Source of the DNA: Clostridia bacterium
GTDB lineage: Bacteria; Bacillota; Clostridia; UMGS1883
Direction of reading: 5' to 3'
Assembly (NCBI GenBank): GCA_017472685.1
Contig: JAFUOO010000004.1
Location: 158,903-222,902, forward strand
DNA length: 64,000 nt
Positions 1 through 64,000 of the stretch are shown here, in pieces (position 1 is the first letter of the stretch; the number at the start of each line of letters is the position of its first letter). Under the pieces are notes generated by a model that was not told the DNA's origin, ran no database searches, and worked only from the letters and a program-made list of their open reading frames with translations. The position numbers and the translations under genes were made by a program.

Positions 1-1649
1 AAAGCGGTGCCTATAACGTGTCGGCGACAGCCTTTTCAAAGGCAATGGCAAAATATGCCCGTATCGGCGTTAAGTTTGTAGGCGGCTGCTGCGGCACAAC
101 GCCTGAGTACATAAGGTGCCTTAAGGGCGAATTTGCCTCTCTTGAAAGGCACAAGGACGAGCGCAAAATTGAAAGCGTTGTGTGCTCGGCGGCAGATACA
201 GTTGTTATCGACTCTGTAAAGGTTATCGGCGAGCGCATTAACCCCACGGGTAAAAAGGTGCTTCGTGAAGCCTTGAAGAATAATGATATGGACTATATTC
301 TGGCAACTGCTGTTTCACAGACGGAGGCGGGCAGTGACATACTTGATGTGAACGTTGGTGCACCCGGCGTTGACGAGGTAGCCATGATGGCAAAGTGTGT
401 AAAGGCAATCCAGAGTGTAACAAGCCTGCCCTTGCAGATTGACTCAACTCTTCCCGAGGCTATTGAAGCAGGCCTAAGGGTGTATAACGGCAAGGCAATT
501 GTCAATTCCGTTAACGGCGAGGATAAGGTCCTTGATGCCATTTTACCCATTGTAAAAAAATACGGCGCCGCCACTGTGGCGCTTACGCTTGATGAAAACG
601 GCATACCCGCATCCTGGCAGGAGAGAGTTGCAATTGCAAAGAAAATTCTCAAAAGAGCGCAGGAGTACGGCATTCCCAAGGAAGACGTTTTTGTGGACAC
701 ACTGACACTTACAGTATCCACCGAGCAGGACGGAATGTATGAAACCTTAAAGGCGCTTAAGTACATAAAAAATGAAATGGGCTTGAAAACCGTGCTGGGC
801 GTGTCAAACATTTCCTTTGGTCTGCCACAGCGTCAGAAGGTTAACTGTGCATTTTTAACCCTTGCGTTGGAATACGGGCTTACAATGCCAATCCTTAACC
901 CCGGCGACGAGGCTATGATGGGGGCTGTGTATGCATACGGCGCACTGTCGGGTGCCGATAAGGGCTGCAGGATATATACCGAAAAAATGGCAGACGTAAA
1001 ACCCGAAGCAAAGGCAGACGAAAAAGCCGAAACCGTTGAAAGTGCCATTTTAAAAGGACTTAAGGGCGAAGCGGCAAAAAAATGCGAGGAGCTGCTCACT
1101 CTGAAGGATGAGCTAAGTGTTGTAAACGGGCATCTTATCCCGGCACTTGACATCGCAGGGGAGAAGTTCGAAAAGGGCGAGTTCTTCCTGCCTCAGCTTT
1201 TAGGCGCGGCAAATGCTGCAAAGGAAGCCTTCGATGTAATTAAAAAGTCATTGCAGTCAAAGGGCGACGGCGGCGTTAAAAAGGGCAAAATTGTTCTTGC
1301 CACCGTAAAGGGCGACATTCACGATATTGGCAAAAATATAGTAAAGGTTATACTCGAAAACTACGGCTATGAGGTTATTGACCTGGGTAAGGATGTAAAG
1401 GCTGAGGATGTTCTGGAATGTGTGAAAAGGGAAAAGGTAAAGCTTGTGGGTCTTTCGGCACTCATGACAACAACCCTTAAAAGCATGGAGGACACCGTGC
1501 ATCTTATCCGTGAAAGCGGTGTTGAAACTGCAATTATGTGTGGCGGCGCCGTGCTGACGGAGGACTACGCAAAGTCAATCGGAGCAGACTATTATGCACG
1601 CGATGCAAAACAATCTGCCGACATTGCAAAAGCAGTATTGGGTACTTGA
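1..1649 (+). CDS. metH: Cobalamin-dependent methionine synthase, 3' part (end of Hcy domain, pterin-binding and B12-binding domains). The 5' end lies outside the window and there is no AdoMet-activation domain.
   Basis: Reading frame is open from the window edge. A TIM-barrel pterin-binding region is followed by the B12-binding DxHxxG motif (GDIHDIGKNIV) and an SALMTTT-type segment. The gene ends at 1649. Confidence 0.8.
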   Translation, partial: SGAYNVSATAFSKAMAKYARIGVKFVGGCCGTTPEYIRCLKGEFASLERHKDERKIESVVCSAADTVVIDSVKVIGERINPTGKKVLREALKNNDMDYILATAVSQTEAGSDILDVNVGAPGVDEVAMMAKCVKAIQSVTSLPLQIDSTLPEAIEAGLRVYNGKAIVNSVNGEDKVLDAILPIVKKYGAATVALTLDENGIPASWQERVAIAKKILKRAQEYGIPKEDVFVDTLTLTVSTEQDGMYETLKALKYIKNEMGLKTVLGVSNISFGLPQRQKVNCAFLTLALEYGLTMPILNPGDEAMMGAVYAYGALSGADKGCRIYTEKMADVKPEAKADEKAETVESAILKGLKGEAAKKCEELLTLKDELSVVNGHLIPALDIAGEKFEKGEFFLPQLLGAANAAKEAFDVIKKSLQSKGDGGVKKGKIVLATVKGDIHDIGKNIVKVILENYGYEVIDLGKDVKAEDVLECVKREKVKLVGLSALMTTTLKSMEDTVHLIRESGVETAIMCGGAVLTEDYAKSIGADYYARDAKQSADIAKAVLGT

Positions 1650-1719
1650 CTAAAATGCAAAAAAGTATTATTATATAATTATGATGACATGAAAAAAGTT
1701 TGATTTGGAGGGATGTCTG

Positions 1720-3930
1720 ATGACAAACAGATTTAAAAAAGTTGCATCCTATTTATTGGTTGCTGTTATGATTATTGCCCTTCTTGCCGCATGCACAAAC
1801 AGTGAGGGTGAACTTGAAAATGCTGTTGACACCATTTATATCGGTCACCACTACATGCAGGAGGACGACCCCAACTGGGTAAGTGAAATCACAGGCGAAG
1901 GCGTAATGGACCCTGTTAAGCAGAGAGCAGCCCTTGCCGCACTTGCAACAGTAAAGGAAAAGCTCGGCGTTGACATCAAATGGAAGAACTGGCCCAGCAG
2001 CGTTACACAGGACTGCTTGCAGACAGTTCTTGCAGGCGACCCCTATTGCCATATTGCTGTTTTGTCCAACGGCTTCCAGGGCAGAGTAATGGTACAGAAC
2101 GTTCTTCAGCCTCTTGACGAATATATGGACATTTTCGCTCCTGAGGACTATCAGTGGCTCACAATGAGTAAAACCTTCGGTCACTACTATCTTCTCAACC
2201 GTGACCTTTTATACATAACAGACTGGCCTATTGTTTACAATGCAACAATGCTTGACGCCATTCCCGAATTCAAGGAAGCTGACGGCACAACCCTTTATCC
2301 TGCCGAAATGTATGAGCGCGGCGACTGGACATGGAGCAGGTTCCGTTGGTATCTTGAAACAATCCAGAAATACTATGCGGGTAAGAAGGCACCTTCCGGT
2401 ACAGATATAGTTCCTTTCGACGCAAGATATTACTACACAGCCATTCAGGCTGTTCACTCCAGCGGCGGTTATATATATGACGGTGAAGGCATGAACTTTA
2501 CTTCACCTGAGGCTGTTGAAGGTGCAGAATACCTTTCAGACCTTATAGAAGACAGCCTTGTAGACTGCTGTGTAGCTGAATACGGTAAGAGCAATGGCTG
2601 CGGTTACCTTCAGTCGGTAGAAGCCTTTGCGCGTGGCGAATGCGTATTCACAAACTGTGCAAGATGGAAGATGGGCTCTTCCTCCACAGCACTGGCAGAA
2701 CGTGGCGAAAGTATGGGTATCATTTTCTTCCCCCGTCCCGACAATGTGCCCTTCAAGGAATACAACAACGATGTCCACATGGACAAAGACTATAAGTACA
2801 ACATTGCAATTTCCTGTGCCGACAGCGTGGGTCTTCTCCGTGGTCACGACAAGGACGTAAGCCGTCTTGCACTTGAAGCTTATGCAATGTACAGAACAGA
2901 GTTCTACAAGAACTACGGCGGAGTTGAAACTATTGCCGAATATCGCGAAACAATGGCAGCAAATGAAGCCGTTGCATTCGGTATCGATATCTTCCACGAA
3001 GAAATCGGTGACAAGAACCTTGAAATCTTCAAGATGTTAGGCTCCTTGAAAGAAAACGAATTCTGCGAAGGTATGAACATTCACGAAAAATGGGGCGTAA
3101 ATATTTTCGGTAAGGCTGCATTTGCTGTACCCGGTGCTTCAAAGTATCCCGTATATGTAAAGGCTAATGAAAATATTGTAACAGATGCCCTTAATAATAT
3201 CCAGAACGCTCTTAAGGGCGACGGTGCTGTTGACACAACACTTCCCGGCGTTTCCCAGGCAAATAGCGGTATTATCGTTTTCAAGCAGGGAACAGACCCC
3301 CGCACTATTAACTGGGGCTCCATGTTTACAGCAAACGATAACGTTGACGGTGCATACGAAATCAAGCAGGAAGAATACGAAGGCACAGACGCTGAAGGCA
3401 AAACTGTTACAATGTACGGCGATATTTTAATTAAGCCTTCCGTTGCAATGGAAGACGAAAACGGCGAAGAAATAGAGCCCGAATTCGTTGCCGACAGAAT
3501 GTTCATTGAATACGAATACAAGGAAACAGTAAACGACGACGGCACAACAAGCTCTACAGGTATCGACTTTAATAAGGTTGGTAAGTACGACAAGGGTGTT
3601 ATCGTAAAGGTTACTGACTCTCAGGGCAATACAAGAGAGGCTACCTACACTGCATATATCTACGACCAGAACGGTACCAAGGCACCCTCCCTTAAGATTA
3701 AGGAGGAATACGGCACAGTAGCATTGAATGCCGATACATCCACAGTCAAGTGGGCAGATCTGTTCGTTGAAGAAGCCTTTGACGAAAACGGCATTGACCT
3801 TAAGACAATGGTTTCTGCAGACGTTTCCGAGCTTGATGTTACCATTGCAGGCACATACAACGTAACAATTTTCGTTGAAGACTTTGCAGGCAACACAAGC
3901 AGCCAGACAATACCCGTAGAGGTAAAATAA
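1720..3930 (+). CDS. Large secreted lipoprotein, possibly extracellular solute-binding-like, with a C-terminal beta-rich extension.
   Basis: GGAGGG RBS lies 7 nt upstream of the ATG at 1720. Signal peptide plus lipobox (LLAAC). The ORF is long and uninterrupted. Confidence 0.5.
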   Translation: MTNRFKKVASYLLVAVMIIALLAACTNSEGELENAVDTIYIGHHYMQEDDPNWVSEITGEGVMDPVKQRAALAALATVKEKLGVDIKWKNWPSSVTQDCLQTVLAGDPYCHIAVLSNGFQGRVMVQNVLQPLDEYMDIFAPEDYQWLTMSKTFGHYYLLNRDLLYITDWPIVYNATMLDAIPEFKEADGTTLYPAEMYERGDWTWSRFRWYLETIQKYYAGKKAPSGTDIVPFDARYYYTAIQAVHSSGGYIYDGEGMNFTSPEAVEGAEYLSDLIEDSLVDCCVAEYGKSNGCGYLQSVEAFARGECVFTNCARWKMGSSSTALAERGESMGIIFFPRPDNVPFKEYNNDVHMDKDYKYNIAISCADSVGLLRGHDKDVSRLALEAYAMYRTEFYKNYGGVETIAEYRETMAANEAVAFGIDIFHEEIGDKNLEIFKMLGSLKENEFCEGMNIHEKWGVNIFGKAAFAVPGASKYPVYVKANENIVTDALNNIQNALKGDGAVDTTLPGVSQANSGIIVFKQGTDPRTINWGSMFTANDNVDGAYEIKQEEYEGTDAEGKTVTMYGDILIKPSVAMEDENGEEIEPEFVADRMFIEYEYKETVNDDGTTSSTGIDFNKVGKYDKGVIVKVTDSQGNTREATYTAYIYDQNGTKAPSLKIKEEYGTVALNADTSTVKWADLFVEEAFDENGIDLKTMVSADVSELDVTIAGTYNVTIFVEDFAGNTSSQTIPVEVK

Positions 3931-3945
3931 CCATAAAAAATTTAA

Positions 3946-3973
3946 GGCATCCGCAACATTGCGGGTGCCTTTC
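3946..3973 (+). terminator. Rho-independent terminator after the lipoprotein gene.
   Basis: Hairpin ggcatccgcaa-cat-ttgcgggtgcc followed by a T-run. Confidence 0.5.
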
Positions 3974-4045
3974 TGCAGTGAAAATAGCTTAAATAAGGGA
4001 TATTTTTAACCCACTAAAAAAGTTGAAAAAAATTCAAAAAAAGTG

Positions 4046-4074
4046 TTGACAAATCCCTTTTAGGTGTGTATAAT
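4046..4074 (+). promoter_or_regulatory. Consensus sigma-A promoter for the tRNA-Thr/tRNA-Lys operon.
   Basis: TTGACA, a 17-nt spacer, then TATAAT. It sits about 30 nt upstream of tRNA-Thr. Confidence 0.6.
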
Positions 4075-4106
4075 AACTATTGTTGTGAGTGACCACTAAC
4101 AGAAAC

Positions 4107-4182
4107 GCTGCCTTAGCTCAGCAGGCAGAGCACTTCCTTGGTAAGGAAGAGGTCGGCAGTTCGAATCTGCTAGGCAGCTCCA
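4107..4182 (+). tRNA. tRNA-Thr, anticodon GGT.
   Basis: Cloverleaf with 7-bp acceptor GCTGCCT/AGGCAGC, D-arm GCTCAGCAGGCAGAGC and anticodon loop TTGGTAA. T-arm is GGTCGGCAGTTCGAATCTGC. CCA is encoded. Confidence 0.85.
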
Positions 4183-4190
4183 ATTTTATG

Positions 4191-4265
4191 GACCATTAGC
4201 TCAGTTGGTAGAGCACCTGACTCTTAATCAGGGTGTCCCGGGTTCGAGTCCCTGATGGTCCACCA
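4191..4265 (+). tRNA. tRNA-Lys, anticodon CTT.
   Basis: Acceptor GGACCAT/ATGGTCC, D-arm GCTCAGTTGGTAGAGC, anticodon stem CCTGA/TCAGG with loop CTCTTAA. T-arm is GGGTTCGAGTCCC. CCA is encoded. Confidence 0.85.
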
Positions 4266-4680
4266 AAAAAAGGACAAGTTTCGAAAGGAACTTGTTCTTT
4301 TTTACTTATTACTTATTCACTCTTCACTATTCCCAAAATGTTTTTTTGTTGTCCCTTCTGGGCTACGCTCCGACGGGCTCAGCCATCGCCTTCATAAGGC
4401 TCGGCTTCACCTCGCAGGGACTCCTCGCTAAAAACAGTCCACCGGACTGTTTTCTTAACGCTCAGACTGATGGTCCACCAAAAAAAAAGACAAGTTTCGA
4501 AAGGAACTTGTTCTTTTTTACTTATTACTTATTCACTCTTCACTATTCCCTAAATGTTTTTTTTGTCCCTCCTGCGCTACGCTCCGACGGGCTCAGCCAT
4601 CGCCTTCATAAGGCTCGGCTTCACCTCGCAGGGACTCCTCGTTAAAACGACTTACTGTAAAGTAGGTCGTTTTTCTTAAT
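4252..4680 (+). repeat. Two tandem copies of a roughly 215-bp unit (4252-4466 and 4467-4680). Each begins with the 14-nt tRNA-Lys 3' end ctgatggtccacca.
   Basis: The two units are near-identical. Each has a terminator-like hairpin (gacaagtt-tcgaaagg-aacttgtc plus a T-run), an AT-rich stretch, and a GC-rich block of about 70 nt (ggctacgctccgacgggctcagccatcgccttcataaggctcggcttcacctcgcagggactcc). The 3' ends diverge but both end in a hairpin plus T-run. Confidence 0.8.
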
Positions 4681-4895
4681 TTCTGTATTCTGCTATTTTT
4701 TTGCCTTTTGACAGCTAAATGACTTTTTTAAAAAGATTATACTCACCGACCTTTAGTGGCTCGGTGAGGATTCGTTTAGTTTATTTTTTGAAACGATAAA
4801 TGTGGGGAAATGTGTTGAAAAGCTAAGAAAAATATGATATGTTAATCAAAAGGTGACTGTTTGCTGAAATATCGATGAAGGAGGTTGAGAAAAGA

Positions 4896-5642
4896 ATGTC
4901 AAATTATCTTGGATTTGATGCAGTCGACTGTGAAAAATTTTATTTTGCAAGTTATAATACGGAAGATAAAGAGCGGGTCGCCAAATATGCTAAAGAGCTT
5001 TCAGAATATGTATCGGTTTGGTATGATTATGGAATCAAAGCGGGATGTGAGTGGGAGAAAGAAATAAATGAGCATATTAAGAGCTGTGAATCACTTATTA
5101 TATTTATAACAAATAACATTTTTTCGAAAGAAGATTCGTATGTGCGAACGGAATATGATATAGCTAAATTTTATAAAAAGCCTATTTATATTGTGTTTCT
5201 TGATGAAATAAATGAATCTTTATTTCCAACTGAATATGTTGCCTGGTGGGTAAAAATGTGTCGTTTACAGGGCGTTAAAAGATCTGACTATTTGGACTAT
5301 AAAGATTGTATTAAAGCTTTAGTAAGAGATATTGGTTGCGAAAACAATAGTAATTCAACTGAAAATGTGAGAATTATCGAATATGATGATGGTATTTTCA
5401 ATGGTGAAGTCGTAAATGAAAAGAAACATGGAAAAGGTCGTTATGAGTTTAAAAACGGAGATGTGTACGAAGGCGAATTTCAAAATGATAAAATGCATGG
5501 TTATGGAAAATATGTTTGGATGAATGGAGATGTATATGAAGGTGAATTTCAGAACGGAATGCGAGATGGAATAGGGAAAACTACATACATAAGCGGAGAT
5601 GTGTACGAGGGAAGATATCAAAACGGCAAAAAAGTGAAGTAG
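4896..5642 (+). CDS. TIR-domain protein with C-terminal MORN repeats.
   Basis: The N-terminus has a TIR-like pattern (FYFASYNTEDKE ... W.DYG ... IIFIT.N...S..V..E). The C-terminus has three or more MORN repeats (GDVYEGEFQNgxxhGxGk). RBS GAAGGAGG is upstream. An alternative start lies at 4875. Confidence 0.6.
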   Translation: MSNYLGFDAVDCEKFYFASYNTEDKERVAKYAKELSEYVSVWYDYGIKAGCEWEKEINEHIKSCESLIIFITNNIFSKEDSYVRTEYDIAKFYKKPIYIVFLDEINESLFPTEYVAWWVKMCRLQGVKRSDYLDYKDCIKALVRDIGCENNSNSTENVRIIEYDDGIFNGEVVNEKKHGKGRYEFKNGDVYEGEFQNDKMHGYGKYVWMNGDVYEGEFQNGMRDGIGKTTYISGDVYEGRYQNGKKVK

Positions 5643-5706
5643 TTATCCACCAAACATGTGTAACTGTTGAAATATTGAAAGTAATCATTTAATATAATAG
5701 GCATAA

Positions 5707-5745
5707 AAAATCTGCAGGCTAAAATTGGTCTGCAGATTTAATCTT
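5707..5745. terminator. Bidirectional rho-independent terminator between convergent genes.
   Basis: Hairpin aaatctgcag...ctgcagattt flanked by A and T runs. Confidence 0.5.
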
Positions 5746-5897
5746 TATCGGAAAGTTATACTGTTTTATCTAACAGGTTTTGATGAAGTCTGTTAGCAGC
5801 TAATTGCTTTTGTTGGCATTTTCGCTTCTACGTTTTTTCGAGTAGTAGCACGTTTCGTATTTAGTAAAAACGGTGGGTTATACTAAATCAACTAAGG

Positions 5898-6575
5898 TTA
5901 AACGTAAAACTCTTCTAACGTATTTAAACAGATGCAACCAAGTGTATAGCCATATATTGCGCCACAATCTATGGCTATATGATTGTTTTTTGAGTATATC
6001 CTGCCATGATAGTTTTTATCAATTGTGAAAGTAGGAGTATGACCTGTGACCAGTATTTTGTCATCAAAATAAGCTTTTTGATAGTTGCATCTGCCACATA
6101 TAATATCTTCAGTGCTGTAATCGCTTAATTTTTTATCCTGAGAAAAATTGGAAAGGCCGGCATGAACAAGAACAAATTCTTTTTCTTCAAGCTTTATGAT
6201 TTCATATAAAGAAAAGGTTTCTAAGTAGTCTAAAATTCGTTTTCTTTTGGAGTAGTTCTGAAGGATAAAGTCTTTTTTAGTAGCATTTCCACCGTTGACC
6301 ATCCATTCCTGCCATAGCTTCATAGTTGTATGGTCCAAATTCTCTTCAGCATTTAGCTTTGTTAAAACAGGGAGCGCCATTAGTTCATGATTTCCGCGAA
6401 GTGGAATGATGTTGGGTCGAGTCATCATATCTAATAATATTTTAATGCCCCCTTCGCCTCGATCTATTACATCACCCAAGATATACAGCTTGTCGTTACA
6501 ATTTAAGTTGATTTTTTCAAGCATTGTCCTGTATTCGTCATAACAACCATGCAAGTCGGACATCACATATATCAT
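5898..6575 (-). CDS. Calcineurin-like metallophosphatase, PPP-family Ser/Thr phosphatase or ApaH-like.
   Basis: Motifs DLHG, GDVIDRG and GNHE are present. It is the last gene of the minus-strand operon. Confidence 0.75.
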   Translation of the reverse strand: MIYVMSDLHGCYDEYRTMLEKINLNCNDKLYILGDVIDRGEGGIKILLDMMTRPNIIPLRGNHELMALPVLTKLNAEENLDHTTMKLWQEWMVNGGNATKKDFILQNYSKRKRILDYLETFSLYEIIKLEEKEFVLVHAGLSNFSQDKKLSDYSTEDIICGRCNYQKAYFDDKILVTGHTPTFTIDKNYHGRIYSKNNHIAIDCGAIYGYTLGCICLNTLEEFYV

Positions 6576-6590
6576 CTTTGTATACTACCT

Positions 6591-6911
6591 TTATAACTTC
6601 CTTCTTTTTATTTCCTTATGAGTGGCTTCATGAAGCATAACAACGTCAGAATAACTATGGCAACCATAATCAACATTTTTGCAAATGTTGGTTGCGTAAC
6701 AGGCATTGAACTTTTCTGCAGTTAAATCGCGTAAGAAAAGAGTGGTTGTCAGATCCATGAACATTTTATCTAAATCTTCGTTGCTCATATTAGGCAGACC
6801 GGATAAGAATGTGTCTACAGTGGTTTTGTTTATAGGTGTTTCAGTTTTTTTGCGCGATAAGAAAAAAACTATAGCCACTGCAATAAGAATTATAATTATA
6901 AAAGTAGTCAT
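6591..6911 (-). CDS. Small membrane protein, single N-terminal TM helix.
   Basis: ACGGAGGA RBS. The first roughly 20 residues are hydrophobic (TTFIIIILIAVAIVFFL). It is tightly packed within the operon. Confidence 0.4.
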   Translation of the reverse strand: MTTFIIIILIAVAIVFFLSRKKTETPINKTTVDTFLSGLPNMSNEDLDKMFMDLTTTLFLRDLTAEKFNACYATNICKNVDYGCHSYSDVVMLHEATHKEIKRRKL

Positions 6912-6963
6912 ATTTAATCCTCCGTTATCAAAATGCAGATTTTAAAAAATGTAAAGTCGTAAA

Positions 6964-7152
6964 TTATTCCTTTTCGTAATAAAAACAACCGTTTCTGTCA
7001 CTGGGTTTATTATAACCCCCGTAATCTCCCTCGCAACGAACTCTACCATCCTTATCTCTGTCGCGATAGTTTGCGTATATACAATCTGAACAATTGCCTT
7101 CAAAATGCCCCATAGGGAGTTCGATTCTTTCAATTTTTGTTGTGTTTGTCAT
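6964..7152 (-). CDS. Small Cys-containing protein of 62 aa, possibly a Zn-binding ribbon.
   Basis: Strong GGAGG RBS 8 nt upstream of the ATG at 7152. It contains CxxC (GNCSDC) plus two further Cys (RCEG...NGCFYY). The longer ORF in the track starts with a non-ATG codon. Confidence 0.4.
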   Translation of the reverse strand: MTNTTKIERIELPMGHFEGNCSDCIYANYRDRDKDGRVRCEGDYGGYNKPSDRNGCFYYEKE

Positions 7153-7175
7153 AATAAATACCTCCGTTTTGTTTG

Positions 7176-7604
7176 TTAAATAATTTCTAAAGCGTCTTGT
7201 GTAAGTTGGATGTCCAAATCTGCCCTGATTGCTTTGTAGCATATTAACTCTCGGTTCGGAAGAACAAATATAGGAAAATATAGTTCTGTTATACTATCGG
7301 GCATTGCATGCATAATATTGATTATGTATTCTTTATCGGCAGCAGATGGCGTTTTAATACCAAAAAAGTGTGAATGAAAAACTCCTTTAAAATGCTTCCC
7401 GTTTGATTGCCAATTTGATATACATGTGTTAAGGAATGTTACATTTGGAGAATAGGCACAAGTGTATGTCGTTTCCGATGGAATATCTAACACGATATCT
7501 GTAATGACATCTCCATCATTACTTCCTAATATGCCACCTGTTTCAGGGGGACTGGCACGAATTAAAGAGTTAAGATGATTGTACGCAACAGTTGAAATTT
7601 TCAT
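7176..7604 (-). CDS. JAB/MPN (JAMM) metalloprotease-domain protein.
   Basis: Complete JAMM motif: a Glu upstream (PPETGGILG) and H-x-H-x7-S-x2-D (HSHFFGIKTPSAAD). AAGGAGG RBS precedes the ATG at 7604. The track start at 7610 is TTG. Confidence 0.65.
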   Translation of the reverse strand: MKISTVAYNHLNSLIRASPPETGGILGSNDGDVITDIVLDIPSETTYTCAYSPNVTFLNTCISNWQSNGKHFKGVFHSHFFGIKTPSAADKEYIINIMHAMPDSITELYFPIFVLPNRELICYKAIRADLDIQLTQDALEII

Positions 7605-7777
7605 ATTCAATTATCCTCCTTGAAAAAAATGACAGCTCGTATTGAGTACATCTTTATTATACACATGATAAATATATGAGATTTTGGGGTGAAAGAAATA
7701 TGAGAGTGTTTATGAACTGCCTCTTACGATGTAACGTTGAAATTGTTTCTAAGAGGCAGTTCATTGAAACCGATCGC

Positions 7778-8746
7778 TTATCTGTTAGGGAGATAGTCGT
7801 AAGGATTTAAGGTGGGATTATTTATATTTCCATAACTCTTTTGACTATTACGAACTTCGTAATGAAGGTGAGGACCTGTACTATTGCCTGTAGACCCCAC
7901 AGTTCCTATCTGCTGACCTGCTGTTACATAATCACCTGCTTTGACACTGTAGCTATTGAGATGAGCGTAATATATATATACGGTTTTACTGTTAACGTTA
8001 CATTTAATAATGACATGTTTGCCATAGCTAGTCGTCAATGTTCTGGCAGTGTCCACAACTCCGCTGTATGTTGCGTAAACAGGAGTACCTTTAGAAGCGG
8101 AAATATCAGTGCCACTATGATACTTTCCGGAACTGTTATAACGAGGCCAATTCTTCTGATCTGTGCCACCATTGCCGCCAACAGGCCATACTTTTGTTTT
8201 GCTTGAGTTATTTGATGATGAATTGTTATTAGAGAGGTCTTCTGCAAAGGCTAATTTGTAGCCACGCTTGTTTGATTTTGCTTCATATATAGTATTGTAG
8301 TACTTACCTGACAGAACATATACTTTATCGCCGACACAATAGTATCCTGTTTTGCCGCCGCCGTTGTACTTATATGTTGTAACCTTCTTGTTTGCAGTGA
8401 AGGATGAAGAAGGAGAAATATTACCACCAAGCAAGTCGCTTGTACGAATGTAGCCTTCTCTGTGGGAGTTGCCTACGGGATAGGAAAGGTAGATGTATTT
8501 AGAAGTTATTTTATAGATGTAGCAAATATCACCTTTCTCTATATAGGCATTGTATTCTTTTGACGGACTGCTTGTACCTCTGGTATTGGTATTAGAAGAA
8601 GTATAAACGTTTAATTTTTTTACGGCAGTAAATTCGCAGTAGTTGCTTTTAGATAATGATGGGTAACTTGCGGCAGATGCACTTATACTAAGAAGAGAGA
8701 ACGCCATAATGATAGTTAATACAATTGAAATTATTCTTTTTGTCAT
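7778..8746 (-). CDS. Secreted SH3-like plus M23 (lysostaphin-like) peptidase. Paralog of 30764-31768.
   Basis: Signal peptide (MTKRIISIVLTIIMAFSLLSISASA) and two SH3-like modules. The M23 catalytic signature is HxxxD ... HLHYE. There is a low-complexity Ser/Asn linker. Confidence 0.7.
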   Translation of the reverse strand: MTKRIISIVLTIIMAFSLLSISASAASYPSLSKSNYCEFTAVKKLNVYTSSNTNTRGTSSPSKEYNAYIEKGDICYIYKITSKYIYLSYPVGNSHREGYIRTSDLLGGNISPSSSFTANKKVTTYKYNGGGKTGYYCVGDKVYVLSGKYYNTIYEAKSNKRGYKLAFAEDLSNNNSSSNNSSKTKVWPVGGNGGTDQKNWPRYNSSGKYHSGTDISASKGTPVYATYSGVVDTARTLTTSYGKHVIIKCNVNSKTVYIYYAHLNSYSVKAGDYVTAGQQIGTVGSTGNSTGPHLHYEVRNSQKSYGNINNPTLNPYDYLPNR

Positions 8747-9055
8747 AATTGTTAATCCTTTCTGTTTTAAATATTTATATTGAGACTGTAAAAGGAGTTC
8801 AGCAACACCTCCTTTAATAAAAGTTTTAAGAATTGATTCAAGAACTGTCATATTTTATACCTGACTTGAATAATAACCTTAACTTAATTAATGTTTTTGA
8901 CTGAGTAAATAAATGTGTTGGAACTTTGTTCATAATGAACCTCCTTAAGACTTAATGTTTCAATGTCAGTTGACACTTATATATATACCACGGGATGAAA
9001 AATAGAAAAAATGGGGGTGATAATTTGGTAGAGGTGTATTCAAAGAAGAACTTAA

Positions 9056-10069
9056 TTATATTCTGAAACCTATTTCGCGGTTTTCCGCAGATAGTTTGGT
9101 TGGAAGTTCTGCTTTAACAAATCCGGCATTAATCGAAATTGTTTGTGCACCTAAAGCCAACATATAAATAGCCCTGCGGAATATATTATCAGCAAGCTTT
9201 TCGACATCTCTCACTCCGGGTTCCGTACAAGCTTCACAGATTAACTTAATCGCTGATTCATAAAAAACTATTTCTGATTTCTCGACTTTATATTTCGAAT
9301 AAAGTTTTGGAATAATATAATTTTTTAAAATAAGATATTTTTCTTTTTTTGTATAGCCTTGTATATGTATTACATCTAATCGATCGCGGAGAATGGGATT
9401 TACCTCATTGATGTCGTTTGCGGTTAGGATAAATGTTATATTGGAAACGTCTAACGGGATAGCTAAAAATTGATCTATAAATGCGGTGTTTGTGCTATCA
9501 AAAAGTGAAAGGAGAGCCATTTGAGGACTTCGCTCATTCTTTTCCATTTTGTCCACTTCATCTAAACAGATTACGGCAGAAAAACTTCCGGAGCGCTGTA
9601 TAGCATCTGCTATATAACCTTGATTTGCAGCTTTCCATGTGGGATTGCTTCCCAAAAGCTCCCATTGAGCGGTGGTGCCTTGAAGTGGTACTTTATAAAA
9701 GGGTTCGTTGAGAACCTCGGCTATAATTTCGCAGATTGTGGTTTTGCCGGTGCCTGCAGGTCCTGTTAATAATATGCCTTTGCCGGACTTGCCGGTGCGT
9801 TCACGAACTGCCAACAATTGAAGAATTTTTGTTTTGGTTTCGTTCATGCCGTGATGCTGGGAGTTAAGCATTTCCTGTGCTTTTTGGTAGTCAATTTTAG
9901 TGTGTTCTTTTCCTATACTTGACCATGGAAGGCGTTTAATTGCTTCACGTTGTTCGGTGGTTAATACGTTGGATTTCCATATTTTATATGCGGCGGGCGA
10001 CATGTTTTTCTCCAATGTATCTTTCTTTTCGTCCAATGCTTCAAAAGCGCGTTCTATTTTTTCATCCAT
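9056..10069 (-). CDS. Lon-family AAA+ ATPase module without a protease domain.
   Basis: Walker A GPAGTGKT, Walker B CLDEVDK. A Lon-like sensor region (ILRDRLDVIHIQGYTKKEK) resembles the Lon PLLDRMEVI..GYTEEEK segment. The protein stops after the ATPase module. AAGGAG RBS precedes the ATG at 10069. Confidence 0.6.
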   Translation of the reverse strand: MDEKIERAFEALDEKKDTLEKNMSPAAYKIWKSNVLTTEQREAIKRLPWSSIGKEHTKIDYQKAQEMLNSQHHGMNETKTKILQLLAVRERTGKSGKGILLTGPAGTGKTTICEIIAEVLNEPFYKVPLQGTTAQWELLGSNPTWKAANQGYIADAIQRSGSFSAVICLDEVDKMEKNERSPQMALLSLFDSTNTAFIDQFLAIPLDVSNITFILTANDINEVNPILRDRLDVIHIQGYTKKEKYLILKNYIIPKLYSKYKVEKSEIVFYESAIKLICEACTEPGVRDVEKLADNIFRRAIYMLALGAQTISINAGFVKAELPTKLSAENREIGFRI

Positions 10070-10276
10070 ATTCAACACTCCTTAAAAATTAATTTGACTC
10101 TCCGCCTTACACCGATATAAATATCATACTGTAACGAGTTAAAATTTGGGGAGGGAAAGAAATGAGAGTTTATATGACAATAAGGTTAATGTAAAGGGCA
10201 AAACTTGACTTTATTTGTCATTTTTGAGATAATAGAAGCAAATGCAAAAGCTGTGTCAGAGGGGAGTGGCAAAATT

Positions 10277-12622
10277 ATGGAAATAGATGTATTTATAAGT
10301 TACAGTTCTAAAGAATTCAACAAAGCATTGTTGATAAAAGAAGCATTGTCGGAAAATGACATTTCAGTATGGATGGCTCCAGAGTCCATACCTATAGGGT
10401 CAAACTATACAAAGGAAATTCCTGTTGCAATTAAAAACTGTAAAATTTTTTTACTCATATTGTCACAAAATGCACAAAATTCTATATGGGTACCAGCAGA
10501 AGTTGAAAATGCATATAAAAATGAGAAACTTATTTTCCCATTTATAATAGAAGACTGTCCGTTAACAGAACAATTTGATTTTCTGTTGTCGATGAGTCAA
10601 AAAATAGAGGCAGCGCAGCCACCGATAGAACATAGAATAAGTGAACTCGTTGAAAAAGTTTTGTTGCATTTAGGTAGAAAACAAATAATCGATAAAACAA
10701 ATACAGGGAAAACCGAATATCAGCTGTCCACAATGAAAATTTATGCAGATAAAAACTTCAAAGGAAGAGATGCCGAGCTTGATATTATCCATAAAAATCT
10801 GATGTCAGATAAAAATAAGTTTTTTATTGTCGGAATGGGTGGATGCGGAAAGAGCGAGTTGGCAAACAGATACTGTGAGAAACATTCGAATGATTATGAA
10901 AATATCATAAAGATTACATACAGCGGTTCTTTGAAGGAATCTATTGCAAATGATAGTCCTTTGAATATTTGTGGGATTGTGCGCAATGAAAATTTGGATA
11001 AGAGCGTCGATGAATATTTTGAATACAAGCTTAATGTGTTAAAAAATATAACTGATGAAAGAACTCTGCTGGTTATCGATAATTTTGATGTATCGGAAGA
11101 TGAGAAGCTTGATGAACTGTGTAGCGGTAGATTTGCAATACTTTTCACAACTAGAAACAGGGTAATAAATAATAGATTTGAACAATTGTTATTGGATGAA
11201 GTCAAACTTGATACAAATGAACAATTTGAATTGTTTAAGGATTTTTATCAGATAGAATTAGAACAAGATGAGATTGAAATAATAATGGAAATCTTAACAT
11301 TGTTGGATGGGCACATTTTAAGTATAAGATTGGTTGCATCTACGATGAATTCTAATTGTATTGAACCTGATGAAATGCTCGATATTTTGAAAAATGTAGG
11401 CGCAAGTAAACAATCAGATGTTGTGTATTCTCGAATAAATAAATTGATGCAGTTATCGCAACTTTCAGAGGAAGAATTGTATTTGCTAAAAAATCTTTCT
11501 CTTGTTCCGCTGTCGGGAATCAAGAAAAAGACTTTTATTGAGTGGTGCGGAAAAGAAGATTTTGAAACAATAAATGGATTGATACAAAAAAGCTGGGTTA
11601 TTCGTGACAATAAGGATGTAATTCATTTGCATCCCATAATTTCCGATTTAGCATTTGAAGAATTAAGTAACAATTTTGGTCTTTGTGATAACTTCTTGCA
11701 TGCCTTGACAGAAAATTGTGAAGAAGCACATAAGTTAAACTATAAAAATAAACAGTGGTTAATTGAAACGACTAATTATTTATGTGATAAGTTTCGAAAT
11801 AATTCAGAATTGTGCCAGAAGATGCTAATGTCTAAAGCGCGTATGCTGAATCATTTGTCACGTTATGGAGAATCTATAGCTTTATATGAATCGATTCTCA
11901 GGTATAGGATTGATAGAGAAACCAAAAGATTGATTTGCGCGCGATTAGCGCACTTGTACTGTTTAAGTGGTTTCCCTGAGAAAGCATTAGAGAATGTGGA
12001 AACTTGTATTAGTGAATTTTTCTGCATAGATGTAGAAAAAATGACACCTGAAGAGCTATACATATATAAAGGAGTAATAACCCGACGTGTTGAAGCAAAT
12101 AGGCATTTGGGCAATTACGACATTGCAATATCAGATGCTCGAAAAGTTTTGGAGGTGTATTTGAAGGGCATCGATAATGAGTTGAATCGTAGTATACTAT
12201 GGGGAAAATATCATTTAGCAAGAGCACTGTATATGAGAGGATTGCCCCTGGATATAGAAGAAAGCGAAAAGCACATTTGCGAGGCAATAGAATTATGCGA
12301 GAGCGAAAAATCCTATTGGGATAAAGATTTTTGCATAGAATTACTAGCGCAGATACAGATGAAACAGGGAAAATATGAGCAAGCTATAGAAAATATGAAG
12401 CTTGCATATGAAAGTATAACAAATTTTTCCGGGAAAATTCATGTAGGTGTTGCAGTAAACCGTGTTTTCTTAGGTAATATATACCGCACCATGGGAAATG
12501 AAACCGAAGCAGTAAAATGTTACAATGAAGCAATCGAGATATTTCATAAATGCGGAACATTCAAGCTTGAAGATAATGCGAGATGCATACTTAATAGTGG
12601 AAAAATTGGATATGTAAGTTAA
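10277..12622 (+). CDS. TIR-STAND protein: N-terminal TIR, central P-loop NTPase (NB-ARC-like), C-terminal TPR-like repeats.
   Basis: TIR (DVFISYSSKE ... LLILSQN ... S.WV..E), P-loop GMGGCGKS, Walker B LLVIDNFD, and a C-terminal helical repeat region. The ATG at 10277 is preferred over the upstream in-frame start. Confidence 0.7.
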   Translation: MEIDVFISYSSKEFNKALLIKEALSENDISVWMAPESIPIGSNYTKEIPVAIKNCKIFLLILSQNAQNSIWVPAEVENAYKNEKLIFPFIIEDCPLTEQFDFLLSMSQKIEAAQPPIEHRISELVEKVLLHLGRKQIIDKTNTGKTEYQLSTMKIYADKNFKGRDAELDIIHKNLMSDKNKFFIVGMGGCGKSELANRYCEKHSNDYENIIKITYSGSLKESIANDSPLNICGIVRNENLDKSVDEYFEYKLNVLKNITDERTLLVIDNFDVSEDEKLDELCSGRFAILFTTRNRVINNRFEQLLLDEVKLDTNEQFELFKDFYQIELEQDEIEIIMEILTLLDGHILSIRLVASTMNSNCIEPDEMLDILKNVGASKQSDVVYSRINKLMQLSQLSEEELYLLKNLSLVPLSGIKKKTFIEWCGKEDFETINGLIQKSWVIRDNKDVIHLHPIISDLAFEELSNNFGLCDNFLHALTENCEEAHKLNYKNKQWLIETTNYLCDKFRNNSELCQKMLMSKARMLNHLSRYGESIALYESILRYRIDRETKRLICARLAHLYCLSGFPEKALENVETCISEFFCIDVEKMTPEELYIYKGVITRRVEANRHLGNYDIAISDARKVLEVYLKGIDNELNRSILWGKYHLARALYMRGLPLDIEESEKHICEAIELCESEKSYWDKDFCIELLAQIQMKQGKYEQAIENMKLAYESITNFSGKIHVGVAVNRVFLGNIYRTMGNETEAVKCYNEAIEIFHKCGTFKLEDNARCILNSGKIGYVS

Positions 12623-12625
12623 AAA

Positions 12626-12659
12626 ACATCACGTCTGATAAAAGACGTGATGTTTTTTT
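12626..12659 (+). terminator. Rho-independent terminator after the TIR-STAND gene.
   Basis: Perfect hairpin acatcacgtct-gataaa-agacgtgatgt followed by T7. Confidence 0.65.
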
Positions 12660-12976
12660 GTTGAAAACACTCATCCAAAAATTCAAATATTTATTATCGG
12701 TTATTATGTATATCGAAATAATTGCAAAAGTAAGGTGAAAGCCTGATTCCTCTTGGCAAATGGGTGTAATTATAGAAGTGAGCTGTGCATTTTTATTGAC
12801 CCCAAAAACAGATTAATAAAAATGATGGTAAACTAAAATCAACATGAAGCAGGGGGAATTATATGAAGAAAGTTAAAAACAGAGGCGGGTAGATCTGAGA
12901 AACATTGAGGGAAACATTATAATAAATCAGAAAAATTAAAGGGATTTCTAAAAGTTGTATATAAAAAGGAGATAAT

Positions 12977-13582
12977 ATGAGCGGAATAAGAATTAAAGAG
13001 GAAAAGTATGTATTTATAAGCTATCATTCAAAATATTACATGGAAGCTTTTGCAATAAAAGAGCTGCTACAATGTAAGCAAATTCCTTGCTGGATAGTTC
13101 CTTACGATCTTCCTGATGGGTACTTATATGAGTGGATTATCAATGAAAATGTTGATAATTGTACTTGCTTTTTATTGTTGGAGGACGATACAGAAGATGG
13201 GCTTATAAACCGAGAAAGAGAACGAGCTATCTCATGTGGTAAAAGCATACTTAATGTTAAGCTACATGATTTTGTATTTGAACCATATTTAAAGTTTAAT
13301 CTGAAGGCAAGTTATGTGGCTCCCGGAAAAAGAATAGAACAAAATTTGTCAAAAACGCAAGAATTACTGGACACATTAATGGATATTACAGGAATTGAAT
13401 ATTCAGAGCCAAAGAGTGCACAACAAATTTTAGCGGAAATCGGGGCAGAACTGGAAGAAGAATTTGCAAAGTTTATCAAGGAGGATGAAGAGAATCCACC
13501 TACAATAATTGATAAAATAAAAAATTTTTTTGCAAGTATTTTCTGTTTGTTTGAAACTTGTGAGTATGAAGAAGATAAGTAA
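12977..13582 (+). CDS. Small stand-alone TIR-like domain protein.
   Basis: AAAAAGGAGA RBS. Shows the VFISYHSK ... W..P ... FLLLEDD pattern typical of bacterial TIR folds. Confidence 0.45.
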   Translation: MSGIRIKEEKYVFISYHSKYYMEAFAIKELLQCKQIPCWIVPYDLPDGYLYEWIINENVDNCTCFLLLEDDTEDGLINRERERAISCGKSILNVKLHDFVFEPYLKFNLKASYVAPGKRIEQNLSKTQELLDTLMDITGIEYSEPKSAQQILAEIGAELEEEFAKFIKEDEENPPTIIDKIKNFFASIFCLFETCEYEEDK

Positions 13583-13827
13583 TGAATAGAAGAAGGGTTT
13601 GCTGTTCACCTTTTTCACAAAGAGTTTTGAATGAATAGCCTTACCCTCCCAAAAAAATATGTTTTTTGTTTATGTATAATATATTTATCGAAGCGCTGTT
13701 AATAATGAGTAGCGTAAATATTGATAGGAGAGGTGAGATAAAAATGATAACATGCATTTTTCGAATAAGAGCATCCCCTTTTAATAATGCCTTTACTAAT
13801 TAAAAAAATATTAATGAGGTGAAACTT

Positions 13828-16779
13828 ATGAAAAAAATATTGTCGATTTTTTTAAGTGCTGTAATTATTTTTGCGCTGATACCAATTGAAAATGCAATGG
13901 CGTATGCTACAGGAGATGATTATCCGAGCGAGTATAAAAATGTTGAAAATAATTCCATTGTTGACCGATGGAACTTTTATAACCGTCAGTGCACCTCCTT
14001 TGTGGCCTGGTGCTTAAATAGCAGAAATGGAGTTAATTTTACAAATCAATACGGCGGTATTGCTCGTTGGGGAAACGCCAAAGAGTGGTATCAGGCTGCT
14101 CAAAATTTGGGTATTGCAGTCGATAATAATCCTGCGGTGGGTTCGGTTGCAGTATGGACAAGCGGTAAATATGGTCATGTTGCATGGGTCAAAAGCGTGA
14201 CAGGAGATCTTGTAACAATTGAAGAGTATAATTGGAGCGTTAAGGGTGGATACGGACAAAGAACAATATCAAAGTCTGAGGTCAATGGGTTTATACATAT
14301 AAAGGACATAATATCAAATACAGATGTTCCTGACCCTGATCCAATTGTCCCACCGTCAGATATTGTTGTCGAGTCAAATATTGTAGGTCACCTTGATAAG
14401 ATAAGCGTGACATTTAACAAAGTTTATGTTGAAGGATGGGCGACCTGTAGAAATCATCCTTCAAGTTCAATGCCAATACATATTCATATAGACGAACATA
14501 TCGAAGGCTTTCCAACCTCGGGTCACCGTCCGGATGCCGATGCGCATGTGGAAGCTTTGTGGGGAATACCTTCAGCTGATGGACTGCATGGGTTTGCAAA
14601 TACCGTATCAACAGGTAACCAGTTTGGAAAAAATGCAACGATATCTGTTTGGGGTGTTTGCGATGGGTGCTCAAGCGCATGCCTTTGGGTTGGACAGGTA
14701 TACCTCCCGAGAGGTTATACAGTAGCATATAATGCTAATGGAGGAAGCGGCGCTCCCGCTACAGAAACAAAAACTGAAAATGTTGACCTTATATTGTCAA
14801 CAACCATCCCGAAAAGAGCAAACTATTCCTTTATTGGATGGTCAGATTCTCCCGCTAGTACTGCAGCAAAATATATGGCAGGAGAAAAATATGCATCAAA
14901 TTCTGCGATAACTCTTTATGCCGTCTGGAAGAAAAACACTTATACTGTTACATACGATGCGAATGGCGGAGAATCAGTTTCAACAGAATACATAAGTGTT
15001 AGCCATGGAAACTCAGCAAATTTGAGTCAGACCGCCTACAGGGCAGGATACCAATTCTGTGGATGGAATACCAATCCAAATGCGACAAACGCATTAAGTG
15101 AACTTACAATCTCTCAAAATACAGTTGTCTACGCAATCTGGGAGTTAATCGAAGTGAATGTTGAGAAGGTTGAACTTAACAAACCATCAATTGAATTAAA
15201 GGTTGGAATGAGTGAAGAACTGGTTGCAACAATCATTCCTTCGAATGAGACCGGTAAAACCATTATTTGGACAAGCTCAAACGAGGCCGTAGCAACCGTG
15301 GAAAACGGCATTGTCACTGCACGAAGCGCAGGAGATACGCTCATAACAGCAATGGTAGATGGAATAAGTGCAGAATGCACAGTTACCGTTACAGAGCCTG
15401 TAGCAGAGAGTGAAAAAATACAATTGAGAGTCGGCAGTGCAGCGGGTATAAAAGGACAAACTGTGACCATTCCTATTACAATCAACGAAAATTTCGGCAT
15501 AGCAGGCTTTAAGGTTAATATCCAATACGACGCTGGTGTGCTTAATCCCATTTCAATAGAAAAAGGTGAGGCTATCTCTCAACATGGCACGTTGATTACA
15601 AACATAAACCAGCCGCAAGAGAATGTGCAGACCCCTATGCATGTAACAGCATTATGGACTAATCCTTCTGATATAACAGAAAACGGCAATCTACTCCTGG
15701 TTACGTTTAAAATACTCGAAAATGCAGAAGAGGGGACATATCCTGTTTCCGTAACCTATAAACAAGGAGATGTTACAAATCAAGTTTATGAGGATGTTGA
15801 GTTTAATGTGGTTAATGGCGTAGTGTCTGTAATAAACGTGCTTAAAGGCGACGTCTATGTAGATAACCTACTGTCGACAAAGGATCTTTTAAAACTTGGA
15901 CAATACCTTGCAAATTGGCCTATTGACTTCACAGCGTATGAAAAAGACGCTGCAGACATACACGTTGATGGCCTCATTAATACTAAAGATAGCATAAAAC
16001 TTTCGCAAAGCTTGCTTGACGAAACAGAAATGATACAACTTATGGAGTCGAATGACGCAGGCAGTATTACGCTTGAAGCCGGCAATAGCGAAATTGTTAA
16101 TGATTTTGTAGACATCCCTGTCACAATGGTCGAAAATGTTGGTGTCGCAGGTATGAAAATTAAGCTCAGCTATGACAATACAATCCTGACCCCGGTGTCA
16201 ATTACAAGAGGCGAAGCTCTTATGGGCAACGGAGTAATGATATGCAATCTTGACCAGGAGTGTGATTTCTCTACACTCGAAGAGGTGACAATATTTTGGG
16301 CAAACTCGACGAACATCATGAACACTGGGGTAGCGTGTACCGTAAGATTTAAAGTAAGAGATGACATAGAAGATGATATCGTTATAAAACTCAGTTGTGA
16401 GGAAGGCGATATCTGCGATCAGTACTGTAGTGATTTGGAGGTTACACTTAGAAACGGCAAGGTGATTACACAGAATATCAAACAGGATTACACTGTAAAA
16501 TCGATTAGCGGTGAATTTGCAAATGGTAGTATTTATGTGGAAGCAGAGCTGGTTAAGAACACTGACCGAAAGAATAAAGATACGTTTATAATTGCTCTTT
16601 ACGAAGATGACGTTATGGTTGATATGGCTTATATAAAGGCCGAATTCGAAGAAGACTGTAGTTTTTCCTTCGGTGGTATTTTAAAAGGTGCAGAAAACGC
16701 AACGTTAAAAGCTTTTGTATTGGATAGTTTGTCAGGTATGCAATCACTCAGCAATGTTATTGAAAAAACAGTAAAATAG
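13828..16779 (+). CDS. Cell-surface multidomain protein: signal peptide, CHAP amidase/peptidase, Listeria-Bacteroides repeats, Big_2, cohesin, dockerin-like, cohesin.
   Basis: CHAP Cys/His (NRQCTSFVAWC ... GHVAWV). Flg_new-type repeats (YTVAYNANGG..., YTVTYDANGG...). Big_2 (IIWTSSNEAVATV). Two cohesin-like modules. A dockerin-like pair of Ca-binding segments (DVYVDNLLSTKDLLKL, DIHVDGLINTKDSIKL). GAGGTG RBS precedes the ATG at 13828. Confidence 0.65.
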   Translation: MKKILSIFLSAVIIFALIPIENAMAYATGDDYPSEYKNVENNSIVDRWNFYNRQCTSFVAWCLNSRNGVNFTNQYGGIARWGNAKEWYQAAQNLGIAVDNNPAVGSVAVWTSGKYGHVAWVKSVTGDLVTIEEYNWSVKGGYGQRTISKSEVNGFIHIKDIISNTDVPDPDPIVPPSDIVVESNIVGHLDKISVTFNKVYVEGWATCRNHPSSSMPIHIHIDEHIEGFPTSGHRPDADAHVEALWGIPSADGLHGFANTVSTGNQFGKNATISVWGVCDGCSSACLWVGQVYLPRGYTVAYNANGGSGAPATETKTENVDLILSTTIPKRANYSFIGWSDSPASTAAKYMAGEKYASNSAITLYAVWKKNTYTVTYDANGGESVSTEYISVSHGNSANLSQTAYRAGYQFCGWNTNPNATNALSELTISQNTVVYAIWELIEVNVEKVELNKPSIELKVGMSEELVATIIPSNETGKTIIWTSSNEAVATVENGIVTARSAGDTLITAMVDGISAECTVTVTEPVAESEKIQLRVGSAAGIKGQTVTIPITINENFGIAGFKVNIQYDAGVLNPISIEKGEAISQHGTLITNINQPQENVQTPMHVTALWTNPSDITENGNLLLVTFKILENAEEGTYPVSVTYKQGDVTNQVYEDVEFNVVNGVVSVINVLKGDVYVDNLLSTKDLLKLGQYLANWPIDFTAYEKDAADIHVDGLINTKDSIKLSQSLLDETEMIQLMESNDAGSITLEAGNSEIVNDFVDIPVTMVENVGVAGMKIKLSYDNTILTPVSITRGEALMGNGVMICNLDQECDFSTLEEVTIFWANSTNIMNTGVACTVRFKVRDDIEDDIVIKLSCEEGDICDQYCSDLEVTLRNGKVITQNIKQDYTVKSISGEFANGSIYVEAELVKNTDRKNKDTFIIALYEDDVMVDMAYIKAEFEEDCSFSFGGILKGAENATLKAFVLDSLSGMQSLSNVIEKTVK

Positions 16780-16969
16780 AGTTTGGCGCTGTAGATTTTT
16801 CAGGTCTGCTAAGGGTGATGGAAAGTGAGGGGGAGATTGTAGCATTCCTTTAACCGTATTCTCAAATAAGGAATTTGATTTGTATTGTTTGAGGCAGAAA
16901 GAACTTGATTCAGAAATTTATAAATTAACATCAACAGATGATGAAAATTAATTGTGGGGGATTAATACA

Positions 16970-17683
16970 ATGAAATTAAACGAGTGCGCAGAATTCATTA
17001 AAGCAGAAATTGACAAGGCGACAGCGCTATTGAAATCGGGTAAGCAATTACAGTGTAAAAAAGCATTTGGAATATTACATAATATTGCACAAATAAACAA
17101 GGAGGAGTTTTCGAAAAACACAAAAGCGGTAGTTGATTATGCAGATTGTTTTTATAACGGAAAGGGGGTAGCCCAGAACTTAGAAAAGGCATTTGAATGG
17201 TACGCTATTGCTGCAGAGAAAAATTTTGCTGTAGCCCTGAGGAAACGAGGAATCTGCTATTTTTATGGTAAAGGGTGCGAAAAGAACTACGATTTAGCAA
17301 CAGCAGATTTTACACAGGCAGTGGATGAAGGCGATATTTTAGCAAATTTGTACTTAGCAGTTTGTTTTGATTATGGCATGGGAGTAAAGCAAGACTATGA
17401 AGAAGCCTTGAAATATTATCAGGCTGCAGCGAAGAAGGGATATATAACCGCTAAAAGAAGGTTGGGTGATTATTATTTAAAAGGTATCGCATCAGAGATT
17501 AATGAAGAAAAAGCTATTGAACTGTACCATGAATGCATAGCACATGGCGATCCGGAGGCAATGCTTAGATTGGCAAATTGTTATTATGAAGGGCAAGGGG
17601 TTACTAAAAACAGCATTAAGGGCTCTTGTTATGATTTGCGAGCCTCGGGAGAAAAGAAACTGCCTATGGCTACAAAAATTTAA
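16970..17683 (+). CDS. Sel1-like (TPR-like) repeat protein.
   Basis: Repeated A.EWY..AA..G...A.......Y..G.GV modules. GGGGG RBS precedes the ATG at 16970. The track start at 16952 is TTG. Confidence 0.55.
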   Translation: MKLNECAEFIKAEIDKATALLKSGKQLQCKKAFGILHNIAQINKEEFSKNTKAVVDYADCFYNGKGVAQNLEKAFEWYAIAAEKNFAVALRKRGICYFYGKGCEKNYDLATADFTQAVDEGDILANLYLAVCFDYGMGVKQDYEEALKYYQAAAKKGYITAKRRLGDYYLKGIASEINEEKAIELYHECIAHGDPEAMLRLANCYYEGQGVTKNSIKGSCYDLRASGEKKLPMATKI

Positions 17684-17697
17684 GAATAAAATAATAA

Positions 17698-17735
17698 GAC
17701 TGAGCCTTGACTTAATGTCAAGGCTCAGTTTGTGT
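17698..17735. terminator. Bidirectional terminator between convergent genes.
   Basis: Hairpin gactgagccttgac-ttaat-gtcaaggctcagt. Confidence 0.55.
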
Positions 17736-19970
17736 GTAGATATTTGCTTTTCTTAATAATTCTTGCGGGGTGTACAAAGGAAAGATACCCGTTTCATCTT
17801 CCAAAGAGACTGCAACAATATTTTGAGCCGTGTTGGCATCAAGGTAGCCCTCGACTTTGTATTTGAGAGAAAGTGTTTCAGTGTTAATGAAATATGCAGT
17901 GCTGTCAAGCTTTAGCATTAAAAGATTTTCAGAAGGGAAATATTCATAGCTGACGGAATCGAAGGTTGTGTTTAATTCCAAACTGTCAATGATTGAATAA
18001 TCTGATAAATCTATTTTATGAAGCTTGGCATCGGATGAAAAAACAGTAAGCGTATTTTTATTGTCAACAAACAATAATTTCTGTATTGGAATACTGGAAT
18101 TAAAGTGTTTTACAGGTCTGGTTGTATAAATGTCGTAAATCATCAATTTCGGCATACGGAATGAATCGTTTTGAAGTGAGTTGTAGAAGAGTATACCTGC
18201 ATAGTTGTCTGAAATCCAAATTAAATCAGTATTTTCCTCTTTTTGTTTGGGTAGGGTTAGTGCCATTTGTGATTCATTGGGGTCATAAAACACATATGTA
18301 GTTTCATTTTCCTTGCTATGTTGCATAATTTCTGCAATGATTTTACCGGTAGAAGAAACTTTAAATTTGGTGATATAGGAATCGGGGTTATTCGTGAAAA
18401 ATTCGGGAACCCATTCAATAAATGCGTTGTTGCGGGAATAAATCAATGCGCCCGACTCGGATACGAAGTAAATGTTTTCATTGAAAACAGATGGAATAGA
18501 ATTTGCCTTGCCTTGGTATGAAAAAAGCTCCTTCTTGCCAGGCAAGTCATAGACTGACGTTGCAGTGCTTGACTGCAGGCAAATTTTATTGTCGCTGACA
18601 AAGCAAGCATGGGAAGCATTAGGCAACTCTTTAAAAAATTGGGTGTTTTCCGTAAATGTGTTGTATAGATATGCTTTATCAGAATTGGTGAAAAGAGCGT
18701 ATTCTCCCGATGGACTGAAGGTGAAGTTTGAAATAGGGGAGAATTCAAAGGATAGCGGGATAAAATCCTCGTTGGGAGAGGCGATTGTGTAGACGAAAAC
18801 ATCGACAGACGGAGGTGTTGATACAACATACGTGTTATTGTATTGAGAAGAGAGGGATGTTGTGTCTGCATAGGATGGTGCAGCAAGATAGTCATCTGTA
18901 TCTGCTGAATTGGCGATGATTTCTCCCGTGAAAGCATCTATTGTTTTAATTTCGTGATTTTCTATAAGCAAAAAAATGTGAGCATCTTCAGGGGAAGCAG
19001 CTCCAAATGAAAGTTTGGTATCTTTTGAAGCGGAGAGCTTTGCTACTAAATAACCATCTTTGCGCCAAAGATAAAACGCGTTTTCATCCCTTGTTAAAAT
19101 AGTTTGGCCCATGCAGGTGTGGGTAACGTAGGAAACCGGGTGTTCGTGAGAAAGGGTTGAAATGTGCTTTTTGAATGACGGACTGAAAGCGCCGATTTCC
19201 TCTGAAAGAAGGTGAAGAGCGTTGTCAGGAATTTTATCAGAATCCTTAATTGAGGAAATTTCATCAGTAAGCATTGTGACAGCAGATAAAATGTCGCCCG
19301 AATTATATTTTTTCAATGAGTCTTCAACAACGTTGAGAGTATTTTCTGTTTGAAGATTGTTATCCAGTGAAAAAATATTACCCAATAAACATGCTAAAAC
19401 AATGAAAAGAAACAATGCGGAGATGATTACGGAAAGTGCTCGTTGTTTTCTTCGACGCTTTACGCGGTCATTTAGTTTATTAAATTCGCAATCTAAAAGG
19501 GAAGCTGCTATTCTTAAACATTCATTCTTTATAACTCTCTTTTTTACGGGGAAGGAACACTTTGAAAAATCACAAGCTATCCAATTATTATCATACAATT
19601 CTTTAGGCAGAACTTCTTTTGCATCGCCGCTTATAATACAAGGGACTATGCCTTTGTAGCTGTTATCGAAGTTTCTTTTTTTGTAAAAGTTAATTTCATT
19701 AGAACAGAACTTGGATTTAGGGTAGTTGTCCGAATAGAGAGCAATTAAAAATTCGGATTTTAATATTTTATGATAGATTTCGGTGTTAACTGGTTTTGCT
19801 GCGTTAAAATCGGTTTTATCAAGACAAATCTTCCATTTTTTGAAGTTTTTGGGACGAAGCTTTTTGGGAGGAGTAAAGGTTTCCAAAAAACGTTGAATTT
19901 GTTGAGCTACGCCTTTGTCGTCATCGTGCTTATAGCTGATAAAAGCTTTGTATTCGTAATTTGTGTTCAT
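17718..19970 (-). CDS. TIR-domain protein with one TM helix and a large extracytoplasmic beta-rich (propeller-like) C-terminal region.
   Basis: N-terminal TIR (KAFISYKHDDD ... LIALYS.NY..S.FC..E). TM segment LSVIISALFLFIVLACLLG. About 550 aa of beta-strand-rich repeats. GAGGTG RBS. Confidence 0.6.
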   Translation of the reverse strand: MNTNYEYKAFISYKHDDDKGVAQQIQRFLETFTPPKKLRPKNFKKWKICLDKTDFNAAKPVNTEIYHKILKSEFLIALYSDNYPKSKFCSNEINFYKKRNFDNSYKGIVPCIISGDAKEVLPKELYDNNWIACDFSKCSFPVKKRVIKNECLRIAASLLDCEFNKLNDRVKRRRKQRALSVIISALFLFIVLACLLGNIFSLDNNLQTENTLNVVEDSLKKYNSGDILSAVTMLTDEISSIKDSDKIPDNALHLLSEEIGAFSPSFKKHISTLSHEHPVSYVTHTCMGQTILTRDENAFYLWRKDGYLVAKLSASKDTKLSFGAASPEDAHIFLLIENHEIKTIDAFTGEIIANSADTDDYLAAPSYADTTSLSSQYNNTYVVSTPPSVDVFVYTIASPNEDFIPLSFEFSPISNFTFSPSGEYALFTNSDKAYLYNTFTENTQFFKELPNASHACFVSDNKICLQSSTATSVYDLPGKKELFSYQGKANSIPSVFNENIYFVSESGALIYSRNNAFIEWVPEFFTNNPDSYITKFKVSSTGKIIAEIMQHSKENETTYVFYDPNESQMALTLPKQKEENTDLIWISDNYAGILFYNSLQNDSFRMPKLMIYDIYTTRPVKHFNSSIPIQKLLFVDNKNTLTVFSSDAKLHKIDLSDYSIIDSLELNTTFDSVSYEYFPSENLLMLKLDSTAYFINTETLSLKYKVEGYLDANTAQNIVAVSLEDETGIFPLYTPQELLRKANIYTQTEP

Positions 19971-20194
19971 AATATCACCTCTAAAGCTTAAAATCGTAAC
20001 TTAAGTATATCATATCATTTTGACTAGTACAAGAAAAAATCCCCCTGCACCAGCTTGCAGGGAGATAAAGAAAGGAAGATTCAATAGGATAATAACATAT
20101 AAGAGGGAATTTAAAATTGGGGGTATGATTTTTTTACACCCCCTAAAAGTATATAAGAAAAATGATATACAATTAAGGTAAGAAAAAATGAGGA

Positions 20195-20767
20195 GTGAAG
20201 ACAATGGACAAGATTTGGAGCGAAGAGAGAATCCGTAATGTTATGAAGGAATTAGACAAAAAAACCGGGCTGAAGGGCGCAATGTTGCCGATAATATTTA
20301 CAAAAAGTCGAGGAACCATAGGTTACTTTTCTGTTGTAGGAGGAAAAAGTAACCGATTTGCATTTTCAGATTACTACTATCAAGATCCCGATTGGCCCGA
20401 AGAGATGGCAATTGAAATGATTAAGCATGAATATGCGCATTACATGGACTACGAAACTTACGGAAAAGCGGGACACGGTCCTACTTGGAAGATTTGTTGC
20501 GGTAAACTTGGGATTGCTCCGCTCAGGTTGTATAGCGAAAACGGAGCAAATTACTACATAAATAAGCATAAGTTGAATGAAGCAAAGAGCGAAAAGCTCG
20601 ACCGATATGATAGCGGCGTTTGTATAGAGCATCCTAAATATGGCAAAGGGGTGATAAAAGAAATAGTTGGAGCCGGAGCGAAAAGATTGGCTAAGGTTGA
20701 ATTTGCGGAAGCGGTAGAGAAGTTATTGTCTTTGTCATGGATTGATGAAAAGTGTAAAACTTGCTGA
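20195..20767 (+). CDS. SprT-like zinc metallopeptidase-domain protein.
   Basis: HExxH (MIKHEYAHY) with a downstream G.HG..W motif. Followed by its own terminator. Confidence 0.5.
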   Translation: MKTMDKIWSEERIRNVMKELDKKTGLKGAMLPIIFTKSRGTIGYFSVVGGKSNRFAFSDYYYQDPDWPEEMAIEMIKHEYAHYMDYETYGKAGHGPTWKICCGKLGIAPLRLYSENGANYYINKHKLNEAKSEKLDRYDSGVCIEHPKYGKGVIKEIVGAGAKRLAKVEFAEAVEKLLSLSWIDEKCKTC

Positions 20768-20785
20768 ATTCAAAAGATGTACTAC

Positions 20786-20816
20786 GAAAACACGAAGCGA
20801 TGCGCTTCGTGTTTTC
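20786..20816 (+). terminator. Rho-independent terminator.
   Basis: Hairpin gaaaacacgaagcg-atg-cgcttcgtgttttc. Confidence 0.55.
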
Positions 20817-20899
20817 ATAGTATAAATTATTATTGAAATAAGTGTCGAATTGTGGCACAATATATGTATAAATATTTATAGATTGACGGAGGAATGAAA

Positions 20900-23167
20900 A
20901 TGAGTATAAGTTATACTAAGTTTACCGAAGTAGCAGAAAACAGAATGAAAAGTTTAAAAAACAAATTTAGGTTGCCTCAAGAAGTTGCAATAGAAAGGTT
21001 TAAAAATATAGCGAAAGATAAAGGGAAATCTAATTTTTATGGCGACCTTTACGAGTTAATGAAAGGGTGTGGCTACGGTGAGGTTGATTTTAGAGGGAAA
21101 ACATTTAATGAAGTTAATGAGTTGCTAAAAAAATTAAAGACAAAAGCAGAAACCATTACTATGATATTAGACGAATTATATAACATATATTCAAAACATC
21201 AAAGACAAGGAGAATATATGGAGCGAATCGTTAGAAAATTAGGAGATGAATCGTTCGAAAAAGAAAGCATTAGGGTTGCGATTTTAAAGCAATTTGTTAA
21301 ATATTTGCAGGAAGACATGAAATCCATTCACGATGGTGTATCAAGTGTAATAAGGTACATAAAGCGTGATGATAAAAAATGTAAAACCATTGAAGATGTC
21401 ATAAAGAAAATAGATGAAAGTATTTTTGACAACATAAGCAATAACCATACTGATAAATCATCGGAAGAAAAAGGTTTATCGAATGAGGGGAAAGTTTTTT
21501 TAAAAACAATTGATGATTTGTCAAAGTGTGTTTTCAGAGGTCAAGGTGCTACGCGTGAAGCTATGTATACATTTGCTTTTGCATATGGCTTAACGTATTA
21601 TGAAGATTCTCAAGAAATTGATTATAATAAGTATAGAGATATAGATAAGGTTTTCGTAGATACTTTTAATGATAATTTGTTTAGATATATTGGAGAACAT
21701 CGAAACAGAGAGAATAATGCAATACCTACAGGCGAAATGGTAAATTTTAAAAATTTTGCAGAAGTTATATGCATATACTATTTATCAAAAAAAGATGAAG
21801 AAATCAGTCGTTATCAAAGATACGTCGGAGCTATGGATTGTATTGAAAAATGCAAACAGAACTCTATCGGCATAAAAAGTGAAGGTCGTACAACGGAAAT
21901 ATTTAGACTTAATTATTTTGAAAATGTTGCAAAAATAAATAATGATGACGATCTGGTTGATTATATTATACATAACTACTATGTGCCGGAAAAAATTAAG
22001 CACAGTGGGTTTAAAACGGTAGCGATAGATACAAAATTAATAGAAACTGTAACAGGAGAAGCGGTGAATGAAACTGCGAGAGTGGCTATTGTGAACAAAT
22101 TTATTGAAAATAAATTTGTTGGAGACGGATCTGTTACCGGAGTGACAACCTTTTTGAAAAAGGCAAAGGGCTTGGGAATTAGTGATATAACTGATGAGAG
22201 CCTTAATGAATATTGGGAATCAAAAATGATTAATCCAAAAAAAGATAGAAAGCTAATTGGAATCGCAAATCACTTAATTGAAGGATTATTTGACAATGAA
22301 AGTATAGCTCGTGAAAGCTTATTCAAGTTTGCATTTGTTTTTGATATGAAGCTCTATGAAGACGAAACAGAAACAGGTTACGATAAAAATAGAGACATTG
22401 AGAAGCTGCTACTCATTCCTTTTTTAGGAGAGGGCATAAATTATGAAAAGAAATTAGATACTGTTTGTGCTTACTACCTGCGCAAAGATGGAATTGAACC
22501 CGAGGGGAAGACGAAAACTGTAATTGGGGAAAAAATGAAAAGAGTGAAAGCAGCTCTTGAAATGAAAGGAAATGGAGAAGGAAAAATTGTTAGCGGGGAC
22601 AAAAAAAACTATTTCTGGAATTGTGCTGTGAATATGGAAGAAGAAGCTTTTCAAAAATATGTTGCAGAAAATTTTGAAGATGAAAAAGAAAGTAATAACT
22701 TTAACGATTTCTACACGGAGTCCAATCAAATTACTGCATTTAACATATATAAGTCAATTGTTAGCGAAATACAAAAAATGACAAGTGAAGATGAAATGGA
22801 TATCACCTTAGAAATGCAGGACGATGTAGAAATTATCATAGATGAATTTAATAAGACAAAATATTCAAAAGATGACAATTTCATGAAACTATTGCTTGCG
22901 TTGATAAAAATGGTGACTCCTGACAAAAACGTTAATTATAAAAACATGACCAGAAGTAAACTGATTTCATTAGAGTATTATAAAATGAAACGTGATCTTG
23001 ACAATACAGCAAATTTTGAGCAAACGTATGATGAAATTTTAGATTATATCAACATGGACTTGATAGATGCGAGGTATAATCCTCTCGATACAAGAAGTAT
23101 GTATGATTTGTTCGTTGTTTTTCTTGTTTACATACAAGTTGTGTTAATGAACGCCCCCAAAAATTAA
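20900..23167 (+). CDS. Large hypothetical protein of about 755 aa, Lys/Glu-rich, no recognisable domain. First gene of the kinase cassette.
   Basis: Long uninterrupted ORF with a GGAGG RBS. Co-directional and tightly spaced with the downstream genes. Confidence 0.5.
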   Translation: MSISYTKFTEVAENRMKSLKNKFRLPQEVAIERFKNIAKDKGKSNFYGDLYELMKGCGYGEVDFRGKTFNEVNELLKKLKTKAETITMILDELYNIYSKHQRQGEYMERIVRKLGDESFEKESIRVAILKQFVKYLQEDMKSIHDGVSSVIRYIKRDDKKCKTIEDVIKKIDESIFDNISNNHTDKSSEEKGLSNEGKVFLKTIDDLSKCVFRGQGATREAMYTFAFAYGLTYYEDSQEIDYNKYRDIDKVFVDTFNDNLFRYIGEHRNRENNAIPTGEMVNFKNFAEVICIYYLSKKDEEISRYQRYVGAMDCIEKCKQNSIGIKSEGRTTEIFRLNYFENVAKINNDDDLVDYIIHNYYVPEKIKHSGFKTVAIDTKLIETVTGEAVNETARVAIVNKFIENKFVGDGSVTGVTTFLKKAKGLGISDITDESLNEYWESKMINPKKDRKLIGIANHLIEGLFDNESIARESLFKFAFVFDMKLYEDETETGYDKNRDIEKLLLIPFLGEGINYEKKLDTVCAYYLRKDGIEPEGKTKTVIGEKMKRVKAALEMKGNGEGKIVSGDKKNYFWNCAVNMEEEAFQKYVAENFEDEKESNNFNDFYTESNQITAFNIYKSIVSEIQKMTSEDEMDITLEMQDDVEIIIDEFNKTKYSKDDNFMKLLLALIKMVTPDKNVNYKNMTRSKLISLEYYKMKRDLDNTANFEQTYDEILDYINMDLIDARYNPLDTRSMYDLFVVFLVYIQVVLMNAPKN

Positions 23168-23214
23168 AAAGGTATCCTCCTGTATAATGAATATGAAAAT
23201 TATACAGGAGGCAT

Positions 23215-23868
23215 TTGATGCGAATAAAAAAATTTACTAAGGTCGGAAATTACAATAGTTTGAGAGGGGTAGAAAATCAGGATTATATTTGCGTAAAGGA
23301 AAACAAAAGATTTCTTGTCGTGGCACTGGCAGACGGTGCAACAAGCTGTGTTAAAGGTGCAGCTGGCGCAAGAATAGCATGTGAAGCAGCTTCTGGGATG
23401 TTAATAAAAAGCGATAAGTGGTTTGATTTTGAGAAGGAAAAAGTGGCATACTTAATTCTTGAAGAGGTTTTGTTTCAAACAAAAAAAGAAGCGGATAAGA
23501 ATAATGAGCCATTAGAAGCTTATGCAAGCACGCTGGTAATAACTCTTTTTGATAAAAAGAAAAACAGATTACTTGTTTTTAATTTAGGTGATGGTGCAGT
23601 ATTTCTATCATTTCAAAACGACATAAAATATAATCCGGTTGTTTCACCGAAAAGATTCGAAGGGCAACCGTCGCTGATTACTTGCCTGGATTCTTATAAA
23701 GATGCGCAAGTAGTTGTATTAAATGAATTCGACGGGAAAATATTTATGTGCAGTGATGGTGTATATGAAATTCTCTTCAAAAAAGGTATTACTATAGCTG
23801 AGTTTATAAAAGAACCTGAGAAATGGGATCTTGAAGATGACGGCAGTTTTTTATTTTACGAAACATAG
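23215..23868 (+). CDS. PP2C-like (PPM-fold) phosphatase-domain protein, degenerate.
   Basis: PPM-like motifs: ALADGATS..GAAGARIA, STLVITLFD, NLGDGAVF, CSDGVYE. Lies 18 nt upstream of the kinase gene. Confidence 0.5.
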   Translation: MMRIKKFTKVGNYNSLRGVENQDYICVKENKRFLVVALADGATSCVKGAAGARIACEAASGMLIKSDKWFDFEKEKVAYLILEEVLFQTKKEADKNNEPLEAYASTLVITLFDKKKNRLLVFNLGDGAVFLSFQNDIKYNPVVSPKRFEGQPSLITCLDSYKDAQVVVLNEFDGKIFMCSDGVYEILFKKGITIAEFIKEPEKWDLEDDGSFLFYET

Positions 23869-23885
23869 ATAATGAGGTGTTATAT

Positions 23886-26800
23886 ATGAGACAGGTTTTG
23901 TCAACCAATTGCATTATAAATTTAAGGCATGTGTTGTCCGGAGGAACGGAAAAGTTTAAAATAAAATCCGTGGTAGGAAAAGGTGGCGCCTGTATTTGCT
24001 ATAGGGTAATTCGTGGAAACAGAGAAGGATTGTTAAAAGAGTTTTACCCTGAGGATGTGGGAATAACTCAAAATTATAACATGTTGGAGAGAGACAAAAA
24101 ACACCAGTTAATAGCAGTTGAAGAAGCGTTTGCAGAACGCTTTTCGATTATGAGACAAGAATTTATTGACGGCTATAACTTGTTGGAAAAAGCAAAAAAG
24201 GGTAAGAGAGCGAAGGCTCTGGCAAATTATATTCCCAAGTATGAGATATTTGAAGGGCTGCCTGAAAATTCAACTGTGTATATATGGATGGAAGAGACCG
24301 TGGGAGTGAATTTTGAACAATACTTACAGTGGGTATGGAAAAATGCTGAGGTAAATAGCGCTCTAAAGGTTCATAATATTTTATGCACCATAAACACTAT
24401 CGCTACAGGTGTGTGCGGAATGCACATAAACGGATTGAATCATAGAGACATAAAGCCAGAAAATTTTCTGGTTGAAAAAGATGCAGTGGAAGAACTTAAT
24501 CCTTACCATGTGTGTATGTTTGATATTAACAGTTTCACTTATGGTTCATCGGCAAAATACATTGTGGGCACAAAAGGTTATATGGCACCTGAAGTTGCTT
24601 TTGGTAAGGCCCGTTACTATAGTGACATATATTCTCTAGGTGCGATGTTATTCCATGCTGTAATTGGTGAAAACGCGCTTTATAACGATGAGCAATATGA
24701 TGTAATTGAGCGTTTGGTTTCAGAATCAAAACTAATATCTAAAATTAAAGATGTATATTTAGAAACATACATCACGGAAATTTTGAAAAAGAGTTTAAAA
24801 AAAGAACACACAAAACGATACAAGCAGACAGAAGATTTTATAAGAGATATAAAAAAGGCCATTGCCCGTCTTTTGCCATACACTGAATCGGGAAAGCTTG
24901 GTCCGGGTAAGAGATTGAAAATTGTGGAACAAAACAGACCGATTGACAGTATTCCTGTGTTTCAGGATTTGCTTTATAAAAAGCCTGTATATGAGTATTA
25001 CGATAACAATAATAATGAAATTAACGTTGCTGTTGTCGGTGGCGGCGTTTATGCACAGGCTTTTATGGATGTTGTATTGCAAACTTTACAAATTAAGGGA
25101 AAAACGCTTAATGTTTATGTGTATTCAAAAGATGCCAATTTTGATAAAGGCATTTATTTGAAAGCACGACCTGATATAGGCAGATTTTTTGATATTGATG
25201 ATAAGAATGTGAGCGATGACTCGTATGGAAGAATACGCTTTATAGAAAAAACTTTTAGCGAAAAACACACTGAGTTCCCGGAAATTATTAAAGCAGAGCC
25301 GAGCTATGTTTTTGTTTCTTTGGGCGGCGACAAAGTGAATAAAGCTGTGGCGAAAGCACTTGCAAACAAATTTTCGGAAGAAAACAAAAACGCTTTAATT
25401 AATTTTGTTTGGACAGGGGAGGAAATTAGAGTAAAAAACAATAAATTAAATCCCGTTTATGTCAGTCAAAGAGTAAAATATTCTGATATAGATGCAAACC
25501 TTGCCAACATGGCATTTAATACCCATCTTGTTTGGAACGATTCTTTCTCGAAAGATTATGGTGAGTTATACAAAGAGTTCAGAGAGTCTTATAACTATAA
25601 GTCATCCATCGCATATGCATTATCAATTCCATACAAATTACACTCAATGGGTTTAACAGATGAAAAAGGAAATTATGATATTGAGTGCATTAATTCCATG
25701 TTAAGTGATGAAAAAGTATTGAGAGAACTTTCGTGCTACGAACATAGACGTTGGGTCACCGAAATGATTTGCAAAGGATGGACAGCGCCGGTTGATGCTA
25801 ATGGCAGAGTTGAAACGAAATTGTGCCTTGAATTTTTATCAAATAAAAATAAAAAAGATAAAATACATCTCTGTATTGCAAAAGGAAGTACAAGCAGTTG
25901 TCCTGACGAGAAGGAATGGGATGAATTTAAAGGTAAATTGGATGATTTGGATCGCGTGAGCATAGAGCTTTATGGACATTATAATAAAGAGGCTAAGAAG
26001 TTCAAAGCAAAATATTTAAGCGGAGAATTTACTGCGTTGAAAACATTGAAGCAGAGTTTATCAGGCGTTTCGGAATTTTCAAAATTGTTGGCAGAATATG
26101 AGTTTTCGATAGACGCCATTGTGAAAAATTGCAGTAAAATGCACGCGTTGAAATTTGAATCATTACATTCAAGAATTGTTGAAAAAATAGAAAAATCTTC
26201 GAAAATAGTAAAACCTGATGCTGTTTTAAAAGAACTTAATTCTGTATTAGAAAGCATTAACCCTTCAGTGTACAGTATAAAAAGGACTAATTATAAACGA
26301 ATTGATGATGACCTTGTGAAACGTATTCCGTTTATAATTACAAATCGCCCAAGACCGCAAATAACTATGGTATTTAATGATGGGCGATATGGAAACTATG
26401 CGAATGAAGAAGTTTTAAAAAATGTAGCATCTGCTGTTGCCATAGTGCCAAAGCACATTACGTATTTATATTATTGCAACAACTTAACAAACATTAAAAA
26501 GCTCGCTTCTGCAATTAAAGGGGTTTTGAATTTCTTTGATAAAAAAAGCATGGCAAACACAATTGATTTTGTCTTTGCATGTAATAGCAGTTTTAATGCA
26601 GAACTGAAGAGTAAAATGGAAGTTTTGAAAAAAGAGTATGCAAGAATCAAAAACATTTACTACCACGAGTACATAAGCGAAAAAGCTGCTGTTTTACTTT
26701 TTGCAAATAAGTATTGCAATGATATTATAGAGGGGACAAGTTTGCCCTTTGATACAGCGGTTAGTAACGGGTATTTCACAGAACAGATGCGCCAAAAGCA

Positions 26801-27956
26801 TTATTTTGAATTTAATTCATATAACAAGAGCTTTGGGTATATAGCAGGTTGTGAATATTTGAAGTATATAGATGTATCTAAAGTTGGCATCAATGTTGAA
26901 GATTTATTTGTTTTAAAGCAGGTTGACTATCAAGCAGCAGTTTCGGATATGTTTACATTTTACGAGCCTTTGTGGAAAACATATACAACTAACGGCGTTG
27001 GAAAAGATGATAAGCTTTGGTCATATTCTGTTAGCAACTGGAATGCATTGTCAGAAAAGCTTAAAAAGTGTGCAGAAATAAACGATGCTGTAATGACATT
27101 TGAGGCAAAAAATGAGGAGAAAACAAAAATAACTCTTACAAAAATATTGCCTATGGAATGCAGTGAAACGGTTCGCAACATTGTAAATGACATGAAAAAA
27201 CACGGATTTATACATAATGGTAAGATAATAGCGTGTAATTCCGATAGTGTTAAGCTCTCTGTTTCTTTTGACAAAGTGTATGAAGAAAAAATAAATAAGT
27301 TGTTTTCAAAATATAGCGAACTTAAAAATAAGTTGTTTGTAGAATCTTTTTATGAATATAATACAAAGAAGCTGAAAATCACTAAAAGAAATTTATTCGT
27401 CGAAAATTTGCAGTTATCAAGGTATGAATACAGGTGTCTGGAATGTTTGTCAAATGAAAAACTAATTAATGATTTAATAGTCATTAACCAAGACGAAAAA
27501 AATACGACTGTGAGTTTTGCATATCCGTCATACAGTATAAAAAACATTCTGGAAAAGGCGGGTAATATCCTTGAACTACATATATATTATCAGTTGTTGA
27601 AACATGGTGATTTTGATGATGTTGAAACAAATGTTGTGGCACAGGGAGACGGGTTCAAAAATGAATTTGATGTTATAATTACAAAAGGATTTAAAACAAT
27701 TTTGATAGAATGTAAAGCAGTAAAGTCGTTAGAGCAGGATTTCTATTTTAAATTAAGCAGCCTTGCAAAGCATTATGGGGTTAATAATATACCCGTGATT
27801 ATATCTACAGAACATGGTGAAGCAAAAGTTTTTGATGTAGTTAATCAAGAAAATGAGGCTCGAGGCGAGGTAATGGGAGTTGTTACGATTTCAACGCGCG
27901 AAGATGTGATCAATATAAATGATGCTATCGTAAAAATTTTTAAGGAAGGTGTTTAA
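23886..27956 (+). CDS. Giant multidomain protein: N-terminal Hanks-type Ser/Thr protein kinase, central Rossmann-like and RyR-like segments, C-terminal PD-(D/E)xK nuclease-like domain.
   Basis: Kinase Gly-loop VGKGGACICY, catalytic loop HRDIKPENF, activation loop GTKGYMAPE. GxGxxA motif VAVVGGGVYAQA. RyR-like segment YEHRRWVTEMICKGW. C-terminal E...FDVIIT...ECK restriction-endonuclease-like motif. GAGGTG RBS precedes the ATG at 23886. Confidence 0.7.
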   Translation: MRQVLSTNCIINLRHVLSGGTEKFKIKSVVGKGGACICYRVIRGNREGLLKEFYPEDVGITQNYNMLERDKKHQLIAVEEAFAERFSIMRQEFIDGYNLLEKAKKGKRAKALANYIPKYEIFEGLPENSTVYIWMEETVGVNFEQYLQWVWKNAEVNSALKVHNILCTINTIATGVCGMHINGLNHRDIKPENFLVEKDAVEELNPYHVCMFDINSFTYGSSAKYIVGTKGYMAPEVAFGKARYYSDIYSLGAMLFHAVIGENALYNDEQYDVIERLVSESKLISKIKDVYLETYITEILKKSLKKEHTKRYKQTEDFIRDIKKAIARLLPYTESGKLGPGKRLKIVEQNRPIDSIPVFQDLLYKKPVYEYYDNNNNEINVAVVGGGVYAQAFMDVVLQTLQIKGKTLNVYVYSKDANFDKGIYLKARPDIGRFFDIDDKNVSDDSYGRIRFIEKTFSEKHTEFPEIIKAEPSYVFVSLGGDKVNKAVAKALANKFSEENKNALINFVWTGEEIRVKNNKLNPVYVSQRVKYSDIDANLANMAFNTHLVWNDSFSKDYGELYKEFRESYNYKSSIAYALSIPYKLHSMGLTDEKGNYDIECINSMLSDEKVLRELSCYEHRRWVTEMICKGWTAPVDANGRVETKLCLEFLSNKNKKDKIHLCIAKGSTSSCPDEKEWDEFKGKLDDLDRVSIELYGHYNKEAKKFKAKYLSGEFTALKTLKQSLSGVSEFSKLLAEYEFSIDAIVKNCSKMHALKFESLHSRIVEKIEKSSKIVKPDAVLKELNSVLESINPSVYSIKRTNYKRIDDDLVKRIPFIITNRPRPQITMVFNDGRYGNYANEEVLKNVASAVAIVPKHITYLYYCNNLTNIKKLASAIKGVLNFFDKKSMANTIDFVFACNSSFNAELKSKMEVLKKEYARIKNIYYHEYISEKAAVLLFANKYCNDIIEGTSLPFDTAVSNGYFTEQMRQKHYFEFNSYNKSFGYIAGCEYLKYIDVSKVGINVEDLFVLKQVDYQAAVSDMFTFYEPLWKTYTTNGVGKDDKLWSYSVSNWNALSEKLKKCAEINDAVMTFEAKNEEKTKITLTKILPMECSETVRNIVNDMKKHGFIHNGKIIACNSDSVKLSVSFDKVYEEKINKLFSKYSELKNKLFVESFYEYNTKKLKITKRNLFVENLQLSRYEYRCLECLSNEKLINDLIVINQDEKNTTVSFAYPSYSIKNILEKAGNILELHIYYQLLKHGDFDDVETNVVAQGDGFKNEFDVIITKGFKTILIECKAVKSLEQDFYFKLSSLAKHYGVNNIPVIISTEHGEAKVFDVVNQENEARGEVMGVVTISTREDVININDAIVKIFKEGV

Positions 27957-27958
27957 AT

Positions 27959-28240
27959 ATGTACGAACCAAAACCAATTGATACAAGTGATATTATTTTA
28001 TCTGATGAATTATTGGCGTTAACTGAGAAACTTGCTGAAAACACACATGACGTGTGGGCTGTGGGCAGAATAAGCCAGGGATGGAAATATGGGGAAAAGC
28101 GTGATGATTTAAAGAAGGAAACTCCGTGTTTGGTGCCCTATGTAGAACTTCCGGAAAGTGAAAAAGAGTATGACAGAAATACAGCACTGGAGACGCTGAA
28201 GTTAATAGTTAAGTTGGGGTATAGTATAGAAAAAATATAA
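27959..28240 (+). CDS. RyR (ryanodine-receptor-type) domain protein.
   Basis: LAENTHDVWAVGRISQGWKYGEKRDD..K..PCLVPYVELPESEKEYDR matches the bacterial RyR-domain consensus. The start is 2 nt after the kinase stop. Confidence 0.6.
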   Translation: MYEPKPIDTSDIILSDELLALTEKLAENTHDVWAVGRISQGWKYGEKRDDLKKETPCLVPYVELPESEKEYDRNTALETLKLIVKLGYSIEKI

Positions 28241-28396
28241 TATATAGGTGCTATTTGAGGGGTCTTCTTGCGGCAGAAAACTGTTTGATAAGGAAACCCC
28301 TCAAATTAAAAATCATATTATTGCGAATATTGGGAGATGGCTTATTTATATGTTGAGCAACATATAAATAGCAAAGTTTAAATGTGGGGAATGTGT

Positions 28397-30079
28397 ATGG
28401 AAAGCCGTGTAAAAATAAAAACAAGGAATAATTCAGAACATAAAGATAAGAACAGGGTATATTTTGCTTGCCATCCAGATGATTTCGAAATAAGCTTTGA
28501 TAAAATTACTGATAAAATTCTTGAAAAGCAAAATTGCGCAATATACTATGGTATAACTGATAAAGCTATGAAAGAAGATGAATCTATAGCTGTTTTATTA
28601 CAGATGCAACTGATTGTTATACCGATAACTGAAAAATTTTTGCGCGAAGATAATGGTGCCTATAATATTGTGTTTAAGATAGCGATTGAAAACCATATTC
28701 CCGTTTTGCCGATTATGCAGGAAGAGGATATAGGGGACTTATTTAATGAGAAATGTGGAAAACTCCACTACCTCAAAGAAACAACCGAAACTACGGAGAT
28801 AAGTTATGATGAAAAAATAGAGAGTTTTTTGAATTCTGTATTAGTCAACGACGAGATAGTAGAAAAGATACGTGATGCATTTGCAGCATATATTTTTTTA
28901 AGCTATAGAAAAAAAGACAGAAAATATGCACAAGAATTAATGAGACTTATACATAAGAATGATTTCTGTCGTGATATTGCGATTTGGTATGATGAGTTTT
29001 TGACGCCCGGTGAGAATTTCAACGATTCTATAAAAGAAGCTATTAAAAAAAGCGGATTGTTTGTACTTGCGGTAACACCGAATTTGATAAATGAAACAAA
29101 CTATGTAATGACAACGGAATACCCTATGGCAAAGAGAGAAGGAAAGCTTATACTTCCTACAGAACTTGTTCCGACAGACAGGAAGGCACTCGCTAAAAAG
29201 TATAGTGATATTCCAACACCTATAGATATAAATAATGATATCGAATTTTCAGATGCTCTTCTTGATTCTGTTAAGAAAATAGAAATTAAGAAAAATGTTA
29301 TCACGCCGGAACACAACTTCTTCATTGGACTTGCGTACCTGGATGGAATTGATATGGAAATTGATCATGCACGTGCTCTTGCACTTATAACCAGTGCTGC
29401 AGAAGAGCAACTTGTGGAGGCAATGAAAAAATTGATATCAATGTATAAAAGAGGAAAAGGTGTTTGCGTAGATTATATCATAGCACTAAACTGGCAATAT
29501 CGTTTGGTAAATATACTGCTTCAAAAATTTAACGCTGAAAAAACGGTAGCTGCTTTTTCGGAATATTTCCATGAATTGTTTAATTATGTCGGAGATTTGT
29601 ACAACGAACGAGGAGATGGACCATATGAGTTAGGTGCATCCAAAGTGCTTGAAGATTGCATCTTATATATTGATGGGCTTCAAAGGGAGAGACATAAAGA
29701 ACTTCAAGAAAAATTCAACAAGGATGATGTATTAAGAGAATGCTTGCGTGATGATGAAATGATGAATGTGTTAATAGAAACAAGACAAAAACTGCGTTTT
29801 GTGGCAGAAAGATTCTTGCCAAAAACATGTGATCTTTACAGGGAATTGATTTATGACAAAAATCAGGACAAAACGCCTTCCCAAGCTGTTATCAGGTGTT
29901 GGCTATCATATTTTTCTGAGTACGCAGGAGATATTGAGGTTGCCATGCAATATAGAAAAGAAGCAGAAAACATTATAGGGGATTACGCATCAAAGGATAC
30001 TGGAGATGTCAATGAGCTATGTAAAAAATGTGGTATAGGTATATGTAGTATGAAAAAAATCATTGACAGCTTTCGTTAG
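28397..30079 (+). CDS. TIR-domain protein with an N-terminal domain of unknown function and a C-terminal Sel1/TPR-like helical region.
   Basis: Internal TIR (AYIFLSYRKKDRKYAQEL ... WYDE ... LFVLAVTPN...S.YV..E). N-terminal VYFACHPDD region of unknown function. Terminator follows. Confidence 0.55.
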   Translation: MESRVKIKTRNNSEHKDKNRVYFACHPDDFEISFDKITDKILEKQNCAIYYGITDKAMKEDESIAVLLQMQLIVIPITEKFLREDNGAYNIVFKIAIENHIPVLPIMQEEDIGDLFNEKCGKLHYLKETTETTEISYDEKIESFLNSVLVNDEIVEKIRDAFAAYIFLSYRKKDRKYAQELMRLIHKNDFCRDIAIWYDEFLTPGENFNDSIKEAIKKSGLFVLAVTPNLINETNYVMTTEYPMAKREGKLILPTELVPTDRKALAKKYSDIPTPIDINNDIEFSDALLDSVKKIEIKKNVITPEHNFFIGLAYLDGIDMEIDHARALALITSAAEEQLVEAMKKLISMYKRGKGVCVDYIIALNWQYRLVNILLQKFNAEKTVAAFSEYFHELFNYVGDLYNERGDGPYELGASKVLEDCILYIDGLQRERHKELQEKFNKDDVLRECLRDDEMMNVLIETRQKLRFVAERFLPKTCDLYRELIYDKNQDKTPSQAVIRCWLSYFSEYAGDIEVAMQYRKEAENIIGDYASKDTGDVNELCKKCGIGICSMKKIIDSFR

Positions 30080-30093
30080 TGTGTTTAAAGACA

Positions 30094-30128
30094 AACAGCC
30101 TTCGGTTTAACCGAAGGCTGTTTTTTTG
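30094..30128 (+). terminator. Rho-independent terminator closing the kinase-RyR-TIR cassette.
   Basis: Hairpin aacagccttcgg-tttaa-ccgaaggctgtt followed by T7. Confidence 0.65.
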
Positions 30129-30196
30129 CCCCCCAAAAAAGTCAAATTTGAAACTGTGTTAATTTATACTCAAGGAAAAGCAAAGGAGAAATCAAC

Positions 30197-30589
30197 ATGA
30201 CAAGTATTATGATTAACACAAAATGCAAGCAGTACAAGAAGGACGACAAAGCAACACGGAGATCTATTAACGAATTAGCTGAAAAATTGATTCGAAAAAT
30301 AAACTCTGAAAATTGCTCCGACATCAATGAGATATTTAATAATGATTCTATTGTTTATGATCGTTTGAATAATGAGCTTTTTATATTCAAAGGACATGGT
30401 GTAAACAATACTCAGATACGAATGGTATATGGGTACAAGTCAGAGGGGAAAGATTCCGTGTTATATCTTGTTGATTATACAAGCAAGAAATCAAATAACA
30501 AAGAATACATAAGGGATATGAATACTCGATACAAGCAAACAAAAATTGTTGATATGGTTTTTGTAGACGTAAACTGCGTAGGAATCTAA
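30197..30589 (+). CDS. Small hypothetical protein, possibly RelE/ParE-fold toxin-like.
   Basis: AAGGAGA RBS. Weak resemblance to the RelE-superfamily core (LFIFKGHGVNNTQIRMVYGY...VLYLVDY). No adjacent antitoxin is recognised. Confidence 0.3.
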   Translation: MTSIMINTKCKQYKKDDKATRRSINELAEKLIRKINSENCSDINEIFNNDSIVYDRLNNELFIFKGHGVNNTQIRMVYGYKSEGKDSVLYLVDYTSKKSNNKEYIRDMNTRYKQTKIVDMVFVDVNCVGI

Positions 30590-30763
30590 AAATATACCTC
30601 TCCAAAAACACATAAATAAAATTCGTAGTAGAATCAACATAACATAAAGAGAGGACGTGATGCTAATGAGGACGATGTTTAAAAGCAGGGGTAGTTTTAA
30701 GAGTTTAAATTCACAAAGTTGTGTGTAAGAAAAAGCATGTGTAAAACAGAAAGGAAAATAATT

Positions 30764-31768
30764 ATGAAAAAATTAGTAGCAACTATCATGACAATGGTAA
30801 TGGTGGCATCAATGATTCTTAGCGTTAATGTTTCTGCGGCAACAAGTTATCCTTCGCTGTCGAAGACTAATTATTGTGAATTTGTGGCAAATAAAGACAT
30901 AAAGGTATACAATTCCAGACTCTGTGACACAAGAGGAACGATCGTTCCTGCCAAGAATTACAATGCATTGGTGGAAAAGGGTGACATATGTTACATTCAT
31001 TCGTTCGGAAAGACCAGTATTGTATTGGAATATCCTGTAGGTAATGGGACAAGAATCGGATACATAAAGACCAGGGATCTGTTGGGCGCTAATATAACCC
31101 CTGAAAGTTCATTTAAAGCAACAAGCAAGGTAACTACTTATAAGTATAAAAATGGTTCTAAAACCGGCTACTATGAATCAGGAGACACAGTATATGTGCT
31201 TAATGGTGCTAGCTATAACATAATTTATTCAGCTCCATCCAAAAATAGAGGGTACAAATTAGCCTACGTTGATACCGCAACAAAGAAGAATTCTACCGAA
31301 GAAACATTGACAAATGCATTATATAAAATTAATATTTCTGGGTCAAAAATAACGTGCGGCTTTGATGGATATGTTAACACATCGGGGCGTCATGAGGGAA
31401 TAGATTTCGCTTATGGCATAGGCAAAAATGTATATTCTTTAACAGATGGAACTGTAACTAATGTGGTTAAGGGATATAATGGTTCCGGTGGATTGTCTAC
31501 AATCGCAATTTATGACTCTGAAAATGATAAGACTGTAATATATCTGCATGCAGCTCCGTCAAACCTTCAGATTGGTCAAAAGATTGAGCAAGGGGACAAG
31601 ATAGCAACGGAGGCATGGAGGGGATGTTCTTCCGATAAAGGTGCGCATACACATGTGGAAGTTAGAAATGGTAGAAAGACTCATGCTGCAAAGAGCGTAG
31701 GGGACTATACGCTTGATAATAAAAATCCTAAAACCTATTGGAACAGTTTAGGGTATAGCGTTAAGTAA
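30764..31768 (+). CDS. Secreted SH3-like plus M23-like peptidase. Inverted paralog of 7778-8746.
   Basis: Signal peptide. Shares long blocks with the first copy (ASYPSLSKxNYCEF, EKGDICYI, YPVGN, GYIxTxDLLGxNIxPxSSF, KVTTYKY, RGYKLA). M23-like C-terminus (HEGIDF ... HTHVEV). Confidence 0.7.
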   Translation: MKKLVATIMTMVMVASMILSVNVSAATSYPSLSKTNYCEFVANKDIKVYNSRLCDTRGTIVPAKNYNALVEKGDICYIHSFGKTSIVLEYPVGNGTRIGYIKTRDLLGANITPESSFKATSKVTTYKYKNGSKTGYYESGDTVYVLNGASYNIIYSAPSKNRGYKLAYVDTATKKNSTEETLTNALYKINISGSKITCGFDGYVNTSGRHEGIDFAYGIGKNVYSLTDGTVTNVVKGYNGSGGLSTIAIYDSENDKTVIYLHAAPSNLQIGQKIEQGDKIATEAWRGCSSDKGAHTHVEVRNGRKTHAAKSVGDYTLDNKNPKTYWNSLGYSVK

Positions 31769-31876
31769 TGTCCAAACAGAGATAGATGTCTTGAAAGATA
31801 TCATTACTGACACAGAATATTCTGTGTCAGTAATGATGCTTTAGATACACAGAACAACATGATGGGAGGTTATACA

Positions 31877-33265
31877 ATGACTAAAAAAAGTATTTATATA
31901 ACAGTTGCATCAATAGTCTTAATACTATTCGGATTCTTTTATAACATTTATTTATGTAGTGAGTTCAATATGGAAAATGCTGCAAACCATTTATTAATAA
32001 TGGTTGCATTATTGTTCGGGGGCATTGTTGCAAGTGCAATTTTAAAAGAATGCAATGTTAAACTTTCAGAAATAAAAACTACATTGCCGATATACGTAAC
32101 AATATTGATTATATCGTGTGTTATCATGTTTGTGTTAAAAGCCCATAATATTGATCAAACAATTGTTAATTCTATAATGATTGCAATATCTGCTCTGTCA
32201 GGATGTTTATGCATAGGAGAATCAGTTGATAGAGATTATGCATTGGTCAGAGCGACATTTATTATTGGTAGTACCGTAGGATTATCTTATGCATTATGTG
32301 AGATTAGTACAACTGTAGTAGCTGCAGTAATGCTTGGTGTAGCAGAGTGTTTTGTAATATTTAAGTTGGAAAAGAATAAAAAGATATGGTGGAAGCTACA
32401 TATAACACTGACGGCTGTTGTGTTAGCAATATTTATAGGAAGTAGCTTGCTTTACAATGATGTTATTTCACAGCGCTTATTGTGGTATTTTCAGCCTCAA
32501 ACCAATGCACAGTTTGAGGTTATCAAAAATTTAGAATGGGTGAAATTTACCACTCATAGCAATATCGTTGAATTCTTTAATAGTGAAGCAGGGGTAGTAC
32601 ATTTACAGATAGCAAACTCTTTAGGCATAGTTATTTCACTGTCGATAATAATTATCCAAGCGATTCTTATAGTATGCATGTGTTTTCAGATTAAAAAGTT
32701 TTTAGGTAATAAAAAGCTTTTGGCAATTTGTTTTGTAGTGCCTGTTGTTATGCAGTTTGTAGTTGGAGTATTCTCATCTTTTGGGTTAATGCCTATAGCG
32801 GAAGTAGGAGCTATGTTTATTACAACTACAGGTTTAGAATTCTGTGTGCTGCCGATTTTTTTGTTTCTGTGTCTAAGCTTTGAAGGTCATGGAGAAGAAG
32901 TAAAAACAATGCTAAAGGAATTTATCTTTCCATCACTTGATGATCTCGATGAAGAAATTAAACAAATGCGTTTGGCGGGTGATTCAATAGAGGCGATTTT
33001 AGTTAACTATGATTGTACAGAAGATGTTGAAGAAATAAAAGAGCTGAGAGAACGCGCTATAGCCTATGCTATTGAATTTGTTAAGGCTATATATGAGAAA
33101 AAAGAATTTGATGATAGTAATTACATTGAAACATTAGATAGGTTAGAGTTTTTATTAAGAAAATATAATGAAAAATATCTGTTAAAAGATTGTCGAGGGT
33201 TAATGCATACATCTCTTATTCTATTATATAGAAATTTAAGTGAGGGGAGTAAGGCGGGCAAATGA
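31877..33265 (+). CDS. Polytopic membrane protein (about 9 TM) with a cytoplasmic helical C-terminal domain. Function unknown.
   Basis: GGGAGG RBS precedes the ATG at 31877. Multiple hydrophobic helices. Overlaps the next gene by 4 nt (ATGA). Confidence 0.45.
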   Translation: MTKKSIYITVASIVLILFGFFYNIYLCSEFNMENAANHLLIMVALLFGGIVASAILKECNVKLSEIKTTLPIYVTILIISCVIMFVLKAHNIDQTIVNSIMIAISALSGCLCIGESVDRDYALVRATFIIGSTVGLSYALCEISTTVVAAVMLGVAECFVIFKLEKNKKIWWKLHITLTAVVLAIFIGSSLLYNDVISQRLLWYFQPQTNAQFEVIKNLEWVKFTTHSNIVEFFNSEAGVVHLQIANSLGIVISLSIIIIQAILIVCMCFQIKKFLGNKKLLAICFVVPVVMQFVVGVFSSFGLMPIAEVGAMFITTTGLEFCVLPIFLFLCLSFEGHGEEVKTMLKEFIFPSLDDLDEEIKQMRLAGDSIEAILVNYDCTEDVEEIKELRERAIAYAIEFVKAIYEKKEFDDSNYIETLDRLEFLLRKYNEKYLLKDCRGLMHTSLILLYRNLSEGSKAGK

Positions 33266-33849
33266 GGGTGAGTACTACTTCATGGGATGAAAAGATAATT
33301 GGAAAAGTAATCGAATATATTAATAAGGTTATGGAAAAGGAGGTGAAGTTTTCAATTATTGAAACAGAAGAGTTCAAAAAACTTATATGGGGTGACTTAG
33401 AAAAAAGAGAAATCTATTTTTGCAAACGTTTCTGTAATACCGGTGATATTTCAGATGAAGCTATAATTAACGAAATAATTTTCTTTTATTCCTGCTATCT
33501 TTGCTATTTAGAAAAAGATTTTCGAATGGAAAGAGTGAGAACCGTACATCAAGAAATTTGCAATAGGGTTAAGATTGCATACTTGACGGAGGATGAAACA
33601 GAAGAATACAAGCGACTTGTGAGAAGACGTTTATTCCCTCTTTTGGATGGCGGTTGTTACTTCCGTGTTGGCGATAAAATCCGTTATCGAACCGGAGGTG
33701 GTCCATACAGATATATAATAACCGCAATCGAAAAGATAGATGACGAGGTTTTCATTTGTTATAAATTTTTAGAGCAGGATATATCCAATAAAGAGTTTAT
33801 GGAGACAGAGAAAGTTGTGTATGAAAATTTCCATGTAGTAAGCGAATAA
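33262..33849 (+). CDS. Hypothetical soluble protein, translationally coupled to the membrane protein.
   Basis: ATGA overlap with the upstream gene. No recognisable domain. Confidence 0.4.
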   Translation: MRVSTTSWDEKIIGKVIEYINKVMEKEVKFSIIETEEFKKLIWGDLEKREIYFCKRFCNTGDISDEAIINEIIFFYSCYLCYLEKDFRMERVRTVHQEICNRVKIAYLTEDETEEYKRLVRRRLFPLLDGGCYFRVGDKIRYRTGGGPYRYIITAIEKIDDEVFICYKFLEQDISNKEFMETEKVVYENFHVVSE

Positions 33850-34068
33850 GAGGGGATACATAATGTTTAAAATAGCCTGTAGCATAACATTTAAGTCAGA
33901 AGAGACGTGAAAAATTATAAATCTGTTAAAAGAATATTACGAGTGATCAGAACGCAAATTAATAAGTCATTGAAAGACACGGGAGTGAGATGTAGTTTTT
34001 CGGGAAAGATACAAAACAAAATGCTCATATTTTCTGAGTAAGGAACTATTAAAACTTATAAAATTTAG

Positions 34069-34330
34069 CGTCAGTGCACCTCTTAATCAGGGACTTCAAT
34101 TTGTGCCTCTGTCTGGGTTAAGTGCTCTATCAACTGAGCGTAGCGAAGTTGGCGTCCTGTGGGCGATGAAGCGAGTGCGGAGAGTTGTGCCGTGGTCAAT
34201 TTTGTATGAGTTAATGCGAATGAACAAAATTGGGTACCACAAACGGGCGACAGGTGTGCGAGCGGGGCAGTGAAGCTCACGAAGGTACCGCAAAGGTCAT
34301 CCTAACATGCAAAGTAACAAAAAATATACG
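34069..34330. other. GC-rich non-coding element of about 260 bp, an unassigned candidate structured RNA.
   Basis: The GC shift relative to the AT-rich flanks is sharp. Only short antisense ORFs without RBS are present. The 5' end contains cacct-cttaatcaggg, matching the tRNA-Lys anticodon arm. Confidence 0.25.
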
Positions 34331-34438
34331 TTCTCAATTGTCCAAATGTATGTCTCCAAATAGCTCCCGATAGAGAAATTTATCAAAAATTGTTGGAATT
34401 TGGATTGAGATATGTTATAATAAATGTGGTGATGTAAA

Positions 34439-35023
34439 ATGGATAATATTTACAACATAATAGTTACATGTTTTGTTGCTCCCGCTATATATGAGCTTTT
34501 AAAACATTTATTGCTTTTAGTAAAAAATAAGTTACAAGAAAGCAATGTTGAATACACGATTTCAGGATATTGGGGAGCTATTCATTCTGTTAAAGACAAA
34601 AATGGAAAAGAGCATACAGCATATGAACTTCTTAAAATAAGCCAAGAGGGCAACAAACTTTTTTCAAAACTTTATCAGCTCACAAATGACGAAAGATTTT
34701 ATACATACAATTGTGTTGGATATATTAAGGGTCAAAAAGTTTCTTTAGCTTATAGTGAATTGAACAATCAGTTTTCAAATGATACAGGAACTATAAATTT
34801 ATTAAGATATGAAAAATTTCAGCACACTCCGAATTTCATGGGCGTATATTCTGAATTTTCTAAAAGCGATACAGTATGTACATCAAAAGAATACAACTTA
34901 ATTCCAGTAAAACTTAATTTAAAAGAACGAATTTTATTAATTCTATTAAAGTCAAGATATGCAAAAATATATTTAAAAAAGGAAAGTTTTAAAAATGCTT
35001 TATACATGCAAAAGATGTGGTAG
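34439..35023 (+). CDS. Hypothetical protein.
   Basis: ORF with an N-terminal hydrophobic segment. No recognisable domain. Confidence 0.35.
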   Translation: MDNIYNIIVTCFVAPAIYELLKHLLLLVKNKLQESNVEYTISGYWGAIHSVKDKNGKEHTAYELLKISQEGNKLFSKLYQLTNDERFYTYNCVGYIKGQKVSLAYSELNNQFSNDTGTINLLRYEKFQHTPNFMGVYSEFSKSDTVCTSKEYNLIPVKLNLKERILLILLKSRYAKIYLKKESFKNALYMQKMW

Positions 35024-35402
35024 TTGCTGTAAAGGGACAATGGGACCATTTGTTTTTCCATCAGATGCAACTAGAATAAGTGATAGTTTAAATATTTCAA
35101 AAATGGAGTTTTTAGAAAAATACTGTATAAAAAATACACTTGGTTTATCTAACTTAGTAATAGATATATATTCTTTAAAGTTATCTGATAATGGATGTGT
35201 ATTTTTGAATGAAGACAATTTATGCGATGTATATGATTTTAGGCCCTATCAATGTGTTAATGCACCGTATCATTTTCTTTCTCAATCGGGCTTCTGGCAA
35301 CATATGAAATGTCTTGATTTTAAGTTGTTAAGTGAGAGTAACTCAGAAGAAGAGGATGCCGAAATTTTGAAAGAATTAATTGATGTTGGATATTCATTTT
35401 AG
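34995..35402 (+). CDS. YkgJ-family CxxCxxCC metal-binding protein.
   Basis: N-terminal CKRCGSCC motif plus conserved downstream Cys (NGCVF..NLCDVY..YQC). AAGGAAAG RBS. Confidence 0.55.
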   Translation: MLYTCKRCGSCCKGTMGPFVFPSDATRISDSLNISKMEFLEKYCIKNTLGLSNLVIDIYSLKLSDNGCVFLNEDNLCDVYDFRPYQCVNAPYHFLSQSGFWQHMKCLDFKLLSESNSEEEDAEILKELIDVGYSF

Positions 35403-35417
35403 GAAAGGAGGATAAAC

Positions 35418-35531
35418 ATGCCTGGACCGGTACAATCACCTAAAAAGGTTTTAGAATACTTGACCAATGCTATTAATAAGTTAATTAACGGTAGTAACAA
35501 AGGCGCTATTGAGGCAAGTAAGAAGGACTGA
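35418..35531 (+). CDS. 37-aa small protein (MPGPVQSPKKVLEYLTNAINKLINGSNKGAIEASKKD).
   Basis: Very strong AGGAAAGGAGG RBS. Followed by a strong terminator. Confidence 0.3.
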   Translation: MPGPVQSPKKVLEYLTNAINKLINGSNKGAIEASKKD

Positions 35532-35554
35532 AAAAGTATAATCCAAAGTTAAAA

Positions 35555-35597
35555 ATACGTATGCAAAAGTGTTTTTTCTTTTGCATACGTATTTTTT
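35555..35597 (+). terminator. Rho-independent terminator.
   Basis: Hairpin atacgtatgcaaaag...cttttgcatacgtat followed by T6. Confidence 0.55.
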
Positions 35598-35946
35598 AGC
35601 AACAATCGAGGAAGGCATTTTTTCCTTGGTTTTGTCTTCATACTTATCACTCCTTTATCTTATTTTAACACAAAAAAAGTAGACACTTTTTTTGTCTACT
35701 TTCATTTTGCCGTTTCATTCATTGGACGCACTTTTTTATTGAAAGAAAGAGGAAAATGAGAAAAAACAAACTGGAAAAAGAATGGAAATTCAAAAAAGTA
35801 ATTGATTCGTTAGCTTTGCAGAGTGAAGAAGAGGAGAGAAAACATAAGGAAATAATTCAGAAACGTACTGAATTAGAAACACAGTATGCTGACATAATAA
35901 CGAATTGTAAACAAGCTGATAAGAATTCAGTTAAGAAAATGCCGAC

Positions 35947-36231
35947 TTGGCTGGGGGGTTAATTGTTATACCGTTGTGGTTCTTGTTAGTATGTGCAGTA
36001 ACTGCAGTGATATTCTATTTGTGTGAGCTTACGAGAATAGAGTGGATTGAAAACATATCACTTCCTATAGTATTAGTGCTGGTTTATGTTGTAAGCCCAG
36101 TATTTTTATTTAAGTTTGTCCGCCATAGGTTTGGAGATATTACGGCAGATGAAATTAAAAAAAATACCAAAAGAAGTATAATGAATACGAAGAAAAAGAT
36201 GCTCCATTACGAAGAGGATATTATGAAATAA
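35947..36231 (+). CDS. Small membrane protein (2 TM), hypothetical.
   Basis: Two hydrophobic helices. Overlaps a 68-aa upstream ORF at 35756-35962. Confidence 0.3.
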   Translation: MAGGLIVIPLWFLLVCAVTAVIFYLCELTRIEWIENISLPIVLVLVYVVSPVFLFKFVRHRFGDITADEIKKNTKRSIMNTKKKMLHYEEDIMK

Positions 36232-36281
36232 TTAAGAGAAAGGATAAAATAAAAGACAGTATAGATTACAAAAAGATAGAC

Positions 36282-36760
36282 TTGCAAAAAACAGACAAAG
36301 AGTTGAACAAATATTCGTTGATTAATATAGAGATTAACGGCGTTGAAGATTTGGTTAAGAAATACATTACTATAGTATCGATATGTAATGACTATAAGTA
36401 TGCAAAGAAAGAGGAAGAAAAAATTTGGCAAGAATTTGACAAGCTTTTGGCTGGTGATAAATATACAGCGTATGTTTTACTGTTTAGTGCGTATGATGAT
36501 GGAAGAATAAAAAATCTTGATCTTGGAGCAAAGATGCTGTATATGGCAGCTGAATAGGGAAATGAAGATGCTGTTAAAATGCCCCCCGATATATGGATAA
36601 AATTGAAGAGCAAATAAGCAATAATTATTATGAAGCTGCTTGCAGATTAGCTGACGCTTTTAAGAGAGCAGGAATGAAAAAAGCTGCTGTACTGTATGAG
36701 ATTGCGAGTGAGAAGGAAATAGAAGAAAGGCAAGAAATAATATTGTTTTCGGAAGTGACG
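36282..36760 (+). pseudogene. Possible frameshifted remnant of a Sel1/TPR-like repeat gene.
   Basis: The ORF at 36282-36557 ends in ...GAKMLYMAAE. Sel1-like sequence (GNEDAVKM..., YYEAACRLADAFKRAGMKKAAVLYEIAS) continues in other frames up to about 36760. Confidence 0.25.
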
Positions 36761-36884
36761 TAATGAGAAGAATGAAAGAAAACTCTTCATCATATACTCC
36801 TGAATACACAGTGGAGCTTGCTCCTGTTATTGATGTATCGGATATGTAATGAATTAAAGCTCACGGATTTCGTGAGCTTTTTTA

Positions 36885-37778
36885 CTACATTTTTGCCTCT
36901 AAAAGTCTTATATAGTGATTTGCTTCCCGAAGGACATGGTCTGCTAAAAGGGGAAGTATGACTGATGCTATTTTGCAGTCCTGAATTCCTATTGTGCCTG
37001 CCTGTTTAAAGTCGCGGAAGCGCAAAGTTTCATTAAGGGATGCTTGAGTAATATTTCCTTTTGCCCGCGCTTCGCCTAAGAGTGCGGCGTATTCCTTTGC
37101 AAAATTGTCTGAGGTTTCAATCAATTCCTCTTCGGAGGGGTCTAATAGCCCGCGTATAAACATTGCGTGCTCCATCATAATTCTGTTCCAGAACTGTTCG
37201 GTGTCCTTCATGAATTGGTCATTTAAAATTCCGTTTTCGATAGCTGTGATATAGGTGAGGTACAGTTTTGCTTCTCTTAAAATGTGTTCAATCAAAAGGG
37301 GATAATTCATTGTGAACATATTACAGCTTTTTACGTTATTTAAAATACGTTCTTTAAATGCAATAAGCTCTTTCACGAGCATTTTTGCTCTTTTGTTCAA
37401 GGCGGCGACACAAGAAAAACAACGGAGATCGGGCTCACTGCAGTCATCAATGCCGTTTAGCATGGATGCCATTTTAGTGATATTTGTGTTAATGCCTATG
37501 CCTGTAAAGCGGGAGGTTTGTTTTTCGGCATTAAGGGTATAGTCGGTGACAATTTCGCCTGAATCAAGAACTTTTTGGCGTACGGCGTTGTTGCTGACAT
37601 TTACTGTATCTGATAAAAGCTGTTCAAATTGCATTTTAAACCATTCTGCCTTTTTGGCAAATGAAGCATTTGCAGGGGTGAAGCCGGCTTCAAGAAAAAG
37701 CGAATGTTCTTTCATTATTCTGGCAAAAAACAGATGTAATTCGAGTGATTGCATGATATATTTTCTTTGACTTTGCAT
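36885..37778 (-). CDS. DUF2935-family protein (Clostridial helical-bundle family).
   Basis: Duplicated E..HS.F/MMEHA.F helical motifs typical of this family. Confidence 0.5.
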   Translation of the reverse strand: MQSQRKYIMQSLELHLFFARIMKEHSLFLEAGFTPANASFAKKAEWFKMQFEQLLSDTVNVSNNAVRQKVLDSGEIVTDYTLNAEKQTSRFTGIGINTNITKMASMLNGIDDCSEPDLRCFSCVAALNKRAKMLVKELIAFKERILNNVKSCNMFTMNYPLLIEHILREAKLYLTYITAIENGILNDQFMKDTEQFWNRIMMEHAMFIRGLLDPSEEELIETSDNFAKEYAALLGEARAKGNITQASLNETLRFRDFKQAGTIGIQDCKIASVILPLLADHVLREANHYIRLLEAKM

Positions 37779-37884
37779 GATACTATAGTCCTTTCAAAAG
37801 TTTTATCTTACAAATTAATATATGCTATAATCGGGAGAAGAGTTCGTAGTGTGACAGACATCTGTTGACAAAATAGTGCCAAAG

Positions 37885-37913
37885 TTGACAATAAGGTGGA
37901 GAAAGCGTATAAT
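37885..37913 (+). promoter_or_regulatory. Consensus sigma-A promoter upstream of the EamA transporter gene.
   Basis: TTGACA, a 17-nt spacer, then TATAAT, about 50 nt before the start codon. Confidence 0.55.
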
Positions 37914-37963
37914 TGCCATGAGAATAAATCTTGATTGTGTTGATTTTGCACGGAGGTAAATTT

Positions 37964-38839
37964 ATGAAGTATATTGAAAAAAATCCGATAATTATGATTA
38001 TAATCGGCGTTATAGGCATCTCCCTTTCGTCCATTTTTGTGAAATATTCCGCCGCGCCCTCGGCTGTTACGGCAGCCTACAGGCTCATATGGACGGTTTT
38101 GCTGTTATCGCCTGCCGTGTGGGGCAAGAGGGAAGTGCGCAAGGAGCTTTTGTCCGCAGGAAAGAAAACGTTTCTCCTCAGTAGTCTCAGCGGCGTATTC
38201 CTTGCGGTGCATTTTGTGCTGTGGTTTGAATCACTTTCACACACCTCGGTTGCAAGCAGCACAACAATTGTGTGCACTGAGGTTGTGTGGGTTGCGCTCG
38301 GGTTTGCAGTGTTTTTAAAGGGCAAAATATCGCGCAAGGCTATTTTAGCAATGGGCATTGCTCTTTTTGGCAGTGTGCTCATAGCCTGTGCCGATGCAGG
38401 CGGGGAAACACATCTCTACGGGGACGTGCTGGCACTTCTTGCGGCAATTGCCGTTGCTGCGTATATGCTTTTAGGCAGAATTGTCAGGAAAAACACCTCC
38501 ACCACCGTTTATACATATGTAGTGTATGTGAGCTGCGCCGTAGCCCTGGTTATTATGTGCGCTATTTCAAAGGTGAGCCTGTTTGCCTACGGCTACAGTG
38601 CACCTGTTGTGGGGCTTTTGCTCTCCGTGTTTTCAACAATACTCGGACACAGCATTTTTTCCTGGTGTCTTAAGTTTTTCACACCTTCCTTTGTATCGGC
38701 ATCAAAGCTGTGCGAGCCTGTTGTGGCGGCAGTCCTGGCAGGGGTGCTTTTTGGCGAAATACCCTCTTTGTTGCAGCTTGCAGGCGGCGTGCTTGTTCTG
38801 GGCGGGGTGTATTACTATTCAAGAATTGAAAAGGAATAA
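37964..38839 (+). CDS. EamA/DMT-family transporter.
   Basis: Ten TM helices in a duplicated EamA pattern. GGAGGT RBS. Confidence 0.75.
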   Translation: MKYIEKNPIIMIIIGVIGISLSSIFVKYSAAPSAVTAAYRLIWTVLLLSPAVWGKREVRKELLSAGKKTFLLSSLSGVFLAVHFVLWFESLSHTSVASSTTIVCTEVVWVALGFAVFLKGKISRKAILAMGIALFGSVLIACADAGGETHLYGDVLALLAAIAVAAYMLLGRIVRKNTSTTVYTYVVYVSCAVALVIMCAISKVSLFAYGYSAPVVGLLLSVFSTILGHSIFSWCLKFFTPSFVSASKLCEPVVAAVLAGVLFGEIPSLLQLAGGVLVLGGVYYYSRIEKE

Positions 38840-38996
38840 ACAATTAACAAGAGCCGTCCTTTTTAGGGCGGCTCTTTGTTCATAAGAAAATATCGGCACT
38901 CAATTTTGTTAACCAAAAAGTAACAAGTTAAATAGTGACAAATGCGGTAAAATAATATATAATTAAATAAATAAGCGCATGAGAAGGGGTTTTAGT

Positions 38997-40094
38997 ATGA
39001 ATATAACCTGGAAAAACTGTATCAGAGTATGCGTGAGCGTTTTTGTGCTGTATTTGTGCATGGAATATTTTCAGAAGCTGCTGGGTCTTATAGGCGTTGT
39101 TCTGGGTGCTGCATTGCCGCTTTTTATCGGCGGTGTGATTGCCTATGTGGTAAATATACTTATGAGCTTTTACGAAAAGCATTATTTCCCCAATAGCTCT
39201 AAGCAGGCAGCATTAAAAAGCCGAAGAGCAGTTTGCATGGTGGGTGCCTTTCTTTCTGTTATTGCCATCATCACACTTGTAATAAATCTTGTATTGCCCC
39301 AGTTCATATCCTGTATTCAGCTTTTGCTTTCAAAGCTTCCCGAGGCTGTTGACTTTATAGTCAGAGCGGCTGACAAATGGGGAATTGTGCCCGAGGATAT
39401 GATAAACTCTGTAAAAAGCATTGACTGGCAGTCAAGGTTTACCGACCTTTTTGCCATGCTTACTTCCAGCATGGGCAGTGTTGCAAAGCTTGTGGCAAAT
39501 GTGTTCTCGGGCATTGTAACGGGTCTTTTAAGCGTGATTTTTTCAATTTATCTGCTTTTGTCAAAGGATATGCTGAAAAGGCAGGCGGGAATGCTTTTTA
39601 AGGTTACGGTGTCGGAAAGCTTCAGAGGGAAGATAAAATACGTTTACGAAACCTTTGATGACAGCTTCAGAAAATATATTTCCGGTCAGTGCATAGAGGC
39701 AGTTATCCTCGGTGCGCTCTGCACCTTGGGAATGCTTATTCTCGGGCTGCCCTACGCTGCCATGATTGGTGCATTTATTGCCTTTACGGCGCTCATTCCC
39801 GTTGCAGGTGCTTATATAGGCGCGGCGGTAGGCGCATTTATGATACTGACAGTTTCGCCCGTGAAGGCTCTTGTTTTCCTTGTTTTCATCGTCATACTCC
39901 AGCAGCTTGAGGGTAACCTCATTTATCCGAGGGTGGTTGGCTCGTCAATAGGGCTTCCTGCTATATGGGTGCTTGCGGCAGTAACCGTGGGCGGAGGTAT
40001 TATGGGCGTTGTGGGCATGCTTTTAGGCGTACCTGTGGCGGCGGCACTTTATAAGCTTATAGGAAACAGTGTTAAAAAAGGAATAACTGAATAG
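38997..40094 (+). CDS. AI-2E family transporter (UPF0118, PerM-like).
   Basis: Characteristic TM arrangement with a large cytoplasmic loop and a Gly-rich C-terminal TM (GLPAIWVLAAVTVGGGIMG). Confidence 0.75.
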   Translation: MNITWKNCIRVCVSVFVLYLCMEYFQKLLGLIGVVLGAALPLFIGGVIAYVVNILMSFYEKHYFPNSSKQAALKSRRAVCMVGAFLSVIAIITLVINLVLPQFISCIQLLLSKLPEAVDFIVRAADKWGIVPEDMINSVKSIDWQSRFTDLFAMLTSSMGSVAKLVANVFSGIVTGLLSVIFSIYLLLSKDMLKRQAGMLFKVTVSESFRGKIKYVYETFDDSFRKYISGQCIEAVILGALCTLGMLILGLPYAAMIGAFIAFTALIPVAGAYIGAAVGAFMILTVSPVKALVFLVFIVILQQLEGNLIYPRVVGSSIGLPAIWVLAAVTVGGGIMGVVGMLLGVPVAAALYKLIGNSVKKGITE

Positions 40095-40119
40095 AATAAC
40101 CCAGAGAGGAGATTGAGAT

Positions 40120-40677
40120 ATGTCAAAAAGATATTTTGCATGTGTATACGGAGGCGCATCGGAAAAAATTGCCGATGAACATAAAAAGGCGGTAGAACGC
40201 CTTGGTGAAATTATTGCAGAAAGCAACCTTTCCCTTGTTTACGGCGCAGGCGCAACGGGCTGTATGGGTGCTGTTGCCCGCGGTGTTAAAAAAGCAGGCG
40301 GCTTTGTAATGGGCATAACCCCCGATTTTATCGAAAGCTTTGAAGAAATATTCGACTGCGACAACACCGTAAAGGTTGACACCATGGCAGAAAGAAAAAC
40401 CCTTATGGAAAAGCATGCCGATGTGTTCATCATTGCCCCCGGCGGCATAGGCACCATGGACGAATTTTTCCAGGTTTTGACCCTTAAGTATCTGGAAAGA
40501 ACGGATGCACCCATTGTTGTGTTGAATCTTAATGGCTTTTATGACGGACTTATGGTTTTGATGGAGTCGCTCATAAAGAACAATGCTGTGTACAGAGAGG
40601 TGCATTCGCTTTTTGAGGTGGTAGACTCTGTTGAGGACGAAAAGCTTAAAAAAATATTGAAGGATATTCAGAAATGA
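40120..40677 (+). CDS. LOG-family protein (cytokinin riboside 5'-monophosphate phosphoribohydrolase-like).
   Basis: PGGxGTxxE motif (PGGIGTMDEF) and a Rossmann-like GAGATG segment. Confidence 0.8.
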   Translation: MSKRYFACVYGGASEKIADEHKKAVERLGEIIAESNLSLVYGAGATGCMGAVARGVKKAGGFVMGITPDFIESFEEIFDCDNTVKVDTMAERKTLMEKHADVFIIAPGGIGTMDEFFQVLTLKYLERTDAPIVVLNLNGFYDGLMVLMESLIKNNAVYREVHSLFEVVDSVEDEKLKKILKDIQK

Positions 40678-40940
40678 AAAAGAGGCTTAAATGGCGGTGC
40701 TCCTTAGGTAGCACCGCCATTTAAGCCTCTTTTTGTGTAAAAACCTTATCGGGAAAGAACGGACATTATCTGCAGTAAAGAATGAATTAAGAATATGCTG
40801 AAAAGATTGTTTTCTTGTTATATTTATGTTAAAAATATAATTGTAGTCTAAAGTGTTTGAAACACGATTGCGAACATATACAAGTGTGACTGACGAATGT
40901 GAATACATTCCGATAAAAAATTAAGAAAGAAAGGTGTTTT

Positions 40941-41993
40941 ATGGAGATTTTAGAATTTTGGCAACAGATGACGGCAAATCCGTTGCTTTTCATCGCGGTA
41001 ATGCTGACACTTGGTGTTATTCTGGTAAACGGTTGGACGGATGCGCCCAATGCTATCGCAACTTGTGTTGTAACAAGGTGTATGCCTGCTAAGGCGGCAA
41101 TACTTATGGCAGCAGTGTTCAATTTCCTCGGTGTTTTTGTAATGACCAAAATCAGCAATGAAGTTGCCGTAACCATTACAAAAATGGTAAACTTCGGCGA
41201 GAACTCCAACCGCACAATCATTATCGTACTATGCGCGGCAATGCTTGCAATTGTTATCTGGGCGACACTTGCGTGGGTATTCGGTATCCCCACAAGTGAA
41301 AGTCACGCACTTATCGCAGGTCTTACAGGCGGTGCTATGGCTCTTTGCGGTTTTGATGCGATTGTATGGAGTCAGTGGCAGAAGGTTGTTTACGGTATTG
41401 TAATTTCTGTAAGCTTGGGTTTTGGTCTTGCGTGGTTGATATGCAAGATAGTAACTAAAATTTTTTATAAGGCTAATCGTCCCAAAACAGAGCCGTTTTT
41501 CCGCTTTGCACAGATAGTTGGTGCTGCAGCGATGGCATTTATGCACGGTGCACAGGACGGTCAGAAGTTCATGGGTATTATACTGCTTTGTGTATTTACA
41601 CTTCAAAGCACCGCAGCGGCAGCCACTACGTTCGAAATTCCCACATGGCTCATGGTTCTCTGCTCTGTTGTTATGGGGCTTGGTACATCAATGGGTGGCA
41701 AAAAAATTATTAAGTCTGTAGGTATGGACATGGTAAAGCTTGAAAAATATCAGGGCTTTTCAGCCGATATTGCATCGTCAATTTCGCTGGTATTCTGTTC
41801 GGTGTTCGGCCTTCCCGTATCTACAACTCATGTAAAAACTACATCTATAATGGGTGTGGGTGCTGTTAAAAGAGTATCGGCAATTAACTTTGGTGTAGTT
41901 AAAGAAATGGTTTTGACATGGATTCTTACATTCCCCGGATGCGGACTTCTCGCATTCCTGGTAACAAAACTGTTCTTGTTAATTTTTAACTGA
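40941..41993 (+). CDS. pit: Inorganic phosphate transporter, PiT family.
   Basis: NGWTDAPNAIAT signature and the C-terminal repeat. Confidence 0.8.
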   Translation: MEILEFWQQMTANPLLFIAVMLTLGVILVNGWTDAPNAIATCVVTRCMPAKAAILMAAVFNFLGVFVMTKISNEVAVTITKMVNFGENSNRTIIIVLCAAMLAIVIWATLAWVFGIPTSESHALIAGLTGGAMALCGFDAIVWSQWQKVVYGIVISVSLGFGLAWLICKIVTKIFYKANRPKTEPFFRFAQIVGAAAMAFMHGAQDGQKFMGIILLCVFTLQSTAAAATTFEIPTWLMVLCSVVMGLGTSMGGKKIIKSVGMDMVKLEKYQGFSADIASSISLVFCSVFGLPVSTTHVKTTSIMGVGAVKRVSAINFGVVKEMVLTWILTFPGCGLLAFLVTKLFLLIFN

Positions 41994-42011
41994 TAGAAAG
42001 GAATTGATAAA

Positions 42012-42632
42012 ATGGCTAAAGGTGATAAGTTTTATTTTGAAAATTTTGCAGAATGTGCTCATCTTTCTAAAAAAGCGGCAGATTATCTTGTAAAGTGCAT
42101 GGAGGATTACAAATCCGAAAACATCACAAAAATGCTTGAGGAAATGCACGAAATAGAGCACAGCGCAGACAAGAAAAAGCATGAAATGCATGAGGCACTT
42201 GCAAAGGCATTCGTAACGCCTGTTGACCGTGAAGATTTGGATATGTTGAGCCACAGATTGGACAATGTTCCCGACAAAATCGAGGAAATATTACAGAAAT
42301 TTTATATTTACAATGTTCAGTCAATTACACCCTCGGCGATTATATTTGCAAAAAATATTGTAAAAGCGTGCGAGCTTCTCAACGAAATAATGGACGAGTT
42401 TGAAAACTTTAAGAAGCCTAAAAAAATTCATGAGCTTATTATAAAGGTTAACGACATAGAAGAAGAGTGTGATAAGCTTTATCTTAAATCAATGCGTGAA
42501 AATACAAAGAACTCAGATGATGTACTTCTGACAATGTCATGGTACAAGATTTACGGCTGTTTTGAGGCATGTATTGATGCCTGTGAAAATGTGGCTGAAT
42601 GTGTTGCAACAGTTATTATGAAAAACACATGA
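42012..42632 (+). CDS. DUF47 / PhoU-like Pit-accessory protein.
   Basis: Helical PhoU-like repeats. Lies immediately downstream of pit. Confidence 0.7.
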   Translation: MAKGDKFYFENFAECAHLSKKAADYLVKCMEDYKSENITKMLEEMHEIEHSADKKKHEMHEALAKAFVTPVDREDLDMLSHRLDNVPDKIEEILQKFYIYNVQSITPSAIIFAKNIVKACELLNEIMDEFENFKKPKKIHELIIKVNDIEEECDKLYLKSMRENTKNSDDVLLTMSWYKIYGCFEACIDACENVAECVATVIMKNT

Positions 42633-42719
42633 TCAAATACAAAATCCCTGTTCTGCGATATGCAGAACAGGGATTTTTCTACAGTCTGAACGGAATGCAA
42701 CATGCAAGCCGTTTTTGTG

Positions 42720-44522
42720 TTACTTTTTAATTGTGTAAACCTTTTCGCCGACTGTTACCACAAATTCCGTTTCTGTTTCCTGAAGGGTGGGTGTGAATTC
42801 TGCTTGTTTTGTGGAGGAATAAACGCCCATGGCGATTGTGTGACAGCCTTTATCCAAAGAATACTTTACAGTGGGGATTGCCGCGCGGGAGAAGAGCAGG
42901 TTTGTGTTGGATTCTGTGCCGATAATGTCGCAGCTTCCGTCACCTGACATAAGTGCAACACCTGTTACCATACCTTCCTGAACGCCGTAGGCAAAAGCCT
43001 TCTCACGTTTCCATTCGGTGGGAAGTGAGCGGTTAAAGGCAAAGCCACCGTCAGCTGCGTCAAGGTTACGCTCTGTTGTAATGCGGTGAATTCTCACGCT
43101 CCAGGGCAGAGCGGCGATAACGTAGGTTTCAACCGTAACATCGTTCCAGGGTGCCCACTTTGTGTAAAGGTATTCGTCAAAGACTTCAAACTCCTTACAA
43201 AGGCGCTTTATGCGGTAGGAGTTGTCCTTTTCGCTTAATGCAAGTGCATTGTCAAATGCACCCTGTCCAAGGCCCCATTCAGCCTTAGGAGCAGAAAAGC
43301 CGTGAAGGTTTGAATACGCAAATTTTTCATATTTTGCACCGCAGTGGGTGTGAGTGTTTGTATAGGGATAGCCTGCGTTGAAAAGCACAGCGTGGTTGCC
43401 GTCACGTGCGGCAATAAGGTGTGCCTTGGGCATTGCGTGCACCTTATCAAGCTCGGGAAGGGGCTTTTCCTCGCTTGTCCAGAAGGGATGACTTTCGTCG
43501 AGTGCAAGCACTAAAAAGCTCTTTAATGCCCAGTAGGGTGAGCCTGGTGCGTTGTAGCCCTCGGTCATAATAAGGGAGGGGTAGCCGTAGCCGATGGTGA
43601 GTAGCCCTGCCTTGTCAAAAATGGGGCGACTAAACCAGCTTCTTAAATGACGGAGGATAATACCCTTTACCACGCCCATATCATAGCCGTCAACCTCTGC
43701 ATAAGCGTATGCCGACCAGAATGCACATTGAGCGAAGCGGTAGGTCATGCTTCTGCCATGGGGGATTGCACTGCCGTCGGGAGCAAACCAATATATAAAC
43801 TCCTTGGCATATGCTTTTGCACGGTTTTTGATTTCGTTGCAGAATTCGGTATCCTCGTTTTCCATCTGCTTTGCGTATATAAGTGAATAGAAGTAAATTG
43901 CAAAGGGGAGATAGTAATCCGTATGTGCGTTGACGCCGTCCTGATACCAGCCGTCACCAAGGTAGAAGGTTTCAATCGTATCAAAGGCTTTCTTCACAAC
44001 CTCGGCGTTGTAGGGTCTGCCAACACGCTTGAAGCCAAGGTTTACCATAACCGCAAAGAGCACCCAGTTGCACTCCCATGCCTTGCGGTAATTAACTAAA
44101 TTAAGCCAGTTGTAGAGGTTATCCTTTTCCTTGTCAGAAAGAGGGTCCCATATTTTTTCGGGAGCAGGAATGAGCGCAAGACCCATTGCAGCCATTTCAA
44201 CCAATTTTTGGTCATGATGGCCTGCCTCGCCCCAGTATTCGTCACTTTCGGGGTCTGTGCCTGCAATAAAGCCTTGACGGTAAATTTCAGCCCAATCGTC
44301 GTCACCGCCGTCTGTGAAAAGAGGAGCAAGTGCCCACAAGGGACGGGAAAAGGCTTCTATCATAGCTGTTTCGTCGCCGTATGCCGCACTTGTCGCACCA
44401 AGGTTAAGGTATGCCTTCTTGGGCGAAAAGTGTGCCTTAAGTGGCTCGCATATGTCGCGGACAGCTTTTTTCATGTCATCACGTGTTTTTAAGGGATTGT
44501 TTTTCAAAAGCTCACTTGTCAT
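42720..44522 (-). CDS. DUF2264-domain protein, putative glycoside hydrolase-like.
   Basis: Conserved DUF2264 blocks (WEC.WVLFAVM.N, GDGWYQDG). Confidence 0.5.
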   Translation of the reverse strand: MTSELLKNNPLKTRDDMKKAVRDICEPLKAHFSPKKAYLNLGATSAAYGDETAMIEAFSRPLWALAPLFTDGGDDDWAEIYRQGFIAGTDPESDEYWGEAGHHDQKLVEMAAMGLALIPAPEKIWDPLSDKEKDNLYNWLNLVNYRKAWECNWVLFAVMVNLGFKRVGRPYNAEVVKKAFDTIETFYLGDGWYQDGVNAHTDYYLPFAIYFYSLIYAKQMENEDTEFCNEIKNRAKAYAKEFIYWFAPDGSAIPHGRSMTYRFAQCAFWSAYAYAEVDGYDMGVVKGIILRHLRSWFSRPIFDKAGLLTIGYGYPSLIMTEGYNAPGSPYWALKSFLVLALDESHPFWTSEEKPLPELDKVHAMPKAHLIAARDGNHAVLFNAGYPYTNTHTHCGAKYEKFAYSNLHGFSAPKAEWGLGQGAFDNALALSEKDNSYRIKRLCKEFEVFDEYLYTKWAPWNDVTVETYVIAALPWSVRIHRITTERNLDAADGGFAFNRSLPTEWKREKAFAYGVQEGMVTGVALMSGDGSCDIIGTESNTNLLFSRAAIPTVKYSLDKGCHTIAMGVYSSTKQAEFTPTLQETETEFVVTVGEKVYTIKK

Positions 44523-45475
44523 TGTAAATCTCCTTCTTCATCTGTGGGGAATGTAATCTCGTAGCGTGTGTTAACCTCGTCCTCGGCAAATACAATGCCG
44601 TCTTCAAGCCTTATACTTCCCGACGTGCGGTACTTAAGGTCGTTAAGATTGCCGATTTTAATCTCTGTAAGTGCATCAACAGCTGCTGCGGGACCCTTTA
44701 CCCTCACTTCCTTGGGTGTGAGAGTAAATTCTGTTTTTTCTTCGCCTTCGGGAATTTCAACAGTGAGCGGAACTGTAGCCTCCTTGTAAATTTCAAAGGT
44801 TACAGACACCTTTTCCGGAGTAAGCTTCAGCCCTTCAATTTCTGCACCGCTTTCATCAACACATACAAGGGAAAGCTCGCGCGTGACAGTGTCTGTAACA
44901 TTGGAAAGGTCAACCTTTTCTGTTTTCACTCTGTAAACTGCGTTAACATCGTTTTCGCCACCCGATACCTGAACAGACTTGTCACTCTCTGTAACGGGGA
45001 TGGTGTCTTTTACGTAGTAACCGCCCGCAGGCTCTTTGGAAACATTAATCTCCACGGGAAGCTTTCTTGAAGCGTAGGGAGTTACAACGAAATCCAAAGT
45101 GGCTTTGTCTGTATTGATATCGCCTGCAGGAACAACCACCGAAACAAAGGACACCGTTGCCTTGAGGGATGCAGAGCCTTCTTCTGTAAGGCTTGACACA
45201 TCAACCGTTGCTCTGGCGTTTTTTGTGGTGATGCTTCTAAACTGTGAGCGCTTTGCCGTAACCTTAACATCCACCTTGTTGTCCGAGGTCAGCTTGGCAG
45301 ATAAGCCCTCCTTATTGAGCTTGTCTTCGCCTGCGACCGTAACGGGAATGTTTGTTATTGTTAAAGTAATTTCGGGCGAAACCACGTAGGAGACATAAAT
45401 CCAGAGGAAAAATGCACAGAAGATACAAATAACAAGGTGCACGGCCTTTGTGTTGAGTTTAGTTTCTCTTGACAT
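44519..45475 (-). CDS. cdaR: YbbR-domain protein (CdaR, regulator of the c-di-AMP synthase CdaA).
   Basis: N-terminal TM plus repeated YbbR-like beta-domains. Lies downstream of, and overlaps, cdaA. Confidence 0.65.
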   Translation of the reverse strand: MSRETKLNTKAVHLVICIFCAFFLWIYVSYVVSPEITLTITNIPVTVAGEDKLNKEGLSAKLTSDNKVDVKVTAKRSQFRSITTKNARATVDVSSLTEEGSASLKATVSFVSVVVPAGDINTDKATLDFVVTPYASRKLPVEINVSKEPAGGYYVKDTIPVTESDKSVQVSGGENDVNAVYRVKTEKVDLSNVTDTVTRELSLVCVDESGAEIEGLKLTPEKVSVTFEIYKEATVPLTVEIPEGEEKTEFTLTPKEVRVKGPAAAVDALTEIKIGNLNDLKYRTSGSIRLEDGIVFAEDEVNTRYEITFPTDEEGDLQ

Positions 45476-46316
45476 TTATAATCTCCCTCCATTTGTTATG
45501 TATTTTGGCTTTTTCGTCGGAAACATCGTCACCGCGGAAAATCTTTGTCACAGCCTCCAAAAGAGCAGGCTCAGAGAAATTACGTGTCAGTTTTCCGTTC
45601 TGCGCAATGCTGATTATGCCTGTTTCCTCAGAAACCACAATTACGGAAGCATCGCAGTTTTCGGTGAGACCTATTGCCGCGCGGTGGCGTGTGCCCAACT
45701 CACGGCTGAGCGACTCGTCACGTGTTAAGGGCAATACACATGCGGCGTAGCGGACAGTATCGTTGGTGATAACAACGGCGCCGTCATGGAGGGGAGTTTT
45801 ATCAAAGAAAATTGTAATGAGCAAATCTGATGTAACCTTGGCGTTGAGCTCTGTACCCGTACCGAAAATGTCGCCAAGCCCCGAAGTGCCCTCGATAACA
45901 ATAAGTGCACCTAACCTTGCACGGGAAAGGGCGCAGGCAGCCTTTGTAATTTCGGAGGCTGTTTTTACACTGTCAACCTTTTCGCCCTTGAAGAAGGACT
46001 CGAAATTTGTTCTGCCTATCTGCTGGAGAATACGCCTCAGCTCGGGCTGGAAAAGGATAACCAGCGCTAAAATACCAACCTGCATGGTGTTAATCAGAAT
46101 AAAGTTAACCGTATTAAGTCGCAGAATGCCGCTTATCCATGTGGCAAGCAGGAAGAATATAACACCCTTTAAAATCTGCCACACCCTTGCCTCGCGGATA
46201 AGATTTGAAAGATAGTAAAAAACGAAGGCAACGATAGCCACGTCAATAATATCCGTAATTCTCAGCACCTTGAAAAACGTTAAAACTGAAGAAATGATTG
46301 TATCCATGCGCAACAC
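45459..46316 (-). CDS. cdaA: Diadenylate cyclase CdaA.
   Basis: Three N-terminal TM helices. DAC-domain motifs DGAVVI and GTRHRAA. Confidence 0.8.
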   Translation of the reverse strand: MLRMDTIISSVLTFFKVLRITDIIDVAIVAFVFYYLSNLIREARVWQILKGVIFFLLATWISGILRLNTVNFILINTMQVGILALVILFQPELRRILQQIGRTNFESFFKGEKVDSVKTASEITKAACALSRARLGALIVIEGTSGLGDIFGTGTELNAKVTSDLLITIFFDKTPLHDGAVVITNDTVRYAACVLPLTRDESLSRELGTRHRAAIGLTENCDASVIVVSEETGIISIAQNGKLTRNFSEPALLEAVTKIFRGDDVSDEKAKIHNKWREIINVKRN

Positions 46317-46387
46317 ACCTCGATTTCATTACAATTATAGTTAATACCATTATACAATGAAACCGAGGTAAAATAAAGAGTTTTTAT

Positions 46388-47500
46388 TCATTTTTCTATT
46401 ATTTTTTTGAAGGCTGAAACAGCCGACTCAATGTGAGCCTTTTCGGTAAAATAGCCGGGCGAGAAGCGCAATGTTCCGCTGTGGATTGTTCCTAAGGTGC
46501 GGTGAGCGAGGGGTGCACAGTGAAGCCCTGCACGCACACAGATGCCTTCGCGGTTTAATTCTTCTGCAAGCTCTACCACATCTTTATTTTTCACCGTTAC
46601 GCTGACGGCACTTGTTCTTTCTCTTTCGCCGGGAATTGTAACAGCAGGGATTTCACTGAGCAGGTCATAAAGATAGCGCGTTATTTCTTTTTCCTTCTCG
46701 TAAACGCCCTCTCTTAAAATAAACCTGACCCCTTCGTTAAGAGCGGCTATACCCGGGGCATTTACCGTGCCTGCATGGAAAAGGTCGGGATACTCCTGAG
46801 GCATGCGCGCACTTTCGGAATAGCTTCCCGTGCCGCCGTAAAGAAGCGGTTTTACATCAATGCCCTTACGGATGTAAAGTGCACCTGTGCCCATTGTACC
46901 GAAAAGCCCCTTGTGCCCCGAAAATGCAGCCAGGTCAAAGGCGGATGCATCTATGGGGATAATTCCTGCACTCTGAGAAAGGTCAAAGAGGGTATAAACC
47001 TTGTGGCGCTTTGCAATGCGCGAAACGGTGTATATATCGTTTATAGTGCCCGACACGTTGGAGGAATGAATAAGGCATATGAGCTTTGTTTTGCTTGAAA
47101 TGAGCCTTTCTATGCTCTCGGGCAGAATTTTTCCCTCGGGGGTGCCGTGGGCTATTTTAAGCGACGCGCCCCGCTTTGTTGCCTCGTGGGAGGCGCGCAT
47201 CACACTGTTGTGCTCCATTGATGAAATGATAATCTCGTCACCGGGGTTTATTAAACCGAAAATGGCTGCGTTTATTGCCTCGGTGGCATTTTTGGTGAAT
47301 ACTATTCTCTCGGGTGTGGGAATGGAAAAGAGCTTTGCAATGCTTTCCTGACATTCGTACAGAATTTCGGATGCGCGTATGGCACTGTCGTAGCCGCCTC
47401 TGCCGGGACTTGCCCCGCAATTTAGCATAAAGTCTGTCACTGTATTTATAACTGTATCGGGTTTGGGAAAGGTGGTGGCAGCGTTGTCGAGATAAATCAA
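46388..47500 (-). CDS. Class-V aminotransferase / cysteine desulfurase family protein.
   Basis: IYLDNAATT N-terminus and the SGHK PLP-lysine motif. Confidence 0.75.
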   Translation of the reverse strand: MIYLDNAATTFPKPDTVINTVTDFMLNCGASPGRGGYDSAIRASEILYECQESIAKLFSIPTPERIVFTKNATEAINAAIFGLINPGDEIIISSMEHNSVMRASHEATKRGASLKIAHGTPEGKILPESIERLISSKTKLICLIHSSNVSGTINDIYTVSRIAKRHKVYTLFDLSQSAGIIPIDASAFDLAAFSGHKGLFGTMGTGALYIRKGIDVKPLLYGGTGSYSESARMPQEYPDLFHAGTVNAPGIAALNEGVRFILREGVYEKEKEITRYLYDLLSEIPAVTIPGERERTSAVSVTVKNKDVVELAEELNREGICVRAGLHCAPLAHRTLGTIHSGTLRFSPGYFTEKAHIESAVSAFKKIIEK

Positions 47501-47504
47501 GGTA

Positions 47505-47756
47505 TCACTCCTTTATATAAACTGTGTCCGTATTATTTGTTTCTTCGCGGAAAAAAGCACGTATATTAATGTGCAGCTCGGCGGCACATTTTTCCACAGT
47601 GCTTTTCTGACTGTTATCAAACCTTATACTGTAGCCGCAACCCTCTTTTGTGAGGGAGGAAGGTGTCTGGATGACTCGGGAAGGGACAGAGTATTTTTCC
47701 GTAAGCCGTGCTTTGAGACGGTTGGCGCTGTTGATTGATGCTACTGTTGCAAGCAT
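47505..47756 (-). CDS. DUF3343-like small protein, commonly adjacent to cysteine desulfurases.
   Basis: About 80 aa with a GCGYS motif. Tightly coupled to the downstream desulfurase gene. Confidence 0.4.
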   Translation of the reverse strand: MLATVASINSANRLKARLTEKYSVPSRVIQTPSSLTKEGCGYSIRFDNSQKSTVEKCAAELHINIRAFFREETNNTDTVYIKE

Positions 47757-47942
47757 TTGTTTTCTCCCTTCGGAAGTAGTGGAGATGAAATCTCAATACA
47801 ATTTATGTAATGTGTCAAAAAATTGTCAACACTGCCAATAAAAATAATGAAAAATTTATGAATTGTGTTGAAAAATTAAAAAGAAAATGGTATTATAGAG
47901 TAAGGTATGTATGTTGAAACTAAAAGGACGGAGTGAAAGAAT

Positions 47943-49031
47943 ATGCCAAATAATTACATCAGGACACTTGTTTACCAATTCAGAGATGTTTTCGAAAGAA
48001 AAATCGGCGTTATTGACGAAAACGGTTTCATAATTTCTCCCAGCAATCCCAAGGAGATTGATGCTTCCGTGGAAAGTATTCTGGAAAAGTGCGCAGAGGC
48101 GAATACAATATACCATTTTGCCGGATGCACATTTCTTTCCTTCGGCAATCAGAAGACAGAGTACATAACCTTTGCTTCCGGCGATGACGACGAGGCTCTC
48201 AGATGCTGCAGAGCTTTAGGCGTTTCCGTTGGCGGGGTCAAGGCTCTTTATGACGAAAAATACGACAGAGGCAATTTTGTAAAGAACATTATTCTCGACA
48301 ACATTCTTCCCGGGGACATCTATGCAAAGGCGCGCGAATTAAATATTGCACAGGATGCAGCAAGGGTTATTTTCAATGTTTCAAAGGAAAACCTTTCAGC
48401 TGATGAAATGAGCGTCAGAGGTATTATTGAAGGGCTTTATCCCGATAGTGAAAAGGACTTTGTTATCACAATTGACAGCGAAAACATTGTTCTTGTAAAA
48501 GAGGTTGAGGAAAATATTTCTCACGAAAAGCTCGAAAATATTGCAAAAACTATTTTCGACAACCTTCAGAGCGAAGCTCTTATAACAGTTACAGTTGGTA
48601 TAGGCACTGTTGTAAAGGGCGTGCCCGAGCTTGCAAAAAGCTACAAGGAAGCACAGATTGCAATCGAAGTAGGCAGAGCCTTTGACGAGGAAAAGAACGT
48701 TATCAACTACGAAAACCTCGGCATAGGAAGACTTATTTATCAGATGCCCACAACACTTTGCGAGCTGTTCCTTTCTGAAGTTTTCAAGACAGGCTCCATT
48801 GACTCGTTGGACCGTGAAACTCTTCTCACCATCCAGAAGTTCTTCGAAAACAACCTCAACGTTTCTGAAACCTCGCGTCAGCTTTATGTTCACAGAAACA
48901 CTCTTGTTTACCGTCTTGACAAGGTACAGAAGATAACAGGCTTGGATCTGCGTATTTTAGACCATGCAATTGTGTTCAAGGTTGCCATGATGGTTAAAAA
49001 GTATCTTAACAATTCACAGAGCCGCTATTGA
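47943..49031 (+). CDS. PucR/CdaR-family transcriptional regulator (C-terminal HTH).
   Basis: C-terminal HTH (ETSRQLYVHRNTLVYRLDKVQKITGLDLR) typical of PucR-type regulators. Confidence 0.55.
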   Translation: MPNNYIRTLVYQFRDVFERKIGVIDENGFIISPSNPKEIDASVESILEKCAEANTIYHFAGCTFLSFGNQKTEYITFASGDDDEALRCCRALGVSVGGVKALYDEKYDRGNFVKNIILDNILPGDIYAKARELNIAQDAARVIFNVSKENLSADEMSVRGIIEGLYPDSEKDFVITIDSENIVLVKEVEENISHEKLENIAKTIFDNLQSEALITVTVGIGTVVKGVPELAKSYKEAQIAIEVGRAFDEEKNVINYENLGIGRLIYQMPTTLCELFLSEVFKTGSIDSLDRETLLTIQKFFENNLNVSETSRQLYVHRNTLVYRLDKVQKITGLDLRILDHAIVFKVAMMVKKYLNNSQSRY

Positions 49032-49056
49032 TGGCTTTGTGCAGGAAAGGACAGTT

Positions 49057-49743
49057 ATGATTCAGTTTGATAACGTTACCGTTGTGTACAAAAACAACGT
49101 AACCGGACTTGATAAGGTCTCGTTCCACATCAATAAGGGCGAATTTGTGTTCCTTGTGGGTAAGACCGGTGCAGGCAAGAGCTCGGCAATCAAGCTTCTC
49201 ACTGCAGAAATTAAGCCGCTTTCAGGCGATGTATGGCTTGACGGCGTGAAGGTAAACGGCTTGAAAAACCGTAAAATCCCCTTCCACAGAAGAAAAATAG
49301 GCGTTGTATTCCAGGATTTCCGCCTTTTAAGAGATAAGACTGTTTATGAGAACGTTGCTCTTGCAATGGAAATTGTAGGCGCTTCAAAGAAGCAGATAAG
49401 AACAGAGGTGCCCAACATTCTCCGTCTTGTAGGGCTCAGCCAGAAAACAAGGGAATATCCTTCCTCGCTTTCAGGCGGCGAGCAGCAGAGAGTGGGCATT
49501 GCACGTGCGCTTGTTAACCGCCCCTCACTCATTATTGCGGACGAGCCCACAGGTAACCTCGACAGCGTTACAGCGTCATCCATTATGGAGCTTTTTGAAG
49601 AAATCAACCGCCAGGGCACAACAGTGCTCATGGTTACCCATTCTGAGAAAATTGTTAACGACATGAACAAGCGCGTTATTGAGCTTGACCACGGCATGCT
49701 TGTGCGTGACGACAAGAAGGGAGTGTATAACCTTGAAAATTAG
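49057..49743 (+). CDS. ftsE: Cell-division ABC ATPase FtsE.
   Basis: Walker A GKTGAGKSS, ABC signature LSGGEQQR, Walker B IIADEPT. Confidence 0.85.
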   Translation: MIQFDNVTVVYKNNVTGLDKVSFHINKGEFVFLVGKTGAGKSSAIKLLTAEIKPLSGDVWLDGVKVNGLKNRKIPFHRRKIGVVFQDFRLLRDKTVYENVALAMEIVGASKKQIRTEVPNILRLVGLSQKTREYPSSLSGGEQQRVGIARALVNRPSLIIADEPTGNLDSVTASSIMELFEEINRQGTTVLMVTHSEKIVNDMNKRVIELDHGMLVRDDKKGVYNLEN

Positions 49744-50620
49744 ACGCCCCTTCTACTTTCTCAAAAATGCGCTCATAGGCATGAAGCGAAACGGTGAAAT
49801 GACCATAACCGCAATTGTTACCGTTACAAGCTGCCTTTTGCTTTTTGGCGTGTTTATGCTTTTGTCGGCAAACGTTAACTTCATCGGCGAGCAGATAAGA
49901 AACCAGTGCCAGATTCAGGCATATATTGACTTTGATGCAACTGTGGACGAGGAAATGCTTGTGTACAGCCAGGTAAGGAATTTGCCCAACGTTGCGGAAT
50001 GTGTGTTCGTTTCCAAGGCAGACGCCATGGAAGAATACCGTGAATACCTCGGTGCAGACGCATCAGCATTTGACGGTCTTGAGGGCGAGGAATTCCTTCG
50101 TTCAAGCGTCAAAATCAACATGACCGACATCGAACAGGCAGAGGCTCTTGTTTCTACACTGGAAACCATACCCAACATCAAGAAGGTTTCCAACCGTCAG
50201 GATGTTGTGCAGAGGGTTATTGATGTAACCGACGTTATAAAGAATGCAAGCTTAGGTGCAATGATTATTTTGCTTCTGGTGGCAATTTTTATTATTTCAA
50301 ACACCATAAAGCTCAGTGTTTTTGCACGTAAGGACGAAATACACATCATGAAGTACGTGGGCGCAACCGCAAGCTTTGTAAGACAGCCCTTCCTGCTTGA
50401 AGGCATTCTTACAGGCATTATAGGCGGTGCCATAAGCCTGGTTTTAATAGGCTTCGGATATACCTACATAATTAAGTTTATGAAGGACTTTTTGGATATT
50501 TTCCAGCTTATTCCCTTTGCGGAAATTTTGCCGTTTATGGTTTCAACCACATTGATTTTCGGCGTTCTTATGGGTGCTGTGGGAAGTGCCATTGCACTTG
50601 CAAAGCATCTTAAGGTTTAA
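49733..50620 (+). CDS. ftsX: Cell-division permease FtsX.
   Basis: FtsX topology: TM, extracellular domain, then three TM. The probable TTG start overlaps the ftsE stop. An alternative ATG lies at 49781. Confidence 0.7.
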   Translation: MKIRRPFYFLKNALIGMKRNGEMTITAIVTVTSCLLLFGVFMLLSANVNFIGEQIRNQCQIQAYIDFDATVDEEMLVYSQVRNLPNVAECVFVSKADAMEEYREYLGADASAFDGLEGEEFLRSSVKINMTDIEQAEALVSTLETIPNIKKVSNRQDVVQRVIDVTDVIKNASLGAMIILLLVAIFIISNTIKLSVFARKDEIHIMKYVGATASFVRQPFLLEGILTGIIGGAISLVLIGFGYTYIIKFMKDFLDIFQLIPFAEILPFMVSTTLIFGVLMGAVGSAIALAKHLKV

Positions 50621-50640
50621 GAAAAGGTGATCAGTTTTTT

Positions 50641-51834
50641 ATGAAAAGGAACAGAAAAGAAAAGCAGAAGAGATTTGTTGCAGCATGCGCAATAATTGTG
50701 GTGCTGGCTCTTCTGGCAGGCATTTTTCTGCCGACCTTTGTTCAGGTGGCATCGGCTAAAACAACAGCCGAGCTGAAAAAAGAGGTTGAGCAGGCAAAGC
50801 AGAATAAAAACAACGCAAAGTCTCAGCTTAACAATGTCAAGGCAAAGAAGGCAAGTGTTGCCGACGAGGTTTTGTCAATCGACAGCGAGATTAACCGCGT
50901 TGAAAACGAAATAGAAGCTACTGCAAGAGCAATCGAGAAATCAAAGGCAGACCTTCTCATACGGGAAGAGGAGCTTAAGATTGCAGAAGAGAACTGTATG
51001 GAATACGATGAGGATTTCAAAACACGTGCCCGCATCATGTACGAAAACGGCACCTCCTCTTATCTTGAAGTGCTTTTAGGCGCATCCAGCTTCGGCGACT
51101 TTCTCTCAAGAATTGAAATGGTCAGGGAAATTGTTGAATACGACAGAAAAATCCTTGGCGAAATGAAAGCGACAAGAGACGCTCTTGCCCAGGCAAAGGC
51201 TGCTTTGGAGCTTGAGAAGGCAAACCTTGAAGCAAAGGAGGTTGAGCTTGCAAACATGAAAATTGAGCTCGGCTACCGTCTTGAGGCAAAGCAGGCTCTT
51301 TTAGACCAGCTCTATGCCGACGAAGCGGAGTATGCAAAGGCATACGAAAAGGCAGAGGCAGACGAGCAGAAAATCCAGAAGGAGCTTCAGGCTCAGGCAG
51401 CGAGGGAAGCGCAGAATGGAACGCAGACAAAATACACAGGCACAGGTAAGTTTTTGTGGCCCGTTCCCGCAAGCCAGAGGGTTACTTCCAAATACGGATA
51501 CAGAATTCACCCCGTGTATAAAACAAGGAAGTTCCACGCAGGCATTGACATTGGTGCAGGCTACGGCAGTGCCATTGTTGCGGCTGAGTCGGGTACAGTT
51601 ACCACTGCTACATACGGCTCAGGCTACGGCAAGTACGTTGTTGTAAGCCACGGCAGCGGTCTTACAACACTTTATGCTCACTGCAGCTCGCTTCTGGTTA
51701 AGGTGGGTGACAAGGTAACGCGCGGACAGACCATCGCAAAGGTTGGCTCCACGGGCGTTTCCACAGGTAACCACCTGCATTTTGAGGTGCGCATTAACGG
51801 CTCTACAACAGACCCGTTGGCATATGTAAATTAA
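50641..51834 (+). CDS. Coiled-coil M23 peptidase (EnvC/PcsB-like FtsEX partner).
   Basis: Signal/TM, a long coiled coil, and a C-terminal M23 domain (HAGIDI ... HLHFEV). Confidence 0.75.
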   Translation: MKRNRKEKQKRFVAACAIIVVLALLAGIFLPTFVQVASAKTTAELKKEVEQAKQNKNNAKSQLNNVKAKKASVADEVLSIDSEINRVENEIEATARAIEKSKADLLIREEELKIAEENCMEYDEDFKTRARIMYENGTSSYLEVLLGASSFGDFLSRIEMVREIVEYDRKILGEMKATRDALAQAKAALELEKANLEAKEVELANMKIELGYRLEAKQALLDQLYADEAEYAKAYEKAEADEQKIQKELQAQAAREAQNGTQTKYTGTGKFLWPVPASQRVTSKYGYRIHPVYKTRKFHAGIDIGAGYGSAIVAAESGTVTTATYGSGYGKYVVVSHGSGLTTLYAHCSSLLVKVGDKVTRGQTIAKVGSTGVSTGNHLHFEVRINGSTTDPLAYVN

Positions 51835-51853
51835 AATTGAGAGGAAAAAACTG

Positions 51854-53221
51854 ATGAGTCGTAATTTGGTGAGAATAGCAGCGATTGTTGTTATTGCTTC
51901 AATGCTTTTGTCTTTAGGCATAAGTGCAAATGCTGAGCCTCCTGCAACGGCGGCGGGAGCGGTTTTGCTCATAAATGCCGACAACGGAGATATATTATAC
52001 GGAAAAAATGAAAATCAGAGGATGTTTCCGGCGAGTACAACCAAAATAATGGTTGCACTTCTGGCATTGGAAAAGCTTGAGCTTGATGAAGAAGTTACTG
52101 CAACAAGCTCCGCTGTCAGCCTTTTGCCTCCGGGACATACAAACATAGGAATATTAAGTGACGAAACACTTACAGTGCGTCAGCTTCTGTACGGCTTGCT
52201 TCTTGCTTCGGCAGGCGATGCGGCAAACGTGCTTGGTGAGCGCATTTCGGGCAGTGTGGATGAGTTTATAAAGCTTATGAACACCCGTGCGTTGGAGCTT
52301 GGCATGAAAAACACCAACTACATGAACGCCAGCGGTGCCCATGACCCGCTGCACTATACAACAGCAGCTGACCTTGCAACTCTGGCACTTGCCGTTATGG
52401 AAAACGAGGTTTTCCGTGAAATGGTCAAAACAGATGTGTACATAATTCCTCCTACGGAAAAATATGATAAAGAGAGACGGCTTATCAATACCAACCATCT
52501 TATATCCAAGAAAAAAACAGCAAAGTATTACTATAAATACGCCACAGGCATCAAAACAGGCTTTACGAACGATGCAAAGCGTTGCCTGGTGGCAAGCGCA
52601 GAAAAGAACGGTATCAGTCTTATCAGCGTAGTTCTCGGCGCAGATGTTGTGGAATTGGACATGATGGACTATGTTGACACAAAAAATCTTTTTGAATACG
52701 GCTTCACAAATTACAAGAGCGAAAGCCTTGTAAGTGAAGGCAGTATTGTTGCCCAGGCTCCAATAAAGAGCGCTAAGGGCGAAAACAGAGTGCTTCTGGA
52801 AGCAGGCGGAAGCCTGTCAAAGCTTATCGGTGTCAACGAGGTAATGGGTGAGGTTACCCACAAGGAAACTGTTCACAAAAACATAAAGGCGCCCATTTCC
52901 CGCGGCGAAGTGCTGGGCGAGGCTGAATATTTTGTGGACAACGTTTCTATCGGTACCATCCCGCTTATAGCCACAAAGGATTATGCCTTTGATCCCATCA
53001 AGAATGTTCTTGGGGTGGTTGCATCTATCTTCACTTCTCCGTGGCTGTATCTTCCCTTTGTTCTGTTTTTCATTGCTCTGGTTATAATAAGACAGTACAA
53101 CTATAACAAACGCAGAAAGCAACGGGCAGAGGCAAGAAGGCTCGAAAAGGAAAAGGAAGCAGAAAAGCGTCGTGCAGAAATGAAAAAAGACATTTATGTG
53201 CAGGACTTTTTGAATAAATAA
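51854..53221 (+). CDS. D-alanyl-D-alanine carboxypeptidase (PBP5-type serine peptidase) with a C-terminal membrane anchor.
   Basis: SxxK (ASTTKIM), SGN-like and KTG (IKTGFT) motifs. C-terminal TM. Confidence 0.8.
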   Translation: MSRNLVRIAAIVVIASMLLSLGISANAEPPATAAGAVLLINADNGDILYGKNENQRMFPASTTKIMVALLALEKLELDEEVTATSSAVSLLPPGHTNIGILSDETLTVRQLLYGLLLASAGDAANVLGERISGSVDEFIKLMNTRALELGMKNTNYMNASGAHDPLHYTTAADLATLALAVMENEVFREMVKTDVYIIPPTEKYDKERRLINTNHLISKKKTAKYYYKYATGIKTGFTNDAKRCLVASAEKNGISLISVVLGADVVELDMMDYVDTKNLFEYGFTNYKSESLVSEGSIVAQAPIKSAKGENRVLLEAGGSLSKLIGVNEVMGEVTHKETVHKNIKAPISRGEVLGEAEYFVDNVSIGTIPLIATKDYAFDPIKNVLGVVASIFTSPWLYLPFVLFFIALVIIRQYNYNKRRKQRAEARRLEKEKEAEKRRAEMKKDIYVQDFLNK

Positions 53222-53228
53222 GAAAGGG

Positions 53229-53483
53229 TTGATTACGTTGACAAATTTTACAACAAAAATTGAACTCGGCAATAACCGTGACGATGAAATTAAGGCAATT
53301 CTTGCTCACGTACATGCAGCATTGGTGGAAAAGGGCTATAACCCCATAAGCCAGATGGTTGGGTATATTATGTCAGGCGACCCGACTTATATTACAAGCC
53401 ATAAGGGCGCACGAGGCATGATTACACGCTTCGAGCGCGATGAGCTGTTAGAAGTGGTGTTCAAGGAATATCTTAATAAGTAA
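53229..53483 (+). CDS. ireB: IreB-family (UPF0297) protein.
   Basis: About 84 aa with the characteristic conserved core (ISQMVGYIMSGDPTYITSH). Confidence 0.6.
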   Translation: MITLTNFTTKIELGNNRDDEIKAILAHVHAALVEKGYNPISQMVGYIMSGDPTYITSHKGARGMITRFERDELLEVVFKEYLNK

Positions 53484-53549
53484 AATGCAAAATACTTAAT
53501 TAAATGAACAAATTTTCCGGAAGGGGAATTTGTTCATTTAAATTAAAAT

Positions 53550-53633
53550 GCGGATGTGGCGGAATTGGCAGACGTGCCAGATTTAGGTTCTGGTGCCTTT
53601 GGCGTGCAGGTTCAACCCCTGTCATCCGCACCA
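53550..53633 (+). tRNA. tRNA-Leu, anticodon TAG (long variable arm).
   Basis: Acceptor GCGGATG/CATCCGC, anticodon stem CCAGA/TCTGG with loop TTTAGGT, long extra arm. T-arm is AGGTTCAACCCCT. CCA is encoded. Confidence 0.85.
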
Positions 53634-53637
53634 AAAA

Positions 53638-53670
53638 GAAAACTGTCCTTTGGGGCAGTTTTTTCTTTTT
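53638..53670 (+). terminator. Rho-independent terminator after tRNA-Leu.
   Basis: Hairpin aaaactgtcc-tttg-gggcagtttt plus a T-run. Confidence 0.5.
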
Positions 53671-53790
53671 GAACCAGACAGAGTTGACCCTTACGCTGCT
53701 GCTTGTTTTAAAACAGGCATTTTTTCAACATTTTTATATGTACAATAGCCTGTAAAAATGATAAACTAAAACTATATGGAGGGGATAATA

Positions 53791-56640
53791 ATGAAAAAAA
53801 GACTTGTTTCGTTAATATTGATGCTTGCAATTATAGGTGCAACATTTTCACATTACATAACCGTAGGTGCGGCAACGCCCATAGTTGCGTTCCCGGGCGC
53901 AGAGGGCGCAGGGCGCTACGCTACAGGCGGCAGAGGCGGCACGGTTTACCATGTAACAAACCTTAACGACAGCGGAGCAGGCTCCTTCCGTGACGCGGTG
54001 TCTGCATCAAACAGAATTATTGTGTTCGACGTTGGCGGCACTATTGAACTTAGTGGCGACGTTGTTGTAAAGGGCAACAACACCATCGCAGGGCAGACGG
54101 CGCCCGGTGGCGGCGGCATTACCCTCCGCGGCGGTAAAATAGGCATGGGCGGCGATAATATTATTATCCGCTTTGTGTCCTCCCGTCCTGGCGAAAACGG
54201 CTCAAGCGAGTGCGACGCCTGGGGTGGCGACAAGGGCTCAAACTCCATCATTGACCATTGCTCCATAGGCTGGGCTAACGACGAGCAGTTCGGCTTGTAT
54301 TCAAATAACCAGAACCAGACCGTGCAGTATTCCATCATTGGTCCCTCCAACTGTATTTCCTACCACTCAAAGGGCGCTCACGGCTTTGGCATAATGCTGG
54401 GCAAGGCAAACAACACCTGGCACCACAACATGATTGCTCACAACATTTCCCGTAATTACCGCGGCAAGTCAACAGGCGCAATCGACTATGTAAACAACGT
54501 TATATATAACTGGGGCTACCAGACAGCCTACGGCACCTTCGGACAGGTTAACTATGTGGGCAACTACTTCAAGGCAGGGCTTTCCACAACAGGCGGCTAC
54601 CGCTATGTGGACCTTTCCAGCGGTACCGATTACCACAAATTCCGTTTTTACCTCACAGGCAACAAAATGGTAACAAGCACAGGTGCAGATTATAATACTG
54701 TTATGAACACCGATAACTGGAACGGCTTTGATTTCGGTTCTTCAGGTCTTTCAAGGTCAGATATTGAAATTACAACACCTGTAGCAGTGTACGACAGTCA
54801 GGGGCAGAACGCATCCGTGGCATACAATGCACAAACTGCTGACAAGGCATTTGAAACCGTACTCCAGCACGCAGGTGCAGGCATAAGTGCAAATTTAAGA
54901 CCCAAAATCGACCAACAGGTTATGTACGAAGCAAAAACAGGCACAGGCTACTTAACAGGCGGCCGTGACTTTTCTACGCTTACCTCCAGCGATACAGCCT
55001 TGAACGAGGCTATTGAAAAGTACAGCATCAAGGAAATGAACTATGACGAGTATTATCCCACACCAATTACACAAAAGGAAATAACAGATGCCGACAACGA
55101 CGGCATGAGCGACGAGTGGGAAATGGCACGTGGTCTTGACACATCAAAAAACGATGCCATGGGCGACTACTTGGGTCAGGGCTACAACAATATTGAATAC
55201 TACATAAACGACCTTACGGTGGATGCATTCCCCGAGGGTGTTGTAACACCTTCCCCCGAAACAGTTGAGCTTGGCGAAAACTATGAAAAAGCCAAGGCGG
55301 ACGCAGAAAAGATTACGCTTTCAACTGCAACAGTAAAGTCAAAGGGTGACTTAACCCTTCCCACAAAGGGCACAAACGGCTCAAGTATTTCCTGGACAAG
55401 CTCTTCTGCAGCTATTACAGTAACAAACAATAAAATAACAGCTGTTAACCGTCCCTCGGCAGGGGATGCCACGGTAGTGCTTATGGCAAGCGTTACCTAC
55501 GGCGATTTTACCATTAACCGCTCCTTTAGTGTGACAGTGCCCGGACAGCCCATGAAGTTTGACTTTGGCTCGGGCGATGTGCAATCGGGCTTTGTAAAGG
55601 TGGATGCATCAAAGCTGTATTCAACCTCTTCGCCTTACGGCTTTGTAAGTGCTTTGGGGAACATGGCACGCGCACCCTATAACATTCCCTCGGGCTATGA
55701 AGCCGTGCATAACGACCAGGTAACAGGCGAGGGCACCTTCAAAGCAGAGGTGCCCAACGGAAAATACACGGTTGTTGTTCATTACGGAAGCTGGAACACA
55801 AGCTTTGGCACGAGCTTTACAATCGAAGGCGTGAATACAGGCAACCTTTATTCAACTGATGCAACTGAGTATGTTACAGAGGTTGAAATAACCGACGGAA
55901 TGTTTGAAATGGAAATTAAAAAGGGCGACAAAGCTTATGGTGGCTACATAAACGGCTTGGAAATTTTAACGCCCGAATATCATTTTGACTTCGGCGACGG
56001 AAGCGTTCAGGAGGGCTATACAAAGGTCAACGCGGCAACCGTATATTCGGGAACTGCACGCTATGGCTTTGCCGAAGGCTCCTCGCAGTACGACATGACA
56101 CGTGCTCCCGGAGGCATACCCTCGGGCTATGACAACCTGCATTTTGACCAGGTGCAGGGCACAACCAATTTCAAGGCAAAGCTTCCCAACGGAGACTACA
56201 TTGTGACAATACATTACGGCTGCTGGAACTCAGGCTACGGTACAAGCTACGTTGTGGAGGGTGTGGCATCGGGCAATCTTCACTCCACAAGCGCTGCCAC
56301 ATACACTTTTGAGGTAAAGGTAACAGACGGTGTGCTGGATGTGGCAATCAATAGAGGTGCACAGTCCTACGGCGGCTACATAAACGGACTTGATGTTGTA
56401 CCCGTTGTAATTGAGCCCGAGGCAGTGATGACCTACTCGGAAGGCTCCGTTACCGTAACATCGGAAAGCGTTACCAAGGCAATACTGATACACGTTTCAG
56501 ATCAGGGAATAGTAACAATAAAGCCCCTCTCATTTGCTGACGGCGAGGCAACTGCAGACATTACTGTTAAAAGCGGCGACAAGCTCATGGTGTGGAACAG
56601 CATAACAGGCATGGTGCCTTTAAGCGAAGTGTATGAATAA
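53791..56640 (+). CDS. Secreted pectate-lyase-like beta-helix polysaccharide lyase with tandem C-terminal beta-sandwich (CBM-like) modules.
   Basis: Signal peptide. N-terminal AFPGAEGAGRYATGGRGGTVYHVTNLNDSGAGSFRDAV and IIDHCS blocks typical of pectate lyases. Two roughly 130-aa internal repeats (FDFG.G.VQ.G..KV.A...YS....YGF...). Confidence 0.6.
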   Translation: MKKRLVSLILMLAIIGATFSHYITVGAATPIVAFPGAEGAGRYATGGRGGTVYHVTNLNDSGAGSFRDAVSASNRIIVFDVGGTIELSGDVVVKGNNTIAGQTAPGGGGITLRGGKIGMGGDNIIIRFVSSRPGENGSSECDAWGGDKGSNSIIDHCSIGWANDEQFGLYSNNQNQTVQYSIIGPSNCISYHSKGAHGFGIMLGKANNTWHHNMIAHNISRNYRGKSTGAIDYVNNVIYNWGYQTAYGTFGQVNYVGNYFKAGLSTTGGYRYVDLSSGTDYHKFRFYLTGNKMVTSTGADYNTVMNTDNWNGFDFGSSGLSRSDIEITTPVAVYDSQGQNASVAYNAQTADKAFETVLQHAGAGISANLRPKIDQQVMYEAKTGTGYLTGGRDFSTLTSSDTALNEAIEKYSIKEMNYDEYYPTPITQKEITDADNDGMSDEWEMARGLDTSKNDAMGDYLGQGYNNIEYYINDLTVDAFPEGVVTPSPETVELGENYEKAKADAEKITLSTATVKSKGDLTLPTKGTNGSSISWTSSSAAITVTNNKITAVNRPSAGDATVVLMASVTYGDFTINRSFSVTVPGQPMKFDFGSGDVQSGFVKVDASKLYSTSSPYGFVSALGNMARAPYNIPSGYEAVHNDQVTGEGTFKAEVPNGKYTVVVHYGSWNTSFGTSFTIEGVNTGNLYSTDATEYVTEVEITDGMFEMEIKKGDKAYGGYINGLEILTPEYHFDFGDGSVQEGYTKVNAATVYSGTARYGFAEGSSQYDMTRAPGGIPSGYDNLHFDQVQGTTNFKAKLPNGDYIVTIHYGCWNSGYGTSYVVEGVASGNLHSTSAATYTFEVKVTDGVLDVAINRGAQSYGGYINGLDVVPVVIEPEAVMTYSEGSVTVTSESVTKAILIHVSDQGIVTIKPLSFADGEATADITVKSGDKLMVWNSITGMVPLSEVYE

Positions 56641-56708
56641 AAAACATTGAAATATCTTGTTCCGCATAAATAAATATGGTATAATAAGCAGGAAAGAGGG
56701 TATTTTTT

Positions 56709-57551
56709 ATGAACTTTATAGAATGGTTAAAGGTTATTCTTCTGGGCGTTATTGAAGGTATCACCGAATGGCTTCCCATAAGCAGTACAGGGCATCTTAT
56801 TTTAGTGGATGAATTTGTAAAGCTTAAGCAAAGCGCTGAGTTTATGGAAATGTTCAATGTTGTAATTCAGCTTGGTGCAATACTGGCAGTGGTTGTTCTT
56901 TATTGGAGCAAGCTGTGGCCCTTCCGCATGCCCAAGGGAAGAGAAGGAAGCCTTGTTTCGAAATGGTGCGATATTGACAAAATTGTTCTCTGGCTCAAGA
57001 TTGTTGTTGCCTGCTTGCCTGCAATGGTTATAGGGCTTCCCCTTGATGACTGGATGGATGAGCATTTACATAACGGCATTGTGGTTGCTGTTGCACTTAT
57101 TTTCTACGGCGTTGTATTCATATTTATTGAAAACTACAACAAAAAGCGGACAGCACGCATTACAAGCCTTAACGAGCTTACCTTCAAGGATGCTCTTCTC
57201 ATAGGTGCATTTCAGACCCTTAGCTTAATCCCCGGAACAAGCCGCTCAGGCTCAACAATCATCGGCGGTATTTTAATCGGCACATCGAGAGAATTGGCAG
57301 CTGAGTTTACATTCTTCTTGGCAATTCCCGTAATGTTTGGTGCAAGTGCGCTGAAGCTTTTGAAATTTGGGCTTGGCTTTGAAAAGATAGAGCTTGCAGT
57401 TTTGGTTGTGGGCATGCTTGTAGCATTTGTTGTTTCAATTCTGGCAATCAAATTCCTTATGGGCTACATTAAAAAGCACGATTTCAAGGCATTCGGCTGG
57501 TACAGAATTGTGCTTGGCATTATCGTTTTAGCGTATTTTATATTTAACTGA
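56709..57551 (+). CDS. uppP: Undecaprenyl-diphosphate phosphatase.
   Basis: Classic BacA/UppP N-terminus ([17 protein letters not shown]) and a C-terminal PGxSRSG motif. Confidence 0.85.
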
Positions 57552-57557
57552 TAACAA

Positions 57558-57592
57558 AAGAGAGCTTTGGTTTTAGCACCAAAGCTCTTTTT
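57558..57592. terminator. Bidirectional terminator.
   Basis: Hairpin aaagagctttggt...accaaagctcttt. Confidence 0.5.
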
Positions 57593-57598
57593 AATCCT

Positions 57599-58777
57599 TT
57601 AAAAATGTACAAATAATGATGAAATTTTGCGCGCAATTCTATAAAGCGGTCCTTCCAGCTCCTTCTGAGCATCCTTTAGCTTATTGCGGATGTCAATTCC
57701 CTGGGGGCAGTGAGCTTCACACTTTCCGCATTGTATGCAGTTGGAGGCTGCTGTGGAGTTTTTTCTTAAGGCTGTGCACATAACATATTCTTTCAAGGCT
57801 GTGTATTTTCCGTCGGTGTAAAGGCGGTTGTATGCGGCAAAGGTGCCGGGAATATCCACCATTTTCGGGCAGGGTGTGCAATAACCACAGCCGGTGCAGC
57901 CAACCTTGATTTTTGAATTGATTGCATCAACAACACTGTTAAGCATTGCCTGGTCGTCGGAGGATAAATCGCCCACGTTGGCATCTGATGCTGTCTTGAT
58001 GTTTTCCATAACCATGTCAGTTGAGTTCATGCCCGAAAGAACAAGGGTAACCTCTTTTTGATTCCAGAGCCATCTGAATGCCCATGCAGCAGGTGAATAC
58101 TGCTTCTTGTAGTCAGCAAAAATCTTCCTGGCAGCTGTGGGCAGATTGTTAACCAACCTTCCGCCACGAAGAGGCTCCATAATAAATACGGGCAAGCCTT
58201 TTTTATTGGCATACAAAAGTCCGCGTTTGCCTGCCTGCGTGTGTTCATCCATATAGTTATACTGAATCATGCAAAAATCCCAGTCGTACGCATCCACAAG
58301 CTGACAGAAAACCTCAGAGTTTCCGTGGTAGGAAAACCCCACCTGGCGTATCTGACCGCTTTTTTTCTTTTCGGCAATCCATTCCTTAATACCCATGTCG
58401 CAAAGGCGGTTCCATGCGGAAATGTCGGTAAGCATATGCATAAGATAATAATCCACATAGTCAGAGCGGAGACGCTTTAATTCCTCATCAAACAGCCTGT
58501 CAAGTCCTTCGCGGGTTTTGATTAAGTAGTGGGGAAGCTTGGTTGCTATGTTTACCTTGTCCCTTATGTTGTTTTTTTCAAAAACCTTTCCAAGAAGTAC
58601 TTCGCTACCGGGGTATATATAGGCAGTGTCAAAATAGTTCACACCATTATGGTAGGCGGTCATTATTTCTTTTTCAGCTTTTTCAAAATCAATTTTACCC
58701 ATGCTTGAGGAAAAACGCATACAGCCAAAACCGAGCTGTGATAATTGATTTCCGTATTTATCCGTGCGGTAATTCAT
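57599..58777 (-). CDS. Aldo/keto reductase with a C-terminal 4Fe-4S ferredoxin-like domain.
   Basis: AKR N-terminus (GFGCMRF). Two CxxCxxCxxxCP clusters at the C-terminus. Confidence 0.75.
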   Translation of the reverse strand: MNYRTDKYGNQLSQLGFGCMRFSSSMGKIDFEKAEKEIMTAYHNGVNYFDTAYIYPGSEVLLGKVFEKNNIRDKVNIATKLPHYLIKTREGLDRLFDEELKRLRSDYVDYYLMHMLTDISAWNRLCDMGIKEWIAEKKKSGQIRQVGFSYHGNSEVFCQLVDAYDWDFCMIQYNYMDEHTQAGKRGLLYANKKGLPVFIMEPLRGGRLVNNLPTAARKIFADYKKQYSPAAWAFRWLWNQKEVTLVLSGMNSTDMVMENIKTASDANVGDLSSDDQAMLNSVVDAINSKIKVGCTGCGYCTPCPKMVDIPGTFAAYNRLYTDGKYTALKEYVMCTALRKNSTAASNCIQCGKCEAHCPQGIDIRNKLKDAQKELEGPLYRIARKISSLFVHF

Positions 58778-58896
58778 AAAAAACCTCCTTTATTGTATAC
58801 TATAATAACATAAATAAGGGGAAAACTCAAGAATTTTGATAATGTGCATTATCTGCAACAAAAAACCGCCCCTGAGGGCGGTTTTTAATTTACTTG

Positions 58897-60672
58897 TCAG
58901 CTTCTCTGCATTTCGGGCAGAGTGTACTTTGCAAGATATGCCTTGTATTTTTCCTTGAATGTGGGGTCTTCGCTCTTAAGAGCCTTCATACCTTCATGAA
59001 GATTCATTGTGTTGTGGCTTGTTTCAATAATGCAGCCTGCAATATTTGAACAGTGGTCCGAAACTCTCTCAAGGTTTGTGAGAAGGTCAGAGAGCACAAA
59101 GCCTGTTTCAATGCTGCATCTGCCGTTCTGCAAGCGGTAGATGTGACGAAGGTGCATTTCGCTCTTGAGCTTGTCAATTGCCTGCTCCAAGGGCTCAACC
59201 AACGCTGCAGCTTCAAGGTTGTCTTCGGTAAATGCTTTAAGCGTAAGGTCAAGAATTTCGTTTACTGCATCGCCGAGCACCTTGATTTCGCCCTGTGCGG
59301 ATACGGAGAACTTAATGTCCTTATCTCGGATTTCTTCAGCAGACTTAAGAATGTTGATGCTGTGGTCAGAAATACGTTCCAAGTCACCGATAACCTTTAA
59401 AAGGCGTGCAACACGTGTGCTGTCAGAATCGTCGAGGTTGTGGCTTGAAAGCTTAACCAGGTAGTTGCCGATAACGTCTTCAAAGTGGTCAACCTTGCCT
59501 TCGGCTTCCATAAGCTCTTCTGCCTTTGTGTCGGAATAGTTGCCGATTGTATCAATACTTGCTTTTAAAGAGTCAACAGCGCACTGTGCCATCTTTTCTG
59601 TGTAGTTGTAGCAGTTTTCAAGAGCAATGGAGGGTGTGCCGAGAAGTCTTTCGTCGAGCTCTGTTTCAACCTCCTGAATCTTTGCATCGGGAACAACCTT
59701 GCGGGCAATCTTTTCAAGAAGACCTGCGCAGGGGAAGAGGATAGCTGTAACGATTACGTTGAAGAGTGTATGAGAAACTGAAATGCTTACATAGTCTGCG
59801 GATACATTAAGAATCGGAGGAGCAAGTGTAGCTCTTACAATATAAAGCACCGTAAGAAGAATTGTTGTACCGATAACGTTGAAGGAAAGGTGAACAACTG
59901 CAACTCTCTTTGCGTTACGGTTTGCACCGAAGGAGGAAAGCACAGCTGTAATACATGTACCGATGTTCTGACCCATGATAATGGGAAGAGCCGCACCGAT
60001 TGTAACTGCACCGGTTGAGCTTGCAAGCGCCTGAAGAATACCTACAGATGCGGAAGAAGACTGGATGATTGCTGTTAAAATTGCACCTGCAAGAACACCT
60101 AAGATAGGCTCGGAGAACATTGTGAGAATGCTGCAGAAGGCTTCGTTGTCACGAAGAGCTTCAACAGATGCACTCATTGCATCCATACCGAACATAAGTG
60201 TTGCAAAGCCGAGGAAAATCATACCTGTAGCCTGCTTCTTGCTTGACTTTGTGAACATGTAGAGGATAATACCTACAAGAGCCAGGATTGGTGTGAAGGT
60301 GGAAGGCTTAAAAAGCTGAAGGATAACACCTGCGCCTTCGCCGATGCCGCCTAAGCTCAATATCCAGGCTGTAACTGTTGTACCGATGTTGGCACCCATG
60401 ATAACGCCGATGGACTGCTTAAGAGTCATAACACCGGAGTTAACAAAGCCTACAACCATAACTGTTGTTGCGGAAGAGGACTGGATAATGGCTGTTACAC
60501 CAAGACCTGTCAGAAAGCCCATGAATCTGTTGTCTGTAAGACGGCCGATAAGAGCTGTTAACTGGTCGCCTGCGCGTTTTTCAAGTGCTTCACCCATAAG
60601 ATTCATACCAAACAGGAACAAGCACAGACCACCGATAAGACCAAGTAAATCAAATCCTAATACGTCTGCCAT
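58897..60672 (-). CDS. Na/Pi-cotransporter family protein with C-terminal PhoU-like domains.
   Basis: Duplicated Na/Pi cotransporter TM repeats plus two PhoU-like helical domains. The ATG at 60672 has an AAGGAA RBS. An upstream in-frame start lies at 60726. Confidence 0.7.
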   Translation of the reverse strand: MADVLGFDLLGLIGGLCLFLFGMNLMGEALEKRAGDQLTALIGRLTDNRFMGFLTGLGVTAIIQSSSATTVMVVGFVNSGVMTLKQSIGVIMGANIGTTVTAWILSLGGIGEGAGVILQLFKPSTFTPILALVGIILYMFTKSSKKQATGMIFLGFATLMFGMDAMSASVEALRDNEAFCSILTMFSEPILGVLAGAILTAIIQSSSASVGILQALASSTGAVTIGAALPIIMGQNIGTCITAVLSSFGANRNAKRVAVVHLSFNVIGTTILLTVLYIVRATLAPPILNVSADYVSISVSHTLFNVIVTAILFPCAGLLEKIARKVVPDAKIQEVETELDERLLGTPSIALENCYNYTEKMAQCAVDSLKASIDTIGNYSDTKAEELMEAEGKVDHFEDVIGNYLVKLSSHNLDDSDSTRVARLLKVIGDLERISDHSINILKSAEEIRDKDIKFSVSAQGEIKVLGDAVNEILDLTLKAFTEDNLEAAALVEPLEQAIDKLKSEMHLRHIYRLQNGRCSIETGFVLSDLLTNLERVSDHCSNIAGCIIETSHNTMNLHEGMKALKSEDPTFKEKYKAYLAKYTLPEMQRS

Positions 60673-60865
60673 AGAAATTAATTCCTTTCTTATTTTCATT
60701 TTTAATTTTGCCTGTTTATGAAACAATAAAACTAAAGTTTATGTAAAATAAACCGACTTACAGAGTTATCTTATCATAAAAAAGGTAAAGATGCGGTAAA
60801 GAGTGAGTAAAGATTGTTAATTGTATGTAAAAAAAAGACGAGATAACAACCTCGTCTTTTAAAAA

Positions 60866-61561
60866 TTAATGCATTCTGTAGCCTACCCCAAGCTCGTTTG
60901 AAATAAATTTATTCTCGCCCGGCTTTAATGAGAGCTTTTTGCGTATATTTGCCATATTAACCTGCAGCTTTTTTGTGCTGCCCGAGTCAAAATAGCCCCA
61001 TATTTCCTTTGATATGGCAGAATAGGTCATAACCTTGCCGAAATGCTCGCTAAGGAGGGCTATAATGTTGAACTCCGTCTGTGTAAGCTTAATTTCCGTA
61101 TCATATATATAGAACTTGCGGGCGTCGTAATCAATGGTCATTTCACCCGAGGTAAACTTACCTCCGGGGAGCTTGCCCTCCTCGGCACTGTGACGGTTTG
61201 AGCGGAGTATGCTTCTGACACGTGCGGCAAATTCCTGTGAGCCGAAGGGCTTTGTAACATAGTCGTTAGCGCCCATGTCCAAAGCTTCCACCTTGTCGCT
61301 TTCCTCACTGCGTGCAGAAAGCACCATAACGGGAACAGGGGATGTTTTTCTTATATCCTGAAGAAGCAGTGTGCCGTCACGGTCGGGAAGCCCCAGGTCG
61401 AGCACCACTAAATCCGGGTGGTGGGATGTGAACATGAGAAGCCCTTTTTCAGCAGTTTCGGCAGCTATTACAAAATAATTGTTTGCCTGTAAAAGTGCAG
61501 TTACAAATCTCAATATGTTGGCTTCGTCTTCAATTACAAGTATTTTATATTTGTTGTTCAT
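60866..61561 (-). CDS. OmpR-family response regulator.
   Basis: Receiver domain (ILVIEDE ... D ... K) plus a winged-helix C-terminus. Overlaps the kinase gene by 4 nt. Confidence 0.8.
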   Translation of the reverse strand: MNNKYKILVIEDEANILRFVTALLQANNYFVIAAETAEKGLLMFTSHHPDLVVLDLGLPDRDGTLLLQDIRKTSPVPVMVLSARSEESDKVEALDMGANDYVTKPFGSQEFAARVRSILRSNRHSAEEGKLPGGKFTSGEMTIDYDARKFYIYDTEIKLTQTEFNIIALLSEHFGKVMTYSAISKEIWGYFDSGSTKKLQVNMANIRKKLSLKPGENKFISNELGVGYRMH

Positions 61562-62649
61562 ATGCTTTCCTCCAAGTCAAGTGTAAACCTGAATACGGCA
61601 CCGCCGTCCTTGTCATTTTCGGCACTTATACACCCACCGTGAGCCTTTATTATTGTTGCGCAGACCGAAAGCCCTATACCCATTGAATGGGTTTTTCCGT
61701 CGGAAGTATTGCTGTGTGAAAAGGATGTGAAAATAGTTTTTAAAACATCGGGGTCAATGCCGCTGCCATCGTCCTTTACCTCGAAAATGGCTTGCTTGCC
61801 CAAGGTAAACACCTTGAGCGAAAGACGTGTAAAGCCCTTTGCGTGCTGAACAGTATTCTCAAGCAGGTTTATGAGCACCTGCTCAATAAGGAGCGGGTCT
61901 GCCATAACAGTTACAAAATCCTCGGGAATATCAATTTCAACTGCAATGTCGGGATAACGCTTATGAAATTTTGACAACGAAGAATCGATAAGCTCCTCCA
62001 GAACAGTGGAGGACTTTATCAGCTTTACGTTGTCTGTGTCAAACTTAGTTATGGATAAAAGGTTTTCCACCATGCGGATAAGCCACTGAGAGTCGTCCTT
62101 GATGCCTGTGAGCATTGTGAGCTTATCCTCATCGGAACGCGTTGTGTAGTTGTCAGCCATTGTTGATGCTGAGCCATATATCGCCGTAAGGGGAGTTCTG
62201 AGGTCATGAGAAATGGCACGCAACAGATTGGCGCGCATCTTTTCCTTTTCGGTTTCTGTCTGCAGTGCTTCGTGATGCCTTATTTTTGCAGTGAGTGCAC
62301 AGGAAAGGGAGGTTACCGCAATGAGAATTACTGCCGATATGGCATTTTCCTGAATTGTGAAATTGAACTCAAAATAAGGGAAGGTGAAGGCAAAATTTAC
62401 AGCAAGCATACTGATAAAAGCCGATATAAGCCCGTAAACATAGCCTTGTGTCAAAAGGGACACAAGAAACACCGCAAGCACAAAAATTGCACTCACAAGC
62501 CCCGATGCACTGAAAAACTTGTCTATCAACAGCGAAAGAAAAAATGCACAGGTCAGTATAACGATTGTATGTACCGTATTTTTTAAAATGCTGTTATTTT
62601 TCATATATATCACCAAGATAATTGTAATTGAAAAACAAGGGAAAGTCAA
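61558..62649 (-). CDS. Sensor histidine kinase.
   Basis: Four N-terminal TM helices. HisKA H-box (ISHDLRTPL). HATPase N/G boxes. Confidence 0.75.
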   Translation of the reverse strand: MTFPCFSITIILVIYMKNNSILKNTVHTIVILTCAFFLSLLIDKFFSASGLVSAIFVLAVFLVSLLTQGYVYGLISAFISMLAVNFAFTFPYFEFNFTIQENAISAVILIAVTSLSCALTAKIRHHEALQTETEKEKMRANLLRAISHDLRTPLTAIYGSASTMADNYTTRSDEDKLTMLTGIKDDSQWLIRMVENLLSITKFDTDNVKLIKSSTVLEELIDSSLSKFHKRYPDIAVEIDIPEDFVTVMADPLLIEQVLINLLENTVQHAKGFTRLSLKVFTLGKQAIFEVKDDGSGIDPDVLKTIFTSFSHSNTSDGKTHSMGIGLSVCATIIKAHGGCISAENDKDGGAVFRFTLDLEESI

Positions 62650-62784
62650 ATAGTGAAATGATTTTTTACTGTATCTTAACTAAAAAGAAAAAGTGTGATA
62701 AAATAAAAAAAGCTCAAACTATTTTGCCGGATAAATAGTCTAATGGGTGAACGGACCGTTAGAAAACACAAAGGAGTGAGATAA

Positions 62785-63252
62785 ATGCGGAAGAGAAAAC
62801 AGCTGGAGCGGTTTTTAGAGGAAAATCTGGATAGTGTATACAGATTTGCATATACATACCTGAGAAACAAAGCCGATGCTGAGGACGTTGTCAATGACAG
62901 TGTGGTAAAGGCGCTGAAGGCGGTCGGCAGAATAAAAAATGAGGACAGTATCAAATGCTGGTTTTATTCGATTGTGGCAAACACTGCACTCACAACGTTG
63001 AAGAAAAACGGACGGTGCATAGCGCTTGAACCGGAAAAGATTGAGCGAGGCTTCACTGAGGATGATTATTCACGCCTCAACTTTGAAAGCATGATTAACT
63101 GTCTGGAGGAAAATTTAAAAGCTGTGATTGTTTTAAAATGCTGTGATGATTTAACCTTTGCAGAAATCGGCAGGGTGCTTGACATAAGCGAAAATACGGC
63201 AAAAACACGATTTTATACGGGGATAAAAAAGCTCAGAAGGGAGATAGAGTAA
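62785..63252 (+). CDS. Sigma-70 family (ECF-like) RNA polymerase sigma factor.
   Basis: Region 2 (YRFAYTYLRNKADAEDVVNDS) and a region-4 HTH (LTFAEIGRVLDISENTAKTRFYTGIKKL). Confidence 0.7.
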   Translation: MRKRKQLERFLEENLDSVYRFAYTYLRNKADAEDVVNDSVVKALKAVGRIKNEDSIKCWFYSIVANTALTTLKKNGRCIALEPEKIERGFTEDDYSRLNFESMINCLEENLKAVIVLKCCDDLTFAEIGRVLDISENTAKTRFYTGIKKLRREIE

Positions 63253-64000
63253 TGTACGATTTTTTAAACGGAAATGAAAACATAGTAGCAGGCGAGGGTT
63301 TAAAGAAAAGCGTTAAGAGGAAAATTGTCAGAAATAAAATAGGCAATATAACAAAGATTGCAGGCGGTACTGTAGCAGTGCTTTTGATTGCGGTAACGGT
63401 AAGCACAAATGTTTCGCCCTCGTTAGCATATGCAATGAGCGATGTGCCTGTTTTAGGTGATATTGTGAGAGTTGTTACTTTAAACAGATATGAAAACAAA
63501 ATAGGTGGAAGCGAAGCAGAAATTGTTACACCTAAAATTGAAGGGCTTCGCGATGAAGAACTCATGAATCAAATAAATGAAGAGCTTGGAGACAATGCTG
63601 ACAGGCTCATTGCAGCGTTTGAAAAAGAGGCACTTATGCTTCAGGCGGCATACGGTGACGATGTACACATGGGTGTGGGGAGTGATTATACCATCCGCAC
63701 GGATAATGATGATTATTACGCAATAGATATTTACTTTTACAATCTTGTCGGTTCGTCGTCTACAACTCATAAGTTCTATACTGTTGACAAGCATACAGGC
63801 GAGATCATGACACTTAAGGGGCTTTTTAAGGAAAATGTTGACTATGCTGAGCCTATAAGCGAGATTATAAAAAATGAAATGATAAGGAGAAACGAAAACG
63901 GCGGAGCATATTGGGTAGAAGATGATGAATTCACCGAAGGATTCAAAGGCATAGAAGAAAATCAAAGCTTCTTTATAAATGAAGAGGATAATATAGTGGT
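63252..64000 (+). CDS. Putative anti-sigma factor, 5' part. Continues beyond the window.
   Basis: The ATG overlaps the sigma stop codon (TAATG). One TM (IAGGTVAVLLIAVTV). Open to the window end. The antisense ORFs at 63233-63965 are rejected. Confidence 0.45.
   Translation, partial: MYDFLNGNENIVAGEGLKKSVKRKIVRNKIGNITKIAGGTVAVLLIAVTVSTNVSPSLAYAMSDVPVLGDIVRVVTLNRYENKIGGSEAEIVTPKIEGLRDEELMNQINEELGDNADRLIAAFEKEALMLQAAYGDDVHMGVGSDYTIRTDNDDYYAIDIYFYNLVGSSSTTHKFYTVDKHTGEIMTLKGLFKENVDYAEPISEIIKNEMIRRNENGGAYWVEDDEFTEGFKGIEENQSFFINEEDNIV

Follow-up and report, generated by a model that had tools for sequence, protein, structure and literature searches.

Do two divergent genes of a Clostridia chromosome, one for a protease-less Lon-like AAA+ ATPase and one for a TIR-NB-ARC-TPR (TIR-STAND) protein, work together? 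The question is raised by a 64-kb stretch of DNA (the window). The first-pass annotation proposed that the ATPase may assist or regulate the STAND sensor or, alternatively, be a separate one-gene module. Between roughly 4 and 38 kb the GC content is 32-37%, and tRNAs lie at 4107-4265. This island encodes at least five TIR proteins, a PP2C phosphatase and a protein in which a PD-T4-6-like kinase is fused to a PD-(D/E)xK nuclease. Coordinates of the features are collected in Table 1.

Table 1. Features of the Lon-like and TIR-STAND locus, numbered from the first base of the window.
Feature	Position	Strand	Description
Lon-like AAA+ ATPase gene	9056..10069	-	337 aa; ORF, Pfam, NCBIfam, model, public annotation
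Walker A GPAGTGKT, residues 103-110	9740..9763	-	read from the Lon-like sequence
Pore-loop-1 aromatic W145 (NPTWK)	9635..9637	-	at the Lon pore-loop Tyr position
Walker B D170-E171 (ICLDEVDK)	9557..9562	-	invariant or nearly invariant columns
C-terminal tail, residues 321-337	9059..9109	-	variable charged linker, then conserved R-E-I-G-F-R-I
IGF tripeptide, residues 333-335	9065-9073	-	I333, G334, F335
Divergent intergenic region	10070..10276	.	207 bp
33-nt motif, copy 1	10145..10177	-	-10-like TAAACT and CU-rich start of the Lon-like leader
33-nt motif, copy 2	7683..7715	-	the JAB gene starts about 75 nt further downstream
Sigma-70-like promoter of TIR-STAND gene (predicted)	10205..10233	+	TTGACT, 17-nt spacer, GATAAT, upstream TG
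TIR-NB-ARC-TPR STAND gene	10277..12622	+	781 aa; Pfam, homologue alignment, model, Foldseek
TIR domain, residues 5-96	10289..10564	+	Pfam TIR_2, 1.3e-17
Candidate catalytic Glu E75 (WVPAEV)	10499-10501	+	nearly invariant, 58 homologues
NB-ARC domain, residues 166-395	10772..11461	+	Pfam NB-ARC, 2.1e-13
C-terminal TPR superhelix, about residues 500-781	11774..12619	+	Pfam TPR_12 and related families; presumed sensor
Genes downstream of Lon-like gene, same strand	5898..8851	-	context only
Secreted M23 peptidase	7778-8851	-	downstream of Lon-like gene
JAB domain protein	7176-7610	-	downstream of Lon-like gene
NinI-like metallophosphatase	5898-6575	-	downstream of Lon-like gene
Small Cys-rich ORF and 106-aa transmembrane protein	within 5898..8851	-	downstream of Lon-like gene

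The mechanical ORF of the TIR-STAND gene begins at a TTG (10205). This TTG belongs to the -35 hexamer of a predicted sigma-70-like promoter and is not a start codon. The actual start is the ATG at 10277, which yields a 781 aa product (MBQ8540094.1). Both genes are present in the interval 9056-12659 originally assigned to the pair, but the TIR-STAND gene ends at 12622 rather than 12659. The domain calls made for the two products were borne out. For the larger protein, Pfam identified TIR_2, NB-ARC and TPR_12, as expected of a TIR-NB-ARC-TPR architecture. Residue E75 of the TIR domain lies within WxxxE, and its conservation among 58 homologues is 90% or more. Judged from sequence, the protein has the TIR fold and the conserved, putatively catalytic Glu by which TIR NADase effectors are recognised. 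The NB-ARC domain contains G-R164, a Walker A motif (GMGGCGKS, residues 186-193), Walker B residue D268, TTR293 and GH346. An MHD-like LH452P follows in the winged helix. In the homologue alignment R164, G186-K192, D268, R293, H346 and H452-P453 are invariant. Foldseek matched the NB-ARC region to a STAND-TPR protein (6mfv), RPP1, Apaf-1, NRC and CED-4. Taken together, the P-loop, Walker B, TTR (RNBS-B), GxP-like and MHD-like motifs, and the fold, identify a STAND NTPase whose nucleotide-binding domain is of the NB-ARC type known from Apaf-1 and plant NLRs. From residue 467 to 774 the model consists of helices only, and pLDDT exceeds 90.

The closest parallels are the plant TIR-NLRs (RPP1 and ROQ1), Apaf-1 and CED-4. 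These share the order of TIR, NB-ARC and repeat sensor with the TIR-STAND protein, have the P-loop, TTR, GxP-like and MHD-like motifs, and are its top structural matches after the STAND-TPR protein. Conversely, the sensor is built of TPRs rather than LRR or WD40 repeats, and the 781-aa protein, which comes from a bacterium, lacks helper NLR and EDS1-type partners. The effector-STAND-sensor logic of bacterial Avs/TIR-STAND antiviral sensors has been described (PMC13581612). The TIR-STAND protein resembles these in combining, on one polypeptide encoded in a defence island, an effector at the N-terminus with a STAND NTPase and, at the C-terminus, a TPR-like sensor. The description 'Avs-like' holds for this architecture but not for family membership; none of the PADLOC v2 Avs or TIR-NLR models matched at E <= 0.01, and the structures of Avs3 and Avs5 match more weakly than NB-ARC proteins.

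For the Lon-like gene, the mechanical ORF spans 9056..10078 (minus strand; 340 aa). The start is likely the ATG at 10069, which is preceded by an AAGGAG ribosome-binding site, and the resulting 337-aa product agrees with public annotation (MBQ8540093.1, 'AAA family ATPase'). Pfam detected AAA and Lon_lid in this protein but neither the LON N-domain (PF02190) nor Lon_C. The match to NCBIfam TIGR00763 (lon) begins only at profile position 300 and covers positions 300-567 of 795; its score, 213 bits, is far under the cut-off of 608 bits. The layout is a helical bundle, which precedes the ATPase in LonA, then an AAA+ alpha/beta domain, the Lon lid and a flexible tail, with the protein stopping 27 residues past the lid. 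The AlphaFold2 model has a pLDDT of 90 and its best Foldseek matches are the ATPase modules of LONP1 and LonA (TM about 0.8). Retention of the Lon ATPase and sensor region had been claimed on the basis of the peptide ILRDRLDVIHIQGYTKKEK, which we found in the protein. In a 94-sequence Lon alignment, the Walker A columns G103, G106, G108 and K109 are invariant. Sensor-1 N218, Arg finger R230 and sensor-2 R287 are likewise preserved, in columns that are invariant or nearly so. Column 145 is a nearly invariant Tyr in Lon relatives and a Trp in 4/4 members of the close family.

The whole ATPase module can be aligned with that of LonA (E. coli Lon and human LONP1), with an identity of about 33-35%, and the two share the pre-AAA helical bundle, Walker A and B, pore loop, Arg finger, sensor-2 and Lon lid. 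Differences are the Trp for Tyr in the pore loop, the loss of both the N-terminal substrate-binding domain and the Ser-Lys protease domain, and a [KR]-x-IGF tail found in none of 196 canonical Lons. The absence of the protease domain, already recorded in the first-pass annotation, is confirmed: there is no Lon_C match, no GPSAG serine motif and no remnant in the DNA.

A protein without either terminal domain of LonA could be the product of a decaying lon fragment. However, comparison with the 91% identical relative in locus L001 gave a dN/dS of 0.073 at a dS of 0.56, so the gene is under strong purifying selection. Every ATPase motif is intact, and both the start and the end of the protein are the same in homologues at 91, 61 and 51% identity. 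A frameshifted lon remainder, the possibility raised at the outset, was looked for by tblastn across the entire 64-kb window; no remnant of the Lon P-domain or N-domain was found (all E > 0.3). We regard a pseudogene as extremely improbable, and the idea as effectively refuted.

The 207 bp between the genes agree with the spacer of about 200 bp noted before. The TIR-STAND promoter is predicted by consensus match only, with 10 of 12 positions agreeing. The spacer does carry one copy of the 33-nt motif that had been called conserved, but the window has only two copies and no others, and these are 76% identical (blastn E = 0.03 for that search). In a four-way alignment with the L001 sequences, TTACA(T), a spacing of about 17 nt, TAAAC and a leader rich in C and U are common to all. 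On this pattern, the motif is predicted to be part of a promoter/leader module common to the Lon-like and JAB genes, and the Lon-like gene is predicted to have its own promoter.

If the ATPase served the STAND sensor, the two genes should travel together; co-occurrence across diverged relatives was not observed. Adjacency recurs in L001 only, where the Lon-like proteins are 91% and the STAND proteins 73% identical. The Lon-like homologues at 61% and 51% identity (L002 and L003/L004) have no TIR-STAND neighbour and lie instead near an RdRP/YonO-like protein and NADAR-DarT1 domain proteins. Similarly, there is no Lon-like ATPase within 1-7 kb of STAND homologues at 56, 39, 36 and 33% identity (L106, L107, L108 and L110). 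TIR-STAND homologues in this range often adjoin a second TIR-STAND copy instead. The lack of co-conservation rests on few loci, the close Lon-like family having three independent contexts only. The ATPase may still have a less strict functional link with TIR systems, since NAD/ADP-ribose-linked conflict genes (TIR or NADAR) occur at all informative Lon-like loci and a remote IGF-tail homologue, P0186 (L091), is 4.4 kb from a DUF4062(TIR-like)-STAND-TPR gene.

These comparisons bear on two ways of assigning the Lon-like ATPase to a larger unit. One is a functional pair, in which the Lon-like hexamer would be a dedicated chaperone or regulator of TIR-STAND. TPR domains commonly bind C-terminal peptides, and the C-terminal peptide of the ATPase might bind the TPRs; alternatively, the hexamer might disassemble or reset oligomers as TRIP13 does with HORMA-CBASS. 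The common 207-bp control region, the arrangement retained in L001 and the position of P0186 fit this, as do a homologue (P0195) fused to Sel1/TPR-like repeats and a similar stand-alone Sel1 protein of the island. TRIP13/Pch2-HORMA in CBASS is a precedent for an AAA+ remodeller setting the threshold of an immune effector (PMC7159879). Conversely, the locus lacks a HORMA protein or any other adaptor, its ATPase comes from another AAA+ clade and the neighbourhood is not conserved. L001 is close to the window, so its synteny weighs little, and the second STAND paralogue in L001 likewise lacks a Lon-like neighbour. The genes also evolve at very different rates: TIR-STAND is 73% identical between the window and L001, whereas identity reaches 85-92% in the Lon-like, M23 and JAB flanks. 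With the unpaired homologues on both sides, we consider a pair distinctly unlikely, and the role of accessory or regulator first suggested gains no support from co-conservation. The other grouping would join the ATPase to the downstream M23, JAB, Cys-rich, membrane and phosphatase genes in one cell-envelope or protein-modification module. These genes are on a common strand, the block is kept in L001 (the only locus with this synteny), the predicted promoter/leader module links the Lon-like and JAB genes, and an M23 peptidase gene is found 2.6 kb downstream of the 61% Lon-like homologue. However, none of the genes is beside the 51% homologue or remote IGF-tail members, the M23 protein of L002 is nearer to the chromosomal PcsB-like gene of the window than to the island M23, and a signal peptide means that M23 is not a cytosolic partner. 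There is little chance that such a module exists.

What, then, might the ATPase act with? The tail, for which pLDDT is 54-67, offers a clue. Residues I333, G334 and F335 are invariant in 11 homologues, at identities down to 30%, whereas the linker ahead of them varies in sequence and length. An [ILV]GF tripeptide was found in the last 14 residues of 22/144 Lon-like proteins lacking GPSAG and 0/196 canonical Lons (Fisher p = 2e-9), the background rate being 0.4% per 14-residue window; the profile used to collect relatives included the tail, which slightly biases the set toward tail-bearing matches. The clade is very rare, with four 90% clusters among 5.8 billion proteins. Clade-mates P0110 and P0158 have a Lon_C-like domain in which Ser and Lys are both missing, yet IGF still forms their C-terminus; in P0154, IGF is about 20 residues before the end. 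Relatives of the Lon-like protein lost the catalytic Ser and Lys first and the entire protease domain later, and kept the flexible [KR]-x-IGF tail.

Other protease-less Lon ATPases have different ends. A separate giant-virus clade has Hb-Y-X at the C-terminus. HbYX is the motif that docks the 20S proteasome. A third class ends in LPKW or LPTY and occurs in a housekeeping rpsO-pnp-rnj-ftsK context. ClpX and ClpA use an [ILV]-G-[FL] tripeptide for docking to ClpP. This motif is known to dock in grooves of ClpP (bioRxiv 10.1101/638692). Conservation of the tail and the viral HbYX clade suggest docking of a separate peptidase such as ClpP, which is the best candidate because the tail has the tripeptide used by ClpX and ClpA. 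Like these, the Lon-like protein is an AAA+ ring protein without a protease and has the same tripeptide in a flexible element on the substrate-exit face. Unlike them, it belongs to the Lon AAA+ clade, and its tripeptide is on a C-terminal tail instead of an internal loop; ClpP docking is putative here. No ClpP gene is linked to the Lon-like gene or present elsewhere in the 64-kb window, and none of the family members has a gene for a partner peptidase nearby.

Extending this, the 337-aa protein could represent undescribed Lon-derived 'orphan caps', in which the protease was inactivated and then deleted. The [KR]-x-IGF tail would dock host ClpP and the island-borne caps would redirect ClpP to new substrates, mirroring the giant-virus clade, whose HbYX tails would cap the 20S proteasome of the host. 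We put this forward tentatively, as a possibility with the odds against it. The tail might otherwise be a left-over of the Lon linker that serves folding or hexamer stability, the protein being a stand-alone chaperone or remodeller. Its [DE]-x-IG part is similar to the linker of canonical Lon and to the beginning of the first protease-domain strand (DEIGIVRGLAWT), so it could be a partly retained vestige; by eye, the tail aligns with canonical 'D-E-I-G-I-V-R-G-L-A-W-T'. No conserved partner gene adjoins the Lon-like gene, and the LPKW/LPTY class shows that a bare ATPase module is able to function alone. A structural left-over fits less well with a tail that is predicted to be flexible and that keeps I, G and F while the linker varies. 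In addition, the dead-protease clade-mates have IGF beyond that domain, at their own C-terminus, and Phe is absent from the third position in all 196 canonical Lons. We consider this reading doubtful too.

Among catalogued defence systems, the best PADLOC match of the Lon-like protein is DolB of Dodola, also a short AAA+ protein without a protease. The match is weak (E = 9.6e-10, 36 bits, against 213 bits for the Lon match; P0186 scores 53 bits) and generic, since a canonical-type Lon also matches the DolB model. The Dodola partner DolA had no match among the 19 island proteins scanned with PADLOC.

On balance, we lean towards two independent modules, a single-gene TIR-STAND sensor and an orphan Lon-derived unfoldase, standing back to back in a defence island. 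The separate one-gene module suggested initially is a better fit than an accessory or regulator. The setting would be a variable, low-GC, TIR-rich island inserted beside tRNA-Thr and tRNA-Lys, and the two genes would be neighbours through defence-island clustering rather than as obligate partners. On the model of Apaf-1, plant TIR-NLRs and bacterial Avs, the 781-aa protein would be a self-contained NLR-like sensor. Its TPR superhelix would bind a trigger, the NB-ARC domain would exchange nucleotide and oligomerise, and the N-terminal TIRs may then be brought together as an NAD+-cleaving or signalling assembly. With all AAA+ motor motifs present, the 337-aa protein most likely forms a hexamer that acts as an unfoldase or remodeller. 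The [KR]-x-IGF tail is probably its anchor to a partner provided in trans, the best candidate being a self-compartmentalised peptidase such as host ClpP.

Lon is the textbook AAA+ motor fused to its own protease. If a Lon lineage did drop the protease and keep a ClpP-recruiting tripeptide under selection, protease partners would be swappable in evolution; a sister viral lineage with a 20S-docking motif would make the same point. Mobile elements and viruses would thereby gain a simple route to hijack host degradation machines. For defence biology there is also a caution. Finding two genes divergent and adjacent in a defence island does not count as evidence for a two-gene system, and here comparative genomics separates the Lon-like and TIR-STAND genes. 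The TIR-NB-ARC-TPR family is more often beside a second TIR-STAND copy, recalling paired plant NLRs.

The first-pass annotation described a divergent pair encoding a protease-less Lon-like AAA+ ATPase and a TIR-STAND-TPR protein. This was confirmed; both genes are intact and 207 bp lie between them. The Lon-like ORF (9056..10078, minus strand) has its likely start at ATG 10069, preceded by an AAGGAG ribosome-binding site. The protein then has 337 amino acids and is identical to MBQ8540093.1, publicly annotated in the MAG as 'AAA family ATPase [Clostridia bacterium]'. The closest PDB sequences are the ATPase modules of LONP1 and bacterial LonA (E ~1e-44), and LonA and LONP1 chains match the AlphaFold2 model (mean pLDDT 90, pTM 0.84) with TM ~0.8. 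Pfam matches were to AAA and Lon_lid; Pfam and profile searches gave no match to the LON N-domain or to Lon_C. The lon equivalog TIGR00763 was covered only at profile positions 300-567 of 795, scoring 213 bits against a cut-off of 608. The ATPase is a Lon-family AAA+ module, yet two features that define Lon proteases are missing. By sequence comparison, the motor motifs are all intact (see table). The top defence-database match was DolB of Dodola, which was weak (36 bits), and PADLOC did not find DolA.

The TIR-STAND gene was listed from TTG 10205. This TTG belongs to the −35 hexamer of a σ70-like promoter (TTGACT, 17 nt, GATAAT). The true start is ATG 10277, giving a protein of 781 amino acids (MBQ8540094.1). 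Pfam identified TIR_2 (1e-17), NB-ARC (2e-13) and C-terminal TPRs. The AlphaFold2 model (pLDDT 90) was matched best by the STAND-TPR protein 6mfv, the plant TIR-NLR RPP1, Apaf-1, NRC2/4 and CED-4, whereas Avs3 and Avs5 structures matched more weakly. The Avs-like label given at first pass holds for the architecture; in the PADLOC scan the protein fitted no Avs or TIR-NLR family. It adds a new member to the well-known TIR-NB-ARC-TPR/NLR-like proteins of bacteria and is ordinary for its class. Homologues often have a second copy, adjoining or a few genes off (L106:7001-11894, L107:6047-10803, L108:7001-13617 and L001:1566-9862), a pattern reminiscent of paired plant NLRs. The gene that follows TIR-STAND in the window (12977-13582) encodes a TIR protein only. 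Its TIR is 42% identical to that of the TIR-STAND protein over 57 aa, and 37% identical to the TIR of the second STAND in L001 over 83 aa. This protein may represent a second STAND copy in truncated form.

Features of the two proteins and genes of the surrounding island. Lon-like features are from sequence comparison. TIR-STAND positions are invariant or nearly invariant in 58 homologues.
Feature	Where	Residues or window position	Strand	Remark
Walker A	Lon-like protein	GPAGTGKT		
Walker B	Lon-like protein	D170-E171		
Sensor-1	Lon-like protein	N218		
Arg finger	Lon-like protein	R230		
Sensor-2	Lon-like protein	R287		
Pore-loop aromatic	Lon-like protein	W145		Tyr at this place in Lon
TIR Glu	TIR-STAND protein	E75		
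G-R	TIR-STAND protein	G-R164		
P-loop	TIR-STAND protein	186-193		
Asp	TIR-STAND protein	D268		
TTR	TIR-STAND protein	TTR293		
GH	TIR-STAND protein	GH346		
MHD-like	TIR-STAND protein	LH452P		
TIR-MORN	island	4875		
TIR-STAND	island	10277-12622	+	
TIR-only protein	island	12977		201 aa
Sel1 protein	island	16952-17683		
TIR protein	island	17718	-	750 aa
TIR protein	island	28382		565 aa
Secreted M23 peptidases	island			two
CHAP-cohesin protein	island			
JAB protein	island			
NinI-like phosphatase	island			
PP2C phosphatase	island			
PD-T4-6-like kinase fused to PD-(D/E)xK nuclease	island			1359 aa
RyR-domain protein	island			

Both genes lie in a region, between ~4.0 and 38 kb of the window, where GC content falls from ~46% to 32-37%. 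The drop starts right after tRNA-Thr and tRNA-Lys (4107-4265). At 4107-4647, a ~215-bp unit occurs twice in tandem after tRNA-Thr(GGT) and tRNA-Lys(CTT). The copies (4265-4433 and 4481-4647) are 96-98% identical and placed exactly at the GC drop; the repeat probably marks the island insertion site or an attachment-site duplication. No integrase was found, PHROGs gave no phage signature in the island and Rfam returned tRNAs only. On the right, the island borders ordinary chromosome that carries PitA, CdaA, FtsEX and a PcsB-like gene.

Other parts of such islands were also observed. At 23215-28240, the PP2C phosphatase, the PD-T4-6-like Ser/Thr kinase-Card1/CARF-type nuclease and the 93-aa RyR-domain protein are found together. 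At L002:1419-4639, by the 61% identical Lon-like homologue, the RyR protein recurs (72% identical), as does a relative of the large kinase-nuclease fusion. This set may be a separate defence module that moves in the same islands. L002 also encodes, at 5836-9120, a 1094-aa protein with a eukaryotic-type RdRP domain (PF05183), which resembles the SPbeta prophage RNA polymerase of the single-subunit YonO type. The MobL relaxase at L002:20070-21044 places that island on a mobile element. In the window, the Lon-like and M23 genes have between them, at approximately 8843-8933, a short minus-strand ORF of ~30 codons (MNKVPTHLFTQSKTLIK...), which is preceded by a strong AAGGAGG ribosome-binding site and overlaps the M23 gene as read from its longest start. 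As in L001, the probable M23 start is an internal Met (MTKRIISIV), which gives 322 aa.

The first-pass annotation noted a conserved 33-nt motif in the divergent spacer. The spacer copy (10145-10177) is present, but its sole other match in the window is at 7683-7715 (76% identity, E = 0.03). The two copies are each ~75 nt upstream of a minus-strand gene, Lon-like or JAB. In a four-way alignment with the L001 counterparts, upstream of 10001 and 12445, the common layout is TTACA(T), ~17 nt, TAAAC, a CU-rich leader, AGGAG and TTGAATATG. From this alignment, the motif looks like part of a promoter/leader module, duplicated ahead of the Lon-like and JAB genes; the module is unrelated to the TIR-STAND gene. 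It is conserved in the window and L001, and its sharing hints at co-regulation of Lon-like and JAB. A structured RNA leader or anti-Shine-Dalgarno element was rejected; the leaders fold no better than shuffles (z +1.35 to −0.53).

The first-pass annotation offered two readings: the Lon-like ATPase assists or regulates the STAND sensor, or is a separate one-gene module. L001 has the same arrangement as the window. In this pair of loci, the STAND proteins are just 73% identical, compared with 85-92% for Lon-like, M23 and JAB. Past this closest relative, co-occurrence is essentially nil and pairing is unsupported. In L002, the RdRP/YonO-like gene is upstream of the Lon-like homologue; several unknown genes and an M23-Ricin-SH3 protein are downstream. 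In L003/L004 (51% identity), two NADAR-DarT1 domain genes are upstream and an unknown 322-aa gene is downstream. Loci of STAND homologues L106, L107 and L108 (39, 36 and 33% identity) contain no Lon-like gene within 7 kb; a second TIR-(NB-ARC)-TPR copy adjoins or is one gene off. Also present are a TIR-Sel1 gene, an OmpA block and a TrwB/TraG coupling protein in L106 and an RyR-domain gene in L108. On either side of the 56% STAND homologue in L110 are an ABC-transporter ATPase and an FHA protein. The Lon-like homologues share two recurrent neighbour families (329/322 aa in L002/L003 and 288/305 aa in L002/L087). No relative of either family was found in the window, even by HMMs without filters, and Pfam matched none of nine neighbour proteins. 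A weaker Lon-like/TIR link is kept alive by P0186, a remote homologue (33-38% identity, varying with the alignment) with the C-terminal IGF tail described below; a 1204-aa DUF4062(TIR-like)-P-loop-TPR protein is encoded 4.4 kb away. The neighbourhood of P0186 (L091:420-8248) further includes a PycC-like cyclase and a 582-aa Lon with a protease domain and no N-domain. Thus, two differently truncated Lons share one defence-like locus. Since the region is a defence or conflict island, clustering alone explains the Lon-like/TIR-STAND adjacency, and the differing neighbours in L002, L003/L004, L106, L107, L108 and L110 favour a separate one-gene module.

A pseudogenised lon had also been considered at first pass. 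Comparison with the 91% identical L001 orthologue gave dN 0.041 and dS 0.556 (dN/dS 0.073). The N- and C-terminal limits are identical in homologues of 91, 61 and 51% identity, which end EIGFRI, SIGFCI and EIGFRI. With Lon protease domains and N-domains as tblastn queries, none was found in the 64-kb window (every match E > 0.3). The low dN/dS, kept termini and lack of a Lon remnant in the window exclude a pseudogene. The close family is extremely rare: there are just three other 90% clusters among 5.8 billion, and one representative only in the exhaustive 50%-clustered library. Canonical Lons alone were returned from GTDB species representatives (31-39% identity) and from PLSDB plasmids and INPHARED phages (~33%). 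IMG/VR gave a single giant-virus homologue and no close one; JGI metagenomes gave no close relatives. With a profile built from a varied set of IGF-tail members, canonical Lons swamped the output. We conclude that the gene is a rare, selected, protease-less Lon derivative.

Other protease-less Lon ATPases were encountered. In the tree of collected Lon relatives, 42 of the 44 HbYX-tailed proteins group in a separate well-defined clade; they are protease-less, with acidic N-termini and, at the C-terminus, the classical motif for docking the 20S proteasome, Hb-Y-X (HMYL, SMYI, SLYT). The ~44 proteins (P0011-P0065) span ~250-1030 aa, most 480-580, with N-termini of low complexity; NMYI endings also occur. 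At least one locus (L085:9392-10906) is on a giant-virus MAG contig from IMG/VR. These ATPases may be virus-encoded proteasome caps. A third kind (L098:9779-10873, L095:9821-10879, also L096, L100-L102 and L105) has ~350-365 aa, LPKW or LPTY at the end and 28% identity to the window protein. It occupies a conserved housekeeping row (rpsO, PNPase, Lon-like ATPase, RNase J, FtsK), which suggests a role in an RNA-degradation neighbourhood. We found no literature describing a protease-less Lon ATPase that carries an IGF or HbYX tail.

The most informative feature of the Lon-like protein is its C-terminal end. Residues 321-337 (pLDDT 54-67) form a variable charged linker followed by an invariant I-G-F. 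Among 340 Lon relatives, in a sample collected with a profile that contained the tail, [ILV]GF occurred in the last 14 residues of 22/144 proteins without the catalytic GPSAG motif and 0/196 canonical Lons (Fisher p 2e-9; background 0.4% per window). The motif is preceded by Lys/Arg and followed by 0-9 residues (≤5 in all but one case). Given this variation, there is no need for a free carboxylate at a fixed distance. A neighbour-joining tree puts the Lon-like protein in a 12-member clade, 9 of which are IGF-tailed. Clade-mates P0110, P0154 and P0158 keep a Lon_C-like domain in which Ser and Lys are both replaced. In P0110 and P0158, IGF lies beyond the dead domain, at or ≤2 residues from the C-terminus; in P0154 it is ~20 residues before the end. 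The likely order is catalytic death and then domain loss, with the tail kept throughout.

IGF-tail proteins differ in their N-terminal regions, which are absent or consist of Sel1 repeats, unknown domains or a second AAA module. Such variety is consistent with a constant motor and tail carrying exchangeable heads that bind substrates or adaptors. Sel1 repeats are fused N-terminally to the IGF-tail ATPase P0195 (L090:513-1889). The stand-alone Sel1 proteins of the window island and L001 are 36-41% identical to this segment, and could be separately encoded adaptors.

In ClpX-type unfoldases, flexible loops with [ILV]-G-[FL] dock ClpP (10.1101/638692). By analogy with this docking, the IGF tail would tether the Lon-like hexamer to a partner supplied in trans, for which ClpP is the most attractive candidate. 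No linked peptidase gene was found for the family, nor ClpP or a stand-alone Lon_C in the 64-kb window, and part of the tail resembles the ancestral Lon linker (DEIG-IVRGLAWT). The conserved docking-type tail of the Lon-like protein provides a testable and potentially interesting hypothesis.

Follow-up and report, generated by a model that had tools for sequence, protein, structure and literature searches.

The stretch of Clostridia bacterium DNA analysed here (the window, 64,000 nucleotides) holds a cassette of five open reading frames, called A to E below, which all lie on the plus strand between two strong hairpins and encode proteins of 757, 217, 1359, 93 and 565 residues. ORF calling thus bears out the five co-directional genes of a first-pass annotation. 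The gaps given there (48, 18, 2 and 157 nt) differ from the measured 47, 8, 2 and 141 nt in a way that fits alternative start codons; the B-C gap, for example, becomes 17 nt when counted from the ATG at 23886, where public gene calls start gene C with 1356 residues. That annotation had also placed the genes between two clean rho-independent terminators, which holds for the downstream one only. At 30093..30128 (plus strand) a 14-bp GC-rich stem with a 3-nt loop (hairpin 30093-30121, dG -22.9 kcal/mol, z -7.1) is followed by U7, and this is therefore a canonical intrinsic terminator. The upstream boundary hairpin (20780..20822, plus strand) is strong (dG -25.6 kcal/mol, z -8.0, 0 of 200 shuffles as good), but it lacks a clean U-tract on the plus strand, has UUUUC inside its stem and stands just 3' of a SprT-like ORF. 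The missing U-tract and this position suggest that it probably terminates the SprT-like gene or works in both directions. A consensus terminator scan called the upstream hairpin on the minus strand only and missed the downstream terminator. A promoter-like site (20833..20861, plus strand; TTGAAA, 17 nt, CACAAT, with an extended -10 TG), a pattern match from a consensus scan only, lies 33 nt 5' of gene A.

The cassette sits in an island that is AT-rich, as had been noticed in the first reading, and rich in TIR genes: between about 5 kb and 37.8 kb of the window the GC content is 0.30-0.38, against 0.40-0.50 on either side. The island adjoins tRNA-Thr and tRNA-Lys genes and holds five TIR proteins, a TIR-NB-ARC-TPR protein (10205-12622) and a JAB protein. 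For comparison, a census of 52 loci was assembled, almost all from gut or rumen Clostridia; 47 of them are informative for gene A and the phosphatase, 42 for the small RyR gene and 41 for a downstream TIR gene. The family of the gene C protein as a whole comprises at least 360 clusters at E <= 1e-30.

Gene A (20894..23167, plus strand) encodes an orphan all-alpha protein of 757 residues with an internally repeated module. The proteins upstream of the giant gene C in all loci form one family, in which the repeat number is variable and the length runs from 548 to 1134 residues, and A stands directly 5' of the giant in 45 of the 47 informative loci, as an invariant partner. Neither the gene A protein nor 33 members of its family found a match in Pfam, PADLOC or NCBIfam. 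The AF2 model (pLDDT 59.8) is helical throughout and confident for residues 13-180 only, and the PDB gave no fold match (E > 4). We propose that A is a sensor or a scaffold; since no fold is recognisable, the sensor role is a guess. Gene B (23215..23868, plus strand) encodes a PP2C-type Ser/Thr phosphatase of 217 residues (PP2C_2, 8e-23), in agreement with the earlier call, and its metal-binding Asp motifs (D23, D40-G41, G125-D126, D181-G182 and D208-D209) are at least 90% conserved in 30 orthologues. It lies between A and the giant in 29 of 47 loci, and its divergence parallels that of the giant (66%, 38-44% and 28% identity). It is proposed to be the antagonist that resets the giant's kinase.

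The giant itself (gene C, 23877..27956, plus strand, 1359 residues) carries, in this order, a Hanks kinase, a KTN/RCK Rossmann domain, diverged RyR-like repeats and a complete Can2/Card1-like unit of a CARF-like domain and a PD-(D/E)xK nuclease. The first reading had recognised the complete kinase, which stands, together with a C-terminal restriction-endonuclease-like motif; the motif is there too, as one part of a fuller architecture. The kinase (residues 25-335, 23949..24881, plus strand; Pkinase 1e-19) keeps its catalytic residues in 45 to 47 of 47 giants: K54 in 45, H189, D191 and N196 in all, and D216 and P238 in 46, so that by its residues it is catalytically intact. Behind it lies a KTN/RCK (TrkA-N)-like nucleotide-binding Rossmann domain with a GxGxxG motif (residues 359-530, 24951..25466, plus strand). 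The C-terminal third begins with a CARF-like alpha/beta domain with inserted alpha+beta modules (residues 828-1215, 26358..27521, plus strand), the N-terminal part of the Can2/Card1-like unit, and ends in a Card1/Can2-type nuclease (residues 1219-1359, 27531..27953, plus strand; E1233, D1265, E1278-x-K1280). This region matches Card1_endonuc at 5e-4, which is under the Pfam cut-off, and the PADLOC model CARF_PDDEXK at 2e-12, and its family profile matches the Can2 structure 8bao at 1.8e-4. The AF2 model of residues 341-1359 has a pLDDT of 84 and a pTM of 0.75.

Residues 535-715 (25479..26021, plus strand) form two diverged helical repeats (AFNTHLVW; EHRRW...H664...LDDLDRVS), which we infer to be RyR-like from several matches short of the usual threshold. 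The small RyR protein aligns with the middle of the giant at E 4e-5 and 70% probability in hhalign, the giant of locus L002 matches RyR at 5e-4 in blastp, and many giants give weak RyR-HMM matches at two in-register sites, with i-E <= 0.01 in only 1 of 47. The motifs are nearly invariant: H550 is kept in 45 and W553 in 46 of the 47 giants; E622, R625, W626, H664, D689 and S695 are kept in all 47, H623 in 46 and D692 in 43, so that repeat 2 keeps H623, W626, H664 and D692 in 43-47. The nuclease has the least conserved catalytic set (E1233 in 37, D1265 in 41, E1278 in 37 and K1280 in 34). Giants that lack the kinase and giants that lack the nuclease both exist; the non-kinase core swaps effectors. 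The RyR-like repeats are proposed to be the ligand sensor.

Gene D (27959..28240, plus strand) encodes a single RyR (R12-type) repeat protein of 93 residues, and here the domain call of the first-pass annotation is firm (Pfam RyR, 2e-37). Its family profile matches animal RyR repeats and the bacterial structure 3nrt at 3e-41. The small RyR protein is far better conserved between loci than the giants (56-90% versus 26-43% identity), and it is adjacent or fused to the giant in 18 of 42 loci; in L008 the giant ends in a fused RyR domain where others have the nuclease. A 2026 preprint (PMC13232231) reports that phage RyR domains of the RyDEP family bind or cleave TIR-made 2'/3'cADPR through H75, W78, H100 and D117. 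By spacing, H30, W33 and D72 of the small RyR proteins, invariant in 20 of 20, correspond to H75, W78 and D117, and the H100 equivalent is Thr55 in most members. We propose that gene D encodes either a binder or hydrolase of an ADPR-derived signal, and so a brake, or a partner of the giant's RyR-like domain.

Gene E (28382..30079, plus strand) encodes a tandem-TIR protein of 565 residues (TIR_2, 1e-9; PADLOC ThsB and SAVED_TIR, about 1e-4). A local TIR HMM and alignment place Lys at the catalytic position of domain 1 (residues ~25-150), and domain 2 (residues ~165-300) keeps Glu246; a role as signal generator or NADase is proposed. The protein had been labelled TIR/Sel1, of which the TIR part survives; the C-terminus is helical, and its one Sel1-like repeat stays under the Pfam threshold (E 0.023, 15.7 bits against a cut-off of 30.7). 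The catalytic residues of the kinase, the PP2C, the PD-(D/E)xK nuclease and TIR domain 2 are intact. The spacer between D and E (28253..28372, plus strand) contains two hairpins (28253-28306 and 28340-28372) and a promoter-like site (28285-28313), and its fold (28241-28381) has a dG of -38.9 and a z of -4.1; these features suggest that gene E is expressed on its own or under attenuation.

About 50 independent loci show the same gene order, so that the neighbourhood is conserved across genomes and not a chance one. The five genes first described are not five equal members, though: A and the giant are the invariant core, the PP2C and the small RyR gene are frequent accessories, and the TIR gene is a variable add-on. 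A TIR gene is found within 3 kb downstream in 8 of 41 loci and anywhere nearby in 18 of 52. In L001, the closest relative (giant 79% identical), the fifth slot holds a non-homologous TPR protein; with the hairpins and promoter-like site of the spacer, this is why gene E may be functionally independent. The full five-gene order recurs in L046, where the RyR-TIR gap is 2 nt, and RyR is directly followed by or fused to TIR in seven loci (the window, L004, L008, L011 as a fusion, L016, L042 and L046). The co-occurrence of RyR and TIR has p = 0.004, a significance that is lost when short contigs are left out (p = 0.19). The operon occurs in about 47 of 185,579 species genomes; horizontal transfer reaches a spirochaete and a Negativicute, and searches of 72,556 plasmids, 50,697 phages and 2.9 million viral contigs did not find it.

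The operon is real and recurrent, and it is apparently undescribed. No described system with this gene set was found in PADLOC, in NCBIfam (systems or equivalogs) or in the literature searched, as the first reading had already suspected. We favour, at a probability of about one half, the reading that it is a candidate anti-phage (abortive-infection) operon, conserved in gut and rumen Firmicutes, in which nucleotide signals and phosphorylation gate a kinase/nuclease effector; a defence role is most likely, judging from context and domains. The giant would be the signal-integrating effector. Infection would be detected by the fast-evolving A and, where present, by TIR-repeat proteins, optional signal generators that may convert NAD+ to an ADPR-derived messenger. 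The messenger, probably of the ADPR type, would be read by the RyR-like/KTN module and possibly by the CARF-like module; its binding would switch on the kinase and the nuclease, and the infected cell would be arrested or killed. The PP2C may undo (auto)phosphorylation and the small RyR protein may sponge or hydrolyse the messenger, and between them the two would define the threshold and return the system to rest, a part that ring nucleases play for Can2/Card1. Phosphorylation gating, which was proposed at first, is probably only half of the logic: gating by a nucleotide second messenger is indicated by the RyR, KTN and CARF modules and by the link between RyR and TIR. Since most operons lack an evident synthase for the messenger, the input cannot be a TIR signal in all of them.

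Several observations sit uneasily with the favoured reading: the TIR gene in a minority of operons, the lost significance of the RyR-TIR co-occurrence, the signs of an independent gene E, and the Thr that most small RyR proteins have at the position of the phosphate-binding His100. In a second explanation, tentative but a serious one, A, the PP2C, the giant and the small RyR would form a four-gene, kinase-centred unit that works like Stk2 or PD-T4-6. Here A would sense a phage protein and activate the kinase, with the nuclease as a second effector; E would be an independent single-gene defence that happens to lie alongside, as do the four other TIR genes of the island, and the RyR, KTN and CARF modules would respond to the cell's own nucleotides (NAD(H), ATP, ADPR) or serve as adaptors between proteins. 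The low TIR counts, the TPR protein in L001 and the long, structured D-E gap all agree with it, as do the best PADLOC match of the kinase (PD-T4-6, 1e-24) and the fact that slot-5 TIR proteins of different loci have only the TIR domain in common (25-38% identity). However, the seven independent loci with TIR directly after or fused to RyR far exceed what the background frequency of TIR genes would give, the L011 fusion ties the two together in Rosetta-stone fashion, the slot in L018 (Fusibacter paucivorans DSM 12116) holds a TIR-like protein (DUF4062-NACHT-TPR), and RyR domains have been tied experimentally to TIR-made cADPR (PMC13232231).

A non-immune role is improbable, whether in housekeeping or development as a Ser/Thr phosphorylation module (cell envelope, sporulation) or in a genomic island as a selfish cassette for addiction or for conflict between bacteria. 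An FtsW/transpeptidase/PP2C/kinase cluster does stand beside the operon in the Ruminococcus-type loci L004, L007, L013 and L014, a T4SS coupling protein adjoins L006 and L010, and RHS/Hint-like toxins adjoin L003 and L045. The FtsW adjacency fits synteny rather than function, since it occurs only in related taxa and its orientation is flipped between L004 and L007, and the very patchy spread, the AT-rich island with TIR, NB-ARC and JAB neighbours, the conserved DNA/RNA nuclease, the TIR linkage, and the absence from plasmid, phage and viral sequences all speak against such a role. Equally hard to credit is a giant that acts in trans for a cyclic-oligonucleotide pathway encoded at another site of the genome (type III CRISPR Cas10 or a CBASS CD-NTase), as an ancillary effector whose CARF-like domain binds cA4 or cA3, as in Can2, Card1 and Cdn1, with the kinase, PP2C and RyR as add-on regulators. 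Among the annotated neighbours of eight metagenomic loci and in the window's island there is no Cas10, cas gene or CD-NTase, and of all catalytic sets that of the nuclease is conserved least, in contrast to the almost invariant RyR-like motifs.

Several known systems resemble parts of the operon. The giant's C-terminal third is like the CARF-PD-(D/E)xK proteins Can2, Card1, Cdn1 and VC1899 (DUF1887), ancillary effectors of type III CRISPR, but the identity is only 10-15%, the unit sits behind a kinase, a KTN domain and RyR-like repeats and has extra inserted alpha+beta modules, and no CRISPR or Cas10 is found near the cassette. With PD-T4-6, Stk2, Mad6 of MADS and PglW of BREX type 2 the giant shares a Hanks kinase with intact catalytic residues. 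The likeness is limited to this domain (PADLOC 1e-24 for PD-T4-6, 4e-18 for mad6 and 4e-11 for PglW), the NCBIfam scores are far under the equivalog cut-offs (MAD6 59 versus 460, PglW 34 versus 990), those kinases lack KTN, RyR and Can2-like modules, and the cassette has no partner genes of MADS or BREX. The TerY-P triad (TerY vWA, PP2C and Ser/Thr kinase) and related conflict modules (Kaur et al. 2020, PMC7159879) likewise pair a kinase with a PP2C in a conflict-system context; the cassette, however, has no vWA/TerY, its kinase forms one protein with sensor and nuclease modules, and its gene A bears no relation. The slot-5 proteins (E, that of L018), in which a TIR or TIR-like domain is coupled to repeat or STAND sensor modules, with the TIR-NB-ARC-TPR protein of the island of like build, recall Avs-like TIR-STAND/TPR sensors and the DUF4062 'Swarozyc' TIR-like NADases, which as far as known act alone, whereas slot-5 proteins are operonically appended to RyR and the giant.

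Thoeris, which pairs the TIR signal synthase ThsB with the effector ThsA, has the same logic as is proposed here: in the cassette a TIR protein with an intact catalytic Glu stands beside an effector with a type of domain (RyR/R12) that binds TIR-made 2'/3'cADPR in experiments (PMC13232231). ThsB models match gene E weakly (PADLOC, about 1e-4), but ThsA is absent (no SIR2-SLOG, Macro or TM effector), the RyR-like/KTN module would be the receptor, a kinase and a nuclease take the place of the effector, only a minority of operons have TIR, and A and the PP2C are extra. The small RyR protein is in turn a PF02026 repeat (2e-37) with ligand positions kept, like the RyDEP anti-Thoeris glycosidases and sponges (PMC13232231). 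RyDEP is phage-encoded and the small RyR is host-encoded, in a putative defence operon, with Thr at the position of the phosphate-binding His100 in the majority of members; it would act as a regulator or receptor rather than in counter-defence, and the operon would make RyR domains part of the host's own side in TIR immune signalling.

All five genes of the cassette were found as open reading frames on the plus strand, co-directional as the first-pass annotation had it: gene A (20894-23167; 757 aa), gene B (23215-23868; 217 aa), the giant gene C (23877-27956; 1359 aa), gene D (27959-28240; 93 aa) and gene E (28382-30079; 565 aa). The intergenic gaps from A-B through to D-E are 47, 8, 2 and 141 nt, slightly off the values first proposed owing to alternative start codons; in public gene calls, gene C starts at the ATG at 23886. 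The cassette was also said to lie between two clean terminators. Both hairpins were confirmed, and each folds far more stably than shuffled sequence does (dG -25.6, z -8.0 upstream; dG -22.9, z -7.1 downstream), but only the downstream one, with U7 trailing it, has the textbook form of an intrinsic terminator, while the upstream one comes after a SprT-like ORF and has no clean U-tract. The source is a ruminant-gut Clostridia MAG, and the product of gene A matches 'hypothetical protein IJ435_01365' at 100% identity.

The giant is the center of the cassette, and a structure was predicted for the part of it that follows the kinase. The AF2 model of aa 341-1359, a check suggested together with a Foldseek search in the first-pass annotation, is confident (pLDDT 84, pTM 0.75), and its top twelve Foldseek matches are all Can2, Card1, Cdn1 or VC1899, with E values from 1e-10 to 2e-6. 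The restriction-endonuclease-like motif noticed earlier at the C-terminus is therefore only the nuclease half of a complete CARF plus PD-(D/E)xK unit: the nuclease is there, at aa 1219-1359, and the N-terminal CARF Rossmann-like domain characteristic of the Can2/Card1 fold precedes it. The Card1_endonuc match is sub-threshold; the nuclease call is backed by PADLOC CARF_PDDEXK (2e-12), and the profile of the nuclease family matches Can2 8bao at 1.8e-4. The catalytic set E...D...ExK is complete in the window giant, and its residues are kept in 37 (E1233), 41 (D1265), 37 (E1278) and 34 (K1280) of 47 giants.

At the other end of the protein, the proposal of a complete Hanks kinase stands (Pfam Pkinase, 1e-19), with the catalytic Lys, HxD, N, DFG-Asp and APE all in place as K54, H189-R-D191, N196, D216 and A237-P-E239. 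These residues are kept in 42-47 of the 47 giants (K54 in 45; H189, D191 and N196 in all 47; D216 in 46), the exceptions being Ala237 (31/47) and the Arg of the HRD motif. At this latter position, aa 190, Arg is found in 23/47 giants and Leu in 21/47, so non-RD kinases make up about half of the family. Kinases of this kind often work without activation-loop phosphorylation, and in eukaryotes they are tied to innate-immune receptor kinases.

Between the KTN Rossmann module and the CARF module lie helical repeats with the motifs AFNTHLVW and EHRRW...H...LDxLDRxS. The RyR HMM is individually insignificant in 46/47 giants when run on single sequences. The repeats match the RyR profile in hhalign (E 4e-5, probability 70%), many weak RyR-HMM matches fall in the same register at two sites across the giants, and one blastp match (5e-4) supports the likeness. 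In repeat 2, E622, R625, W626, H664, C666, D689 and S695 are present in all 47 giants, H623 in 46 and D692 in 43. Given the profile-profile match, the register shared by the weak matches and the invariance of the motif residues, this stretch of the giant probably consists of tandem, diverged RyR-like repeats; profile searches of the giant's middle parts (A5, A6) against the PDB gave nothing usable. The residue conservation across the 47 giants thus places the tightest selection on the kinase and the RyR-like module. A 604-aa protein in one relative's locus (L024, 3039-4853) has N-terminal transmembrane helices, a Rossmann domain (GxGxxG) and a C-terminal RyR match (Pfam 4e-4), and is encoded 5 kb upstream of an operon of A, PP2C and giant; the KTN plus RyR pairing therefore also occurs as a membrane protein.

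Is the cassette a unit? Relatives of the giant were taken from metagenome assemblies and one-genome-per-species contigs, about 51-52 loci in all, and scored with locally built HMMs, the denominators being loci with enough flanking sequence. A word-index protein search had badly under-sampled both families (12 giants, 8 A proteins), which was corrected by the genome scan and an exhaustive HMMER search. The co-location of partner genes, raised as a check in the first-pass annotation, is clear for part of the set: A lies directly upstream of the giant in 45/47 loci, the PP2C gene between the two in 29/47, and a small RyR gene directly downstream, or fused, in 18/42 (somewhere in the locus in 23). 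A TIR gene within 3 kb downstream on the same strand is found in 8/41 loci, and anywhere within about 10 kb in 18/52. One relative, L046, repeats the full five-gene order with an RyR-TIR gap of 2 nt. The hosts in the one-genome-per-species scan are nearly all gut or rumen Clostridia, with one Sphaerochaetaceae and one Selenomonadales MAG. None of the plasmid, phage and IMG/VR collections searched held a relative of the giant, and carriage by mobile elements or phages was rejected for these collections.

The upstream "unknowns" of all loci form one family of 548-1134 aa, in which the number of internal repeats varies. Neither gene A nor 33 family members had a match in Pfam, PADLOC or NCBIfam. 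Predicting the fold of the 757-aa protein, as had been proposed, was only partly informative: the model is all-helical, with a pLDDT of 60 and confidence limited to aa 13-180, and Foldseek returned no fold match for it. Mean column identity within the family is only 13%, a divergence that would be typical of a fast-evolving sensor. By its conserved position, gene A is the giant's obligate partner; it is also the likeliest candidate for the infection sensor or scaffold, and the work defines an orphan family without detectable fold relatives. Gene B is the PP2C-like phosphatase it was thought to be (Pfam PP2C_2, 8e-23); all the PP2C metal-binding Asp motifs are kept, D23, D40, D126, D181 and D208/D209 being at least 90% conserved in 30 members, and the PP2Cs diverge in parallel with the giants.

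The giants themselves vary in composition. When the part outside the kinase served as query, the exhaustive HMMER search gave 360 clusters at E <= 1e-30, among them members of about 1,000 aa that lack the kinase and others of about 900-950 aa that lack the nuclease. In L008 the giant (2696-5647) has 980 aa and ends in a fused RyR repeat where the nuclease would otherwise be, and in L042 it is kinase-less (9953-12559), with an RyR and TIR gene pair 8 kb upstream. Since kinase-less, nuclease-less and RyR-fused variants all exist, the KTN-RyR-like-CARF core looks like a platform with swappable effectors. In a Catonella MAG (L041, 7366-14208), gene A is broken up into three ORFs and the giant gene into two, and RyR and TIR genes come further downstream; this cassette looks pseudogenised. 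In four Ruminococcus-type loci (L004, L007, L013 and L014), the operon adjoins a cell-division cluster of FtsW, transpeptidase, PP2C and Ser-Thr-kinase genes, co-directional with it in L004 and divergent in L007. This adjacency is probably synteny within related taxa, and a functional link of the operon to envelope signalling is possible.

Gene D is an RyR-domain protein, as proposed, consisting of a single full-length PF02026 repeat (Pfam RyR 2e-37, covering 1-91/91). Its relatives include the RyR repeats of animals and the 'putative ryanodine receptor' structures from Bacteroides, and its profile matches the RyR repeats and the bacterial 3nrt in the PDB at 3e-41. The small RyR proteins are 56-90% identical across loci (mean column identity 73%), against 26-43% for their giants. 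The TIR assignment of gene E also holds (TIR_2, 1e-9), while the Sel1 part comes down to a single sub-threshold repeat; PADLOC ThsB models match gene E only at about 1e-4. There are two TIR domains in the protein, the first with a Lys at the catalytic position and the second keeping Glu246, which falls in the alignment where other TIRs have their catalytic Glu.

The RyR and TIR genes are linked in several ways. A TIR gene follows the RyR gene directly in the window and in L004, L016, L042 and L046. In L011, a 262-aa protein (6984-7772) directly after the giant is a small-RyR repeat, about 70% identical to that of the window, fused to a TIR domain; this fusion is a Rosetta-stone link between the two. 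In L008 the RyR-fused giant is followed by a TIR protein. These seven cases among 23 RyR-bearing loci are not chance, since TIR genes are rare in a genome. A locus-level Fisher test gave p = 0.004 before the filtering of short contigs and p = 0.19 after it; as this result is not robust to contig truncation, the case rests on the direct adjacency and the fusions.

A biochemical reason to connect the two comes from phages. A May 2026 preprint (PMC13232231) reported that RyDEP, a phage RyR-domain protein, hydrolyses the TIR/Thoeris messengers 2'cADPR and 3'cADPR, that 6/8 further phage homologues bind these signals, and that two of the homologues are nanomolar sponges. The ligand residues of RyDEP, H75, W78, H100 and D117, are also conserved in animal RyR R12 domains (PMC13232231). 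When mapped by motif and spacing rather than by structural superposition, H30, W33 and D72 of the small RyR are invariant in 20/20 proteins, with Thr55 at the H100 equivalent in most, and all four residues have counterparts in repeat 2 of the giant (H623, W626, H664 and D692, kept in 43-47/47). The genomic linkage, by adjacency in five loci and fusions in L011 and L008, is independent of the preprint. Stand-alone small RyR genes, 58-62% identical over their full length to that of the window, were also seen on two human-faecal contigs labelled 'UNVERIFIED: Bacteriophage sp.' (L091, MT837259.1, 11061-11354; L092, MT836850.1, 7046-7348). These contigs carry no A, giant, PP2C or TIR genes and no phage structural genes, their PHROG matches being limited to helicase, primase and glycosyltransferases, and they were not counted as evidence; if they are viral, their small RyRs would be candidates for mimicry of the host's regulator.

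From these observations a mechanism can be proposed in which the giant would act as a signal-integrating effector that has two outputs, kinase and nuclease, and as many as three modules for sensing nucleotides (KTN, RyR-like and CARF-like). The appended TIR-repeat proteins would probably make an ADPR-derived messenger to be read by the RyR-like/KTN module. Free RyR protein would soak up or degrade the messenger, in much the way that ring nucleases deal with cA4, and the PP2C would undo the kinase's (auto)phosphorylation. In the end the infected cell would stop growing or die. As most operons are without a nearby TIR gene, the A plus giant core must also work without TIR; it may then sense changes in NAD(H), ADPR or ATP, or be activated purely via A. 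The most far-reaching form of the proposal, in which host bacteria use RyR (R12) domains both to receive and to switch off the signal of a new Thoeris-like pathway, with an ADPR-derived messenger from TIR or TIR-like sensor proteins read by the giant's KTN-RyR-like module and unleashing its kinase and Can2-like nuclease while free RyR and PP2C damp the response, is a tentative one, to which we give a probability of about 0.3.

The main rival is that gene E is a neighbouring, independent TIR defence gene. It is favored by the structured 141-nt spacer between D and E (28241-28381), which holds two strong hairpins (28253-28306 and 28340-28372; dG -38.9, z -4.1) and, at 28285-28313, a promoter-like site; only 10 nt separate the end of the second hairpin from the TIR start codon, so this hairpin could mask the TIR ribosome-binding site. 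The content of slot 5, the position of gene E, is also variable: in the cultured Fusibacter paucivorans DSM 12116 (L018) it is a DUF4062-NACHT-TPR protein, and in the closest relative (L001) a non-homologous TPR protein with a weak N-terminal DUF4062 match (E 0.026). DUF4062 is a TIR-like NADase according to a 2026 preprint. The 2-nt RyR-TIR gap of L046 and the RyR-TIR fusion of L011 stand on the other side. Two other readings are less likely. One is that the giant is a trans-acting cOA effector; neither the annotated neighbourhoods of 8 loci nor the island of the window contain cas genes. The other is that the cassette serves housekeeping or addiction.

The AT-rich island reported around the cassette is a stretch of about 33 kb with a GC content of 0.30-0.38 against 0.40-0.50 in the flanks, and it begins directly after tRNA-Thr and tRNA-Lys. 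Its immunity-type content is likewise evident in four TIR proteins besides gene E: a TIR plus MORN protein (4875-5642), a TIR-NB-ARC-TPR protein (10205-12622) with two copies also in L001, a weak TIR (12977-13582), and a 750-aa TIR protein on the minus strand with a faint beta-propeller-like C-terminus (17718-19970). The TIR density of 4875-19970 is unusually high. The same stretch encodes a calcineurin-like phosphoesterase (5898-6575) and a stand-alone Sel1 protein (16952-17683). On the minus strand, a Prok-JAB deubiquitinase-like protein (7176-7610), an M23 peptidase (7778-8851) and an AAA ATPase (9056-10078; PADLOC DolB 1e-9, IetA 4e-6) may form a separate defence module. Cell-wall hydrolase-type domains are found amid the defence genes, in this M23 peptidase, in a second one at 30719-31768, and in a 986-aa surface-type protein from mid-island (13819-16779) with a CHAP amidase, Listeria-Bacteroides repeats, Big_2 and two cohesin domains.

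A system of this kind would unite in one multi-gene immune system three regulatory layers hitherto known only apart from one another: Ser/Thr phosphorylation paired with its own phosphatase, TIR signalling through NAD+-derived molecules, and a CARF nuclease of the CRISPR type. It would also give a first host-side context for RyR/R12 domains, whose sole demonstrated activity in the prokaryote world is that of phage proteins which bind or cleave cADPR signals (May 2026 preprint, PMC13232231), and make the role of bacterial RyR domains directly testable, with a cultured carrier, F. paucivorans DSM 12116, at hand. If the tentative receptor and off-switch reading is true, the phage RyDEP sponges and glycosidases would be stolen or mimicked copies of a host regulator, and the R12 domain of the animal ryanodine receptor would gain a prokaryotic immune-signalling ancestry.

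It is worth comparing the cassette with the systems it resembles. The C-terminal unit of the giant shares the fold and catalytic residues of Can2/Card1, but the association of these with type III CRISPR-Cas (Cas10) is absent here, which by the 8 annotated loci and the window island places a Can2/Card1 module outside CRISPR. The small RyR shares the PF02026 sequence criteria of RyDEP and R12; here it is encoded in a bacterial chromosomal operon with a kinase and a PP2C, unlike the phage-encoded counter-defence role of RyDEP, and the giant is absent from the phage and viral collections searched. Thoeris was rejected for want of its ThsA effector, as there is no SIR2, SLOG or Macro domain in the cassette or island. 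For BREX type 2 (PglW) and MADS (Mad6), the matches are confined to the kinase domain, the NCBIfam scores are far below the cut-offs (34 bits against 990, and 59 against 460), and the partner genes (PglX/PglZ, the MADS methyltransferase, etc.) are absent, so both were rejected, the former in agreement with the first-pass annotation. The kinase domain does match PD-T4-6 models at 1e-24 (PADLOC); however, PD-T4-6 and Stk2 are stand-alone kinases of about 300-550 aa that suffice for defence, whereas the giant has 1359 aa, four further modules and a 2-5 gene operon, so the mismatch with single-gene Stk2-type systems was rightly called. The TerY-P triad (TerY vWA, PP2C and kinase) was rejected because the cassette has no vWA protein, and the vWA genes of L004 and L008 lie outside the operon. 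A literature search found no description of a kinase, CARF/Can2, PP2C and RyR system, nor of TrkA with RyR; the earlier view that the gene set matches no described system is upheld. We classify the cassette as a candidate abortive-infection system under nucleotide-signal and phosphorylation control, made of known domain types in an undescribed architecture, with an orphan partner and a putative host-side role for RyR.

Follow-up and report, generated by a model that had tools for sequence, protein, structure and literature searches.

In type III CRISPR, nucleases of the DUF1887 type (Can2, Card1, Cdn1 and VC1899), which are cA4-binding or related proteins, join a CARF domain to a PD-(D/E)xK nuclease and are activated by cA4; the response is ended by ring nucleases (Crn1-3, Csx15/16/20), which degrade cOA and reset signalling. 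In Thoeris systems, a ThsB TIR generates the signal, and the effector binds it through a domain such as SLOG or Macro. TIR-made cyclic ADP-ribose signals are bound and cleaved by RyDEP, a phage RyR-domain enzyme whose contacts to cADPR-derived ADPR (H75, W78, H100 and D117) are conserved across PF02026 (PMC13232231).

Here, we describe a gene cluster in a 64,000-nucleotide stretch of clostridial DNA (the window) that encodes a protein in which a kinase, an NAD(P)-type Rossmann domain, a tandem RyR-like pair, a helical linker, a CARF-like domain, an insert and a PD-(D/E)xK nuclease follow one another in this order. The RyR-like part is a relative of a domain known from animal ryanodine receptors. 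Together with a phosphatase, a small RyR protein and a TIR enzyme encoded beside it, this protein probably constitutes an undescribed anti-phage signalling system, and no description of such a system was found in the searched literature. Our tentative reading, drawn from sequence, is that the protein may be the effector of a Thoeris-like, TIR-signalling anti-phage system, with the RyR-like module as its sensor.

Gene cluster and domain organization

The kinase–nuclease ORF extends from a GTG at 23877 to 27956 on the + strand and encodes 1,359 aa. A sequence-only reading had placed it at 23886-27956; the frame is real, both peptides then quoted are found in its translation (NVAVVGGGVYAQAF, residues 380-393, and YEHRRWVTEMICKGWTAP, residues 618-635), and the ATG start at 23886, with a GAGG ribosome-binding site 9-12 nt upstream, yields 1,356 aa. 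The gene is third in a co-directional cluster, in the order partner A, PP2C, large protein, small RyR protein and TIR protein, with intergenic gaps of 47, 17, 2 and 141 nt and no convincing terminator found between the cluster genes. The genes flanking it are:

20894..23167, + strand, partner A, 757 aa, fast-evolving, the operon's first gene, likely helical
23215..23868, + strand, PP2C-type Ser/Thr phosphatase, 217 aa (Pfam PP2C_2, E 8e-23)
27959..28240, + strand, stand-alone RyR-domain protein, 93 aa (Pfam RyR, E 2e-37, full length)
28382..30079, + strand, TIR-domain protein, 565 aa, TIR at ~161-285 (Pfam TIR_2, E 1e-9)

Partner A is likely helical because of its sequence and weak matches to designed helical repeats; a 46-sequence profile of it matches nothing in Pfam, PADLOC or PDB sequences. 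Within the large protein, the following parts are distinguished:

23943..24890, + strand, Hanks-type Ser/Thr protein kinase domain, residues ~20-335 (Pfam Pkinase, PADLOC PD-T4-6)
25011..25475, + strand, NAD(P)-type Rossmann domain, residues ~376-530 (AF2 topology, weak family matches)
25476..25685, + strand, RyR-like repeat 1, truncated, residues ~531-600 (motif A-F-N-T-H547-L-V-W550)
25686..25985, + strand, RyR-like repeat 2, residues ~601-700 (hhalign P 8.5e-6)
25986..26345, + strand, helical linker, residues ~701-820 (AF2 models; K804 invariant, D807 near-invariant)
26346..26885, + strand, CARF-like Rossmann-type domain, sequence-degenerate, residues ~821-1000 (Foldseek)
26886..27545, + strand, insert of ~220 aa with beta/alpha subdomains, residues ~1001-1220 (AF2 secondary structure)
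27546..27956, + strand, PD-(D/E)xK nuclease of Card1/Can2 (DUF1887) type, residues ~1221-1356 (PADLOC, Pfam, Foldseek)

The four modules earlier ascribed to the protein (kinase, Rossmann-type, internal RyR-like and PD-(D/E)xK) are thus all borne out by Pfam, PADLOC, Foldseek, AlphaFold2 and profile-profile comparison, although the CARF domain (~821-1000) and the ~220-aa insert before the nuclease had been missed, and what was taken for a single RyR-like segment is in fact a tandem pair of repeats.

The kinase and the CARF-nuclease unit

The kinase domain matches Pfam Pkinase at E 1e-19 (71.2 bits; cut-off 31.7) and the PADLOC models PD-T4-6, MAD6 and PglW at E 1e-24, 4e-18 and 4e-11. Its catalytic residues (K51, H186-R-D188, K190, N193, D213 and A-P-E 234-236) are intact and conserved in homologues, D213 lying in a D-I-N form of DFG. 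At the opposite end of the protein, the nuclease motif is E1230, D1262 and E1275-C-K1277. Residues 1226-1352 match PADLOC CARF4--CARF_PDDEXK (E 2e-12), and the isolated segment reaches 24.8 bits against Pfam Card1_endonuc, just below the 26.4 cut-off. Among homologues, D1262 is kept in 247/278, E1275 in 227/278 and K1277 in 224/269, and at least one nuclease catalytic residue is missing in 11-18%.

In Foldseek searches, residues 780-1356 align to full-length Can2, Card1, VC1899 and Cdn1 with E 1e-10 to 1e-14 and TM 0.5-0.7 on target length. As modelled, the C-terminal 536 residues (~821-1356) are a complete Can2/Card1-type CARF and nuclease unit, interrupted by the insert, for which Foldseek returned only weak ACT-like and LAGLIDADG-like matches (E 1e-3 to 1e-2). 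This full-length alignment would also accord with the CARF domain being the true sensor, of cyclic oligoadenylate or a similar messenger, leaving the Rossmann and RyR-like block as an accessory regulator of the kinase only. We judge this decidedly unlikely: the CARF region has no position conserved at 95% or more and no sequence-level match in the PDB or to CARF proteins; Cas10, CD-NTase, SMODS, mCpol and GGDEF are absent from all annotated neighbourhoods and from 133 other neighbour genes; and some family members (L090, P0085-P0090) lack the CARF-nuclease unit altogether.

The Rossmann and RyR-like block

It is instead to the middle of the protein that conservation points. The block formed by the Rossmann, RyR-like and helical parts is the most conserved part and the sole part common to all family members; kinase-less as well as nuclease-less forms occur, and the kinase, the CARF-nuclease unit and a membrane domain are interchangeable attachments to it. 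The density of invariant positions over the whole protein is highest in repeat 2, where 13% of positions are conserved at 95% or more; the corresponding shares are 0% for the CARF domain and 0.7% for the nuclease. All 292 sequences keep E619, R622, W623, D686 and K804; H620 (290/292) and H661 (289/292) of repeat 2 are near-invariant, and H547 and W550 of repeat 1 are each kept in 287/292.

In the AlphaFold2 model (pLDDT 92.9), the Rossmann domain is a beta-alpha-beta sandwich whose glycine motif, G385-G-G387-V-Y-A390, sits at beta1-alphaA, and the linker is predicted to pack with the Rossmann and RyR-like parts into a single compact unit (pTM 0.92). Foldseek finds only weak matches to NAD(P) dehydrogenase Rossmann domains. 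Of 49 family members, 29 show sub-threshold matches to Sacchrp_dh_NADP or another NAD(P)-Rossmann family, with PglD_N, NAD_binding_7, GFO_IDH_MocA and TrkA_N each matched by 5-11; the window copy itself matches neither Sacchrp_dh_NADP nor the other NAD(P)-Rossmann families. G385 (288/292), D395, Q402 and R428 are near-invariant. As alternatives to a dedicated messenger, NAD+/NADH or ATP could be the ligand.

Relationship of the adjoining segment to RyR domains emerges at the family level. As a single sequence, it scores E 0.17 against Pfam RyR (12.6 bits, far under the 27.4-bit threshold) and only E 0.008 in pairwise BLASTP against the small RyR protein. Aligned profile to profile, it resembles the RyR family beyond chance, with P 8.5e-6 for repeat 2 and P 2.2e-4 for repeat 1 over RyR positions 15-90 with the hairpin loop deleted. 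Of 14 matches of the family profile to PDB sequences, 13 are RyR repeats, and the profile hits the bacterial RyR proteins 3nrt/6uag; PF02026 recurs sub-threshold in 15/30 family members, and no other family does. The 645-aa protein L094 is an intermediate (Pfam RyR E 9e-4; BLASTP E 4e-10 to the window segment). Repeat 2 carries the motifs E619-H620-R-R622-W623, G631-W632, K-x-H661-x-C663 and L-D686-D-L-D689-R-x-S692. In hhalign and HMMER alignments, H620/W623 and H661 coincide with RyDEP H75, W78 and H100; for D117 the counterpart is ambiguous, hhalign pointing to D679 and the motif to D686/D689.

The small RyR protein

The 93-aa protein, which contains HDVWAVGRISQGWKYG, begins 2 nt past the stop codon of the large gene. 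H30-x-x-W33 and D72 are 100% conserved in 39 copies adjoining the large gene, and Thr55 occupies the position of RyDEP H100. A link in function between the internal RyR-like module and this protein, which had been proposed from their resemblance, is supported by adjacency at +1 in 35/73 informative loci (48%), by P0089, in which the kinase-Rossmann-RyR-like half is joined to a canonical RyR domain, and by an RyR-TIR fusion at +1 in the L014 locus.

Such a link might also be one of protein contact, the small RyR protein docking on the internal domain as a stoichiometric inhibitor or adaptor in imitation of RyR repeat pairing, with no need of a shared small-molecule ligand. RyDEP forms a homodimer, two repeats make up the pseudo-dimeric R12 domain of animals (PMC13232231), the 2-nt gap couples the two genes translationally, and the P0089 fusion fits as well. 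We nevertheless consider docking unlikely, given that the internal domain already holds its own repeat pair, that the invariant residues are ligand-contact residues rather than a surface patch, that the small gene is missing from half of loci, and that the catalytic dyad H30/D72 is kept in every small RyR copy.

Distribution and genomic context

Clustering at 50% identity divides the family into at least 355 clusters; its members come from 114/~185,000 GTDB species, mostly gut and rumen Clostridia; no relatives were found in phage, plasmid and IMG/VR collections. Kinase-nuclease fusions, earlier called rare, are so in relative terms, yet this one fusion family alone has hundreds of sequence clusters in 114 species. 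The operon is conserved: a partner A-type protein, PP2C and the large protein are followed by the small RyR gene in 48% of loci. Among 83 loci, a PP2C homologue lies immediately 5' of the large gene in 41, and 51 have a partner A homologue 1-2 genes upstream of a kinase-bearing large gene; no such homologue was found with the kinase-less form.

The island that holds the window cluster is tRNA-flanked, low in GC and rich in TIR genes, encoding at least five TIR proteins. The cluster's own TIR protein retains both the conserved F-[IL]-S-Y motif and the Glu that is near-invariant across the TIR alignment, and it is homologous to 829-aa TIR-Sel1 proteins at -2 in three other loci. A TIR gene lies within 5 kb of the large gene in only 21/73 loci; with the small RyR gene present in 35/73, neither is obligatory, and TIR proximity could partly be due to defence-island clustering. 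TIR_2 is the commonest Pfam family among the 133 other neighbour genes, which include no nucleotide cyclase. More compact arrangements also exist: a prevalent gut mobilisable element combines a kinase-less effector, RyR and a ThsB-type TIR, and in P0016 loci the effector and RyR are accompanied by a GNAT-like gene and TIR. Elsewhere, a TM-Rossmann-RyR protein has a TIR-MORN gene on one side and a small RyR gene on the other.

That the large protein instead serves housekeeping signalling through its kinase, that its nuclease acts in repair or recombination, and that its place in a mobile island is accidental, appears highly improbable. Partner A carries no defence annotation, but the distribution is patchy, family genes are located in an island or a mobilisable element, TIR, STAND and DUF4062 are among the neighbours, the best kinase matches are antiphage kinases, and the effector is of the Can2 type.

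Another conceivable role is that the block monitors the general adenine-nucleotide state rather than a dedicated TIR messenger, the nuclease and kinase firing as a second defence line upon a fall in NAD+ or a rise in ADPR caused by other NADase defences or by phage. Consistent with such a guard, the Rossmann part is similar to NAD(P)-binding domains and to TrkA_N/KTN regulatory domains, no TIR lies within 5 kb in ~70% of loci, TIR-STAND proteins, which usually produce ADPR, abound in the island, and plain adenine nucleotides are ligands of the R12 site in animal RyR (PMC13232231). We regard it as rather unlikely, since the effector's partner in compact operons is a small TIR of the ThsB type, which is the kind that makes signals, and a built-in RyR binder or hydrolase fits a dedicated messenger best.

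A possible signalling mechanism

Under the TIR-messenger reading that we tentatively favour, infection would lead a TIR protein, whether that of the cluster or a different one from the island, to turn NAD+ into an ADP-ribose-derived messenger, which the Rossmann-RyR-like block would take up in a putative pocket of H620, W623, H661 and the D686/D689 acidic pair. Binding would switch on the Can2-type nuclease (resulting in DNA damage or abortive infection), the kinase, or both, with the CARF-like domain probably reduced to a dimerisation scaffold. PP2C would undo the action of the kinase and hold the system off, and the fast-evolving partner A may be a sensor or a kinase substrate. By analogy with the ring nucleases that end the type III CRISPR response, the stand-alone RyR protein might bind or hydrolyse the same messenger, setting a threshold or terminating the response.

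Comparison with described systems

With Can2/Card1, residues ~821-1356 share the two-domain fold, domain order and D...ExK nuclease motif. The large protein differs in lacking a CRISPR or cyclase context, in its degenerate CARF sequence with no strongly conserved residue, in the ~220-aa insert between CARF domain and nuclease, and in ~820 additional N-terminal residues (kinase, Rossmann, RyR-like and helical). Relative to the antiphage Ser/Thr kinases PD-T4-6, Stk2, BREX PglW and MADS MAD6, which its kinase domain matches best and with catalytic residues kept, all scores fall far under equivalog cut-offs, and the kinase is fused to a sensor cassette and nuclease and paired with PP2C.

Within PF02026 (RyDEP, animal RyR Repeat12 and bacterial 3NRT/6UAG), the small RyR protein qualifies as a full member (E 2e-37), whereas the internal segment shares H-x-x-W, G-W and K-x-H-x-C yet is very divergent (insertions of 16 and ~11 aa, first repeat truncated) and is embedded in a host effector beside a Rossmann domain. 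Unlike RyDEP, a phage cADPR glycosidase or sponge, the small protein is host-encoded in a putative defence operon, not a counter-defence factor, and carries Thr in place of the phosphate-binding His. Like a ring nuclease, it could bind or destroy a messenger, being host-encoded, of the sensor's own fold and beside the effector; its fold and chemistry are unrelated (glycosidase vs phosphodiesterase), and the parallel concerns an inferred role only.

Thoeris offers a parallel in logic. The window operon holds a TIR gene with an intact conserved Glu and probably works similarly, and in compact relatives the effector is accompanied by a ThsB-type TIR. Another shared trait is a modular sensor cassette joined to interchangeable killing domains. 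A survey text of 29 Thoeris types mentions no RyR, CARF or kinase effectors. The present family departs from Thoeris in that TIR is not always adjacent, in its extra kinase/PP2C/partner A layer and built-in RyR protein, and in its putative sensor, a Rossmann-RyR module rather than SLOG, Macro or others.

Gene organisation and genomic context

The best-supported reading of this locus is that its large kinase-bearing protein (hereafter the big protein) is a Thoeris-like defence effector. The big gene is the third of five co-directional genes that are separated by gaps of 47, 17, 2 and 141 nt and encode, in order, a protein that we term partner A, a PP2C phosphatase, the big protein, a small stand-alone RyR-domain protein and a TIR protein. 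No convincing terminator lies between the five genes, and promoter and terminator scans gave nothing above shuffled expectation. A strong hairpin with a 20-bp stem, located between an SprT-like gene and partner A, is probably a bidirectional terminator. The surrounding stretch (~4.3-38 kb) has a GC content of 32-38% against a background of ~45% and looks like an integrated island, with tRNA-Thr and tRNA-Lys genes exactly at its left edge. Other genes of the island include at least four more for TIR proteins, and some for cell-wall hydrolases of a type that conjugative elements typically carry.

Features of the island and locus (window coordinates; strand where assigned)
4107-4265, tRNA-Thr and tRNA-Lys
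4875-5642, TIR protein with MORN repeats
5898-6575 (-), calcineurin-like phosphoesterase
7778-8851 (-), M23 peptidase
9056-10078 (-), second M23 peptidase
10205-12622, TIR protein with STAND/TPR, 805 aa
12977-13582, TIR-like protein, 201 aa, recognised by a locally built profile only and with no Pfam match
13819-16779, AAA+ ATPase
17718-19970 (-), TIR protein with beta-propeller, 750 aa
20195-20767, SprT-like gene
20780-20822, hairpin
20894-23167 (+), partner A, 757 aa
23215-23868 (+), PP2C phosphatase
23877 (GTG) or 23886 (ATG) to 27956 (+), big protein
27959-28240 (+), small RyR protein, 93 aa, matching the Pfam RyR domain over its whole length (E 2e-37)
28382-30079 (+), TIR protein, 565 aa (TIR_2, E 1e-9), with the F-[IL]-S-Y motif and conserved Glu kept
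30719-31768, ScrM-like peptidoglycan hydrolase with Listeria-Bacteroides repeats

The big protein is the product of the single long plus-strand ORF at this site, which spans 1,359 aa from the GTG; the ATG, which has a GAGG ribosome-binding site 9-12 nt ahead of it, yields 1,356 aa and is used here for residue numbering. Both peptides quoted from this protein in a sequence-only reading of the window are present, at residues 380-393 and 618-635, and the quoted HDVWAVGRISQGWKYG is found in the 93-aa ORF whose start lies 2 nt past the big-gene stop codon.

The kinase and CARF-nuclease ends of the protein

The kinase proposed in that reading is borne out as Hanks-type by a match well above the curated Pfam threshold (Pkinase PF00069, cut-off 31.7 bits), residues 122-313 scoring 71.2 bits, and the top matches in the defence library are PD-T4-6 (E 1e-24), MAD6, MkoA and PglW. 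The catalytic set is intact (K51, H186-R-D188, K190, N193, D213 as D-I-N, and APE), and among kinase-bearing homologues K51 is kept in 201 of 233 sequences, with Arg in 21 more, D188 in 221/229, N193 in 219/228 and D213 in 224/238.

At the other end of the protein, the predicted C-terminal nuclease-like fold was correct in its PD-(D/E)xK assignment and incomplete in extent. When residues 780-1356 were modelled with AlphaFold2 (pLDDT 92.8), Foldseek matched the model to full-length VC1899 (DUF1887), Can2, Cdn1 and Card1 at E 1e-10 to 8.5e-14 (targets 1xmx, 7bdv, 6xl1 and 9u49, E 1e-10 to 1e-14), with TM 0.5-0.7 on target length against Can2/Card1-type structures. Because these matches are full-length, the segment corresponds to a whole CARF plus PD-(D/E)xK unit rather than a nuclease alone, a CARF-type Rossmann-like fold lying directly N-terminal to the effector domain. 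The nuclease retains an intact D1262...E1275-C-K1277 motif, and the PADLOC model CARF_PDDEXK matches at E 2e-12. Pfam Card1_endonuc (PF09002) falls below its cut-off of 26.4 bits, both for the whole protein (20.0 bits) and for the isolated segment (24.8 bits), and many homologues exceed it. Absence of catalytic residues from homologues had been named as grounds for rejecting the assignment; the nuclease set is retained in about 82-89% of family sequences. Between the CARF domain and the nuclease lies a beta/alpha insert of ~220 residues (~1001-1220), in which a weak mCpol match (E 0.086) was taken as noise.

One rival reading is that the big protein is a conventional CARF sensor. It has the fold and the nuclease motif in common with the Can2/Card1 clade, but differs from that clade in having neither conserved CARF pocket residues nor a synthase neighbour. 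A search for conserved ligand-pocket residues in CARF residues 821-1000 found no position conserved at 95% or more and no invariant alignment column, and a family profile of the CARF region matched no CARF protein among PDB sequences. No cyclic-oligonucleotide synthase (Cas10, CD-NTase) was found in the annotated neighbourhoods or among 133 Pfam-scanned neighbour genes, and the latter also include no nucleotide cyclase.

A conserved Rossmann and RyR-like core

Across an alignment of 292 family sequences, conservation is highest in the middle of the protein, the putative sensor. The share of positions that are at least 95% conserved is 13% in RyR-like repeat 2, 8.6% in RyR-like repeat 1, 5.2% in the Rossmann domain, 0.7% in the nuclease and 0% in the CARF domain. 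Five residues are invariant (E619, R622, W623, D686 and K804), and a further seven (H620, H661, C663, S692, H547, W550 and G385) are kept in 287-290 of the 292 sequences.

AlphaFold2 predicts residues 340-830 as a compact unit with very high confidence (pLDDT 92.9, pTM 0.92). In this model, residues ~376-530 fold into a beta-alpha-beta sandwich whose first strand-helix turn carries G385-x-G387-x-x-A390, so that the dinucleotide-binding-type glycine motif picked out in the sequence-only reading sits where a beta1-GxGxxG/A-alphaA motif is found (G385 in 288/292 sequences, G387 in 234/292, and Gly in 180 or Ala in 70 at position 390). Foldseek matches of the Rossmann-containing model are weak and all are NAD(P) dehydrogenase Rossmann domains (probability up to 0.99, E > 0.04). 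The window copy of this domain has no Pfam match at E <= 1; among 49 relatives, 29 match Sacchrp_dh_NADP at a sub-threshold level (best E 2e-4), and PglD_N, NAD_binding_7, GFO_IDH_MocA and TrkA_N are each matched by 5-11, again sub-threshold. A Rossmann profile retrieved homoserine dehydrogenase alone from PDB sequences (E ~0.9). Alongside these dehydrogenase-type matches stands another rival, in which the big protein guards the general NAD+/ADPR state.

The resemblance of residues 531-700 to the small RyR protein is marginal for single sequences (BLASTP E 0.008; PF02026 12.6 bits against a 27.4 cut-off, E 0.17) and emerges at the level of the family. Sub-threshold PF02026 matches occur in 15 of 30 members (best E 3e-4), other families recurring in two at most. 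When the internal segment was aligned with the RyR family by hhalign, as the earlier reading had proposed, both halves rose above noise against the small-RyR-protein profile: residues 601-720 (repeat 2) at P 8.5e-6, and residues 531-600 (repeat 1) at P 2.2e-4, in an alignment that deletes the hairpin loop. A profile of 30 internal segments gave 14 matches among 177,635 PDB sequences, 13 of them RyR (Repeat12 constructs, full RyR channels and the bacterial RyR proteins 3NRT/6UAG), and a repeat-2 model run against 4,971 ORFs of the collected loci found RyR-domain ORFs as its best non-self matches. Additionally, a 645-aa protein of locus L094 matches both Pfam RyR (E 9e-4) and window residues 531-720 (BLASTP E 4e-10) and thus serves as an intermediate bridging the two families. 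Since the family-level profile matches and this intermediate are consistent, we conclude that residues ~531-700 represent a predicted divergent tandem RyR domain. Repeat 1 does not significantly match repeat 2 (hhalign, P 0.086), and the tandem reading therefore draws on the separate RyR match of each repeat. Foldseek of the N-terminal-half model against PDB and BFVD returned weak generic Rossmann matches and no RyR structure; the multi-domain query probably masks a ~170-residue helical domain.

Family distribution and gene neighbourhoods

The non-kinase part of the big protein, used as a query, retrieved 90 clusters at 90% identity, and an exhaustive profile search retrieved 1,398 clusters at 50% identity (E <= 1e-3), 355 of them at E <= 1e-30. 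In a scan with one genome per species, relatives occurred in 114 species, most of them gut or rumen Clostridia, with further hosts in Synergistales, Sphaerochaetaceae, Selenomonadaceae, Erysipelotrichaceae and one planctomycete; the few isolates include Fusibacter paucivorans DSM 12116, Ruminococcus callidus and Thomasclavelia spiroformis. No relatives were found in plasmids and phages by tblastn or in a scan of IMG/VR. The family displays three architectures: a majority form of kinase, core and CARF-nuclease; a kinase-less form of core and CARF-nuclease (~870-1,070 aa), which some sources label 'DUF1887 family CARF protein'; and a form of kinase and core only. Across these three, the Rossmann, RyR-like and helical core is the sole universal part. 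Architecture, conservation pattern, and gene order with its variants are direct observations on the big protein and its relatives.

Variant loci (coordinates within each locus)
L002:4888-7680 (P0089), kinase-Rossmann-RyR-like-helical protein with a canonical RyR domain at its end
L014:6984-7769, RyR-TIR fusion, 262 aa, directly at +1 of the big gene
L046:11691-12812, kinase-like plus ThsB-type TIR protein, 374 aa, encoded behind the RyR gene
L077:11269-12849 and L086:11188-12717, DHH-DHHA1 phosphoesterase genes after the small RyR gene in kinase-less loci
L091:1590-6927 (also L092, L093, L097-L099), prevalent gut element with MobL relaxase and a kinase-less effector of 1,011 aa
L094:472-6282, TIR protein with 30 MORN repeats (1,191 aa), TM-Rossmann-RyR protein (645 aa) and small RyR protein (93 aa)

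A partner A homologue lies upstream in 51 of 83 loci and PP2C directly upstream of the big gene in 41 of 83, both with kinase-bearing forms only. Partner A is fast-evolving. A word-based search gave just four relatives, and it took local BLASTP to show that the genes upstream in other loci are its homologues. It found no match as a single sequence in Pfam, PADLOC or NCBIfam, nor as a 46-sequence profile in Pfam or PDB sequences. The protein also displays an internal duplication (residues ~200-365 and ~450-530) and a conserved SGxGINYKNFAE motif.

Among 73 loci with enough downstream sequence, the small RyR gene directly follows the big gene in 35 and a TIR protein is encoded within 5 kb in 21. 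TIR_2 is the commonest Pfam family among the 133 other neighbour genes (7/133), and compact operons of effector, RyR and ThsB-type TIR occur among relatives. The DHH-DHHA1 phosphoesterases may take part in nucleotide-messenger turnover; the neighbour-gene scan gave a third DHH match, and a neighbour in L058 encodes a DUF4062-NACHT-TPR protein. Of three small RyR homologues picked arbitrarily, two lie within a very prevalent mobilisable element whose cargo comprises DUF6076, kinase-less effector, RyR and TIR genes; for one of them (P0193), the next gene encodes a 208-aa ThsB-type TIR. The exact RyR protein of the L091-type element is indexed in 90 collection blocks, on contigs of up to 0.8 Mb. 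In the third homologue's locus (L094), the C-terminal part of the 645-aa membrane protein is the same putative Rossmann-RyR sensor cassette on a different type of effector.

The Thoeris-like reading has three main weaknesses: many loci lack the TIR gene and many the small RyR gene, sequence profiles are the basis of the RyR assignment, and partner A lacks an explanation. A further rival is a non-immune role for the big protein, against which can be set the recurrence of TIR genes beside the family.

A proposed messenger sensor and its relation to known systems

[quoted passage not shown] RyDEP contacts its ligand through H75, W78, H100 and D117, residues conserved across PF02026 and the animal R12 domain (PMC13232231). 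The aligned counterparts of H75, W78 and H100 in the internal domain are H620, W623 and H661, of which W623 is kept in all 292 sequences, H620 in 290 and H661 in 289; the D117 counterpart is ambiguous between D679, the invariant D686 and D689 (280/292). The small RyR protein has H30, W33, T55 and D72 at the same spacing, with H30, W33 and D72 retained in all 39 copies adjoining a big gene and Thr in place of the phosphate-binding His in 38 of the 39. Its relatives number more than 7,000 clusters at E <= 1e-5, and it is unusually conserved for a defence-island gene, with 75-100% identity across more than 100 clusters (120 close homologues).

We infer what the ligand is, which way control runs and what each accessory gene does. 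The Rossmann-RyR-like cassette would sense the messenger, the Can2-type nuclease and kinase would be its outputs, PP2C would act as a brake, and the stand-alone RyR protein would buffer or terminate the messenger. Alternatively, the small RyR protein might dock on the internal domain through RyR-RyR contact. Building on the Thoeris-like reading, we offer tentatively, and with more doubt than conviction, a broader proposal: that the RyR (R12) fold is an ancient receptor of TIR-made cyclic-ADP-ribose-type messengers; that a portable bacterial Rossmann-RyR cassette is the sensor of an unrecognised Thoeris-like family with kinase, Can2-type nuclease or membrane-domain outputs; that the host stand-alone RyR protein is a built-in signal terminator or buffer; and that phage RyDEP and the animal ryanodine-receptor nucleotide site descend from the immune sensor.

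RyR-domain proteins have so far been characterised solely as phage counter-defence factors (2026 preprint, PMC13232231). If the proposal holds, they are also used by the host, both within an effector and as a separate regulator, and TIR-based bacterial immunity gains Rossmann-RyR as a sensor domain and a kinase plus Can2-like nuclease controlled by PP2C as an effector type, both of them new. It would also supply a tractable bacterial system in which to ask whether the R12 domain of ryanodine receptors serves as a receptor of the cADPR family, a long-standing question. Members of the family are common among the gut Clostridia of humans and animals, and a mobilisable element of very high prevalence carries some of them, so the family is relevant to microbiome phage-host dynamics.

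Neither the 29-type Thoeris survey, in its text, nor the RyDEP preprint nor the other literature consulted describes the architecture of the big protein, host-encoded RyR genes in TIR operons or a Rossmann-RyR sensor cassette; literature on RyR with CARF, TIR or PP2C, on DUF1887 with kinase, and on the RyR domain in conflict systems likewise held no such architecture. Compared with RyDEP and animal RyRs, which carry the phosphate-binding His, the small RyR protein carries Thr. As in Thoeris, where TIR and effector are paired, a TIR protein with the conserved Glu is encoded alongside the big gene. The parts are each of a known kind, and their combination and the proposed sensor are new.
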